64,000 nucleotides of DNA, taken from NCBI RefSeq assembly GCF_021028975.2, contig NC_059429.1:138446001-138510000 (forward strand), written 5' to 3'. Source of the DNA: Sphaerodactylus townsendi (Eukaryota). A program made the translations under genes and the position numbers. The notes under the pieces are model-generated. The model worked only from the letters and a program-made list of their open reading frames with translations, did not search any database and had not been told where the DNA came from. This document shows, one piece after another, positions 1 through 64,000 of this stretch. The first letter of the stretch is position 1. Every line of letters begins with the position of its first letter.

Positions 1-780
1 TGTCTTGAGGGTTCATTGGGAAAGATGCCCTGAAATCGTGATAGGAGGGCCTGAAAAGCAGGAAGGCCATCGAAGGAGCAGAGGAACGCAACAGCGTGGT
101 CTAACAGGAACGCAACAGCGTGCTCTAATGGCCAAACAAAAAAGAAGGCCCGGGGTGGGAACGTCCCGTCATTCTGCTCCTTTGGAGGCCTCCGCCAGCA
201 GAGTTGGCTACAGTGGCTTGACAGCGTCCCCCCCGGGTGGTGGTTGACAAAGGGCTGCCCAAAGGTTTGGGGGCTGGTGCAGGCGGGAAACCCAGGGAGC
301 CTTCCCACCCTCTTTATTCCACCCTCTTTAATGATCCGCAAGCTGCTCTCCGGCCCCGTAAGAGGCATCAGGTAATAACCAGGCCTGTCCCAGAGCAGTG
401 GGATCGAAAACACCAGGAAGCCTCTCTGGTCATGCAGGTGCTAACCCAGCAAAAAAACCCCTCACTGGCACGAATGCCAGCCTCTCTGCCATCTTCCCTG
501 TTGACATGAACGAGCTCTCCCCAGGATCCCAGCGCACCCTGAGCCTCTTCGATAACCCGCCAGCCGTGAGCCAGCCCAAAGAAAGCCTGTTCCAGCAAGA
601 GGGGTGCTGGGCGTAGCTCCAGCCAGAGTTTCTGGTTCTGGCACCCGGCCACCAAGCCCACCCTTTTGCCCACAGCACAGTCACACACCCCCCACCAAGT
701 CGCCGCCAAAAACACCTCCCCACCGTCGTTCAAGACGCCAGCCACGGCCACCCTTCAGCGAGTGCCCACTGGGGGCCTCC

Positions 781-3700
781 CTAGTTAGAACGGCCTTCCC
801 CACCACCATCCTCATCGTTGTCGTCCTCATCTTCATCATCGCCGTCTTCGTCACCACCGTCTTCGTCTTCGTCACTGCCATCTTCATCTTCTTCATCAAC
901 ATCTTCTTCATCGACATCTTCGTTTTCTTCATCGACATCTTCGTCTTCTTCATCGACATCTTCGTCATGATCATTATCGTTGCTGTTATCTTCATCTTCA
1001 TCCTCATCGTCATTGTCATTCTTGTCAGGAGAATCTACTATTTCCATTTCTGGCAAATTTGGGCTGAACACAGGGGCCAGGTCCGGGACAATTCCCACCT
1101 CTCGGCTGGGGTTCTTCCCAGGTCTCACTTGGGGTTTCTCTGCAGGTGCGGATTTTCCACCTGTGGCCTCGGCACGGGAGCGAGGTGAGGATTCACCCGA
1201 ATCTGTGCAGAAGAGAGAGGAACAGATCCCTGTAAGGCAGAGACAGTCACCCTCTCCTCCACCCACTGCATCCTGTCCCCTCGTGTGTCCGAGGAGCCTG
1301 CTGAGAGCAGTGAAGCCCACCACAGGCCTCTTGGATCCACGCCCATCTCGGCTTGACAAAGTCAGTGGGGATCAGGACCAGATTCCCTTAGGGCCGTGGT
1401 GGCGAACCTTTGGCACTCCAGGTGTTATGGACTACAATTCCCATCAGCCCCTGCCAGCATGGCCAATTGGCTATGCTGGCAAGGGCTGATGGGAATTGTA
1501 GTCCATAACATCTGGAGTCCCAAAGGTTCGCCACCACTGCCTTAGGGAATATCATTAATCTGTCCCTAAGTATGGGGACCTTCCAATTGGCCATGCCAGC
1601 AGGGGCTGATGGGAATTGTAGTCCATTGACATCTGAAGCTCCAGAATTGGACACCTCTGCTTTAGATCCTGCCAGCTTCCGCCCCAAATCCCAGCTCTTT
1701 TCTCTGGGAAAGCTAGTTGACAATGTGGCTACTAAACAACCCCTGATCTTTCTGGAGGACACTTCTACCCTGAATCCATTCTAATCTGGCTTTCTCTCTG
1801 GTCATCGGCTGGAGACAGCTCTGGTCACCCTGGTGGACGGTGTCCAGAGTCACCTGCGATGGGGGCGGGGGGCACTGTTGTTGCTTCTTGCTTTGACAGC
1901 CCCACTCGACCAGGGCATTTTGACCAGCCCCCTTGCGTGGGGATTTGTGGGTCAGCCTTGCAGTGGTGGTGCCCCTTCTCTGAGGTCGGGGACCGAAGGT
2001 TGCAATTGGTGAGAGAACTTCCACGCTCCAGCTGTTGGTTTGCGGAGTCCCACGGGGGCAATTCTCTCACCAATATTATTTAATATCTTTACGCCAGGCT
2101 GATCCAGAAGTTTGGGCTGATGACACCCAACTGTATGTGCTGATGAATGGTCATCCTGACTGTGCCCCAGATGTTCGGCCACTTGTCTGNNNNNNNNNNN
2201 NNNNNNNNNNNNNNNNNNNNNNNNNNNNNNNNNNNNNNNNNNNNNNNNNNNNNNNNNNNNNNNNNNNNNNNNNNNNNNNNNNNNNNNNNNNNNNNNNNNN
2301 NNNNNNNNNNNNNNNNNNNNNNNNNNNNNNNNNNNNNNNNNNNNNNNNNNNNNNNNNNNNNNNNNNNNNNNNNNNNNNNNNNNNNNNNNNNNNNNNNNNN
2401 NNNNNNNNNNNNNNNNNNNNNNNNNNNNNNNNNNNNNNNNNNNNNNNNNNNNNNNNNNNNNNNNNNNNNNNNNNNNNNNNNNNNNNNNNNNNNNNNNNNN
2501 NNNNNNNNNNNNNNNNNNNNNNNNNNNNNNNNNNNCCCCTTTCTCTCCTGCAGGAGACTCGAAGGGGCTGACAATCTCCTTGCCCTCCCCCCCTCACAAC
2601 AAACACTCTGTGAGGTAGGTGGGGCTGAGAGAGCTCCGAGAAGCTGTGACTAGCCCAAGGTCACCCAGCTGGCATGTGTGGGAGTGCCCAGGCTAATCTG
2701 AATTCCCCAGAAAAGCCTCCACAGCTCAGGCGGCAGAGCTGGGAATCAAACCCGGTTCCTCCAGATTAGAATGCACCTGCTCTTAACCTCCTACGCCACT
2801 GCTGCTCAATTGAAGCTAAAACTGGGGGACACGGAGGTTCTGTGGCTGGGACAGGGATGGGGGGGGAACAGAGGTGCCAACGGTAGACGCTGTTTAGTTG
2901 AATGCTGCGCCAATCATAAAGAGGTTAGGGATGCTCCTTGATGCCTCTTTATCAGTGAAGGTTCTAGTGCCTCACCTGGCCTTTTGCCACTCACTCTATG
3001 CCAGTGGTGGCGAACCTTTGGCACTCCAGCTGTTATGGACTACAATTCCCATCAGCCCCTGCCAGCATGGCCAATTGGCCATGCTGGCAGGGGCTGATGG
3101 GAATTGTAGTCCATAACAGCTGGAGTGCCAATGCTCTATACAGTGGTACCCTTTGGCCGGCTCCAGAAACTCCAGCCAGCGCAAAATGTGCCGGCATGGG
3201 TCCTTACAGGGACCCCCCGGGGAGTGTATATTCAACTCGTGTTTCACCAGCTGCGTTGGGTCCATGTGGAATACCGGATCAAGTTCAAGGTTTTGGGATT
3301 GACTTTTGAAGCCTTAAAAAGTCTGAGGCTGGTGTACCTATGCAACGGCCTTTTCCGGTATGTCCCTCAAAGATCATGACAATCAGTGAGTGAAAATCTG
3401 CTGGTGATCCCTGGCCCGAGAGAGGTCCAGCTAGCTGCAACCAGGGCCAGGGCCTTTTCAGTCCTGGCCCCCACCTTGTGGGTCGCTCTATCTGAGGAGA
3501 CTGGGGCCTGGAGGGATCTAATGCAATTCCATACAGCCTGTCAGACACAGCTGTTCCACCGAGCGAGCATATGGTTGAAGCACGCACCTATAGTATTTCC
3601 ATCACTGGGCTAAGAAATGGCAAATGCAGTTCAATGTAGCAAAATGTAAAGTGATGCACGTAGGGGCAAAAAATCCAAACTTCACATACACGCTACAGGG

Positions 3701-6700
3701 GTCAGTGCTATTAGTCACAGATCAGGAAAGGGATTTGGGCGTCTTAGTTGATAGTTCCATGGGAATGTCAACTCAATGAGTGGTGGCAGCTGTGAAAAAA
3801 GGCAGAAAACTCTATGCTGGGGATCATTAGGAAAAGGAGTTGATAATAAAACTGCAAGGATTGTCATTGCCCTTATATATAAAACGTGATGAATGCTGAC
3901 CACACTTGCCAGGTACTATGTGTTCAGTTCTGGCTCCACGCATCTCAAAAAAAAGGATATTGAAGAAGATAGAAAAAGAAAAAAGAGGTGCAGAGAAGAG
4001 GGCAACGAAAATGATTGAAGGATTGGAGCACCTTCCTTATGAGGAGGAGGCTGCAGCGTTTGGGACTCTTTAGTTTGGAGAGGAGTCGCCTGAGGGGAGG
4101 GATACATCGTGCCGAAGTTTCTCCATAAAATTATGCATGGGGTAGAAAATGTTGACAGAGAGAATTTTTCTCTCTTTCTCACAATCACTAGAACCAGGGG
4201 CATTCACATTAAAATGCTGGTGGGAATAAATTTAGGACTAAATAAAAGCGAATGCTCACTTCTTCATGCTTACAGCGTGTGATTGAGGTGTTTGGAATAT
4301 GCATGCCGCATGGGAGGGTGGTGATGGCAAATGCACCAATCTGGATAGCTCTTTGGGGTGCTGGGCTTCGGACAGATTTATGGAGGAGAAGTCGATCTCT
4401 CGGCTACCAACTGATCCTCCCTTGATCTCCGCGATCAGAGGTTGCAAAATGCTCTTAACTGTGCTCAGGTGATCTCGAGCAGCAGCAGCCTTGCTTAGAA
4501 GGCCATGGCGCCAATTCACTCCTGCATGTGAACTCCCTAAGGCACCTGGTGGGCCACTGCGAGTAGCAGAGAGCTGGACTAGATGGACTCTGGTCTGATC
4601 CAGCTGGCTTGTTCTTATGTTCTTATGAGATTGTGAGCCTCCTTGAGTCTCCTTACAGGAGAGAAAAGGTGGGGTATAAATTAATTCATTTGGTGGGCGG
4701 GAGAGAAACATATTGGCTGGTTTCCAGGACCTGAAGTGGGATCCTGAAAGTTTTATTTCTGTTGTCACCACCTTTAGAAAGTAGAATTAGTATGGTGGTG
4801 AAAATTTTAACGTTTTAAATTGCTTGCTCTACTTTATGGAATTTATACTGTATTTTTATTATGCTCATTAGCTGCCCTGTATTGTCTGGCTTCGGCTGGG
4901 AAAGGCTGGAGATAGCAAACCCTGAACCTACAGGGATCATTATATTTATTTATATCTCTGTCCTGGTGACCAGTTCCAGAGGTGGTTCAAGGTTTCCTGC
5001 GTTCTGTCAGCCTGGCCCTGATCCCTGAAAGTCTCCTCTTGTTTGGAAATGCACACTGACCTGCAAGATCCGTCTGCCCTCTCCAGACACCACCCAGGCA
5101 ACCCTGGGCCTCTAGTCCTCCTTCCAGACTCTGCCGTTTTGTTCTTGCTTTCTTAAAGCTTGATTCTGTTTCTTTCTCACTCTCTACAAGACTTATGATT
5201 AAAGTTATGCACTTCACAAGATTTCAGGGAGGAAAAGGGGGGACTGAAGGGAGAGCTGTTGGAAGTACAGTGCCTGGCCTACAAACCAATTGAGGAGAAA
5301 ACCCAGCGGGGAGTGGGCAAGAAGAAGAAGAAGAAGAAGAAGAGTTTGGATTTCTATCCCCCCTTTCTCTCCTGTAAGGAGACTCAAAGGGCTGACAATC
5401 TCCTCTTGCCCCTTCCCCCTCACAACAAACACCCTGTGAGGTGGGTGGGGAGACTGAGAGAGCTCCGAGAAGCTGGGACTAGCCCAAGGTCACCCAGCTG
5501 GCGTGTGTGGGAGTGCCCAGGTTAATGTGAAATCCCCAGATAAGCCTCCACAGCTCGAGCGGCAGAGCTGGGAATCAAACCCGGTTCCTCCAGATTAGAA
5601 ACATGAGCTCGTAACCTCCTATGCCACTGCTGCTCCAAGGAGTGGCCAGCTGGAGAGGGCAGCAAGGGCAGTGACCCCTACCCCCACCCCGTTCTTTTAT
5701 GTCGCGTCATGTCTGACCTTAGACTGATACTCTCAGGTTTGATTTCCTCATCCTTCTTGGAAGACGGGTGCTCCTTCTCTTCCAGAAAGAAGCCAGGTAG
5801 CTGCAGGTTATCTCTGCCCCTCCTCTTTCCTGTTTGAAACGCAGTTCCCTAATAAACATTTAACCTTATCTTTCATCAGCGAGTCTGCTGCCTCCCTGTG
5901 TCATTAGCTCTCTCTGCCAACAAGAGCGCCTGACCCTGGATTGGAACCTGGTTTTGCAGGTTCTTCTGTATCAGAGACACATACACGGGGACCCCTGTGG
6001 CTCTTCTGAGCATGTTCCCCAACATGGGTCGCACGCGGGGTCTGCCCGTGTTTCAGGAACGCATTAAGGCAAAGGCTGCCTGCACGGGTAGGCCTTTGGT
6101 GGCCTCAATGGGCAGAGTGGGCGATCGAGAAATGGCGCATGGGGCAAGACCCTCTGCACCCCACTTACCTTAGCTGGTGGCAGCCTGTTGGGGCTGGGCC
6201 TGGCAGGGCCGGGCTAAGGGGTGTGTGGTGGGCCTGTGGCCCAGCCTCACCAGGGTGCTCCTTCAACCAGCGGAGCCGCCACTGGCTGAAGGAGCAACCT
6301 GTCAGGCCATGCAGGCAATGAATGAGGGGGAAGGAGGAGGGGTGGGGTGATTTTCCACTCCCCCACGTGACTAAATGGCCGGCACCTGGGGACATTATTA
6401 TTNNNNNNNNNNNNNNNNNNNNNNNNNNNNNNNNNNNNNNNNNNNNNNNNNNNNNNNNNNNNNNNNNNNNNNNNNNNNNNNNNNNNNNNNNNNNNNNNNN
6501 NNNNNNNNNNNNNNNNNNNNNNNNNNNNNNNNNNNNNNNNNNNNNNNNNNNNNNNNNNNNNNNNNNNNNNNNNNNNNNNNNNNNNNNNNNNNNNNNNNNN
6601 NNNNNNNNNNNNNNNNNNNNNNNNNNNNNNNNNNNNNNNNNNNNNNNNNATTAATTAATATGCCGCCCCATCCCTGAAGGGCTCTGGGCTGATATGCAAC

Positions 6701-9700
6701 ACTCTGGCAAACCATAAAACCAAAGTCATAAATACAATTAAAAACAGCAGTTGCTTCCCTAGGAAAGGCATCTCACAAAACCCTCATTTAACTTTAACTC
6801 AACCCAATCCTCCAAGCATGAGGGGGACAGTGGGTTCCCGAAGGATAGCTGAGAACCCGCTGGAATGGGGGAGGAACATTCAGCCAGCTGGCCTCTCCAA
6901 AGGCCCGGTGGAACAACTCAGTCTTACAGGCCCTGCGGAAATTGCCAAGGTCCCTCAGGGCCCGGACAGCTGGAGGAAGAGTGTGACCCCACATGTCCCC
7001 GTGGTCGGTACGTCCCTGCTGACAGGCAATGCCCATCTTGAAACAGACAACTCCTGCCAGGGGACTGGGGGATCCGAGGTCCTTCCTCAGCTGCAGACCT
7101 CACGGCTGGTAAGTGTGGCTCTTTTTGTTGGTGGTAATTGTGAATGTTGCTCTCTGGGAACTGCAGAGGCAGTGTGGCCTAGTGGTGTAAGTCACTTTGA
7201 GTCCCCACTGGGGGAAAAGATGATGGGGAATAAGGAAAGCAAGCAAACAAACCAATCCCTGCTGTATGTGGTCCCAGTGAACTTTTCCTTTTTCGAATGA
7301 CGGGTTGGCTTGACTGGTTTTTGGGGCTGACGCATAACCCCACGGACTCATTCTTGGGAATCAGCCCCATTCAGAAGATTTAAGTTGGATTCTGAGTCGG
7401 CTTGCTTAGGACTGAAACCAGAGGTGGGATCCAGCAGGTTCTCACCAGTTCCCGAGAGTGGGTTACTAATTATTTGCTTGTGCCAAGAGGGGCTAATAAT
7501 TGGTCTGCTTTTCACGTTAGAAATTCCATTAGGTCCAAAAAAATCACAGAAAAGTCCTGTTGTTGTTTCCTATATGTCGGCTGGTTAGCTTAAGGTAGAA
7601 AAGCGGGATCATTCTCCCCTGCTGGGCTGTTTTAAAAAACATGTTTTAGAAATATGGTAAAGTTCCTTGTTTAGGAAGCAGTATCCTCCTTTGGATTTGT
7701 AAGAAACAACAAAATTAAGTATTTGAAAGTATTAAAGTATTTGACAGGCAGTCAATTAGAGGAGGAAGTAGTTGTTTCTGTAAGCAGTAGATACAATAGG
7801 ACTTTGCTGCTACAATGAGTTTGGGTAAATTATGGACAGAAAGATACCTCGTGCTGGAAATTGGGAACTTTTTTTTACAGTAAGAGTTTTTTACAGTAAC
7901 AGAGAAAGTATTAATGCCCACCCATCGAACAAATGCCGGCCACGCTCCCTTTAGTTCCAGCCCAGCTAATTGGCTTCTACGCCACTGTTTGAATCCCACC
8001 ACCATGGGAACCTGTTAGCTAAGAATTTTTGGATCCCACCTCCTCGTTACCAGCAGGAAAAAAATAGGAAAAATATTTTCCCTGAATGGCTCTGCCACCG
8101 AACTACCACTGGCTAAGGATCAAGAGCAAAGAAGACCAGTGTTGGGTCCAAAAGCCTCCACAAGTCCTAGAAAGAACATGTATATACACAAAATGTGCTA
8201 TTTCACATGGTTTCCTTCTTTGCCTTCTTTTCCCTTTTAAGGTTTAATGTAAGCCCCTCAGTGTTGGATTTATTATTTGCCAAATGTTTAGGATTATAAC
8301 TTTAGTTAGGTTCTTCAGTTAGTTTAAGGTTTGTTATTGTTAGATTCTAAGAAAGCCATGCCAATAAGTATCTGTAAAAGTCTTGCCCATAAGTATAAAG
8401 TACATGTGTTTATCCCTTACTAACGTTTCCCCTTAACGTTTAAGTTTAGAAAATGTTATTTTTTTGAAATTTGTGTGTCTGATGGCCAAAGCAGTGGCCA
8501 GAAAGGTTGATATTAAAGGGACAAGGAAACTAGTCCTGGAATTACAGTTTTGGACCAACACCCAGGTAATCCCATCTTCACCAACAAAAAGGACCTTTTG
8601 ACTAACAAAAAAAGGATGTCACCCTTGTTTCGCTATTGGACTGTTTGAAGTTTTACTCCTCAGGATCCAGAAGCTCATTGGACTATTGACGTTTCCAATT
8701 CTAGGATCTCAAGACCCATTGGACTATTGAAGTTTCCACTTCTAGGATCTCAAGATTCATTGGCAGCCTTTTCTTTTGGGACTTAATCCCATCAACAAAA
8801 ACAAAAGACTGTCTTCCTCCTCTTTGTTTTAAATTGTCTGTATTATGTGGCAGGGGACTGCCCCCTTCCTCCTCTGATCAGGTGAAAAACTGTATAAAAA
8901 GGGCTGTGTTTCGTTCTGTACTGGGCAGTCTGGCCTGGAAAGAGCTTGAAATCACAATAAAGAACCTCTGCTCTGAAGGCAGCCTGCCTCTGCATCCACT
9001 CACTGCTGCCAAAGCTGAAATCACTCTGAAATCACTATCGCTCATTGCTGACAAAGCTGAAATCACTCTGAAATCACTTTCTAGTTACCCCTGGCTGTGG
9101 GTAACACCACCACTGACTGAAACTGATATGAAAGTTCAACATGTTCCCGATAACAACCAGGAATAATTCTAGTGGCACAAACACTAATCCCAGGACTGAA
9201 ACCAAAATGGGCCTGCAGGGGATGGGACAGAAAGGGCTGGCTTGGGACTTCTAGGGGCCCTTCGAAGACTGTTTTATTTGGTTATGTTTACTCGCTGTCC
9301 TGAGTTGTGATTCACCATTTTGTTTCTAATGTGCTTCATGTATTTTATTCTACGTGTTTTATCTGTGTTTACAATCCACCGTGAGCTCCACCGGGAAGCA
9401 AAGCAGCTATTAAAGGAAGGAAGGAACCGGAGTTTCTTGCAGCTGAAAGAGGCTCTGTGAGAATCAGCTGCCCGTGTCAAAATAACAGAGGTCATTGCCC
9501 CAGGCGTGAGAAACCTCAAAAGTCACACGTGGACCAATTGTGGCACTGCCTTGCTTCTCTAGCTGCCTCTCCCCCTTCCCAGAGGTTGGCACACGCCTGG
9601 CACAGAGCTGCTGCCAGTGGGAGAGTCTCATAGTCTGTTCTGGCAAATGGCCGTGCCCGTGCCAATCAGCCGTTAATGAAACTGACTAATGGACCGTGAT

Positions 9701-11579
9701 CGCCCTTCGTCTGCCCCTTTGCTTAAGAGCAGGCCCATTGCTGTGTGGCCTGGACAGCGGAGGGAGGTCTTTCTGATCAGGGCCAAGAAGAATCTTGCTA
9801 GATCAGACCTGCGAGGGACCGCTTAGTGCAGCACCAGGTCTCTCTCTGTGGCCAACCAGTTATCTGTGGTGGCGAACCTGTGGCACTCCAGATGTTCATG
9901 GACTACAATTCCCAATCAGCCAATTGGCCATGCTGGCAGGGGCTGATGGGAATTGTAGTGCATGAACATCTGGAGTGCCACAGGTTCGCCACCAAGTTTC
10001 TGCAGCAGGGAATCAAGGCCTTCCCAGCCCTGGGAGGCAAAGGTTTGCTGCCTCTGAGCATGGAGGATCCTCTGAAGATGGCAGCCACAGATGCAGGTGA
10101 AACGTCAGGAGAGAATGCTGCTAGATTACAGGGGTAGGGAACCTGCGGCTCTCCAGATGTTCAGGAACTACAATTCCCATCAGCCCCTGCCAGCATGGGC
10201 AATTGGCCATGCTGATAGGGGCTGATGGGAATTGTAGTTCCTGAACATCTGGAGAGCCGCAGGTTCCCTACCCCTGTGCTAGAACATGGCCAGACAGCCC
10301 CAGGAAACCCCATTGACCCTTCAGGAGGCTCCCTTTGCTCACCCTGTTTACTCAGCCATTCAGGGACCTCTTCTCCGTGATCTGTCTGATCCCCTTTTAT
10401 CTGTTTGATTGCTAGCTAGTGCCCCCTTTCCCCATCAGTGGGCTTTTAACCCTCTCTCTGCCTGTGATAAGTTTTGCCTTGCACTCTCTTGTTTTGTGCA
10501 GCAGACACTTGAGGTTTCCTAAAAACGGGAAATGCAAGAGAGCATTTGTATGTGCCCCTTTGGGGCACTCAGCTCCTGGCCACAGGCCTCAAGGGCCGCC
10601 ACGCTCTGCCTAGGGATGGGGGGGGCCTCTTACGCTCTTGAGACTGCGGCTGACGGAGAGCCCAGCAACCTGAGGAGCCGGCTTCCCTTTCTGTCCTGGG
10701 CATGATGCTTCTCACTTGCATTCATTCCCAGTTTAATTTCCCAGGTGATTCTTGGCAGCAGCGGCATAGGAGATTAAGAGCTCATGTATCTAATCAGGAG
10801 GAACCAGGTTTGATTCCCCGCTCTGCCGCCTGAGCTGTGGAGGCTTGTCTGGGGAATTCAGATTAGCCTGTGCACTCCCACACACGCCAGCTGGGTGACC
10901 TTGGGCTAGTCACAGCTTCTCGGAGCTCTCTCAGCCCCATCCACCTCACAGGGTGTTTGTTGTGAGGGGGGAAGGGCAAGGAGATTGTCAGCCCCTTTGA
11001 GTCTCCTGCAGGAGAGAAAGGGGGGATATAAATCCAAACTCTTCTTCTTCTTCTCTGTGCAGGTAAAGGGGCACTGCTTGGCAATGTTTATTTCCTCTAC
11101 CCAAAGAGGCTCATCTTGCCCACAGCATCGAGGAATGGCCGTCTTCTCTATAGCTGCTTTTGCATGCAGATATTCTGCAGGTGAAGCATGCCGAGAGGAG
11201 AACAGCCTGTTGCGTTTCTGCCTGCTGTAGAATGAGCGTGACCAGCTCCACCAGACGGTCTTCTCGGGGCAGAAGCGGAGCTGCGCGGGCACCTCTGACC
11301 TCCCGTTCCTGCCCCTCTTCCCCCCTCCCGCTCCAGATCTGGGCCCTGGCAAGAGCTGCCCCTCTCATCCCCTCCTCCTCCTCCTCAGGAGACCCCATCT
11401 GCGCCCTGCCGTTAAGGACAAACACCTTCCTCTCTGCCTGGCGGGGCTGGTGCCGGCCCTGCTTCCCGACCCACCAGAGCCCCGTCCAGATCCTGCCTCT
11501 CCTCACCTTTGGCTGGGGCAGCCAGCAGCTCGGCCCAGAGGGCAGACGACACCAGGACGAGGAAGAGGCACTTCTTCAT
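781..11579 (-). CDS. Putative multi-exon secreted protein with WFDC/Kunitz-type signal peptide and Asp/Glu-rich region (uncharacterised; model partly tentative)
   Basis: Exon 1 11579-11507 encodes MKKCLFLVLVSSALWAELLAAPAK+G|gtgagg, with GCCGCCATG Kozak context. Downstream AG/GT-bounded phase-1 exons: 10518-10343 (needs +1 nt), 9749-9687, 7160-7104, 6298-6251 (or to 6169), ~5965-5690 (frameshifted), 5183-5061 (SEKETESSFKKARTKRQSLEGG...) and 1202-804 (or to TAG at 781; acidic tract). Minus-strand AATAAA at 313-318. The syntenic position matches the WFDC cluster next to DNTTIP1. Confidence 0.6.
808..1026 (-). repeat. Coding-type acidic low-complexity tract (GAT/GAC/GAA codons; imperfect 21-nt DVDEEDE units)
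   Basis: Translates to DKNDNDDEDEDEDNSNDNDHDEDVDEEDEDVDEENEDVDEEDVDEEDEDGSDEDEDGGDEDGDDEDEDDNDED. Third-position variation keeps D/E, unlike a pure microsatellite. Confidence 0.85.
1393..1539. mobile_element. Palindromic hAT-type MITE (~147 bp)
   Basis: Near-perfect hairpin centred on GGCCAATTGG, flanked by a CCTTAGG-containing duplication. Related copies at ~3002-3130, 9864-9993, 10129-10276, 15337-15429, 25459-25604, 31793-31900, 40160-40417, 48957-49104, 56131-56268, 60930-61000, 61618-61750 and 61938-62044. Confidence 0.85.
2190..2535. other. Assembly gap (N run); further gaps at 6403-6649 and 19634-19804
   Basis: Runs of N. Confidence 1.
2536..2808 (-). mobile_element. tRNA-derived squamate SINE (Squam3/CORE-like family)
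   Basis: Shared body (..gggctagtcacagcttctcggagctctctcagccccacc..) and tail ggggatataaatccaaac(tct)n. Further copies at ~5321-5636(-), 10757-11053(+), 19068-19363(-), 23180-23531(+), 31097-31397(+), 39358-39582(+), 41140-41436(-), 42135-42430(+), 52842-53067(+), 53060-53310(-), 53670-53860(+), 53862-54150(-), 55602-55868(+), 59830-59935(-) and 60064-60360(-). Confidence 0.85.
3590..4627 (+). mobile_element. CR1 LINE 3' fragment
   Basis: WQMQFNV.KCKVMH, ERDLGVLVD and [13 protein letters not shown]-like remnants; 3' tail (gttcttat)n. Confidence 0.85.
7419..9115. mobile_element. Non-autonomous hAT element carrying a nested solo LTR
   Basis: Termini CAGAGGTGGG.../...CCACCACTG with 8-bp TSD ACTGAAAC (7411-7418, 9116-9123). 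Confidence 0.8.
8045..9106 (+). mobile_element. Solo ERV-like LTR inserted in the right TIR of the hAT element
   Basis: Begins (c)GTTACC and ends GGTAACA; TATAAAA at ~8893; AATAAA at ~8955; short internal tandem repeats; CCACC on both sides. Confidence 0.7.
10066..10310 (+). mobile_element. Penelope-like pLTR fragment with minimal hammerhead ribozyme motif, split by a MITE
   Basis: TCCT-CTGAAGA(10072-10078)-stem II-GAAAC-GTC-AGGA; the element resumes after the MITE (10129-10276). Confidence 0.7.
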
Positions 11580-12080
11580 GGCGGCGGCAGTGCTGGGAAC
11601 AGGCTCCGAGTGACCAGGAGGGCTGAGACCCACCAGGCTATAAACCCGTGGCTGGGAGGAACCCGCCTGGGAGTGGAGGAAATGCTCTGCACGTTGATTG
11701 ACAGGGAGCTCCAATAAAGTCAGCTTTCCTGGCCTGCGTGTGCCGCCCACCACTCACCTGGAGGGCTGGATCCAGCCAAGCACAATGCGAAGCCCTTGCA
11801 AAGACACCTTCCGCCGTGTTGACATTGGCAGTGATCTTTGTGTGGGCTCTAGAAGTGTGGTGTTGGCGCTGGCAGTGGAGAAGCCTGACCTCACCTCTGG
11901 AACGGATTCCTTCAAGTGTTGGCCAGCTGGGCCATTGGGAAGGGGGGGGGGCCCACAAGGCCCTCAAGTACCAACTGCGGTTTGTTTGCACATCCCTAAG
12001 GGGAGATGTTGCCAGCTCCCGAACTGGATCCTCCCAGTACCAAGATACCCAAAGTCAGACGGGGGTGATTCTTGCAGTGA

Positions 12081-13522
12081 GCATACGAACATAAGAACAT
12101 AAGAACAAGCCTGCTGGATCAGACCAGAGTTCATCTAGACCAGCTCTCTGCTACTCGCAGTGGCCCACCAGGTGCCTTTGGGAGCTCACGTGCAGGATGT
12201 GAAAGCAATGGCCTTCTGTGGCTGATGCTCCTTTGTTAACCTGGTCTGCCTAAGGCAGCATTTTGGTAATCTCAGATCACTCAAAGGGTGATCACTACTG
12301 CACAAAGGATTATCGGCTGCCCTCTTCCCTCCTTGGAAGAAATCTATATAATTCCCTGGCTTCCAACATAAAGCCCAAAATATTCTGAGGGACCCGCCTC
12401 ATCCAGCACACTCTCTTTTTAAACTGCTACCATCTGGCGCAGATCTATACAGGGCCCCTCAGAATCCATAGGGACAAAGAGGCTTAGAGACAGCTTCTAC
12501 CTCCTAGAGCTGTGGCTATGCTAAACCTGGCTCCGCTACTTGCTATATTGATGTATTTGGGGCTGTGTAGGGATGGGTAAAGGGAGTGATGATGATGTAT
12601 GGAGTCTGAAATTGTGTGCATCGAGGAATGCTGCTGTAAATTTCGATTTGTGCGAAGCGTGCACAATGACAATAAAATGCTTATGCCTTTATGCTTTACG
12701 CTTTCATGCTTATCAAGGAGGATCAAGATGTGGTAGCCATACACGACTTCCTCTCCATAAATCTGTCCAAGCCCCCTTTAAAAGCCATCCAGGTTAGCGT
12801 CATCACCACTCCTCCTGTGGGTAGTATATTCCAAATGCACCAACTCCACCCGCTATGCGAAGAAGTGTTTCCTTTATTGGTCCTAATTCTCCCAGTGCGC
12901 AAGACATTTCAATGGATGCCCCTTGGTTCTAGTATTAGAGAAAGTAGGAAAATGTCTCTCTGTCAACATTTCTACCCCTATGCATCATTTTATAGACTTC
13001 AATCATATATCCCCCCCTCAGACATCTCCTCTCCAAGCTAAAGAGTCCCAAACGCTGCAGCCTCCATAAGCAAGGAAGCGGCGCTCCAGTCCCTCAATCA
13101 TCCTCGCTTGCCCTTCTCTGCACTTTTTCTATCTCTTCGAGTATTATCCTTTTGAGATGTGGGTGACCAGAACTGAACATAGGACTCCAAGTGCAGTCAA
13201 TGCGATTCCACGGCTTTATATATGGGCATGACAATCCTTGCAGTTTTATTATTATCAACTCCTCTCCTCTAAATGATCCCCAGCATAGAGTTTGTTTTTC
13301 ACAGCTTTCGCCATGCATTGAGCTGGATATCTCTGGGCATTTGAACTATCCACTTAGACGTCAGTCCTTCTTCCTGGTCTGTCAGACTGATAGCACTTGG
13401 ACCCCTGTGCAGTATGTACATGTGGAAGTTTGGATTTCTTGCCCCTATGTGCATCACTTTGCATTTTGCTACATTGAACTGCATTTGCCATTTCTTAGCC
13501 CACTCACCTAATTTATCAAGGT
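12081..13522 (-). mobile_element. 5'-truncated CR1 LINE with a nested Rex1/Babar fragment
   Basis: (cataagaa)n tail at ~12087; minus-strand ORF remnants MQFNVAKCKVMHIG and EEIEKVQRRA. Confidence 0.85.
12283..12711 (+). mobile_element. Rex1/Babar-like LINE 3' end
   Basis: Remnant reading TAQRIIGCPLPSLEEIY..ILRDP.HPAHSLFKLLPSG..RLRDSFYP.AVAMLN, followed by an (ATGCTT)n tail. Confidence 0.7.
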
Positions 13523-14088
13523 CCTTTCAAGTGTTGGCCAGCTGGGCCATTGGGAAGGGTGGCGGGGGCCCCACAAGGCCCTCAAGAACGAACTGCGGTT
13601 TGTTTGCACATCCCTAAGGGGAGATGTTGCCGGCTCCCAAACTGGATCCTCCCAGTACCAAGATAACCAAAGTCAGACGGGGGTGATTCTTGCAGTGACC
13701 AAAAGCAGGCTGAACTCTGACCTCCCCAGCAAGAATATGCTGCTGATCAGAAGCAAACCACCCAGCTGGGGAGAAAAGCAGGACATAAATAAATGCGTCA
13801 ATAAATGTAAACACCCCTCCACCCCAACGACCAAAGACAGGAGGAGGGGCGCAGAGGAGAAGGGAGGCACTTCATTCCTTGGAGGGTAAGGACAGCCCAC
13901 TGGAGCAAAACCTCATGGGCACACAGAACTGACCACCACCACGACCCTGACCCGAGCTGGGCCTTCAACATCTGTCTCCCAGCTGCAGTGTTAGGGACTT
14001 AGAGAGTGGCACAGTGCTGCCCACCTGCCAACGCTCTGGACCCCTTCCCCCCAAAGAATCAGGGGGCTTTAGACTGTTTACATTAGAG

Positions 14089-14526
14089 CAGTGGCGGCTA
14101 ACCTGATGGTGACTGGTGCCAGAGGTGGCACCTCTCAGAGCTCCCTCTGTGGGCACGCACACAGGAAGTGCGCCATGTAGGGGAAGCTGTTAAACCCCAC
14201 TGGATTTTCATGCGAAGGCAACTTCAAAGCTTATCTTCCGGGAGTAAGCTTTCTGGTTGCTTGCAATAGGGTTTGCCTTCTGCAAATCCTCCTAGGGCTC
14301 ATGATTCACCAAGAAGAGGCTGCACGTTGCTTCAAAGCAAAGCCACCTGGAGAGTACCACCAAGCTTACTCCTGAGTAATGCATGCCTTGGAGCCAACCA
14401 CTGCTTTTTCCTAAAACTAAACCTCAAAGGCATTCAAGGTTAAATGGCTGTGTCGGCTTTGCGATAAATAAGTGGGTTTTGGGTTGCAATTTGGGCACTC
14501 GGTCTCGAAAAGGTTCGCCATCACTG
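14089..14526. mobile_element. Non-autonomous hAT (Charlie-like) element
   Basis: CAGTG...CACTG termini, TSD CATTAGAG. Inverted sister copy at 48400-48889. Confidence 0.85.
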
Positions 14527-16473
14527 CATTAGAGCTTCCTGCTTTTCTGTTCCACAGCCCTTCTTGCTGCTTCTGGTGGTTGCTTTATTGTTTTTCCCTT
14601 CTTGAACGTTTCTTGGCAGGGGAGATCTCAGAAATAAGGAGGTGTTCGGTGGGAATCTGCCCATGTAGTCAGGGTGCAGTGGAGTGTGTGGATCCCTGAT
14701 GCATCCTGGTTTCCAGCCTGGTTCTAGCAAAGGGATCAGCTGTCTGCCTCTTCGCCCCGCCCCCCGGCCCCTGCCTACAGGGAGCAAGAGTGTGTGTGGT
14801 TCATTTCCCTGGGCCTCTCAGAAACGACTCTTTCCGGGATGCCTCTCTTGGTTTACAGAGGTCTGACTGGAAGCGCACAACGAGTTTTGAAAATCCTTTA
14901 AGTTTCTATGCTGATATTTTCTTTGATTGCATTACTTTTATGATTTTATGCTTAAAGTATGACCAGTTAAAAATGAACCAAAGTAGGCCTTTTGCTCTCT
15001 GGCTTTTGTTACTAGCCAGATCAGCAAAAGCCTGGATGAAACACCCTTTGTTCTCAATTCTACATGGGAATGTATGAGATTGTGAACTAAGTTGTTTTTG
15101 AGGTCTTGTCCCGTCCGGGTAATTTGAGTCTGCCCTTTTCTTGATACAAAGTACATGGCTAAACATGTTTAGCCTGGCCTCTGTCTGTAGGCCAATAGGG
15201 CAACAGAGAACAATTTCCCCTGATAAGGTGAGGCTGGGCCTTAGTCTTCATAATAATAATGTACAAAGGGGGGTGAACAAATTGACATCTTCCGTTTGAG
15301 AGGGAGATAATTTGTTCGAGTTGGTTTTATCAAAAGCCCCGCCAGCATGGCCAATAATTGACCATGCTGCTTGCAGCTGATGGGAATTGTAATCATAACA
15401 TCTGGAGTGCCAAAGGTTCGCCACCACGGAATTAGAGCATCAGTTTGCCCCAAATGTTTTGGGTAAGGGGATGACTTCTCCACCCTCTGCAAATGATTGA
15501 TTGATGATGATTGTACTTTGGGGTGTATTCTTTCTATTGCTATTCTGATGTAAACCGAGCAGTGCACAAAACCCAAGAAACCTGCTGTTTCATTTTTTAG
15601 TGTGGCTCCTCTGAGACATAGTCTGTTCGCTTGTTGGCCTGAATAAAATATTTCTTTGATTTTTTATTCATTGTCAGCTTGAGCTCTTTGGGCTTAAATA
15701 TTTGAACCTGCAAGTACCCTTGCGTATGACATTTGTCCCGAGCTTGTCCCAGCAGGGGACACAGGGAAGCTGTTTGGCCACCTTGTGGGAATGTTCCGGG
15801 AGAGCTCCTTCCAGAGAGTTCGCCTTTTGTCTCCCCTGGTTTGTAAATCAACATGAAACGCTGGGAAAGTTTGTCCAGGCAGGCAGCATGGGGCGACACC
15901 CAGCCGTATTTCGGTTTTATCAGATGTGGCTGTCGCTTCTCTGAACAGGTATCTGGCAGAGACAAGCCGGAAGGAGGGCCGGCTCAAGCCCAGACAAGAG
16001 GCGGAGGGTGGTGAGGAACTCGACAAACAGAGGCGTTCAGGAAACAGCAGCGTGGGGCGGCATCACCCTCTCTGGTAAGGACGAGGGCATCACTGGGGGC
16101 TACTCCTGGGCCCAGCACAGCTGCTCAATTTGCCAAAAAATCCCCCCACCGTCAATGCCAAAACTAAGTGTAAGTTGCACAACGCCAGGCCAGCCGTCAC
16201 AAAAGACAGCAATTCAACTGCCATTCCTGAACCAAGTGCCAGATTTCTGTGCGCTGTCATTACCGAACGCTCCTCATCTTTTTGATCGGGCCTGTTCCTT
16301 TAATCTTGCTTGCTTTAAACTTTGTAAATTTAAATTTTAAGAAACTTCAAGCTGCTGTGGGAAATTTGTTTTAATGTGGTTACAATTTTTTAGTTATAGT
16401 ATTTTATGCTACTATTGGAACAGTTAGATAGAGCTCACCAAGCCCTTTGGGAGTGAGGCAGCTTATAAATCTA

Positions 16474-16639
16474 ATTAATAACAATAACAACAACAACAAC
16501 AACAACTATGATGATAATAATAATAACAACAACAACAACAACAATATATTTTACGCAAATACCTCTAATATCCTAGGTCCTTGGGAAAGACTCGATATTC
16601 AGAGATGAATTCCAGACACTTGTACTGTGTTTTTATGTG

Positions 16640-16684
<45 letters not shown>
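16474..16684. repeat. (AAT)n/(AAC)n microsatellites
   Basis: Directly visible at 16474-16545 and 16642-16684. Confidence 0.95.
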
Positions 16685-16685
<1 letters not shown>

Positions 16686-17064
16686 TTTATTAGACACAAT
16701 TTTAACTCAATGGCTTAATATTTTTATATGCTGTATGTCCAAAATACATTTTAAATTAATTTCTATTGAATAACTGATATGCCATTAAAGGTTTCCTTTC
16801 CTTTCCTTGTATAAGTTCAACATTTACTAACCAGAATAAATGGCTAAACTAATAGTTCTGTACAAGATCTTTCATTCAAGCTTCATTACAACATCAGACC
16901 AAAAGCCATATACATGAAACATTTGTCTTTAGTTGTATATCAGATGTTCTGTGGACGTAGCATACTTTGATTTTAGTAAACTTTTGACATGGTGCCCCAT
17001 AATATTATTTCAAGTATGCCAGTGAAACGTGGACTAGACAATGCAACTATTGGATTTGTAATTT

Positions 17065-17270
17065 ATTGTTGAAGGCTTTCATGGCTGGAATCACTGGGGT
17101 GTTGTGTGGTTTCCGGGTTGTATGGCCACATTCTAGTAGCATTTTCTCCTGATGTTTCGCCTGCATCTGTGGCGAAGATGAAGATGGCAGCCGCAGATGC
17201 AGGCAAAACATCAGGAAAAAATGCTACTAGAACACGGCCATGCAGCCTGGAAACCACACAGCACCCCAGG
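17065..17270. mobile_element. Inverted (palindromic) pair of Penelope-like pLTR fragments
   Basis: Left arm ..tagcattttctcctgatgtttcgcctgcatctg.. is the reverse complement of the right arm ..cagatgcaggcaaaacatcaggaaaaaatgcta.. Confidence 0.75.
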
Positions 17271-17399
17271 ATTTGCAACTGGTTGACTGACTGAACTCAA
17301 GGGGTGCTCACCAATGGCTCATCTTCATCCTGGAAAGAAGTGACTAGTGGGGTTCCTCAAGGGTCTGTCCTGGCTCCAGTACTAGTGTGGTGGGGTCTC

Positions 17400-18272
17400 A
17401 TAAGAACATAAGAACTAGCCTGCTGGATCAGACCAGAGTCCATCTAGTCCAGCTCTCTGCTCCTCGCAGTGGCCCACCAGGTGCCTTTGGGAGCTCACAT
17501 GCAGGAGGTGAAAGCAATGGCCTTCTGTTGTTAAAGCGTTGCCCTGAGCAATCTGGTCTGCTAAGGCATTTGCAATCTGAGATCAAGGAGGATCAAGATT
17601 GGTAGCCGTAGATCGACTTCTCCTCCATCAATCTGTCCAAGCCCCTTTTAAAGCTATCCAGGTTAGTGGCCATCACCACCTCCTGTGGCAGCATATTCCA
17701 AACACCAATCACACGTTGTGTGAAGAAGTGTTTCCTTTTATTAGTTCTAATTCTTCCCCCCAGCATTTTCATAATGGGATGCCCCTGGTTCTAGTGCATT
17801 GTGAGAAAGCAGAGAAAAAATTCTCTCTGTCCACATTTTCAGCTCCATGCATAATTTTTTTATAGACTTCAGTCATATCCCCCCCTCAGATGTCTCCCGT
17901 CTCCTCTCCTAAACTAAAGAGTCCCAAACGCTGCAGCCTCTCCTCATAAGGAAGGTGCTCCAGTCCCTCAAATCATCCTTGTTGCTGCCCTTCTCTGCAC
18001 TTCTTCTTTCTAGCCTCTTCATCATCCTTTTTTGAGATGTAAGTAAACCAGAACCTTGAACACAGGGACTCAGAGTGATGCGTCGCAGACTGACGGCTTT
18101 ATATATATATATAAGGGCATGACAAACTAAAGAGTCTCCTTCTTTGGAGGTTTTTAAAGAGAGGCTGGATGGCCATCTGTCAGGAGAGCTTTGATTGTGT
18201 GTTCCTACAGGACAGGGGGTTGGGCTTGATGGCCCTTGGGGGTCTCTTCCAACTCTAGGATTCTGTGATTCT
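17400..18272. mobile_element. CR1 fragments (minus-strand 3' end 17400-18125; plus-strand tail 18130-18272)
   Basis: Same CR1 3' sequence as 3590-4627. A further copy lies at 20460-20900(-). Confidence 0.8.
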
Positions 18273-21099
18273 CATAGCAGTATGTGAATTTCACACCTGA
18301 GAAAAACTCTTCTCTAATCTGGGCTAAGATGAGCAGCCCTTTAGGACAGTGGCCATTTCTCTGATATAGTGTTAGATAGTTCCAAACGAGCTTGCCGTTT
18401 TCCAGTGTGTGTCTGGCTTTGATGCATCTTCAGCGGGTCGGGGTATATTCAGTGTTCATCAAAGTTCCAAACAGGAAACATTTTCATAGTTCATCCTGGA
18501 CTGCATTCTCTCTCAGGCACCTTCCGCACAGCAAATATAGAATGGGTTGCAGGGCATGGAATAAAGCGTGGAACCTGGAAGGCCTCCTTTGCCTCCGTAA
18601 AACCCCACCACCTGAGGCTGTTGCTCAAGTAAACCTGCTGGCTACTCCCAGTAGTATTTTCCACACACCAGCGAAGTGTGTCCAAAGGGAGACTTCCTGC
18701 TTGTGGGAGTTTTGGCCTCCTCGGGAACCTCAGGGAAGGCTCCAGACACCTGCCAGATAAGCAGGAGACGCCTCTTTACCCCCACAGAGCTCTTGACCTG
18801 ACTCCAACTGCCTGAGGTCCCCCCAAGTGGACTGACACATAAACCTGTTTTGCCAGTTTCAGAGCAGTAAGAGAGCAGACGTGCCTCTTAAGGGAAAGTT
18901 TTGGAAACACGGCTGAGTGAGCGGAAGGGTGGGGGGAGCAGAGTGTTCCACGAAGAAATGCCCAGAGAGGGCTCACCCTGGAATGGCTGTCTCCAAGAGG
19001 GAGCCAGAGGGAAAGCCTCTTGTCTGAGAAAGGCCGCTGGGCGGGGTGCCTTGCAGCGGGGAGCATTGAGGAAGAAGAAAGATTATATCCCCCCCTTTCT
19101 CGTCTGTAAGGAGACTCAAGGTGGCTTACAATCTCCTTTCCCTTCCCACCCCGCACAACAAAAACCCTATGAGGTGAGTGGGGCTGAGAGAGCTGCTCCA
19201 AAGAACTGTGACTAGCCCAAGGTCACTCAGCCTGGCATGTGTTGGAGTGCACAAGCTAATCTAGTTCCCCAGATAAGCCTCCACAGCTCAAGTGGCAGGG
19301 CGGGGAATCAAACCCTGTTCTCCAGATTAGAGTGCACCTGCTCTTAACCACTACACCAAGCTGCCCCTCCTCCCTGACCTGGCTGTGGTTCCTTATCACC
19401 TCAGTGCCGTGAGTGACTAAACCTGAAGCCCCATTAGGGTAATTGCTGCCTCAACCAGGGTGCAACACGCCCAGCCATTGCAGCAGCAAGCCTGGGTTTC
19501 GCCACAAGCTGTTCCAGACAAATCTTGTGGCTGCCCAGCTTTACGGAGACGTTTTCCCTCACTCCGGATTATGTGGAAATACCGATGCCTTGACTCACCT
19601 AAAGGTCCAAAGCCTGCTCCAAAGAGGGTGGAGNNNNNNNNNNNNNNNNNNNNNNNNNNNNNNNNNNNNNNNNNNNNNNNNNNNNNNNNNNNNNNNNNNN
19701 NNNNNNNNNNNNNNNNNNNNNNNNNNNNNNNNNNNNNNNNNNNNNNNNNNNNNNNNNNNNNNNNNNNNNNNNNNNNNNNNNNNNNNNNNNNNNNNNNNNN
19801 NNNNAGCCGGGATTCAAAAAGGAAGCCGCCTCCTTTGACTGACACACTCCCTAAAGTTGACAGATGAAAAGGGGGGTGTTCACAAACAAGTAACGCCCAT
19901 TTGCAGCTGCGAGCGCCCTTTCGCCATCGGACGCATGAGCTTAGTCAAGAGCCTGGAGCAACATGAAGCCACCGTGCAGTGAATGGACCCAACGCACGTG
20001 CAACAAGTCCCCTCACACATCTCCAAGCAGACATAAGCAGAATTTGGCAAGTGGGGAGGGAGCTCAACTCCCCCTCCTCTCAGAAACCCCCCCCCCCCAA
20101 CAATCTCCCTTCTTATTTAGCCCAGCAGCGAGCTGAGTGTTGGAGCAACTGACATACATACTGTGCATAACGCTTGCATACATAAAGAGAGCTTCTCTGA
20201 CACTGCTGGGCTTAGAGCAGCATCCATGGTGGGCTGCTACATGTGTTGACCTTTGACTTCCAGATCCGGAAGAGGCCTGGCATGCGTCAAATAGAGTAAA
20301 TAGATGCCAGTTCCAACAGGCTTTGAATGACAACTAAGAGCCATGTTGGCATACCTGAGAGAGTCACTGATGCCAAGCCCCGCCAGTGTCATACCAGAGC
20401 CACAGCAGAACTACTGGGCAGCCTTACCGGGCAAGGGGGGAGCATGTTGTCAGTAGAGAACATAAGAACGAGCTAGCTGGATCAGGACTTCAGAGTCCAT
20501 CTAGTCCAGCGCCTTTCCTTCTGCTACTTCGCAGTAGGCTATCTTCACCAGATGTCTTTGGGAGCTCACCTGCAGGATGTGAAAGCAATGACCTGCTGCT
20601 GCTGCTGCTGCTCCTGAGCACCTGGACTGTTAAAGCATTTGCAATCTCAAATCAAGGGAGGTGATCAAGATTATAGCCATAACTCCGACTTCTCCTCCAT
20701 ACTCCATCAATCTGTCCAAGCCCCTTTTAAAGCTCTCCAGGTGAGTGACCATCACCCCCTCCTGTGGCAGCATATTCCAAACACCAATCATGCATTTAGC
20801 GTTGAAGAAGTCATTTCCTTTTATGAGTCCTAATTCTTCCCCCCAGCACTTTCAATGAATGCCCCCTGGGTCTAGAGCAGAACATCTCTATTGACTTCAT
20901 TTGTGGGGACCCAAAGCGGACGACCACATTCTCCTCTTCTCCCTTTTATCCCCCTAACAACCCTGTGAGGTAGGCTAGGTCGGGAGGATGCGATTGGCCC
21001 CAGTGGAGGGCCGCTTTGGGGCCCAGAAGGTGTTTTCCTCCTCGCAGCCACAGCGGGATCTGAGAGGCACAGAGCACGTGGGGGCGAGGAAGGCAGCTG

Positions 21100-21729
21100 T
21101 ATCAACGCCCCGCGAGTGGAAGGAGCCTCCAGGTCTCTCCTCTCCAGCTCCAGAGCACGAGCGGCCATCAGAACCAAACTCCCGGCTCAGAGGCTCCCGT
21201 GCGGGCGCTGCCTGGGAGGGCCTGCTGCTCACCCCACGCCCCACTGGAGCGTTGCTCGGGGTCCCCTCTCCCCGGGGTCGGGGGGGGCAGAGCGGGCTGC
21301 TTGGCCAAGGCACAGTGTGGTCCCCTAGCCCCCTCCTTAGCGCTGTGCCAGGTCCAGGCGGGAGGTGTCCCGCGGGTCCCTCTGCAGGTGGGAGGTCGGG
21401 GCTGGACCCACCCCCTGCCAGAGCCTGGAGGCGCCCCCGGACGCCCCCCCGGGGACGCCTCGCCTGCAGCAGCCAATCGGTGCAGTAAGGGGGCGGGGTG
21501 AAAACCTTATTTTATCCAATGAATTGATCTAATAAACAATCCGGGCTCACAGCAACAGAGCGATCTGCGGGGAGAGGGGAAAGAACTCAGACCCGCCCCC
21601 CACCCCACGGCGCCTGCGCAGAGAGGCCGCCTGTCCGTTGCTAAGGCGACACGCGCCGATTCTGGGCGCACGCCGATGACGTGAGAGAGAGGCGCCGGCA
21701 GGAGCAGGAGCGGCGGCGCCGGAAGAAGG
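21100..21729 (+). promoter_or_regulatory. DNTTIP1 CpG-island promoter
   Basis: CpG-rich; CCAAT ~21473, GC box ~21490 and TGACGT ~21677 upstream of ATG 21730. Confidence 0.7.
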
Positions 21730-24700
21730 ATGGGGGCAGCCCGGGAGGTTGAGCCGCAGCAGCCGCCGCCGGAGGGAGGAGGGGAGGCGGTCGAGCGGAC
21801 GGACGGCGGGAGCGCCCCGGGAGCAGCGGTGGGTGGCGGGACCCGCAGCGCCCCCTCCCTCCCCTCCCCTCCCTGCCCCCCCCGAGGGTCCCTCTGACGC
21901 CCCTCCCGCTCCTCTCCCCGCAGAGCCCCCCCTGGAACATCATGATCAAACACCGGCTGGTGCAGCGGCGAGGGCGGCGCTCCCAGGTGATGAGCAGGTG
22001 AGCCGGGGGGGGGGGGAGGAACGCAGCCCTTTCACCACCAGCACCCCCCCCACGGCACCGGCCCTCCCCAAAGCGCCCCCATCGGGAGGGCGCCCCCCCC
22101 ACACTGAGCACCTCCTTTCCCCACCCTCGAGCCCTCTAAAGGGGCGCCCAGCAGACTCCCGCCTCTCCTGCCCCCCCCAACTCCCTCCGACCACTCCCCC
22201 CGCCGACCACTCTGCTCCAGCAGGGCCTTCTGGTGCCCCCGGACTGTTCAATTACGAGGCTCTGTGTTCAAATGATGCCTTTATTATGAAACAGCATCAG
22301 GAGCAAGCATGGAGACTTCTATGGCCAGAACTAAGGCAGAAGCAGCAAATCGGTCTCCATTTCACCCCCTCTTCCCTGACTCCCAGTGCCCAAAGGGAGG
22401 GGGGGGGGTTGGCACCCCACCAGTCCTGCAGTCCAGCCTTCCCCTGAGGTCGAAACAACCTGCCTGCCACACCACTGACTGGCAACTCAGCCACAGAGCT
22501 CCAGAAGCAAAAGCTGGAAGGGTGAGAAAGGACATCCTGGCACTGTAATTACATGGGTGGGGGGGACAAGGAGAGGAAAGTTCCCACATCCCAGGCAGGA
22601 GATGTGGCGTGGCAGGGTCACAGCACACCTGGGCTGATCATGACAGGTCCCTCCAAGTGGACCAGTAGTGACTCCCTCTTCCCGCCCCCCTTACTTCACT
22701 TCCCTAGTTCTGGCTGCCTTTGCGAGCGGCTGTTCCGAACTGGGCTCTGTGTTGCTTGCTTTTGGACTTTTTCTGATCCTTTTGCAGTATGTCCCTCATG
22801 CCTGCCGGCCTGTGCTGTGCAAGTATCAGACCTTGTTCCCCTTCTAAAGATGAGCCGAGCCCTGCTGGATTGGACCCATCTGGCCCCTGCTGCTGGCAGC
22901 TGCATGAGGCCACTGGTTGGACTAAATTATTATTATTGGTAGTAGTATTTATTATTTATACTTCATAGACCACTCAACCCCCGGAGGGCTCTGAGCAGTG
23001 TACAGGGCCCATAAACAAGACTGATAAAACAATAGATATAAATAATAAATAATATTATTTATTTAAATAAATGTAAAAATAATGATAATGTATTGAATTT
23101 GTTATACCACCCGCCCACCCCCAGTCTGACCCAGCAGGGCTGTCCTCCTTATGTTCCTGCGTGCTTATGTTCCCGCGGAGCAGCAGTGGCGTAGTGGCTA
23201 AGAGCAGTGGCTAAGAGCAGGTGCACTCTGATCTGGAGGAACCGGGTTTGATTCCCAGCTCTGCCACTTTTGAGGCTGTGGAGAGCTTTATCTGGGAATT
23301 CAGATTAGCCTTTCGTGCACTCCCACCCTGCACGCCAGCTGGGTGACCTTGGAGGTCTAGTCACAGCTTCTTCAGAGCTCCTCTCAGCCCCACCCAACCT
23401 CACAGGGTGTTTGTTGGCGAGGTGAAGGGAGCAAGGAGATTGTCAGCCCCTTTGAGTCTCCTGCAGGAGAGAAAGGGGGGATATAAATCCAAACTCTTCT
23501 CCTCCTCCTCCTCCTCCTCTTCTTCTTCTTCTTTCATGCAGCCACCAAGACTGCAGGGCTTCCTTTGATCCCAGCTGACAGACCAGCGTCAGTTTCCATT
23601 AGCTCTCCTGATGCGCAAGAGATTCACAATAACCAATCTGTATTTCGCTTGTTCTTCAACCGTGTATCTTTACGGCGTCTCTAGGCTGATGCTTGTGGCA
23701 TAATCCATTCCACCCCCACCACTCCAAAATGGTGCCTGCCTTTTGCCTTTTGCCTTGCCATCTTTTTCATTTTGTGGCAGAAGCTCCTCCTGCCTCGAGG
23801 GTAGAGTCAGCTCGGATTTGACTTCTCCAGCCAACACTCTGTGTCCTCAAAGGACAGACTCCCTTGCATCAGTCGGGCTGGAGCCACCAGACAATGGACT
23901 TGTGGCTGTGTGGAGGGGTTCTGTCACTTGAATATTTGGTCTTTGCCCCTGGAATGAGCCCTATGAAGAGGAGCGATGCTCTAGAACAGGGGTAGGGAAC
24001 CTGTAACACTCAAAGAGCCATTTGGACCCGTTTTCCACGGGAAAAGAAAACACTTGGAGCCGCAAATAATTTTTGACATTTTAAAAAATAAAAGACTAGC
24101 ACTATATATATATATAGGGTTTTTTAACCTTTTATTCCGGCTCATTTCACCTGGAGAAGCAAGCATGGATGCGCTTCGGCCCTGCCACCTGGCAGAGCAT
24201 GAACCAAGGATGAAGCCGCGGCTCGCCTTTGCCGTCACGCCTTGAAATATGCCCGCCTGTCTCAGCGGGGTGGGCGAGAGGGGAAGCCTCGGCAAAGGCG
24301 TGGCCCCAGCCAACCATTGGGCAGATAGCAGGCAACACCCTGCTACACCTGCAGAATGCGGGCAACTGGGAGATGGGGCTGGCGGCTCAGCTCGTGGAGC
24401 CACAGTGCAAGGAACTTGGCAAGAAGAGCCGATAAGTACTCTCGGTTTCCGCAGGCCTGAGTTCCCCACCCTGCTCTAGAAATTAGACCATCCCATTTCT
24501 CCCAGGAAACTGGGTGGGAAAATAGCTAGATTGAAGTCCAGCAGCACCTTAGAAACCAACAAGATTTTCTTTTTTTCCCCCAATTGTTATAAATTTTATT
24601 ATTTTCCTATAATACAATAATAGCAAAGAAAGTAATAATCATGACCGGTTACAATCTTCCATAATAAACAAATTATCAGTAAAGGATTTCACAAGGAAAA

Positions 24701-27700
24701 GAAAAGTAAGTTAGAAGAAAAAAGAAAAGTTACATTATTATCTACCCATTTCTATCTTCCATAACTTAGTTACATATCTTTGGAAAGGGGTTCTGCTAAC
24801 TGTCAAAGTCTGTTAGGTTTTCCCAAAGGAGATAATTTCTTTGTTTATTTATTTTTTTTTATTTTAAACATCTAAATTCCTTGTATTCAATAATCTGGTC
24901 AAAGGATTAGAAATCCAGTAATATAGAGAAGCAGAAAGAGGAAAAAAGACTAAAAATAGAGTCAGGTAAAACTACAAGATAAGAAGTAAAAGGAGAAACC
25001 AACAAGATTTTCAGGGTATAAAGCTTTTGAGAGTCCAGACTCCATTCGTCAGACACCTGCAGACGAGGATGGCTCCCCTCTGAAACTGCCTTCGTGGGTG
25101 GGAGAATGAGCAATCTGAAGCTAGAAATGCTGGTGAGGTTTCAGGTTCCAGCATTAGTCCCAGATGGGACGGGCGTCTTTGCATGTGTGTACAGAGGTGG
25201 TTGTATTGGCTGCTGTTCTGGTTCCAGTTTCACAGACCCCGTGGTTTCCATGGACCTCCTGCGAGCTGTTCTGCAGCCCACAATCAACGAGGAGATCCAG
25301 GCCGTCTTTGGTAAATACATGAAGGTAAGAGCTGTGTGTGAACTGGCAGCCCTGCAAGTTCATGGGTGGTCTTGCCCGTGTGTAGCTGAAGGGTACATGG
25401 AAGGCAGAGATGGTTCTTCTGTCTGCTGCCAGAGTGGACCTCCATTCTTTCTCTAGGCCAGTGGTGGCGAACCTTTGGCACTCCAGATGTTATGGACTAC
25501 AATTCCCATCAGCCCCTGCCAGCATGGCCAATTGACCATGCTGGCAGGGGCTGATGAGAATTGTAGTCCATAACATCTGAGTGCCGTGCTAGTTCGCCAC
25601 CCTGCCTTTAACTCAAACTATGGGATGGAACGCTAATGGGCCTTGAGGGGTGTTTTTGGAAGGGACGGAGCAGCAAAGGGAAATGTGGTGTTTGGGCGAG
25701 AGTCTCTGCCGGTTCGTGTTGTCCCGGCTCCAAGAACGCCATTCCTGTCTCCAAGTTCTTCCAGAAGGCTGCAGGAAACGTGCGAGAAAACGTGGGAGAG
25801 GATGTGGACACGGAGCAGCTTATTCAAGAAACGTGTCGGAGCTGCCTGGAACAGGTGGGCGTCCCCCTGCCGCCCGCCCCTTCGTGCTGAGGGTGCGAAC
25901 CCCAGAGTGAAAATGGGGCAGAAGCGGCCCTAAATCCTCTTGGCATCTGGGAGGTGATTGCCTCTGCTGAGCAGAGTGGGGGTGGGAGAGGTGAGTGGTG
26001 CGCCCAGTTCACCCTCCTCCTTTGGTTTCCTTCACTGGGGAGAATTGATCCTGGGTCGTGGCTTCCTGGGCATTTACATGCCCCCCCTTCTCCCATACAC
26101 TTCCTCTCTTGGCTGGATTTCTGAAAAGTTAAGGGCCTGCCAGCAGAGGGTGGTAGGAGTAGCTTGGGACAAGGATATCTGAAGGGGCCGTCTTCTCCCT
26201 TGCATTCCTGCCTCCAAAGTGAGATCACCAGGAGAGGTTTCTCCTCACCATCTCATCAATCAAAGTCACTCATCTGGTGGGTCATCAAGAGTGGGCCTTT
26301 TCAGCAGCAGGAAGTGTACCTGGAGCCCTCATGGTTGATCATAGAATGATCGAGTTGGAGGAGACCACAAGGGCCATCCAGACCAACCCCCTGCCATGCA
26401 GGAACACACAATCAAAGCCCTCCCGACATGTGTTCATTCAGCCTCTGCTTAAAAAACCTCCAAAGAAGGAGACTCCACCACACTCCAAGGCAGTGAAGTC
26501 CACTGTCGAACAGCCCTGACGGTCAGGAAGTTCTTCCTAATGTTTACGTGGAATCTCTTTTCCTGCACCTTGAACCCATCGCTCTTGGTCCTAGTCTCTG
26601 GAGAAGCAGAAAACAAGCTTGCTCCCTCACCAACATGACATCCCTTCAAATATTTAAACATAGCTATCATGTCACCCCTTAACCTACGCTTCTCCAGACT
26701 AAACATCTCCAGCTCCCTAAGACTCTCTTGGTAGGTCATGGCCTCCAGACCTTTAACCTCTGCAGGACATGTTCCAGCTTTTCAATATCCTTCTTGAATT
26801 GCGGTGCCCAGAACTGAACACAGTACTTGAGGTGAGGTCTGACCAATGTCACAGAGTAGAAGATGCCACCATTTCCCTCGATCCGTACACTATTCCCTTT
26901 ATTGGACTTCCAGGAAGCTGTTAGCTGCTGGTTTTTTTAGGATTGCATTTGACTGATTTGGTCTTATTCACTGACAGTCCCAATTGGAGTGTTTGAATTG
27001 TTTTGTTGTCATTATTTTATTTGTCTTGGAAGCCACCTTGCAGCTAATAAATGTTTGGAATAGATAGTTAACAATCCTAGTAGCTTCAGGTATCATCAAA
27101 AAGTGAGCCCGACACAAACCATGCACAGTCTCCACCCCGGTTTCTTTACCAGTGGAAGTGCTTCCCGCCCCTTTATGGCCTGCAAGGATAACTGCTCAGT
27201 GTTCCCTTCTGAGGCCCCCGTTTTGGGATTCTTCTGACTATTTATCGTCCTTGCAGGCCAAGCTCCTCTTCTGCGACGGCAAGAAGTCAGTGGCACGGCT
27301 GCCCCATGACCTGCCAGCCTTGAAGGTAGAAACCCACCTCTCTCTGGTAAAGGCTGGGAACCCTTGGCTGGAAAGCCAGGCAGGGGCTGTCCTGCAGGGG
27401 CCCCTTTGGGTCCGCGCTGTGCTGAGCCCGAGGGTGCCGCTTGCCTTGAGACTGGAGGGCTGGCACGGCTGCGTGGCGCTCTCTTTCTTTCTTTCTTACT
27501 CCCCTTCTCCTTTTCTTGGGCCAGCGGAGCCGCCCCGTGGAAGAAGATCTCACGCAGCAAGGAAGCCCGATCCCCAAGAAGGTGAGAGGCCTGGGGAAGC
27601 CCTCAGAGCGGCTGCATGCTGCCCCTCAGCTCCCCTCCTGCCCCTTGAGAAGGGGCCTCGACCCGGCACAAGCACCCTCCCTCCTCTGGGGCAGGTCTGG

Positions 27701-30700
27701 GGCTCTGCAGGAAGGGCGGGACATGGTGGGGAAACACTGACCAAAGGTATCCTTTCAGCGGAAGGGGCGGCCTCCCGGGCAGAGCCAGTTGAGCGACCGA
27801 GGGGCTTCAGGAACAGGCATGTAAGTGTGGTGCAGGGATTGGGGGGGGGGGGCATTTGTATCTCCCTTGGTCCGTCCTAGAGTGTTCCCTGGGGTGACCC
27901 CTAGCTAAGGAGCAGTATGTGCAGGGAGCGGGACGAAGTGGGAAAGACTGCCATGTACTTAATAGGACCCTCCATCCATCTATCCATGTCGGTACTCTAT
28001 TGTCAAAGGCTCGCCCAGCCAGAGTCCAATGGTTGGTGCAGGTCTTCCAGGCTGCATGGCTGCGGCCTGGTGGTTCTGACCAGGTGTACGGCTGGCATCT
28101 TTGGAGACATGATAACCTACAAGATAGAAAACAGTGTGCCAAGCACAATGCAATAGAACCGAACAACTCAAAGAGTCAACATTGGCACACTGGCCTGGAT
28201 TTGTATGTAGACATCATTTGTAATAAACAATTCAAAACAACATTTGTTCAAAGTTATTATTCAGACGCGTGGTGCGATTCTATACAGGATTCTCATTTTT
28301 CTATGTACCATCCATGAATGGACTCAAGGCACAGGAGATATCAGCTCTGGACCTTTGTCATTATATCTTGAATGAAATTATGAAACTGTACATTGATATG
28401 ATTTATTGACACTGGCACTTTATATATTATGCACTTTATCTTTTCATTATAGTATATTAGAATAGGGTTAGCATTAGTGTAAGTGAATTTACAAGTGTGC
28501 AATAACAAAAATAACTTTGAACAAATGTTGTTTTGAATTGTTTATTACAAATGATGTCTACATACAAATCCAGGTCAGTGTGCCAATGTTGACTCTTTGA
28601 GTTGTTCGGTTCCATTGCATCTTTGGAGACATGTCATGGGATGATGGGTTTCTCTCTGTGGCACAGTGGCCAGTATTGCTCCGTGTTGTCTGTTCAGATT
28701 GGCTCTTCAGCGTCTCGGGGGGAGAAAGGTTTTTCACATCACCTGCAACGGGGGTCCTTTATTATTTATTTATTTGTATTTGTTCCCCGCCCTCGACCCC
28801 CGTCTCAGGGCAGGTTGTAATAAAAGCCATTTGAAATCTAACAGTAGTAAAATCACAGAAAAAATCACATCCCAAAAACTCTTTAAAAATCTGAAATCTC
28901 ACCCACCCACAAAAAGGGAGGGCTGTACAGACACCGGGGGGGGGGGCTTTCCCAATGTGGGGAGTCAACCAAATGCCTGGGTGAAGGGGACGGTCTTCAC
29001 TAGGTGCCGAAACTCCAAGAGAGTAGGCGCCTGTCAAACCTCTGGGGGGAGGGCATTCCCACATGTTGGGGAGGCCACTGTAGAGATGCTGCCTCCAGGC
29101 AGCCCCTCCCTCCAAAATGGAGTGGGACAGCCAGGCAGGCCCTCCCCTCCAGTCTTAGTGTGCTCAGTGCTTCTCTCGGGACCCGGAACTCAAACCCTCG
29201 TGATTTGAGCGGGGAGATGCCAGGGTTTGAACCCGGGACGTTCGGCTTGCCAAACCGGTGCCCTGCCTGTCAGTGAGCCACGGTGCTTCCTGCACATGGC
29301 AGTGTGGGGCCAGGGGGGATTGGGGGGTTAGGATTAAGAGGGAGGCCCAAATGACCCTGTTTCTTGGGAAACTGCTGCACAAACCAGGAGGAACTGAATC
29401 AGGGCTCCTGGAAAGAGGCGGCCGACCATAAGCCCTCGCATGGATCCTTGGGCAGCTGGGATTGCAGGCTGGGCTCTTGCACAGGCGGTGGAAGGAGTGG
29501 GGGGTTCCAGGCAGGCAGCGAAATGCAGCTGGGAAGCAGGCGTGCGAGCACCCTCCACCACTCTGCCATCCTCGGCCCCTGGACGCCACTGAGCCCAGGC
29601 ACCCTCTCTCCTCTCAGGTGGAAGACCAAGTCCTGCGAGCCCCTGCAGAGGGACGGGCCAAAGGTGAGGGGCTGCTGACCACCTGCCGCCTCCCTGCTAA
29701 GGGGGAGCCCCCCGGGGGCCTTTCTGCAGGCAGGAGAGCAGAGGAGGAGGCTGGTTGCCTGATCCTGGGAGGGGGCTTCTCAGAAGTGGCAGGCTGGCCT
29801 GGGTAGATCTTGGGCCTGACCCAGCACTCTGCTTCATCCCCCAACGGGCCGGAGGAGGGGGGAGCTGGACCCCCCTGCCCCAGGCAGCAGCCCCCTTGTG
29901 AGGGGAAAGTGCACAAACCAGCCCTAAGGACTCTCCTCCCTGTTGCTGCGCAGTGGGATCCCTCGCGGATTGTGGAGGGCACCGCCTTTGTGCTCGGCTC
30001 CAGAGCAAACAAGTGAGTGATGCTGGCGGAGGGAGGGAGGGGTGGGTGGGACAGGTGTGAGACGAGGAGGGGGCTGCCGATCTCAATGCCCTTTGGAGGC
30101 CGGAAGGCGCGAAGGAGAGTGTGGGTCTCTCCCGTTGTGACCGGGTCCCTGTCGGTGCTTCTGCTGCAGAGCCCTCGGGATGGGAGGAACCAGAGGCAGG
30201 CTGTACATCAAACACCCGCACCTGTTTAAGGTCAGTGCGTGGAGGGAAACTCGCCTGAACCTGTGAAGCTGCCTTATAAGGAATCAGACCACCTGTCCAT
30301 CAAACTGCGTATTGGCTGCTCAGACGGGCAGCCGCTTTGCAGGGTTTCAGGCGGAGGTCTCTCACCTGAACCTTATAACTGGGGACCCCAGAGACTGGAC
30401 GTGGGCCCTTCCGCACGGCAAGCCCAGCCTCGGCCCCTTCCTGTTGCCTGGGGGGTCCACAGGGCCCAGGGCAGAAGCACCTGTGGCAGGCCCCAGCGGG
30501 TAATTTCGTCTCTGGTTGTTTACTCCCTTCCCGCAGATGCTGTGATGTGGTCTTCCCCCTGTCGAGTATTGTGTGTTTTGTGCCCCACAGTGTGGAACTT
30601 GGGGGGTGGGACCTGTCCTTGCAGCCTCTGTTGCTTAATAGCTTTGAGCTGCTCCCTTACTGCAAAGCAGACCCGTTCCTTGGGGCCACCCTGATCAGGC

Positions 30701-32216
30701 CCTGTTGGAGGAGGAAGTGGCTGGGGTGGGGGGAGATGGTTGCAGGGCCAAGCGCGGTTTCCCTCAGTCTGTGGGCAGGCCTCCCATGCACGGCTGCTGA
30801 GGGCCCAGAACCAGCAGTGGAAATGTTTAATGATGCCTCTCCCGGCACCGTAACCCACCCTTGTGCAATGCATACGCAGCTGACCCTGGGACAAGCACTG
30901 GCTGGCGAGCAGCAGCACATACGAGGCCACAGGGAGGCAAGATGGTGAAGTGGGCAGGCGGGGAGCGGGCCGAGGGCTGGGCAGGGATTGGCCCCTCCAA
31001 GGGGAGGAGCCCGTCAGGCCTTGTTCTGGCAGTGACTGACGGGTCTCAGACTCTCCACTCCCTGGACTAGGGCAATACATCTGTTACTTTATTACGCAGC
31101 AGTGGCGTAGGAGGTTAAGAGCTTGTGTATCTTAATCTGGAGGAACCGGGTTTGATTCCCAGCTCTGCCGCCCTGAGCTGTGGAGAGCTTCTCTGAAATT
31201 CAGATTAGCCCTGTGCACTCCCACACATGCCAGCTGGGTGACCTTGGGCTAGTCACAGCTTCTTGGAGCTCTCTCAGCCCCACCCACCTCACAGGGTGTT
31301 TGTTGTGAGGGGGGAAGGGCAAGGAGATTGTAAGATCCTTTGAGTCTCCTACAGGAGAGAAAGGGGGGATATAAATCCAAACTCTTCTTCTTCTTCTCAT
31401 TTGTTTACTTCATTTATATCCCAAAGTGGCTTCCACCATCCTTCTCTTATCCACACATCAACCCTGTGAGGATTGTAGGTCAAGAGCGTGTGACTGGCTT
31501 AGTGAGTGTCCAGGGCCCAAGCTGGGATTTGATCCTGGCTCTCCTCGATCCTAGTCTGAAACTCCAACCCCACGATGGAACCTGGAGTGAGGGTCTTCTG
31601 TAGCGGGGAGGCTAAGCAGCTCCCTCGGTGATCTCACTAAAAGCTCTCTCCTGTTGCAGGCTTATCTGCTGCTAGAGGAGGATATTCAGGACCTGGTCGC
31701 CAGTGACGAGTACAGGTGAGAGATGGGGTAGGTGCGGGGCTGGCCCTGGGCCGGCCTCCTGGTGGGGATCAGGGGAGATGGGGTGAAACGAGCAGTGGCG
31801 GCAAACCTTTGGCACTCAGATGTTATGGACTACAATTCCCATCCAGCCCCTGCCAGCATACACTGGCTGGCACGGGCCATGCTGGCATTAGTCCATAACA
31901 TCTGGCCAATTAGCCCATGCTGGCAGGGAAGGTTTGTAATCCACCACCCCTGCAAGGGGGTAGAGTCACCCCAGGGACTGAATGAGCTCTCCCCACCCCC
32001 CGGCCCAGTGTTTCTCCACTTCAAACTGCTCTGCCCCATTCCTTCCCTTCCCTGTGCTTTTCTTACCCCAGGGGGTCTGTTGACTTGAAAATGGAAGAGC
32101 TGAAGCCCTTCGTCCCACCTCCATGGATGACGGTCAAGATGCGGAAGTTCATGGAGCTCCTCCGTAGCGAAGGGGACCAGCCACCCCCGCCGGCAGAGGG
32201 GCCTCCTGACCCCTAG
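21730..32216 (+). CDS. DNTTIP1: Deoxynucleotidyltransferase terminal-interacting protein 1 (MiDAC subunit), 13 coding exons
   Basis: Exons 21730-21828, 21924-21997, 25228-25324, 25756-25854, 27257-27325, 27525-27581, 27759-27820, 29618-29663, 29954-30012, 30170-30230, ~30873-30944 (indels), 31660-31715, 32072-32216. Peptides [33 protein letters not shown] (AT-hook), [35 protein letters not shown] at 32306. Confidence 0.97.
23987..24473. mobile_element. Non-autonomous hAT element in DNTTIP1 intron 2
   Basis: Termini CAGGGGTAGGGAAC/GTTCCCCACCCTG, TSD CTCTAGAA. Confidence 0.85.
24570..24992 (-). mobile_element. L1-like 3' fragment with 19-bp TSD, inserted into a second Penelope-like family fragment (24529-25060)
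   Basis: TSD AGAAACCAACAAGATTTTC at 24551 and 24993; T-tail and minus-strand AATAAA at the left end. The host fragment has a degenerate CTGACGA hammerhead core near 25050(-). Confidence 0.65.
26341..26900 (-). mobile_element. CR1 LINE 3' fragment
   Basis: ORF 26449-26739: [26 protein letters not shown]...[13 protein letters not shown]. Confidence 0.9.
28112..28616. mobile_element. AT-rich insertion with 110-bp inverted arms and 17-bp TSD (probable retroelement with inversion)
   Basis: Arms 28149-28258 and 28510-28619; direct repeat GCATCTTTGGAGACATG at 28095 and 28617. Confidence 0.7.
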
Positions 32217-32427
32217 CCAGTAGCTGCTCTGGATCACTGGGCAGTGGGGGGAGGAATGCAGGGCTCAGCTGAGCGGTCGACTGTTGTTGTAAGAATCAGG
32301 CTTTGAATAAACACCTTGACTTGAACTGGGGCCTCCTGCGTTGTCGGAAGAGTGGGGAGGCGTGGGACGAAGGCTCAGTAGTCTCTTGGCTGTGCCAGAT
32401 TGGGGGCTTTCCTGAGCAGGAGAGCCA

Positions 32428-32672
32428 GTCCAAAACCTTTATTAGGCATAAAACGGGTGTGTGTCATGAATTCCAAATACAGTAAAAAGATCATTATTGC
32501 ACAACTTGCAGAAGACAGAGTAAAAATGTAGCAACTGCTTCAGAGATTTCAGCATTAGAGTTATTTAGAAGCTTAGCCATTTTTACCTTATCAGAAAGGA
32601 GCATAAATCCTGTTGGTAGTACAGTTCTCAAATCAGTTCTGATGTTGTTGTATTTTGAACAGTGTAGAAGGA
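32428..32672 (-). mobile_element. Non-LTR retrotransposon 3' end (RTE-X-like)
   Basis: Minus-strand LLLHCSKYNNIR..VATFL C-terminal remnant followed by aataaaggttttgg. Confidence 0.5.
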
Positions 32673-33556
32673 GAGCTTGTGAGTCCGTCTCTGCAGGGAG
32701 CCAGTGGCTGAAGCCTCCCCCTAGAAATGCAGCCCCCTCGTGGCACTGGAGAGCCGGCCTCATCCAACTGGGGCACAGCAGTAAGCAGCAGCGTGAATGC
32801 ACCCCCATGTCTCCTGCCGAATCTGGCCTCCTGGTCTGCTCTTGGCCCGGCGGCAGTTCTCCAGGCCCTCGGCTGAAAGCAACCTGGTCCCTCGGCTCGG
32901 AGACTGAGCTTGGGACTTGGGCGGGGGTCCCACTCACTAGGGAAGCATCTGATTGACCTGCAGAGGGTCCCGGATTCCACCCCTGGCGTCGCTGCTTAAT
33001 GAACCTGGCAGCGGGGGATGGGAGGGACCTGCCTCTGCCTCAAACCCTGGAGAGCTGCTGCTCGTCTGCGGCAGCAATGCTGACTGTCAAGAAGACCCTG
33101 CTCGTGCCATGGGCCTACAGGGTGGGCAAGGAGAAGGTGGCCCTGCGAGAACCCCGCTCTTTGTGCTGCTGCTCCCAGGCCCATGCCTGGACTTGACTCT
33201 TTGCGACCTTGGAGGGTGCCAGGATCCCGAGTTGGGCCTGTTGCGCCTGTCTTCACTGTGGCTCGTAGTTCACTAGGGCTTCCCCTGGCTGGACTGTGGC
33301 GTGCTCTTCCCCTGGGGCTTGGTGGGTGGGTGCGAAGGCGAGGTGGCTTATTGTAGTCATCAGTGGCTGATAGGAACGCCCTGGTACCAGACGAACCAAA
33401 ACCGCAGGCGAGAGCTTTCTCACCAGATGTTCAGGCCTGGTTGGAAAAGGGATGGGGGATGCCGGGTGATAAAAGACTGACCGATTGCTCCGCTTCCCAG
33501 TACTGGCTTTCTCACGTATGAACCAAGCTTGGCTCACAACAATAAAATAAAGGCAA

Positions 33557-33742
33557 GGGGGTTTTGGGTTTTCCAAGTTGTGCGGCCCTGTCCCAGTAGC
33601 ATTTTCTCCTGACGTTTCGCCTGCATCTGTGGCTGGCATCTTGAAGATGCAGGTGAAACGTCAGGAGAAAATGCTACTGGGACGCAACCGGGTAACCCCA
33701 CAACACCCTAGGGATTCCGGCCGTGAAAACCTTCCATAACAC
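33557..33742. mobile_element. Inverted pair of Penelope-like pLTR fragments
   Basis: Palindromic about ~33642; same family as 17065-17270. Confidence 0.75.
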
Positions 33743-34204
33743 AACAATGAAGACTTCTGAGAACTACGCCAGGGTCTGTTTATTGAGTAAAGAACGGGGA
33801 TCCAACCGAGGGGCGCTGCAGGCCGAGTCCCTGTGAGCGATCCCACCCTGCAGGGCTGGAGAAAGGCGTGGAGCAGAGGAAGTGCTCCTGCGCAACATGC
33901 CGGTTTCTGCAGGGAGGTCGCCAGAACTGACCCTGGTCCGGCGTCTCGGCTGCCTCCGGTGTGACTCCTGCCGGCAAAGCCCAACCTTGGGATCCTCCTC
34001 CCAGGTGGGATCTCCCCAGAGGCCAGAGAGGTGCGGAGTGGCTCCCGAAGGCCGCACAGGGAGGGAGGCTTAACACGGGTGCATCCCGGGAAGAGCTTGC
34101 CACGTCTGAATGCTCCATGCCCGCTGAAGAACGCCCGCAGGCCTGGAAGGAATCTCTCCGCGGACTCTCGCGTGCGCTTCCGAGACGGAAGCCTCCGCAC
34201 CCCG

Positions 34205-34365
34205 GCAGCCAATGGCCGCTCCCGACGCTCTCCCGCCGGCCAATGGCGGCGCGCCCCAGGTGCGTTTCGGGAAGGGCCACGCCCCCGCGCGCTCTCATTG
34301 GCCCAGTCGAAAGCCCGCCGGCCGCTCATTGGCTGCGTCGCAGCAGCTTCGCAACATTCAAACTG
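34205..34365 (+). promoter_or_regulatory. UBE2C G2/M promoter: four NF-Y boxes and a CHR element
   Basis: CCAAT at 34209 and 34240; ATTGG at 34297 and 34328 (31-bp spacing within each pair); TTCAAA (reverse CHR TTTGAA) at 34357-34362; inside a CpG island. Confidence 0.8.
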
Positions 34366-34443
34366 GGGCCACTCGGGCAGGAGGAGCCGCCGCCGCAGCC
34401 GCAGGACGACGAGGAGGAGGAGGAGGAGGAGGAGGAAGAGGAG

Positions 34444-37400
34444 ATGGCCTCGCAGAACGCCGACCCCGCAGCCGCCCCCCGCGGCCCCAGCAAGGCGGCC
34501 GAGCCCGGAGGCGGCGCTGCCCGCGGCTCCGTGCGCACCAGGTAGGCAGGGAGGGAGGAGCCAGGCAGGTGTGGGGGGGGGAGAGGGAGGGGGCGGCTGC
34601 GGGTCTCCCGGCCTCCCCCGCCTGACCGTGCCCGCCTCTGCCCCGCAGGTTGCAGCAGGAGCTGATGACGCTGATGGTGAGTCCCGCGCGGGGGCTCCCC
34701 GCCCGCGCCCCCCACCCCGTCCCCGCCCGCCCGCGCCCCCCACCCCACCCCGTCCCCGCCCGCCCGCTTCTCCCTTCCTGTCCCCTCCCCTGACTGTGGC
34801 TCCCCGCAGATGTCCGGCGACAAAGGGATCTCGGCCTTCCCCGAATCGGACAACCTCTTCAAGTGGATCGGGACCATCGACGGAGCCACCGGCACGGTGA
34901 GCTGGGCGCGGGCAAGCCGCCGAGCGCCCGTGCATGTGCAAAGCGCCTTCTGAGCGGGCCCTTCCCTGCGCTCTGCAGCCCCTGTCCCCTGGGGCGAGCC
35001 AGCGCCACACCTCGGAAGGTCCCCATCCAGGCGAGGGCTGCTCCCAGTTCCCCGCGATGGGGAGGGGGCCAGGGTGGGAGCCCCGGTGGTGCCGGCTTCG
35101 ACTACCCTGACCCTCCCCCCCCATGCCCCCTTTCACCCTGCATCTGGAGTTTCCACGGTCGCCCCTCCCCACTGCCCGCGAAACACTTTTCAAGGCCTTC
35201 AGGAGGGTAGTGGTCGTCAGTGACTCCCGATGTAGAGCAGGGCAGCCAGGGGCCATCCAGCAGGGCCCGTTCCTTTTCCTCGGTGTCAGAGTGCTGCATT
35301 TCTCTAGCACTGGGATCTTGTGGTCAGCAGGATGTGCAGATAAAAAACCACCATTCTGACTACCCAGAATGCACAAACGCCCTGTGGGTTCCTTTCCGTT
35401 TCTTTTACTCTGGGGCTGACTCCAAACGTCAGGATCTCCAGCTCGATTCTCTGAGGACGTCGGAGTGGTTCCTTGTTGCCTCTTCATTTAAGCTGCTCAT
35501 TCGGTTCTAAAGGCCTAGCTGTGTGTGCCAAGCCTTGCTAAGCCCACCTTTTAGTGGTGTGGATGTTGACACCGTATCTGCTGAAACGGGCTGCACTTTC
35601 CTTTCCCTAAACGGCAGCGTTGGGCGGGGGAGATGGGGGCTTTCCCTGTTCTCTGATTGGCTCCTGCACCTTCCCCCACCCAGGTGTATGAAAACCTGCG
35701 CTACAAACTGTCTCTGGAGTTCCCCAGCGGGTACCCCTACAACGCCCCCACTGTGAAGTTCCTCACCCCTTGCTACCACCCCAACGTTGACCAGCAGGGC
35801 AACATCTGCCTGGACATTCTGAAGGACCAGTGGTCAGCCCTCTACGACGTCCGGACCCTCCTCCTGTCCATCCAGAGCCTGCTGGGCGGTGAGTTGGAAT
35901 CTACTTGGCTCTGGGGCTGCCGGCTTCTCTCGGCCCAGTTGGAAATCCAGCCCCCAGCTCAGAGCCGGTGGTTATTTCCCCGGTCACCACTCCCTCCTCT
36001 GTGTCGGGCAGCCTTTCTTCTTGTCCGCTTTGAGCCCTGGTCTGCAGACAGGGGGTGATGGAGGGGCACGGAGCACCCTGAATAGGCTGACCAGACGTCC
36101 CGCTTTTGGCGGGACAGTCCCACCTTTAAACAATTTGTCCCGCAGGTTCTTCAAATTGTCCCGATTTTTGGGAGGCTGCCGCACTGCCTTCTGGGGCGCA
36201 AGGCAGTGCGGCAGCCTCCCGCACGTACGGCCGCAAAAGCACGGCCTTCTGGGGCTTGCCGTTTCCCGCCCTGTCACAGGGCGCCAAATGGCAAGCCCCA
36301 AAAGCGAATGTGCCATCCTGTGGCACAATGTCTTGTATGTAACCCCCCCCCGGTGCCTGAAGGCATCGGAAACTGCCTTCTACTGAGCCAGACCCTCAGT
36401 CCACCAACGCAGTCTTGCCTGGTCATTTTTAACAAGATGCCAGGAAGCCTGGAACTTCCAGCATGCCCGGCGTTTGCTTCCCCATTGCCCACTGCCCCTT
36501 CCCACCTGGTACCAGCTCCCTGTAGCCTGGGGGAAACCACAGTCTGAGGAGGTAGCGTATTCCACAACAAACAGCGCTTACTCTCATTAGTAAGAACTTA
36601 CTGATGTTCAGGGCAGTTTGACAGTGAGCACGCTGCCTCAGAGCGTAGTAGAGTCTCCTTCTGTGGAGGTACCACTCTGCTCTGCATTGGTCAGACCTCA
36701 CCTAGAGTACTGTGTCCAGTTTTGGGTTTTGCAATTCAAGAAGGATATTGACCGGCCGGAGCGGGTCCAGAGGAGGGCAACCAAAATGGCCAAAGGTCTG
36801 GAATCCGTGCCCTACGAGGAGGGACTCAGGGAGCTGGGGGTGTTTAGTTTGGTGAAGAGAAGGTTAAGGGGGGACATGATAACTATTTGGAGGGATGTCA
36901 CGTCGAAGAGGGAGCAAGCTTGTTTTTTGCTGCCTCAGAGACTGGGACAAGGAGGGATGGATTCAAAGTGCAGGAAAAGAGATTCCACCTAAACATTAGT
37001 AAGAACTTCCTGACCGTCAGGGCTTTTGGACAGTGGAATTCACTGCCTCGGAGGGTGGCGGAGCCTCCTTTTTTGGAGGTTTTTAAACAGAGGCTGGATG
37101 AACATATGTCGGCAGTGTGGTCCTGTGTGGCAGGGGGTGGACTGGATGGTCTCTCTGGTCTCTTCCAATTCTATGAGTCCGTCTTCTCTCCTATGGCTGG
37201 CTTTTCTCTCATGGCAGTAGAATCGCCAGCTGGCTGTGTTTCTGCCGCTTTGGCATGCAAACGCACACAATGCTCTGTCCGTCTTCCTCCCATGCAGTGA
37301 GCTTCCTCCACCCCTTCCTTCCCCAGTAGGCCTGACACTGAGGTGTGGAGCATCCTATAAAGTTCATTGCATAAGGGGAGGGAGCAACGGGGCGCACCGT

Positions 37401-38650
37401 CCCCCTCCCTGAGGGAACGCCCAGTGTTCTAGAGCCACCCCTGCCAGCAGGGACTACCTGTTGGGTTCTGTCCAGGTCCTCGTGCCCGTTTCCCAAGGGG
37501 GGGGGCTCTGGGTTGGGGGCTGCCTGCTCTGACATGACTTTTGTCTCCCCACCAGAGCCCAACGTTGAGAGTCCCCTGAACATAGATGCGGCAGAGCTCT
37601 GGAAGGACCAAACAGGTGGGTTTATCGGGGGGGGGGGCATTAACTGCAGGAGCACTGATACATTTGGGGAGGGGTGTCAGCCTGCTGGGCAGATGAGCCC
37701 CTCAGTTGCCCACTAGAAGCAGAGAGCCAGGGGCTGGAGAAGAAGTCTCAAGTCCCGCTGTCCCAGGTCTTCCGGAAGATCCCAGCTCGATGGCACTCTA
37801 GACCCCCCCACACCCCATACAAGCCAGAGTGGCTTTGGGAGGCTATTTCGGGTGCAAGCGGTTGGGGTGCCTGTTGCTCTCCCTGGTACTGTCGGGGGGG
37901 GGGCAGATGGGGGGCCAGTGGTGTTGCAAGTAGAGCCTTGAACAAGGATCCAGTAGTGCCGGGTTCAAATCCCCAGTTGGCTACGGAAGCTTGCTCGGTG
38001 ACCTTGGGCCAATGGCGCACTCTCAGCCTGCCCTACCTCTCAGGGTTGGTGCAAGGATAAGTTGGAAGACAGGAGAACGACAGGAGCTGCTTTGAGACCC
38101 TGTTAGTGTGGAAAGCAAGGGATACGTGAGAGAATTGGCCTCGACCCAGAGCAGGGCCTTTTCGGTCCTGGCCCCGGCTTGGTGGAACAGCCTCCCAGAG
38201 GAGATCAGGGCCCTGCAGGGCCTCGTGAAGTTCCGCAGGACCTGTAAAACGGAACTGTTCCGCCAAGTATTTAACTGAGGCCTGACCTGATATTACCATC
38301 TGTCACCTACGATTATGTATCATCACGCCACAGATGGTTCCTGCATTCAGGAATTTTAATTAGATTTTAATTTAGCTGAATTATATAAATCTTAGTTATT
38401 GGGTTTAGCAACTGTACTTGATTTCAAATTACGGGTAGTCACCTCCGAGTCAGTTTTACTGTATTCCTTTTTATAAATCGCCCTGAGCCAACTTGGGAGG
38501 GGTGATGAAGACATTCGATGAATAAAAGGTGAAATAGGCGTGGGCACCGTCTGGGTCAGTGTCCAGCTGAGCTGCCTGATTCCTCCCACAGCCTACAAGA
38601 AACGTCTTCACGAATCCTACGCGAAGCACGTGAAAAGCCAGGATCCCTGA
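34444..38650 (+). CDS. UBE2C: Ubiquitin-conjugating enzyme E2 C, 6 exons
   Basis: Exons 34444-34541, 34649-34676, 34810-34896, 35684-35888, 37556-37615, 38592-38650. [34 protein letters not shown]; catalytic [22 protein letters not shown] at 38786. Confidence 0.98.
36083..36300. mobile_element. hAT-Tip100-like MITE
   Basis: TAGG.TGACCAG..GTCCCG start and ATGGCAA.CCC end, typical of Tip100-type termini. Confidence 0.5.
36561..37176 (+). mobile_element. CR1 LINE 3' fragment in UBE2C intron 4
   Basis: [33 protein letters not shown]. Confidence 0.9.
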
Positions 38651-39981
38651 TTGGGGTCGCCCGCGGTCTCCTTCCTCGTCGTGTCTGTTGCCTTTTGCTG
38701 TCCCTGTTTGTGCTGACTAAGAATTTCACGTTGTATTATAAGTTTTTAATTTTATTTGGTGCTGCCTCTTGCTGTTGAATGTATAAATAAACGTGTGGTG
38801 TTTTCTAACGTGAGGCCCGTCCCCTTTTGCACTACAATCTGGCCTGCACTGAAACCCAGGAGAGTGGGAGGGGGGTTTCCACACATCCCCTTCCTGCAGC
38901 TCTCCTTTCCTTCGTTGGGTTTCTGCCCGGGAGTGTTGGCTGGTGGACTTAGAAATTGCAGATGTGGTCTTGTAAGACCCCCCGACCCCCTTTGCTAGGG
39001 CTTGGGAGTGGCCCCGAATCGCTTGCTTGCTTCGTACACCCTGCCGGGCTTTCACCCGAGTGGTGGCACGCTCCGACCAGTTTGCCAGCTTCTCTTCTCC
39101 CCCTTTGCCAAGTGTGAGCGTGTCCTTTGCGAGGGAGGGGTCTCCAGAACTGGCAAGGCAGAATCTTTGGCCTCTGCAGCCATCTGCACAAGCCCTCAAG
39201 ATGCCAGTGCATTGGCGGGGGGGGGGGGGGTTGGCCAAACTTGACTGGGGCTGTTGCAGAGGTCTTCCTCCTCCCTGCTGCAAAGAACAGGATGGCAAAG
39301 GTCAGCAGAGACGAGTTTGGGACCCGCAAGGGACCTGCCAGGGCCTTCAATTACCCACACAGTGTGGTGTGGTGGTTAAGACCAGGTGGACTCTAATCTG
39401 GAGAACTGGGTTTGATTCCCCTCTGAGACACATGAAGCCTGCTGGATGACCTTGGACTAGTCATAGTTCTCTCAGAACTCTCTCAGCCCCACCTGCTTCA
39501 CTCGGGGAGAGGAAGGGAAGCAGTTTGTAAGCCGCTTTGAAATTCCCTATGGTTGAGAAAAGTGCGGTATAAATCCAAACTCCTGTTCCTTCACCTAAAG
39601 GTAAAAGGGGCGCGCCCACGCACGCACCCACAGGCTCCCGAACTGTCAGGGAGGCAGAGGTGGCCTTGAAGATAGGGCTGGTAGTCCCGTTGCTGCCGGC
39701 AAAGCCATTCTGCTTCCATCCTGCCCCCGCCCCCCAGACCCGGGATGCTGCAGCTGCGCCCCCAACCCCGTGAAAGCTGCCTCGCTCCACCAGTTCCAGT
39801 CCATTGCTCTTTATTGAAGTGTTCATGAACAGGTTTGCAGAAGGAAGGGAGTCCTCAGAGGACCTGAAATGGCCCCTCCGATCTGGAGCCAGCTGGAACG
39901 GAAGCAGGGAATCTTGGGAGCGGGCAGGCTGGCTGGCGTGACCGGGCACTGCCGCCTCTCTTGCAGGAATGTCCAGGCGCT

Positions 39982-42900
39982 CTACTGCACACCCTCCATC
40001 ATCTTCAGGAACTCTGCAGAGAGAGAAGCCGCGTTAGTCCCACAGCCGGGGGGCGCACAACCAGTGGTGGGATTCAGCAGGTTGTTAAAATGGTGCTTGT
40101 AAACAACTAGGTGTTAAATTATTTGAATCCTGCCTCCGGAACCAGAGGTTAGATTATTTCAGGGGTCTGCAACCTGCGGCTCTCCAGATGTTCGTGGACT
40201 GCACCCTTTCACATCCTGCAGGTGAGCTTTCACCTCCTGCAGGTGAGCTCCCAAGGGCACCTGGTGGGCCACTGCGAGTAGCAGAGAGCTGGACTAGATG
40301 GACTCTGGTCTGATCCAGCTGGCTTGTTCTTATGTTCTTACGATTCCCATCAGCCCCTGCCACCATGGCCAATTGTAGTCCATGAACATCTGGAGAGCTG
40401 CAGGTTGCAGCCCCCTGGATCATTTGAATCCCACCACTGCCCACAAGCAAGTGAACATGGGTGCCATGCGCTGAACTTCCACAGAGCCCTGTGGATAAAA
40501 GGGAATGATTGGCGCACATTGGGTTTGCAAGCTAGAGTGCCCTCCGTTCACTGTTGATGTGTGATCCCATTGGACCAACGGAGCCCTCCTGGGCCATCCG
40601 AGTCCAGACATTCTGTAATGGGAGACATTTTCCAGTAACTGGGCAGGAGGGGGGTGGGTGGTCATGGCTTCTCCCAGCAGTTAAGAGTTTGCTCCTCATT
40701 CGTTTCTCCTCAAGAAGAGGTGGAGTCTCCTTCTTTGGAGGCTGGGTGGCCATCTGTCAGGAGTGCTTTGATGGTGTGTTCCTGCAGGGCACTGGGGGGT
40801 TGGGCTTGATGGCCCCTTGTGGGGGTCTGAAAAGCTCCTATGGTTCCTGAGGATGCTGCCACCAAATGCGTCAGCTGAGAGTGCATCTTTGGAGTCGCTT
40901 AGATGCAGGAGGGCCAGAGGGCCGGCCAGGCCAACCTTGCCGCACCGTCAAAGTCAATCCGGCCGTCGTTGTTTTTGTCCCCGTCCTTCATGAGCCAGTC
41001 GACTTCCTCCTCGGTGACGCTCTCGCCAGATTGCCGGAAAATCTCAATCAGCTCCTCGGCATCCAGGTAGCCGTCTGCATTCCTGGGGGGGAGGGAGGGG
41101 GCACCGTGAGGAGAAAGGTCCCAATGTCTCATGGGCTTTAGAAGAAGAAGAAGAGTTTGGATTTATATCCCCCCTTTCTCTCCTACAGGAGACTCAAAGG
41201 GGCTGACAATCTCCTTGCCCTTCCCCCCTCACAACAAACACCCTATGAGGTGGGTGGGGCTGAGAGAGCTCCGAGAAGCTGTGACTAGCCCAAGGTCACC
41301 CAGCTGGCGTGTGTGGGAGCGCACAGGCTAATCTGAATTCCCTAGATCAGCCTCCACAGCTCAGGCGGCAGAGCTGGGAATCAAACCCGGTTCCTCCAGA
41401 TTAGATACACGAGCTCTTAACCTCCTACGCCACTGCCACAGGCAAACTTTCGGCCTGTGGAAGAAGCGGTGTCTGAAGGCCTCTGCAGAAACATTCGGCA
41501 TCTCTGGAGCTGGGCCAGCCCTTCTCGCATCCCAGTAGACCAGGATCGGATCACAGAAGCGTCTGGCTGCCTCTGGCACATCTCCTGCTTCTTGAAGCGG
41601 GGGGGGGGGGGGGGCTCTAAACGTCCTGTTCCCAAAAGGAGGAGCCAGTGCCCCCCCCTTCCCCCAGAGTCAGGCCTCACCTGTCAAAGATGCGGAAGCA
41701 CTCGGCCAGCTCTTCCTCGGACTTTCCTTTGGCATCCTCTTTCATCTGGCGCACCATCATGACCAGGAACTCTTCGAAGTCGATGGTGCCGCTGCCTGCA
41801 GGGAGGGGTCGGGCCAGGTGGTCAGGCACTGCCCTCTCCCGCTTTCGGGCAGTTTCCTCCCCCCCCCTCCAGGGCCGTGATGCCACCCCCACCTCTTACC
41901 ATCCTCGTCCACCTCTTCTATGATGGCGTCCAGCTCCTCCTTGGTGGGTGTCTGGCCCAGCATCCTCATGACGGTGCCCAATTCCTTGGTGCTGATGTCG
42001 CCCCCTCCGTCAGCATCAAACATGTCGAAAGCGGCTTTGAACTCTGCAATGGACGCGGGACAAGGAGTGGGGGGTTACGGGGGGGCAGCTGAAGGGGGCC
42101 CCTGTCAGGTTGCGAGACTGAAGTCAACTTCAGACATGGTGTGTAGTGTTAAGAGCAGGTGGATTCTAATCTGGAGATTCCCCACTCCTCCACCTGAGTG
42201 GTGGAGGCTTATCTGGTGAACCAGATGTGTTTCTGCACTCCTACGTTCCTGCTGGGTGACCTTGGGTCAAGCACAGTTCTCTCTGAACTCTCTCAGTCCC
42301 ACCCACCTTACAGGGTGTTTGTTGGGAGGGGGGAGGAAGGGAAAGGAGCTTGTAAGCTGCCTCGAGTCTCCTTACAGGAGAGAAAGGGGGGAGTATAAAT
42401 CCAAATTCTTCTTCTTCTTCTTCTTCTTCATCATTATTGCTGGCTTTGCGAAAGCCAGTTCTGAGCACACTTGCAATTGCCCCTGTCTTTATCCCCACTC
42501 AGCAACTACAACCCCCCCCCCCCCCACCTCCCTTTTCCTGGGCAATGTTAAGAAAGATCCAGCAGAAAGAGAGAGCTGTTGGGGAGGCGAACATCTTCAG
42601 GGCTAGCGCAGGAGGAAGATCAGCCTTGGGAGTGGGGGTGCTGCTGCCATTACAGGAGGAACGCTCCCCAACTGCCATTGGACTGGCCTGGACCACCAGC
42701 CGGGGGGGAGGGAGGGGGGAGGAGGGGTCAAGTGGCCGGATCCAGAAATCCACGGGCCCAAAAGGGTCACGCCCCAAGTGCTCCCAGCCATCCCCCACCA
42801 CTCCGCTGCCCGTCTCCTGCAGACTCAGGGTGGCTCCAGAGGCCCTGCGGAAGTTGGAGTGTCATACATTCCAGGTGGCTGGGACACGCCTTGCCCTTAA

Positions 42901-44659
42901 ACTCACCCACCAGTGTTTCCTATAGAGGAAGGACCGGGCTTCTGCCTGCTGGTCCGTCTGCAAGGGAAGGAAAGACGGGGGTCACCGCGAGGCCAGCTCC
43001 AGGCCCACCGGGCCAGCCGGCCACCCCAGCGCCCCTCTGCTCTCGCTGCACGCACAAGATCGTGCCTGTCCATCCTCTACCCCCCCCACCCTTCCCACAC
43101 AGGTGACTGCTGCTACAGGTAGCCCCCCCCCTTCCAAGAGGGGTGCAGCCCCTCCCGCAGAATGGACAGCTCCTCTCCAGACCACAGAAATTCAGCTCCT
43201 CTGGGGGGAATGGCTGTTTTGGAGGGTGGGACATCATATCCCTCTCTCCCCAGCTCCACCCCCAAACCTTCAGGAATGTCCCGAACCAGTGTTGGGGTCC
43301 TCAGGGTCCAGGTGAGGGAGGTGTGGTGGGAACTCTGAGCAGGCACCCTGACTTTGCTGGGGAAGATGGTGCTGCCTCCAGCACGAGGAACTGAACACCC
43401 ACCCACGCAAACACACGTTTCTCGTGGCAGGCCTGGCTCTCTCCACCCCACTGCCAACCCCCACCCCACTGCCAACCCCCACCCCCCAAAAAACCACCCC
43501 ACATGAAACTGCCTCATACTGGAAAAGACGCCAGCCCATCAAAGTCACTGGGCACAAGTGGCCGTCCAGAGACTCAAGAAGAGAGACGTCTTTCCCCGTC
43601 TGGCCCTTTTAAAAGGAGATGTCGGGGACTGATCATGGGGAGCAGGTGCTCTGCCTCCGAGCCACAATCCTGCTCCAAGTCTCCTGCAGGCGAGACCCCC
43701 TCAGCCACGGTGGCAGGAGGAGGAGGAGGAGGAAGGCCTTTGCCCGTGGCCGGAATCTCCAGGTGGGCCGGGGGGCTCATGGTCCCTCCGTGGCCCTTCT
43801 TACCTTCTCCTCCATGGCCAAAGATCCAGGGGTTTCTCTTTAACAGGACACCACCGGGCACACAGACCCATTTCCAGCTGCAGGCTGGTGGGCTTCTGCA
43901 GAGTCTTTGACAGCTTCCAAATTATGGACTATGCCATGTGCCAATTATCCTCCTTCTAGCACAGGTGCATGGTGAGTGGCCGGCCGCCAGCTGCCCCAGC
44001 ACCTGTCGCTACCAGATCGAGTTACTTCTTCAAGTGGGGGCCCAGAGTCGGGCCAGGAAGGCTGCAGGCGGATTCTTGTGACCAGCGACTCAGTTTTCTG
44101 CTAAGCCGGCTCCTTGGTGTCCTTGGCTGGGCTCCGGCCCAATCCGGCACCTCCCTCCCTCCCTCCCGAGTAGCGCTTCTCCCCTGCTCTGGGGAGGCCA
44201 GCTTGAGAATAGCAGGTCGGTGTCAGCAGTCCCACCAAAAGCTGCGTCGCCTCGTGCAACCCCCAGCCCAGCTCTGCAATTCCCAGGGACCCCCCCTCCC
44301 CACGCAAGCACATATATAAAGCCATCCTCCCACACTCAGTCCTTGAGCAATCCCACCGGCAGCAGCCACAGCTCTCGCAGCAGCAGCAACAGCCGCCGCC
44401 CTCTGCCTTCCAGAACACCAGCACCAGCAGCGGCTCTGCCCACGGGGGCCTCCCACGGACAGCCTTTGCCAGAGCACACCTGCTGCTCCCTCCGTTTTCT
44501 CGCCACGCCACCCATTCCAGGGCCGGCCGGAGTCAGACGCAGCCGACCCGTCCCTCTCGCCACCGGGCCAGGGGCCCCTTTGGCATCTGGCCAGCAGGCC
44601 ATCCCAGTGACCCTCTCCAGAGCCCGGCGGCAGCCCTGGTCGTGCCTAGCGCTTACCAT
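39982..44659 (-). CDS. TNNC2: Troponin C, fast skeletal muscle, 6 exons
   Basis: Exons 44659-44657 (ATG|gtaagc), 42957-42907 ([11 protein letters not shown].., 1 nt short), 42043-41900, 41795-41681, 41082-40946, 40013-39982. EF-hands [36 protein letters not shown]; ends [10 protein letters not shown]. Minus-strand AATAAA at 39810-39815. Confidence 0.97.
40062..40439. mobile_element. hAT fragment containing a MITE (40160-40417) that contains a CR1 tail (~40205-40340)
   Basis: Termini CAGTGGTGGGATTC/GAATCCCACCACTG; MITE TSD GATTATTT/GATCATTT. Confidence 0.7.
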
Positions 44660-45350
44660 GTTGGCAGGCTACGCCCCGCAAGGACCCCCAGAGGAAAGCA
44701 CCACCGCTCAAATCCCACGGGTGTCCAGAGCGTCTCCGCTGCCCCTTCCAGCCCATTTGTACTCGGCCCCCCTCCCGGGCGCAGGCATCACGAGAGGCCA
44801 CCCTCCGAAGGGCCAATCGCCGCCTCCCTGGCCCCTCCATTGGTCAATGGGGCATTTGGCCAAATTTAGCCTGGCCATTCCTGGCTGCATCCTGCAGCAG
44901 GAACAAAGGTTGGTGTGGTGCAGGGGGGGTGTGTGTGAGGATGAGCAAGTCCGAGAGAGAAGCCAGAGGAGGGGGCCCGGGGGCCCAGGGCGGCCTCCTC
45001 GGAGAGATGGGCAGGGGCAGGCAAGGAATTCAAGCCGGGATGGGCTGGGCAGGGTCAGCCTTGGCCCTCACGTCCCACACCAAATGGCGAGCCCTTAAGA
45101 GTAGGGGGCTGCCGAGGACAGTCTTTGCTGCCAACTCACCCTCTGGAAGAGTTGGGGGGGGAGAAACTCCTAGGTACTTAGAAGTGCAGGGAGCTGTTTG
45201 TTCCACCCCTTTTAGAAGCTTCCTACTCGACCCCTTTTCTTGGGGCTCAGCAACAGGTTATGGAGCCCACGCCGCAGGGCTTGTTGGCAGTGGGATCCGG
45301 TTCCCTCTGAGTTGAGACCACCTCATGGGTGAGAAGAATTACCCCCACAT

Positions 45351-45383
<33 letters not shown>

Positions 45384-45534
45384 CATTTCCTCTGCCCCAC
45401 AAGAGACACTCTGACCAGCAAGCGACAAGAGAACAGCCCCGAGTGGGAGCAAAGCCAGAAAGTGGCCGGGGGGGGGGGAGGGGGATGAAGGGGGCAGAGC
45501 CTTTGGAAGGAGTACGACCCCCCCACACATACAC

Positions 45535-45750
45535 ACACACCTGAGGCCAAGGAATGGCTGTGCCTCTGCCTCACCTGGGAGGAAAGGCAGGCAAGGGCGG
45601 GGCTGCCCCCTGGCTGGGAGTTTTGCTCCCCAGAGGGCAGGGGGAGGGCCTTGATGGATGGCAGCAGGTGCCCCTCTTCTTCTTCCTCCTATTAATAGGC
45701 ATTTCGGAGGAGGCTGCTGAGGCGGCCACCGGGCATCTCTAAATAAGGCA
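45535..45750. promoter_or_regulatory. Candidate muscle enhancer upstream of TNNC2 (MEF2 site and E-boxes)
   Basis: CTATTAATAG at 45689-45698 fits YTA(A/T)4TAR; E-boxes CACCTG at 45538 and 45572 and CAGGTG at 45665; ~1 kb 5' of the TNNC2 ATG. Confidence 0.55.
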
Positions 45751-46208
45751 GAGAAGTGACTGGCGGGGGGGGGGGAGGGAAAGCTCCCCTCCCTTCCCCT
45801 CCCTTCCCCTCCCTTCCTCCAAACCTGGAATGTCACCAGTCTTATTGGGGGGGCAACAAAGCAGTCCTAGCAAAAAGGGGGGGCCACAAACCCAAGGGAA
45901 GGGATTCCCCCTCAGTCCCGCAGTTGTGGTTAAAATGTTCCCATGTTTTCAGTCCCCCACCCCAGACCTCGGGCCCTGCGCAGCCGCCCTTATTTACTCG
46001 TTCAGATATTCATAGCTGGGCTTTCCCACCCCGGTGGGTCTCGCAGGAGTTCTCAACATCGTCTCCCTCGTCGCAACGTGATTCTTACAACAAGCGTATG
46101 AGGTGGGCTGAGCTGAGGCTCACCCAACATGGGTCTGAATCTGGGGTCTCTAGGATCTAAGGACCCAGAAGTCTTCCCACCCAAATATTTTTAGGCCCAC
46201 AGTTCACT

Positions 46209-46209
<1 letters not shown>

Positions 46210-46255
<46 letters not shown>
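46210..46255. repeat. (GA)n microsatellite
   Basis: Directly visible. Confidence 0.95.
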
Positions 46256-46258
<3 letters not shown>

Positions 46259-46917
46259 GTGTATGTGTGTTTGGGGGGGCAGGGAGAGAGAATCCAGTAT
46301 CCGGTTCTAGGATCCACATGCTAGGCAGAGATCTGGCTTGTGAAGAAGCCGCCGGCAAGAAAGAACAATCCATGGTGAGGAAAATGCACTCTGCACATGC
46401 TCACATGCCCCAGTCCAATGTTGATCATATGTTCAAGAGCTGACTCTGAGCTTTTGTCAGACTTGGCCTCCTGGCCCCAAAGTCACACTGCCGGCACGTG
46501 CTGTTCTCTGTGGATGTTAGTTATCCTTTCTGTTTCAATTGCTGCTCTTTGCACCCTAGTGAAGGTGGGGAAATCCAAGGAAGCGGGAAAGTTGGAGATA
46601 AATGCACCTGCGGGGGCGGGGGGGCTTCAGCTCTGGCTTCCTGCCGCTCAGGTCCCGACACAGTTCAATAAAGCTCTTCGTGAACCATTCTTGAGTCTCA
46701 GTTATTGACTGGAGTAGCAGAGCCTTAAAGCTTTCCAAGCCACTATTGGAGCCAAATCCTCTCCTTGGCACTGTGTGTGAATGGAAATGGGCGGAATTTG
46801 CTTGCTCCTGCTTTTACATGCAAGGCACAAGCAGCATGTACTGAACGTTTCCTCCGGGGCCAGAGAAACACACAGTGGTCAGATGGCCCCTGAGTGACCA
46901 AGCCACAGTCTGGCAAC

Positions 46918-47638
46918 TGATAGCGGAGTCAGAAGTGATTTATTCCATTTCTGATCTTGCTTTTAAATAAAGATGGAACTATGCTTTATTTCTGTGTAAG
47001 TTAGGTAGGAACAGACTGTATTAGGTAGAAAGTAGGAATTATAGCTATCTTTTGTATTTGCATCTGCATGGAACCTCCTTGGCTCCAGTGAGGTCATACG
47101 TTGCTCCACAAGGCTCATGTCCCTTTCATTTGTAAAAACCCTGAATGGACGGTGACAAAGGAGACCCCGTCTGCCTAATCCCATCGACAGGCAGATAAGG
47201 GTGCCGTCGTCATTAGGTTTCGTTTCCTGACCCCACGCACCCAAAGGACTCTTTTGTGCTCTTCCCACCAGTGCCTACGTCATCGCCTCGCCCTGCCTTC
47301 GGCGCAAAACTCAAGAAGGGACTGCCCAATGGACTCTAATTGGTTCCCATGTACTTGTAAGTGTATGATTGGTTGTCATGTATTCTGTGAATGAATGGTT
47401 GTGGGCTGTCCTGTATTCCCCCCGACTCCGGGCAGGAGAAAGGGTATTTAAGATGTTGTAAAGCTGCTAGGCAGCGCAGTTGCCGTGGTGTGGAGGTGCT
47501 GACACGTAGGTCAGCATCTCAATAAACTCATTTTTATTTCTTAATATTCTCGCTGTGTTGGGTCCTGTTTCTGTTCCTCTGCGCTGCCGAGAGCTGGCCG
47601 TTCTGGGGAAATAAAGTTACCCAGGCAGCGCGGTAACA
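46918..47638 (+). mobile_element. Solo ERV-like LTR (721 bp)
   Basis: TGATAGCG...CGGTAACA termini, 4-bp TSD CAAC, CCAAT boxes, TATTTAA at ~47445, AATAAA at 47521. Confidence 0.8.
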
Positions 47639-48399
47639 CAACCACGGCTCCAGGATCCACCATGCTAAGTTCCCAGAACTGTGAGGGCTGCAGGGAGTAG
47701 AGGGGGGGGCAGGGAGGGAGGGAAGAGAGAAGACAGATCTTGAGAGGGGGCCGCTGTGAAGGTTACTGACGGTATCTGCAGAGTGACGGGGGGCGGGGGC
47801 AACCCCAATTAAGTCAATGGGCTGGCAAAAGAAACCCCCTGAGCAGCGCCTGGGAGCAGCTGGGCCCCTTCCCCGTGTCTCTCTGTGGGAACTGCAGGAC
47901 TTCGAGACCCCGTGCTGAGCTCAGAGATACAGAAAACTGAACCGTCTCTCTGTTGTTTCAGGTGGAAACACTTCGGGCCACAGAAGCAGCGGAGGCATCA
48001 TCAAGAATGTGATGGGTTGCTGTTGGGGGGGCGGCGGGGGGGGGGGTCCTCTGTCTGGAGAAAGAACCGTCCACGGCTCTCAGGTTTCCAAACTCTGGGC
48101 CTGGATCCCTGCAGCTGAGGGGCATGGAAGCACATTCCTTTGCACCGCTGCTGCTGCTGCCAAGGACAGGGTTGTGCTCAGTCATACCCCCAAAGGCGTT
48201 AGGAGGACGTCATGTTTCCTGTGAAGGCGGGGCAGCAGGGGGCAGGGGCAGAGGGGCTACCTGGCAGGCTCTGGAGACTCCGGGGAGACCCTGAGCCAGG
48301 CTGACCTGGGGAGCCCCGAGCAGCAGTGTGTATTTGTGCGCTTGTCACAGATATTTGCCCCACAGATATCTGCCCCATACAAGCAGAGAGAGCATAGAT

Positions 48400-48889
48400 C
48401 AGTGATGGCGAACCTTTTCGAGACCGAGTGGCCAAACTGCAACCCCAAACCCACTTATTTATCGCAAAGGGCCAACACGGCCATTTAACCTGAATACTGA
48501 GGTTTTAGTTTAGAAAAACCGGTTGGCTCCAAGGCGCGTATTACTCAGGAGTAAGTTTGGTGGTAGCCGGTGACTTTGCTTTGAAGCAACCGTGCAACGC
48601 TTCGAATGGGTGAATCACAACCCTAGGAGAGTTTAGAAGCAAGCCCCATTGCCAGCAACCGAGCTTTCTCCCAAGTAAAGGATTGTGCTTTAGTACTTCC
48701 CATGAAAATCAGTGGGGTTTAACAGCACTTAACAGGGTTACCTACACGTCGTGTCCAGCAGCCCAGGCCGGCCTAGATGTGGGGGGTGCAATTTTCCGGC
48801 CCCTACATGATGAACCCTGTGCACGCGTGCCCACAGAGAGGGCTCTGAGTGCCACCTCTGGCACCCGTGCCATAGGTTCGCCACCACTG
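48400..48889. mobile_element. Non-autonomous hAT (Charlie-like) element
   Basis: TSD GCATAGAT; reverse-complement sister of 14089-14526. Confidence 0.85.
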
Positions 48890-49689
48890 GCATAGATGGC
48901 AAAGAGGCAGTCCCATAAGCGGGCCACCCAACTGTTCAGGTACTTTGGGTCTAGATCAGGGGTAGGGAACCTGCGGCTCTCCAGATGTTCAGGAACTACA
49001 ATTCCCATCAGCCCCTACCAGCATGGCCAATTGCCCATGCTGATAGAGGCTGATGGGAATTGTAGTTCCTGAACATCTGGAGAGCCGCAGGTTCCCTACC
49101 CCTGGTCTAGATTCAAAGGTTTCCGTAGCCTTTTCCAGATATGAGCTTTCAGGTGTCAAAGGGCTCAGGTGAAGGCAGCTCTGACTCTTGAAAGCTGATG
49201 TGGCGGAGGTTTTTAAACAGAGGCTGGATGAACGTATGTCGGGAGTGCTTTGACCGTGTGTTCCTGCATGGCACTGGGGGGTTGGACTGGAGAGCCCTGG
49301 TGGGGGTCTCTTCCAACTCTGTGATTCTATATCCTAAGAAGCTCTTGTTAGCTGCTAAGATCTGGACCCCCCCCTCCCCCCGGAGCCTTGGAGGAACACT
49401 TCAGCAGGGGGGGGGGCTTCTTGCGAGGGAAGAGCGGCCCCCAAAACTGGAAGGATCCTAACTGGAGTCTAAAAAAATACTTTGGACAACACTGAATTGG
49501 CCCCCCCGATCCCCTCTTTGGCTAGCTGGCACATCACCAGGCAAGAAATGAACAGGAGGAGGGGGAGGGGGAGGAGGAGTTTGGATTTATATCCCCCCCC
49601 CTTTTCTCAGCAGAGGCGTAGGAGGCGAAGAGCTCGTGTATCTAATCTGGAGGAACTGGGTTTGATTCCCCGCTCTGCCGCCCACAGGC

Positions 49690-52600
49690 ATGGGGTGTGG
49701 CTTCTTCCAGCTATTTCAAATCTTTCACGTTTACCACAGAACCTATCCCTAAAAGCACCCAGGCAGTCACCGGTTTGGTTCACGTGGGCCTCCAGACCAA
49801 AGCTTTTCGGGGGCAGCCCTGTTGCAGAAAAATAAGATGGTGGAGCTGGACTCCGTGTGCTTATTTGTCTAAAAAATTCTCTGGTGCCGAACTCCCAAGC
49901 TGGACTGCTTGGGAGACAAGGAGACTACTGACCCATCAAAGCAGCACTCTCACTTGGCCACTGGCTGGAAGGGCTAGCCTGCCTTTTCCAGAAGTTGGTC
50001 GGATCGCAAACCTGGCAGCTCTTTCACCCCCCTCAAGATGTCAAGGCAACTTCGTTGGGCCGATTTCTTTTCTCGTTTCTCTTTTACAGATAGGCATTTG
50101 GAAAACCAACAAACTAGCTGACGCTCTCGCGCCACCTACCCGAGGGAGGGTGGAGCTGCCTTGGGACATTCCACGCACTCTTCATGCCCCCCCCTCCCAG
50201 TTGGGGTTGGCTGTCTGCCCGATCTCAAGCGTAGCCTCCCTCCACCCCCGTTCCCAGTCTCGTCTCTCTCCTTTCCCTGCAGGAATTGGAGGGAGAGGCA
50301 GGGCTACATGGAAACCAGCGGCTGAAGGGGACTCCCAATTGCACGTTTGGAGAATGGAGTTTGGCGGAGATGTTGTTTGTGCCTCTATACACATCACCAA
50401 GCAAGTTCTTGAAGCTTGCCACGATGCCGTTCGGCTGGACATTTGGCTTTTTTGAAAATCTCTGCATAGCCCGCCGGCAGTTCTGGTGGCCAGCGCCAAT
50501 GCTATAAAGACATTGAGCTTACATTAAAGGCTGCTCGGTTTGGTAGAAGCCAAAACCATCACATGGTTGGTGAAGCCTCCTGCGCCGCCCTTAGGAAGTC
50601 ATCTCCATGGATTTCATTACAGATTTGCCCGAAGTCCTTGGCAACCGTGGTTTTATAGGTGGTGGTAGACTTATTCGCCATGTTTCTTCCATGTGCTGCA
50701 TCCCTCCGCTCCGTTTCTCGTCTATGGAATTCCTTACATTGTAGCAGAATCACAATTCTATCTATATTCCTGTGCAGTGGATACTTGTCTTGCGTGGGAA
50801 GTTTGAATTTTACTGCGGAAGGTCGGTAGCCCCAAAGAGGAGCTCCGACCTTTCCCTTCTGGATCTGGAGACAGCAGGAGAGCGGGCTTCGCTGGTGGCT
50901 CTTTCCCGTCCCTCGTATCAGCACGAGTCTTCCTTTCCGTTGGAACGAAGGGCAGCGACGACCATAGGGACTTCCATGGAAGTCGTTTGGAAACTGTCTA
51001 TGGATCGGCGCCTGTGGATCAGATCTCTACCCGTTTCATGTGGATTGCAAACTCAGGTGCAAGCTGTCGCGGAGAGTGGGGCTTTCTACCTTTCATCGGC
51101 AACCCAGGAGGAATCCCATTGAAGCTGATTCCTGGACTGTGCTGGTGCCAGGAACCACCGTGGCACAGCACTGGGGCCCGTCCAAAGGACACGGGACTCA
51201 ACCTGGAATTGGGAGAATTATCCATTACGCTTCCCCAATCGGACCCCCATCCCGGTCCGGCGGCACGCACCTGAAGGTGCCTCGGGGAGCCACCGGTGGC
51301 CTCTGGCGGCTACTGTGTGTGTGGTGTCTCCGAGGGCTAAGCTTCCTGATAGCCTTGAAGAGTCTGAAGAAAGCCTGCATTGCGGGACATGAGAGGGGCC
51401 GGAACAGAAGTAGAGGCGACTTAGGGCCCCAGCAGCATGGAACCGTGAGCCAACTATGGGAGAGAGCGGGCACAGTTGCAGCAAGCGCTTGAAACCCTGC
51501 AGAAGGACCGGGAGTGTACTTGCCAAAGAAGTCCAGCTCGAAGTTGATTGGACGGGCAAGGCAGCGCTCCAAGCGGCAATAGCCGCGTCTGTCGGTGGTG
51601 AGGTCTCAGACAGTCCGGGCTGCGTTTGTACGCGCCTTAGCGTTCAGGCTCTGCATACATAAAAGTGATCACTGAAGCCCTTAAGCAGACCCGAACTGCT
51701 TAAATTAAGTGAGAAAAGCTGCTTTGCATGCGCACCAGATACGTGGCTTCATGGGAGAGAGCTGGCTGCTTTGGAGAGGAACTAAGGAGGCAACAGACCA
51801 GGGGCCCATAAGTTGGAACCTATGCTGTTACTGATCATGCGGTGCCAGGGCGTGCCGCAGGTCCTGCCACCCCAAGCGCCAGCCAGCGCCCGATTCCAGC
51901 CCCCCCTGTACAGCAGCCTGCCCAACCTGCTCAGCCAGCGCCAGCCACCTCTGGCGGCACAGGCATTGGTGCTTCCCATTTGATACCAGCCGTTTGGGTG
52001 GGGACGCTGAAACTTACTTCATCTTGCAACTCAATGCCCGCCCGGAGACTATGATGATCTATATACGGTCTGAGCGAAAAGATACGGGACGGCTCAGTTG
52101 GATGAGCCGACTGGTTCGTGACTGTTTTGGATTTGGGATGAGGACTCGCACAGTGCCCTCCAAGCCTTGAGAAGCTGGCCTTTCAAAGATCAAGCGCCGA
52201 GAATGAAGCTTGGCAGAATTTGGGACCTTTTTTTCAGATTACTAAAGAGTGATTAATGATGTCACTGCCAGCTTAGATTTACTATCTCTTAGTAACATCC
52301 ATCCTGTCTTCATTTAGAAAACTTGCTCGAGGGCTCCGGCTTCCGATGCCTGGCACGACCGGGAGGCTCGACTGTGTTGTTGGCCACAAGCACTCTGAAA
52401 TTGGCTATCCTGGATATACGGATGGCATTCATAACCGCTTGCAATATTTGGTCTCTTGGGTGGGATATTCTCTGGGTATTATTATCAATGGGTTTATTCC
52501 GAAAACATTGAAGCCCCCACCCTTATTTCTGCTCCACAGCCTTTCGCATAAACCTGGGGGAAGGGGTGCTTTCTTTAGGGAGGCAAGTGTAAAGGATTCA

Positions 52601-52841
52601 ATGGTGTTGATGGTGAAGTGACGCCGGAGTGCATTCCACGTGACGTGAATAAATAGGACTTTTATCTTCTTGGGGTGGTCGGTTATGGCCGGGGAGGGAT
52701 GGGGTGAGATGGCGACCTGTATTGCTTCTGGCGGGAAGTGTCATTCCTGCCACTGCGTGTACTTGAGCTTTCTAAGATGTCTTAATAAATGGACTTTTAC
52801 TACCAAAGCCTTTTATTTCTGCGTCTATGGAATTCCTTACA
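49690..52841 (+). mobile_element. Degenerate, rearranged Ty3/Gypsy chromovirus-like LTR retrotransposon with 3' LTR
   Basis: RNase H remnants (FTTEPI, PCAYLSKKFS, RQLRWADFFSRF, NKLADAL); integrase zinc finger and core start (QVLEACHD, ARRQFWWP, DFITDLP); gag-like segment; integrase C-terminus/chromodomain (HPVF, NRLQYLVSWVGY); purine tract; LTR 52588-52841 (TGTAAAGG..CCTTACA, AATAAA). Confidence 0.85.
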
Positions 52842-54379
52842 GGAGGCTTATCTGGGGAATTCGGATTAGCCTGTGCACTCCCACACACGCCAGCTGGGTG
52901 ACCTTGGGCTAGTCACAGCTTCTCGGAGCTCTCTCAGCCCCACCTACCTCACAGGGTGTTTGTTGTGGGGTCAGGGAGGGCAAGGAGATTGTCAGCCCCT
53001 TTGAGTCTCCTGCAGGAGAGAAAGGGGGGATATAGATCCAAACTCTTCTTCTTCTTCTTCTTCTCTTCTGTAAGGAGACTGAAAGGGATTTACAATCTCC
53101 TCCCCCCCCCCTCAACAAACACCCTGTGAGGCAGTGAAAGCCAAGAGAAAAAAACATGTCTAGATTAAAGGTCACCCGGCTGGCGTGTGTGGGAGTGCAC
53201 ATGCTAATCTGGTTCCCCAGATAAGCCTCCACAGCTCAAGCAGCAGAGTGGGGAATCAAACCCAGTTCTCCAGACTAGAGTGCACCTGCTCTTAACCACT
53301 GCACCACGCTGGTTCTCAGAAGTTGGGGGGGGGGGCCTTAAAGGCTCGCAGCCTGAGCTTCCATGGGTCGGAATTCACTCCAGCAGCAATGAAGAGAGAA
53401 GCGTTTCTCTTTGCCTCGAAGGTGCGACTGTCAGGACGGAGGCCAGCTTGCTACTGTTTCTGGGGCATCATTTGCACCCGTGGCCCTTTGCTTCAGCAAA
53501 CAGCAGGTCCAATTTAGACTGGGCTGGGTGAGGATGCCGAAGCAAAGGTGGCCAGCCGCTGGACACTCGCAGGAGCGCAGGGCAGTTGGGGGCAGGGGGG
53601 CTCAGAAGCCCACGGGACTTTCTTTCGAGGCCTTCACTCCAACCCACTAAGACAGGAGTCTTAGAAGCCAGGGTGGTGCAGCGGGTAAGAGCGGTGGACT
53701 CTACTCTGGAGAACAGGGTTTGATTCCCCACTCCCTCACATGAGCAGCGGACTGTTACCGGGAGATCCAGATTTGTTTCCCTGCTCCTCCTACACATGAA
53801 GCCCGCTGGGTCACCTTGGGCCAATCACAGTTCTCTCAGAACTCCCCACCTGCCTCACAAGAGAAGAGAAGAGTTTGGATTTATATCCCTCCTTTCTCTC
53901 CTGCAGGAGATTCAAAGGGGCTGACAGGAGACTCCTTGCCCTTCCCTCCTCACAACAAACGCCCTGTGAGGTAGGTGGGGCCGAGAGAGCTCCGAGAAGC
54001 TGTGACTAGCCCAAGGTCACCCCAGCTGGCGTGTGTGGGAGTGCCCAGGCTAATCTGAATTCCCCAGATAAGCCTCCACAGCTCAGGCGGCAGAGCAGGG
54101 AATCAAACCCGGTTCTCCAGATTAGAGTGCACCTGCTCTTAACCACTAAGCCACAAGGTGTCTGTTGTGGGGAGAGGAAGGGAAAGGAGCTTGTTAGCCA
54201 CCTGGAATCTCTTTACAAAAGAGCGAAACTCTTCTTCTTCTTGTGAGGAGGGCCAGATATGACATCAATGTGACTTGGTGGGGCTGGGCCAGGGAAGGGG
54301 GTGGGGGTTGCCTCAGCTGACTCGCAGGCCTCAAGGGGCTACATGTGGCCTCCAGGCCAGAGGTTTGGCACACACCCCG

Positions 54380-55560
54380 TCCCCCGGCTCTTCTTAACTG
54401 CGGGTGCCAGGGACCGAACCGCCCGCCTCCTGCGTGCCTGCCTGCCTGGCGGGGCTTCTTGCACTGAGCCTTCGGGGAAGCAGAGGGCGGCTGCTGGGCG
54501 CGGCTCGGGGGGAGGAGGAGGAGGAGGAGGAGGAGGAGGGCGGACTTGGAAGCACCTGCCCGGCCGGAGCGCGAGGCAGTGAAGGAGCCTCCCTCACGGG
54601 GTTGTTGTCAGAAGAGAGAAAGCGACGGCAGCTAGAAATCAGTGCAAAGGAATCCGTGCCGCCGGCCGGGGGTGGGGGGGTGTGGGGGGCTCCGGTGCCA
54701 TGGGGCGTCGCGGGTGCGGGCCGGGCCGGAGGGCGGCGGAGGCGGCTCCCGAGCAGCAGGCGAGCGAGTCCCGTCGGCCGCCGGCGATCCGCAGCCGCTC
54801 CGCATTGGCTCCGGAGGGATCCGGGTCAAGCCTGGGAGGCGCTTCGCGGCGGGGCGGGGAGAGGCGGCCATCGCGGTCCGGCCAGGAAAGGACGCAGCGG
54901 AGCAAGAAGCGCCGCCGCCGGCCCGGTGAGCCCGCCCGGCTTGCTGTTCCCCTGCGGGCGGGCAGGCGGGGCTCCTCGGGGCATGTGCAGAGGGCAGCTT
55001 GGCCCCTGAGGCCGCCGCCGGCCCCTCCCCCACCCCCGGGGTGCACGGCCTGCTCCCCCGCCTCCCGGTGCCATGGCGGACCCCCCCTCCCAGACGGAGC
55101 CCGGCCTGCCCTCTCCCCCGTTGCGGCGGGAGCGCGCTTCCCCGAGTTGGGCCGCCGTTAAAGGCCCCCGAAGGGCCAGCTGCCGCCGGGCGGAGCGGCC
55201 TGCAAAGCGCGGGGAGGCCGGTGCGATGCCCGTGGAGGCGCGACGCCGCCTTCCTCCTCCTCCTCCTCCTCCTCCCGGAGGCCCCCTCTCCGACCCCCAC
55301 CCCACCCCCGGCGCCGATGGCCGCAGCTGCGGGAATGGTCTCCCTGCCCAGGACCGGAGCGGCCTCTCCCCAACGGGAGGCTGCAGCCGGAACTTTCCGC
55401 TGGGGAGGCTGGCCCACGCGGCAGATTCGGGAGTGACCGTCCCGCCGCCCCGCCCCGCCCCCGCCCTGCTCTCTACGTGGGACCCCCCACCTGCAGCCAC
55501 AGGGGTCCCTCAATGGTCACTAGCCACCCAAGAGAACCTCCCCAGCCAGAGGCAGTGAGC
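54380..55560 (+). promoter_or_regulatory. SNX21 CpG island, promoter and likely non-coding exon 1
   Basis: Very CpG-rich; ATTGG at ~54804; donor CCG|GTGAGC after 54925; matching acceptor at 56818. Confidence 0.65.
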
Positions 55561-56432
55561 CTCGGACTCCCAGAGCCAGGAGGCAACAAAGGAGAGCCAG
55601 CTTGGCGTAGTGGTCCAGAGCAGGTGCACTCTAATCTGGAGAACCAGGTTTGATCCCCCACTCTGCCGCTTGAGCTGTGCAGGCTTATCTGGGGGAACCA
55701 CATTAGCTTGTGCACTCCAACACACGCCAGCTGGGTGGGTGACCCTGGGGGCTCAGCCCCACCCACCTCACAGAGCGTTTGGGGGGGGAGGGGAAGGGAA
55801 AGGAGCTTGTAAGCCCCTTTGAGTCTCCTTAGAAATATAAATCCAAACTCCTCCTCCTCCTCTTCTTCTCTGGGCCCTGCTGCTGGCCAAGGCAGCCTTA
55901 GACCGGATGCTGGACCGACAGTACTGGCCACGGCCCAATTCCAGTTCTTGGGGCTGCCCCTGGGCCCTCCCTGCTCCCTTCCGGAGCCGCCAGCCTCAGG
56001 CCCCTCGCTGGAATGACTTGCCAGGCGTGTCCCGCACGAGGCCCCGTGGCTTGAGTTTTGCCTTGAGCTCTGCAAGGGCAGGACTTCGGCCCAGCATCCC
56101 CCTCCCCAATTCCTCTGGCAGCCACTAGACCACAGGTGTCAAACTCGCGGCCCTCTAGATGTTATGGACCACAATTCCCACCATCCCCTGCCAGCATCAT
56201 GCTGGCAAAGGATGATGGGAACTGTAGTCCATTACATCTGGAGGGCCACGAGTTTGACACTTGCGCACTAGACCCTGTAGCTCAGCCGCTTGGGGTACTA
56301 GGCAAGGGCTCCCGGGAGGGACTCGGCCACAGGCCTGTAAGTGGCTCCCCACCCCCACCCTAGCCACCCCAAGTGTTTCTCCCAGGAAGCTGCCTTGGCC
56401 CGAGTCAGGCTCCTGATACAGCAAGGCCAATA

Positions 56433-56620
56433 CTGCCGAAGGCTTTTCACGGCCGGAATCACTGGGGTGTTGTGGGTTTTCCGGGCTGCGTGGCCGTGCT
56501 CCAGTAGCATTTTCTCCTGACATTTCACCTGTATCTGCGGCTGGCATTGTCAGACGAAATGTCAGGAGAAAATGCTACTGGAGCACGGCCACGCAGCCCG
56601 GAAAACCCACAACACTCCAA
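56433..56620. mobile_element. Inverted pair of Penelope-like pLTR fragments in SNX21 intron 1
   Basis: Palindromic about ~56550; the two arms share copy-specific variants. Confidence 0.75.
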
Positions 56621-56839
56621 TGTCAGTACTGTCTGCTCATGCGGGCAGCCGCTGTGTGTGGTCTTGGAATGAGTAAGCTCTTTCCCATCACCTCCTAGCC
56701 AATCCCCGTAACTGCAGAGCCCGGGGATCGAACCGGTGGTATCCTGCACGTCAAGCCGAGGCCCTGCCACTGAGCCACAACTGCTCCGGCTCAGCGGTGA
56801 CCAGCCTCTCCCTTGCAGGGTGCCCGCTGCTGCGGCACG

Positions 56840-58606
56840 ATGGCGTCACGCATCCTGCATCGCCTGCGGCACGCGCTGACTAGGGAGGGCGAGCAGGAGG
56901 GCCTCCCTGCCTGCGGCTCTGAAGCGGAAGAGTTCCCGGAGAGTTCCGAGCTGGAGGACGACACGGAGGGTCTCTCCACACGCCTCAGCGGGACGCTGAG
57001 CTTCACCAGCAACGAGGAGGAGGAGGCGGAAGGAGGCCCTGGCGGGACCATGCAGGACTTGGCGGAGGCCTTGGGTCCAGGACTGCTGAGCGAGGCCTCG
57101 GAGGACGGAGGTGCGAGTCTGGAGAGGGAGGTGGGAAAAGTGTGGCTGGACAGGTGCTCCCACACAGCAGCCAACAGCCAGAAACTGGGGGAGGGGCTGC
57201 CTGAAGGTGGGGGCCGCTGGTTGGCAACACCCAATGGCTTCTGCCAGGCAGCGGGCATCCAGGGGGCAGACGGAGTAGCGCAGAAGGCACTGCTGTGACC
57301 TCCTCCTGGCGGCTCCCTCTTTTGCCCCCCTCCCTTTCGTTGCAGAGCCTGGGCCCCCCTTGGCCGAGCACCAGGGCAGCAACATGCTCACCCGGCAGCT
57401 GCAGGAGCTCTGGCGGAAATCGCGGGGCAGCCTCGTGCCCCAGCGCCTCCTCTTCGAGGTGACCAGCACCAACGTGGTCAACGAGCGCAGCTCCAAGTAC
57501 GTGGTGAGTGAGGCGGGGGTCCCTGGCTGGGGAGGGGCCCTTAGCAGCAGGGTTGCCCCAAGGGGGAGAGCCCGGAGACCAGGAGGGAGGGAGGGGGACG
57601 CTTTGTTTCTCCCCCGAGGACAGTCCGCTGCTCTGGGAAGGAGTCGAAGGCCCATCTGCAGCTTGGACAGGAGAAGGGGCTGGTGGGGTCAGTGCCCCCC
57701 CTCTCCCCTCCCCAGGGCCTCTTTCCACATGGGGGTGGGCTTTGGAGGGTCCTGGCCCTGACTCTTGTCTTCTTTCTCCCTGCTGCAACTGGGCACGGCT
57801 GGCTCAGAAGAGCCTCAGGTAACCGGCTGGCACTGAGCTCTGCTTTGCCTGCTTTGGGAGGGTGGGTGCTGGTAGCTGATGGGGAGGGGGTCGCTTCTAG
57901 GTGCCCCCCTTCACCCTTCCTCTCCTGCCCACAGCTCTACACCATCTACTTGATCCGGGCAGGGCAGTTCGACAAGGCCCCCGCCACCATCGCCCGGCGC
58001 TACTCGGACTTTGAGCGGCTGAACCGGCACCTGCGCCGCCGCTTTGGCAGCGACATGGCTGCCGTCTCTTTCCCGCGGAAGCGGCTGCGGCGCAACTTCA
58101 CGGCCGAGACGATCGCCAAGCGCAGCCGGGCCTTCGAGCAGTTCCTCTCCCACCTGCACTCCCTGCCGGAGGTGCGCCGCTCCCCCGAGTTCCTGGAGTT
58201 CTTCTTCCTGGACGACCTGCAGGCGGCGCAGCGCTCGACGTGCACGGGCACGTACTGCGAGGCCCTGGCCGGGTGGACCAACGCCCACCGGCTCCAGGAC
58301 AAGCTGGGCGCCTCCCGCTCCGGCCACTTCCTGCTGACGCTGGCGGGGCTGGCCGTCTGCCACCAGGAGCTGGGCCAGTTGGCCGAAGCCCACGCCTACA
58401 GCGAGCAGGCCCTGCGGCTCCTGGGGGCCCAGGACAGCCACCCGCTGCTGGCCCCCTTCCTACTGACCCACGTCCACCTGGCCTGGATGCTGGGCAAGGA
58501 CAAGCGGCAGGCGGAAGCCCGGCTGCAAGGCCTCCAGGACACCGGGCTGGCCGGGCCGCAGCCCCCCTCCCTGAAGGAGCTCCTCATCAAGCACCCGCTG
58601 CCCTGA
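56840..58606 (+). CDS. SNX21: Sorting nexin 21 (PX domain and TPR-like C-terminus)
   Basis: Exons 56840-57110, 57346-57503, 57935-58606. MASRILHRLRHAL, PQRLLFEVTS, RRYSDFERL, FPRKRLRRNFTAETIA. AATAAA at 59136. Confidence 0.97.
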
Positions 58607-59267
58607 GCCAGGACGGAGGACGGGGGGCAGGCAGGCGGCTCCCGCGGCTTCTCTCGTCGGCAGCCACCTCTGCTGGGGGAGGGGAGGGGGCCGGGGTCTG
58701 ACCTGGGCTGCTTCCGACAGTGGTTTTTAACACTACTTGAATGTTTGAGGGGACGAGGAGGGGGCAGCGTCTGCCTCACGGGATGACACTAACTCCTGCC
58801 CGGCACAGGTAGGGAAGCCGTTGGGCAGGTAGGGAAGCCGCTTCTTCCTGCCCCTGCTGCTGGTTTCGGAGGGAGGGGAGTACAACACAGGTGCTGCTGC
58901 TGCCAGGGCAGCAACAAAGGGAAATCGGGAAGAGAGCTGTGCTGGAACTTCCTTTCCCCCAGCAACCCAAGCCCCCAGGAGTAGTGGTTTCACTTTTGCC
59001 ACCAAATCCCCCCCCCCCCAAAAAAATAATGGGGCCATAGGAAAGGGTTGGGGCCTACCCTCCTCATCACTAGAGACCACAGCCTCATGGGACTCCTCAG
59101 TCACTTTATTGGCCATAGGAACACTTCACAAGCCCAATAAAATAAGTGCTACTAGTGCTGACGTGTGAATTTTCTTGCACCTGTCCCGTCCTGGCCCCGC
59201 CTCCTGCCGCAGTAGCTGATCCTTTTAAGTCCGGGAAGTCCCAGCAGAAGCAAGGAAGGGGCTTGTG

Positions 59268-62200
59268 CTACAGTTTGCTCTTGGAGGGAGGTTCCTGCAC
59301 TCTGATGACGCCTTCTTGGGCACAGCTGACCGCCAGCACGCCGTCCCTGCGCCACAGTCTTCCGTGCACCAGCCCTCGGGACCCACCTGCAAGCGAGAGA
59401 GAGAGAGAGAGCTGAGCCAGCCGTGCCCAGCTCCACGCAAGGACTGTCTTGCCCTCTGCCCGGGCAGCACTTACCCGCCCAAGGGCTCTCGCATTCGTAC
59501 AGCATCCAGTGGTCGGCTCGGAAGGGAGCATGGAACCACATGGAGTGATCCAGCGAGACCATGAATCGGACGCGGTGGCGGTGATAGTGAGGTAGCAAGG
59601 CCGTGCCCAGAAACGCGTAGTCGGAGATGTAGGCAGCCACGCAGCAGTGCAGCTTCATGTCACAGTCACCTGTAAAGCAAAGGTTCTTTGCTGGCAGTCA
59701 TCTAAAGACTAGATGATTCCTGGGGCACAAGGCAGCATGTTGATTTCTGGAGCAACATTTTGCCATGCCTAAGGCAACCTCTGATGTCCCTACGCAGCCC
59801 AGACAGAAAAATGCAAGTGACCCTCAAGGCAGAAGAGTTTGGATTTATATCCCCCCCCTTTCTCTCCTGCAGGAGACTCAAAGGGGCTGACAATCTCCTT
59901 GCCCTTCCCCCCTCACAACAAACACCCTGTGAGGCGTCAGCAGGGAGAGCGGCCACAACTGGAAGGATCCTAACTGGAGTCTAAAAAAATACTTTGGACA
60001 ACACTGAATTGGCCCCCCTGATTTTTTCTTTGGTTAGCACATCACCAGACAAGAATTGAACAGGAGAAGGAGGAGTTTGGATTTATATCCCCCTCTTTCT
60101 CTTCTGTAAGGAGACTGAAAGGGATTTACAATCTCCTTTCCCTCCCCGCCCCCCACAACAAACACCCTGTGAGGCGGGTGGGGCTGAGAGAGCTCCGATG
60201 AACTGTGACTAGCCCAAGGTCACCCAGCTGGCATGTGTGAGAGTGCACAGGCTAATCTGAATTCCCCAGATAAGCCTTTACAGCTGAGGCGGCAGAGCGG
60301 GGAATCAAACCCGGTTCCTCCAGATTAGATACACGAGCGCTTAACCTCCTACGCCACTGCTTCTAGTCCTCAGAGCTGTGCAGCTACAGCTGATGCCAAT
60401 GGAGACAACGCTAACTGTCTTTTGCGACTAAAACCAGGTCAGATGAAGAGAACTCTGGCCTGCAGGAGCTTAGCCTGGCACCAAAACTTGGTTACCGTGT
60501 CGCATCTTCCAGCTGCAGTCACCAGGGACTAAAGTTCACCAGTTGCAGAGTTGTAGCCTGAATGTCTCCCTCTAGCTGCTGACCAGGAACTTCAGGTTAA
60601 AGGAAATTTACAGCAAGGTGGGTTTTCTGAGCACCAAAGTCAGGGTCTCCTGCAGGATGAATCCCGAGGATGCAAACACTTGGGGCCTCTTACCAATGTG
60701 GCCTCGGGCCCGGACCCAAAAAAGCTGTTTGGGCTCTTGAGGGTTCCGGTGGAAGAAGTCAGGCGGGTTGACCGGCTTCATCTCGATGGGGACTTCCTGT
60801 GCCAGCATCTTGGTCAGCCCATGTCTATACTTCTCCAAGAGGTTCGGGTCCCTTTGAAGAGAAAGCGGCAAGACTGAGAATGCTGGGAGGAGATGCGTGA
60901 AGAAGGGGGTTGGGCCCCAGCTGTGTTTCCCAAGGTTCTGCAATCTGCGGCTCTCCAGATGTTCATGGACTACAATTCCCATCAGCCCCTGCCAGCCTGG
61001 CAGGTTTCAGACCCTTGAAATATACCAATTGGGACGGGCAAAAGTTTCCATGAGTTGAAAATGAGTGATTCTGTGAGGTGGCACCAAACATCTCCCCCTG
61101 GCCCAGAGCCAACCCAAGGTGAGTTTTGAACAGGAAGTCAAGCCAAGCCCCTTTGTTCTTACCTTGCTGGAGTATGTCGAAGAAGCAAAGACAGCCCTCT
61201 GTCCCCCTCCCCCACTGCTTGGCAAGAGAGCCGGTGGCACCAGCGCAGCCGGGCATCTGCGTGTGCCAAGGACCGCCCCCTCCTGGCCACTCACTGCAGG
61301 TACTTCTGGATGAGCTCCTCCTGGGTCAGCAGCTCCTCTGGGAGGGGCACGTCAGGCATATGGAACTGGTGCTGGAGGGGGCTGCTCTGAGTCTCTTGGA
61401 AGGAGGCCTGGCAGATCAAGATGGGCTTCCCGTGCTGGACGGCCTTGACTGAGCGGACGGAGAAGCTCTGGCCTGTGCGAGTGCGCTCGACCTGGTACAG
61501 AACTGGCACGGACGGGTCCCCTGCAAGCAAAGGGCATGGCTGTCTCAGCTCACGGGACAGATGCTACATGAGCACTTACCAGGACGCTCCGGCATCTGAC
61601 CCATGGTCCATCTAGTCCAGTGGTGGCGAACCTTTGGCACTCCAGATGTTATGGACTACAATTCCCATCAGCCCCTACCAGCACTTAGCCAATTGGCCCA
61701 TTTTGGCTGTGTTAAGTGTATCCCAACATCTAAGAGTGCCAAAGGTGCTCCTGAAGATCTGAGTCCAATGCAGGTAGGTGCCCCACTGGACCATTTTGCC
61801 ATCCCACAGCCCCCTTCTGATCCACTGATGCCAATGGGCATCGCACCTATCCGTCAGGGCAGTGAGCTCTGCTAATGAGCCACTCCTTGTAGGAAGCTGC
61901 TCTCCCTTTTGGCCACTGTTGACCATACCCATAAAGCACAGGTGTCAAACTCGTGGTCCTCCAGATGTTATGGACATGATGCTGGCAAGGGATGATGGGA
62001 GCTGTAGTCCACAACATCTGGAGGCCCGCGAGTTTGACACCTGTGCCATAAAGTCTTGCCCACCTCCCCTGCCTCCCCCAGGAGACCCCCCCCCCCATCA
62101 CACCACTTCCCTTCCCCCCTCCCTGGACAGATGGGGCTGTCAGGTTGGGACTCCTTTGGAGAAGGAGGAACGGAGTCTGGGGAGGGCAGCGGTCTCGGGG

Positions 62201-62735
62201 GCTGGGGGGGGGGGTCCAAGGATGCAGAGCCCACCCTCCAAAGCGGCCCTTTACCCCAAGGAGGGAGATGGGCTGCGACCCCGGGGATTGCCCGGGCCCC
62301 GCCTGCCGGCTGCCACCCCACCTCCGGCGGGGGGGAGGGGGGGTGCTTTGCGGGGGAGGGGCGCCCACCTGCCCGGACGAAGTAGCAGTGGAGCGAGTGG
62401 ACCTGCAGCTCCTCGCCCACCGCCTTGGCGGCCGCCACCAGCGCCTGGCCCACGATCTGCCCGCCGAAGAGCCGCCGCGACACCGGCACCCAGTAGTGCC
62501 TCCCCCTAAGCCGGGCACAGAGACAGAGAGAGGCGTGAGGCGGCAGCGCCACAGGCCGGGACTCAACCGGTGCGGCCTCCACCCCCCGCTGGCCCCGGGG
62601 GCCCACTGACCGGAAGAGGTCCAGGTCCAGCGGCTCCAGGTTCAGCACGCTGGTCACCAGGACGCTGCGCAGGTCCCCCCCGCCCGGGGCAGCCGCCTCG
62701 CCGGCCGCTCCGGAGCCTTCGCTGCGGGCCGCCAT
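59268..62735 (-). CDS. ACOT8: Peroxisomal acyl-CoA thioesterase 8, 6 exons
   Basis: Exons 62735-62611, 62505-62369, 61520-61295, 60851-60694, 59669-59475, 59386-59268. RLFGGQIVGQAL, HSLHCYFVRAGD, MVSLDHSMWFH, AQEGVIR; C-terminal PTS1 SKL*. Confidence 0.98.
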
Positions 62736-63576
<841 letters not shown>

Positions 63577-64000
63577 TAAGTGGCCGGGCAGAGATCGGTG
63601 CACCTGGAGAAAATGGCCGCTTTGGGGTGTGGACTCTGTGGTGTTCCTCCCCAAACCCTGCACTCTCCAGGCACCACCTCCAAAACTGGAAGAGCCATCA
63701 GCGCCAGAGGGAACTGGTACCTGATACCCATCAGGACATGAGGTCAGCTGGCCAAAGAAAGGACAATTTTCTTCCCTATGCGTGAACTACAGTCATCAGG
63801 TGGCCATTTGTTGGCTATTTCACCACTCTGGGTGGCCTGACTGTCACTGACCAGAGGCCAGGCCTTTTCCATCAAGACTTCGGCTGTATGGAACAGGCTC
63901 TCGGGGGGGGGGCTCCCCTCTTTGGAGATGTTCAGGGATGCTGCAAGGCCTGCGTGTCGGCCAGAACACTTGAGAGGGGTTGAAAAGAAGACCCAAACAA

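What the first reader, a model, noticed from the sequence alone, without database searches (positions are those of the whole stretch)
781..11579. Uncharacterised secreted acidic precursor at the WFDC-cluster position: WFDC-type signal exon fused to non-WAP exons
Seen: an exon encoding MKKCLFLVLVSSALWAELLAAPAK ends in a phase-1 GTGAG donor. It is followed on the same strand by a chain of AG/GT-bounded exons whose lengths keep phase 1 (63, 57, 48, 123 and 399 nt; 176 nt needing one extra C), ending in a ~73-aa D/E tract. No WAP four-disulfide core or Kunitz Cys pattern appears in the window. Known: LWAEL-type signal peptides occur in squamate Kunitz/WAP proteins, and the mammalian WFDC locus next to DNTTIP1 produced rapidly evolving non-WAP secreted proteins (semenogelin/SVS REST genes) that reuse the signal exon. 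Inference: an independent, lineage-specific WFDC-derived secreted protein, possibly a seminal protein or a Ca2+-binding matrix protein.
Basis: partly seen in the sequence, partly recalled or inferred. Interest (0 to 1): 0.8.

Follow-up and report, generated by a model that had tools for sequence, protein, structure and literature searches.

The report
Candidate two-exon secreted polyacidic protein gene

Summary
Both ends of the finding are real sequence features. Exon 1 (11579-11507, minus strand) encodes a 24-residue signal-type peptide and ends in a strong phase-1 donor. The exon at 1202-781 has the best non-repeat acceptor in 12 kb, is phase 1, and encodes 139 residues (63 Asp/Glu, no Cys, charge about -54) up to a TAG. 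The middle of the finding does not hold. The intron contains 693 AG/GT-bounded, open, phase-1-preserving segments, against about 500 in shuffles. Both assembly gaps lie in the intron of the two-exon model. Neighbours are confirmed as DNTTIP1, UBE2C, SNX21 and ACOT8. No WAP or Kunitz cysteine pattern occurs in any frame. The exon-2 product has no Pfam family and no homologue in a word search or in a full phmmer scan of 1.84 billion representatives. It is predicted to be disordered. The layout (24-aa signal exon, phase-1 exon 2 carrying the whole product) matches the published plan of WFDC/SPINT/semenogelin-locus genes, but sequence homology of exon 1 could not be tested. The runs found are genomic, and one patchy run of unknown type covers only 699-1170. 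WAP exons left of the window cannot be excluded. Verdict: plausible lineage-specific gene, unproven.

The parts
11638..11644 (-). TATA-like box TTTATAG, about 60 nt upstream of the ATG; predicted promoter, with no CpG island
   Evidence: Read directly from the sequence. Its promoter role is inferred.
11507..11579 (-). Exon 1 coding part: ATG in the context gccgccgccATGa, a 24-residue signal-type peptide (n-region MKK, hydrophobic core CLFLVLVSSALW, c-region AELLAAPA), plus 1 base. Phase-1 donor AAG|gtgagg.
   Evidence: The donor ranks 4 of 525 GT sites in 12 kb. It is one of only 3 signal-peptide-like ATG ORFs on both strands of the 64-kb window, and the only clean one. SignalP was not available.
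1203..11506 (-). Predicted single intron of 10.3 kb. It is full of high-copy SINE-like and inverted-repeat elements and holds both assembly gaps (2190-2535, 6403-6649).
   Evidence: Word depth reaches 1e5 to 2e7 at 1201-1800, 2401-3200, 3601-4800 and 5201-5800 in genomic runs. Repeats within the window are mapped. The 693 chance 'exons' are.
10343..10518 (-). It has decent splice sites but an in-frame TAG after 34 codons when entered from exon 1. At most an alternative or poison exon.
781..1202 (-). Exon 2 coding part. Phase-1 acceptor (17 of 20 pyrimidines upstream, CAG|A); the junction codon G|AT is Asp; 139 further codons, then TAG at 783-781. Residues 1-62 are Pro/Ser/Gly/Ala-rich and residues 63-139 are a D/E/N/G tract.
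   Evidence: The acceptor ranks 3 of 916 AG sites, and the two above it lie in repeats. Genomic contigs run straight across 1202, so the sequence there is sound.
804..1013 (-). Degenerate in-frame tandem repeat (periods 6, 21, 36 and 57 nt; units such as DEDVDEE) that makes up the acidic tract.
   Evidence: Tandem Repeats Finder. Codons are GAT 21, GAA 19, GAC 10, GAG 3.
313..332 (-). Two poly(A) signals, ATTAAA at 332-327 and AATAAA at 318-313. They predict a 3'UTR of about 470 nt and a two-exon gene without a third non-coding exon.
   Evidence: Read from the sequence. No strong donor lies between the stop codon and these signals. Their use is not shown.

Best explanation
A small, TATA-driven, two-exon gene on the minus strand.

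Exon 1 (11579-11507) supplies a cleavable signal peptide of about 23-24 residues. After a 10.3-kb repeat-filled intron, exon 2 (1202-781 plus about 470 nt of 3'UTR) supplies the whole secreted product. That product is about 140 residues, has no cysteine, and is intrinsically disordered. It has a Pro/Ser/Gly-rich N-terminal third with S-x-E sites, followed by a 77-residue Asp/Glu/Asn tract that arose by in-frame expansion of a GAW-type minisatellite.

The plan is the one described for genes of the WFDC/SPINT/semenogelin (REST) locus, in which a conserved signal exon is joined in phase 1 to a freely evolving product exon. The gene sits where that locus ends in mammals, beside DNTTIP1. I therefore read it as a lineage-specific, REST-like derivative in which a polyacidic exon stands in place of a WAP or Kunitz exon.

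Shown: the sequence features, their phase match, their splice-site rank, the synteny, the absence of relatives and the predicted disorder. Inferred: that the two exons are spliced together, that the protein is made and secreted, and that it acts as a soluble polyanion binding Ca2+ or other cations, mineral surfaces or basic proteins in a secretion.
For: - Exon 1 has a Kozak-like ATG, a signal-type peptide and a GTGAGG donor in phase 1. The donor ranks 4 of 525.
- Only 3 signal-like ATG ORFs occur in 128 kb of both strands.
- The acceptor at 1202 is the best non-repeat acceptor in 12 kb (rank 3 of 916). It opens exactly the frame that runs 139 codons to TAG.
- Only 2 of 36 strong acceptors on this strand of the whole window have a phase-1 ORF of 100 codons or more.
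- Poly(A) signals lie downstream and a TATA-like box lies upstream.
- The neighbours are DNTTIP1, UBE2C, SNX21 and ACOT8.
- The gene plan matches PMC3209443: a signal peptide of 24 residues, a second exon that is always phase 1, and two-exon variants such as SPINT3 and WFDC10A/B.
- The product is acidic (pI 4.05, charge -54, 63 D+E of 139) and is predicted unstructured (pLDDT 60, pTM 0.12, no secondary structure).
- The one SNP seen in the exon (1171) falls on a third codon position, GCC to GCT, and is synonymous (plus the frame).
- A run of unknown type (X4, 215 Mb of contigs) holds 699-1170 at depth 6. It shows 0 on unique intron stretches 4801-5200 and 5801-6000, and 0.7-1.4 on three other unique stretches (1801-2200 and 3201-3400). 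This would fit RNA.
Against: - There is no RNA evidence. No listed run is on record as RNA, and X1-X3 are genomic, with contigs crossing the acceptor.
- X4's type is unknown. It also shows depth 0 on the predicted distal 3'UTR (1-600).
- There is no homologue of either exon product anywhere, so no conservation supports coding.
- Long ORFs are common in this GC-rich window (184 of 90 aa or more). A GAW repeat is open in several frames on both strands, for example 681-1019 on the minus strand and 604-1188 on the plus strand.
- A phase-matched strong acceptor with a long ORF within 11 kb is expected by chance at roughly 0.1-0.3.
- The codons of the tract are A/T-ending in a GC-rich region, as expected of a young repeat rather than a selected coding sequence.
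- WAP or Kunitz exons could lie left of the window or in the two gaps.
Confidence: 0.45

Rival explanations
1. Exon 1 is the ordinary first exon of a WAP/Kunitz-type gene (a WFDC3-position orthologue) whose domain exons lie left of the window or inside an assembly gap. The acidic ORF is then an unrelated, non-coding minisatellite with a fortuitous acceptor, or at most a rarely used alternative terminal exon.
For: The position and orientation relative to DNTTIP1 are those of a WFDC-locus gene (the human order is from my own knowledge and PMC3209443). The window ends only 780 nt beyond the acidic exon. Two gaps of about 250-350 nt could each hide a domain exon of about 140 nt. The acidic tract is a degenerate tandem repeat that is open in several frames and has no homologues.
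Against: No WAP or Kunitz cysteine pattern occurs in any frame of the 64 kb. The 1202 acceptor is the best non-repeat acceptor downstream of exon 1, it is phase-matched, and it is followed by 62 non-repeat open codons, a stop and poly(A) signals. The gap flanks look like SINE and simple repeat, not exon.
Confidence: 0.25
2. Nothing functional. The signal-like ORF and the acidic ORF are a decayed remnant of a WFDC-locus gene, or chance ORFs in GC-rich DNA, and are neither spliced together nor translated.
For: There are no relatives, no RNA on record and no annotated protein with these sequences in the collections. Chance ORFs are abundant. The repeat-derived tract uses A/T-ending codons.
Against: Several independent signals coincide: a TATA-like box, a Kozak-like ATG, a textbook n/h/c signal peptide, a top-ranked donor, a top-ranked acceptor in the matching phase, a stop codon and a poly(A) signal. 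The tract has kept one codon register over 77 codons.
Confidence: 0.22
3. One reading: a precursor of seven or more exons, in which exon 1 is followed by exons of 176, 63, 57, 48 and 123 nt before the acidic exon.
For: The segments exist, lie in sequence that is unique within the window, and keep phase 1. The 176-nt segment has fair splice sites.
Against: There are 693 equivalent segments in the interval, against about 500 in shuffles. The 9687 donor ranks 157 of 525 and the 5183 acceptor ranks 98 of 916. The 176-nt exon has an in-frame TAG and the wrong length for phase. X4 shows depth 0 over 4801-5200, which contains the 123-nt exon, while covering the last exon (weak, because the run type is unknown).
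Confidence: 0.04

Closest known systems
REST genes of the mammalian WFDC/semenogelin locus (SEMG1/2, rodent SVS genes), as described by Lundwall and colleagues (PMC3209443, PMC7556508)
   Same: A signal peptide on its own first exon with only the first residue(s) of the mature protein. A phase-1 acceptor of exon 2. One exon carries the whole, non-WAP, repeat-expanded, fast-evolving secreted product. The chromosomal neighbourhood is the WFDC locus, beside DNTTIP1.
   Different: No third, non-coding exon is seen. The product is polyacidic and lacks the Gln/Lys-rich transglutaminase-substrate repeats (one Gln, four Lys). Nucleotide homology of exon 1 to other locus members, on which the family was defined, could not be tested. 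The lineage is a gecko, so any relation would be an independent, parallel derivation.
SPINT3, WFDC10A and WFDC10B (two-exon members of the same locus; PMC3209443)
   Same: The two-exon form: a signal exon of about 24 residues, then a phase-1 exon with the product, the stop codon and the 3'UTR.
   Different: Those encode a Kunitz or WAP disulfide core. This product has no cysteine at all.
Squamate Kunitz, waprin and Ku-WAP-fusin precursors
   Same: A 24-residue signal peptide (PMC11126030). By recollection only, many carry ...LWAEL... near its end, as here (ALWAELLA).
   Different: The start is MKKC, not MSSGG followed by a Leu block. There is no Kunitz or WAP domain. The resemblance is five residues and was not tested with any tool.
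Polyacidic secreted or luminal cation-binding proteins (osteopontin poly-Asp, bone sialoprotein poly-Glu, the calsequestrin and chromogranin acidic tails, mollusc Aspein/Asprich). This is functional analogy only, from general knowledge.
   Same: A signal peptide, intrinsic disorder, long Asp/Glu runs and S-x-E sites that could be phosphorylated in the secretory pathway.
   Different: There is no sequence relation. The gene is not in the SCPP/SIBLING cluster and uses a phase-1 rather than a phase-0 intron. No mineral or Ca2+ link was shown.

Membership tests
WFDC/SPINT/semenogelin (REST) locus gene family | Lies in the WFDC locus (in human its telomeric end abuts DNTTIP1) | tested here: inconclusive
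   DNTTIP1_dimer, UQ_con (UBE2C), PX+TPR (SNX21) and Acyl_CoA_thio (ACOT8) lie to the right in the mammalian order. The gene is on the strand opposite to DNTTIP1. No WFDC gene is visible in the window, and the sequence to the left is not available.
WFDC/SPINT/semenogelin (REST) locus gene family | First exon encodes the signal peptide and only the very first residue(s) of the secreted protein | tested here: met
   24 codons plus 1 base, with n/h/c regions and A-P-A before the last codon. The plan is quoted from PMC3209443. The cleavage site was not computed.
WFDC/SPINT/semenogelin (REST) locus gene family | Acceptor of exon 2 is phase 1, and exon 2 carries the rest of the protein | tested here: met
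   Donor 11507 and acceptor 1202 are both phase 1, followed by 139 codons and TAG in one exon. This is predicted from DNA only.
WFDC/SPINT/semenogelin (REST) locus gene family | Nucleotide conservation of exon 1 (and of exon 3, if present) with other members | not testable with these tools
   No other member from this or a related genome could be fetched. A protein word search seeded on exon 1 gave no hit at E <= 10, which has low power for 24 residues.
WFDC/SPINT/semenogelin (REST) locus gene family | Third exon with 3' non-translated sequence only | tested here: not met
   No good donor lies between the stop (781) and the poly(A) signals at 332-313. Two-exon members are known (SPINT3, WFDC10A/B), so this does not exclude membership.
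WAP four-disulfide core proteins | Eight-cysteine WAP domain | tested here: not met
   The exon-2 product has zero Cys. No eight-Cys WAP pattern occurs in six frames of 64 kb. Pfam gave no hit.
Kunitz/BPTI inhibitors | Six-cysteine Kunitz domain | tested here: not met
   No Kunitz spacing or F.Y.GC motif in any frame. Pfam was blank.
SCPP/SIBLING acidic mineral-binding proteins | SCPP cluster location, phase-0 introns throughout, S-x-E phosphorylation motifs | tested here: not met
   The locus is the DNTTIP1/UBE2C neighbourhood and the intron is phase 1. S-x-[ED] sites are present at residues 1, 32, 57, 73 and 109 of the exon-2 product. No sequence match was found.

The most novel reading that the evidence does not exclude
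A gecko lineage has independently done what mammals did with semenogelin and the SVS genes. It kept a WFDC-locus promoter and signal exon and replaced the protease-inhibitor exon with a newly expanded repeat, here a poly-Asp/Glu tract. The result is an orphan secreted polyanion used in a reproductive or calcium-handling secretion such as semen, shell gland or endolymphatic sac.
Probability: 0.2. Interest if true: 0.65.

Novelty: new variant of a known kind. Interest (0 to 1): 0.35.

Why it matters
If the two exons are spliced and translated, this would be a non-mammalian example of the exon-swap evolution known from the mammalian WFDC/semenogelin locus: a conserved signal exon joined to a freely replaced product exon. 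It would also be a clean case of a protein tract born from an in-frame minisatellite. It would give gecko biology a candidate secreted polyanion to test in semen, eggshell or endolymphatic calcium stores. If it is not expressed, it is a caution. In GC-rich, repeat-rich reptile DNA, chains of phase-keeping AG/GT 'exons' arise by the hundred, and a GAW repeat gives long ORFs for free.

Tried and rejected
- **Family and atlas scans.** Pfam on the exon-2 product, on the longer ORF 781-1359 and on the exon-1 ORF gave nothing. The ESM Atlas gave no usable hit.
- **Homology searches.** A word-based search on residues 1-62 of the exon-2 product found no candidate. A full phmmer scan of 1.84 billion representatives gave 0 hits at E <= 0.001. 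A word search seeded on exon 1 (region 59-98 of the ORF 11415-11753) gave 6 candidates, none at E <= 10. Exact look-ups of five ORF versions found none in the collection.
- **RNA evidence.** No run is on record as RNA. X1-X3 proved to be genomic, and X4 is ambiguous.
- **Literature.** Searches for the LWAEL leader motif found only an author name or nothing. Searches for squamate WFDC synteny and for gecko eggshell acidic proteins gave nothing specific. Two eggshell reviews did not mention OCX-25, WAP or Kunitz, so I make no claim about it.
- I left the third word-based protein search unused, because no query available from the window could reach full-length DNTTIP1 or WFDC proteins within the tool's length limits.
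Full report
**What is in the sequence.** The feature lies on the minus strand.

- At 11579-11507 an ATG in the context gccgccgccATGa opens 24 codons, MKKCLFLVLVSSALWAELLAAPAK, plus one base. GTGAGG follows directly.
- The peptide has the three regions of a signal peptide: MKK, a 12-residue hydrophobic core, and a small-residue end A-P-A.
- A TATA-like TTTATAG sits at 11644-11638.
- At 1202 a pyrimidine-rich acceptor (ttcctctctcttctgcacag|AT) opens, in phase 1, 139 codons up to TAG at 783-781. The junction codon would be G|AT, Asp.
- ATTAAA (332-327) and AATAAA (318-313) follow.

**The exon-2 product.**

- It has 35 Asp, 28 Glu, 13 Gly, 11 Ser, 10 Pro, 10 Asn and no Cys. Its pI is 4.05 and its net charge is about -54.
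- Residues 1-62 are Pro/Ser/Gly/Ala-rich. Residues 63-139 are the acidic tract.
- At the DNA level the tract is a degenerate tandem repeat with periods of 6, 21, 36 and 57 nt. It is built mostly from GAT, GAA and GAC.
- S-x-[ED] sites occur at residues 1, 32, 57, 73 and 109. There is no N-glycosylation sequon.
- AlphaFold2 on this exon's product alone gives pLDDT 60, pTM 0.12 and no secondary structure, as expected for a disordered chain.

**The assembly gaps.** Gaps 2190-2535 and 6403-6649 touch none of the proposed exons.

- In the two-exon model both are intronic, so continuity of frame across them does not arise.
- The right flank of the first gap is the head of a SINE-like element present 14 times in the window. 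It has word depths of 1e6 to 2e7 in genomic runs.
- The second gap is flanked by attaattaat and aataataat.
- I infer that both are repeat-caused breaks. I did not look up their letters, and a short exon hidden there cannot be excluded.

**The intermediate exons.** I listed every AG...GT segment of 30-400 nt between 11506 and 1203 that is open in phase 1 and keeps phase 1.

- There are 693 of them. Mononucleotide shuffles of the same interval give 502 +/- 67.
- I scored splice sites with a rough vertebrate matrix whose frequencies I supplied from general knowledge, so ranks are indicative only. The 9687 donor ranks 157 of 525 and the 5183 acceptor ranks 98 of 916.
- The 176-nt segment 10518-10343 has fair sites (ranks 8 and 10). 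Entered from exon 1 it reads 34 codons and then TAG, and its length does not keep phase.
- The chain is therefore not more than chance.
- In contrast, the exon-1 donor ranks 4 of 525. The 1202 acceptor ranks 3 of 916, and the two higher acceptors (11005, 3789) lie inside high-copy repeats.

**How unlikely the two-exon pairing is.**

- A crude scan for ATG ORFs with a basic n-region and an uncharged hydrophobic core finds three in both strands of the 64 kb. One is a poly-Ile run and one sits mid-intron without further signals. The ORF at 11579 is the clean one.
- Of 36 strong acceptors (at least 17 of 20 pyrimidines, YAG) on the minus strand of the whole window, two open a phase-1 ORF of 100 codons or more, and 1202 is one of them.
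- That puts the chance of a phase-matched long ORF behind a strong acceptor within 11 kb at roughly 0.1-0.3. This is suggestive, not decisive.
- The window has 184 ORFs of 90 aa or more. The GAW repeat is open in a second minus-strand frame and on the plus strand as well.
- The stronger point is that several independent signals coincide: TATA-like box, Kozak context, signal peptide, top donor, top acceptor, 62 open non-repeat codons, stop and poly(A) signals.

**Neighbourhood.** Pfam places four neighbours:

| Pfam match | Coordinates and strand | Gene |
|---|---|---|
| DNTTIP1_dimer | 25094-25456 (+) | DNTTIP1 |
| UQ_con | 35657-36058 (+) | UBE2C |
| PX plus TPR | 57683-58606 (+) | SNX21 |
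| Acyl-CoA thioesterase | 59152-59658 (-) | ACOT8 |

- This is the mammalian order. From my own knowledge, in human WFDC3, the last gene of the WFDC locus, lies head-to-head with DNTTIP1.
- PMC3209443 places SPINT5 and WFDC3 at that end of the locus.
- No WAP or Kunitz cysteine pattern occurs in any frame of the window.

**Relatives.** None were found.

- Pfam is blank.
- The word search on residues 1-62 finds no candidate.
- phmmer against 1.84 billion representatives gives 0 hits at E <= 0.001.
- The Atlas gives nothing.
- The exon-1-seeded search gives nothing at E <= 10.
- None of five ORF versions is in the 15-billion-protein collection.
- Power is limited for a 62-residue low-complexity piece and a 24-residue leader. 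Orthologues below about 50% identity, or unannotated ones, would be missed.
- I did not search or fold the joined precursor. The exons were handled apart, by reference.

**Expression.** No run on record as RNA holds the stretch.

- X1-X3 are genomic runs of the same organism. Their contigs cross the acceptor (520-1410 and 1-1389) and cover unique intron parts at the same depth as the exon.
- They confirm the assembly at the last exon. They also show one SNP in it, at 1171, which falls on the third position of the tenth codon (GCC to GCT) and is synonymous.
- X4 is a different sample with 215 Mb of contigs.
  - It holds only 699-1170, at depth 6.4.
  - It shows depth 0 on the unique stretches 4801-5200 and 5801-6000, and 0.7-1.4 on 1801-2200 and 3201-3400.
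  - It shows depth 0 on 1-600.
- Such patchiness does not fit uniform shotgun DNA and would fit RNA or a reduced-representation library. The library type is not on record, and the missing distal 3'UTR does not fit the poly(A) signals I propose.
- I count this as a hint only.

**Comparison with what is known.** PMC3209443 states the plan of the semen-coagulum, WFDC and SPINT genes of the locus.

- Exon 2 carries the rest of the protein.
- Exon 3 carries only 3' non-translated sequence.
- The acceptor of exon 2 is always phase 1.
- The signal peptides are 24 residues long.
- Two-exon variants exist (SPINT3, WFDC10A/B).
- Homology rests on exon 1 and exon 3 while exon 2 evolves freely.

The gecko candidate meets the layout features. 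It fails the WAP and Kunitz domain tests. The feature that defines descent, nucleotide similarity of exon 1 to other members, could not be tested. PMC11126030 confirms only the 24-residue length and the MSSGG start of those leaders, which this one lacks.

**Verdict.**

| Reading | Confidence |
|---|---|
| Two-exon, REST-like gene for a secreted, disordered polyanion, specific to this lineage | 0.45 |
| Exon 1 belongs to an ordinary WAP/Kunitz gene whose domain exons lie outside the window | 0.25 |
| Non-functional remnant or chance | 0.22 |

The function is inferred from composition alone: binding of cations, mineral or basic proteins in a secretion. The finding is worth one RNA-seq mapping and a look at the adjacent sequence. 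Until then it is a moderately interesting, unproven orphan.

Noticed in passing
window 10343-10518 (-): A 176-nt segment with a good acceptor (tttcccgtttttag|G) and donor (AGG|gtgagc). If spliced after exon 1 it would add 34 residues of a basic, two-Cys peptide and then stop. It could be a poison exon or a short alternative product.
   Followed up: partly
window 11758 and 11895 (-), acceptor 11666 (-): Two of the strongest donor-like sites of the 12 kb (CAG|gtgagt and GAG|gtgagg) lie just upstream of exon 1, with a fair acceptor at 11666. There may be a 5' non-coding exon and a small 5'UTR intron, which would move the promoter upstream of the TATA-like box.
   Followed up: no
window 1392-1549, 2994-3131, 9862-9994, 10073-10283: Copies of a roughly 140-nt palindromic element (…ggcactccagatgtt…actacaattcccatcagcccc…ggggctgatgggaattgtagt…) with 13-20 copies in the window and word depths up to 6e6 in genomic runs. 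This is a very abundant inverted-repeat (MITE-like) element of this genome.
   Followed up: partly
window 2536-2809, 5319-5635, 10752-11063: A SINE-like family (14 copies in the window, word depth up to 2e7) whose head is preceded by (GAA)n/(CTT)n. One copy abuts the gap at 2190-2535, which probably explains that gap. Its internal ...ctctcctgcag|GAG scores as the best 'acceptor' in the region, making it a ready source of false exons.
   Followed up: partly
window 801-1000: Genomic run X1 shows summed word depth of about 400 here, against 55-70 on the flanks (X2: 101 against 46). A few other loci in the genome therefore carry near-identical GAT/GAA repeat words. Whether they are paralogous acidic exons is unknown.
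   Followed up: no
window 454-457 and 1171: Differences between individuals. Four adjacent A>C changes at 454-457 in X2, in the predicted 3'UTR. G>A at 1171 in X2, which is synonymous in the proposed frame.
   Followed up: partly
window 26449-26739 (-) and 36618-37300 (+): ORFs with …[13 protein letters not shown]…FKV…[21 protein letters not shown]…, which by recollection resemble the C-terminal end of CR1/L2-type LINE ORF2. These would be retroelement fragments inside DNTTIP1 and UBE2C introns.
   Followed up: no
window about 21800-22000 (+), and 20000-22500: The first coding exon of DNTTIP1 appears to lie near 21.9 kb in a CpG-rich stretch (GC 0.60), about 10 kb from exon 1 of the candidate gene. 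Unlike human WFDC3/DNTTIP1, the two therefore do not share a bidirectional promoter. A further assembly gap lies near 19.6 kb.
   Followed up: no
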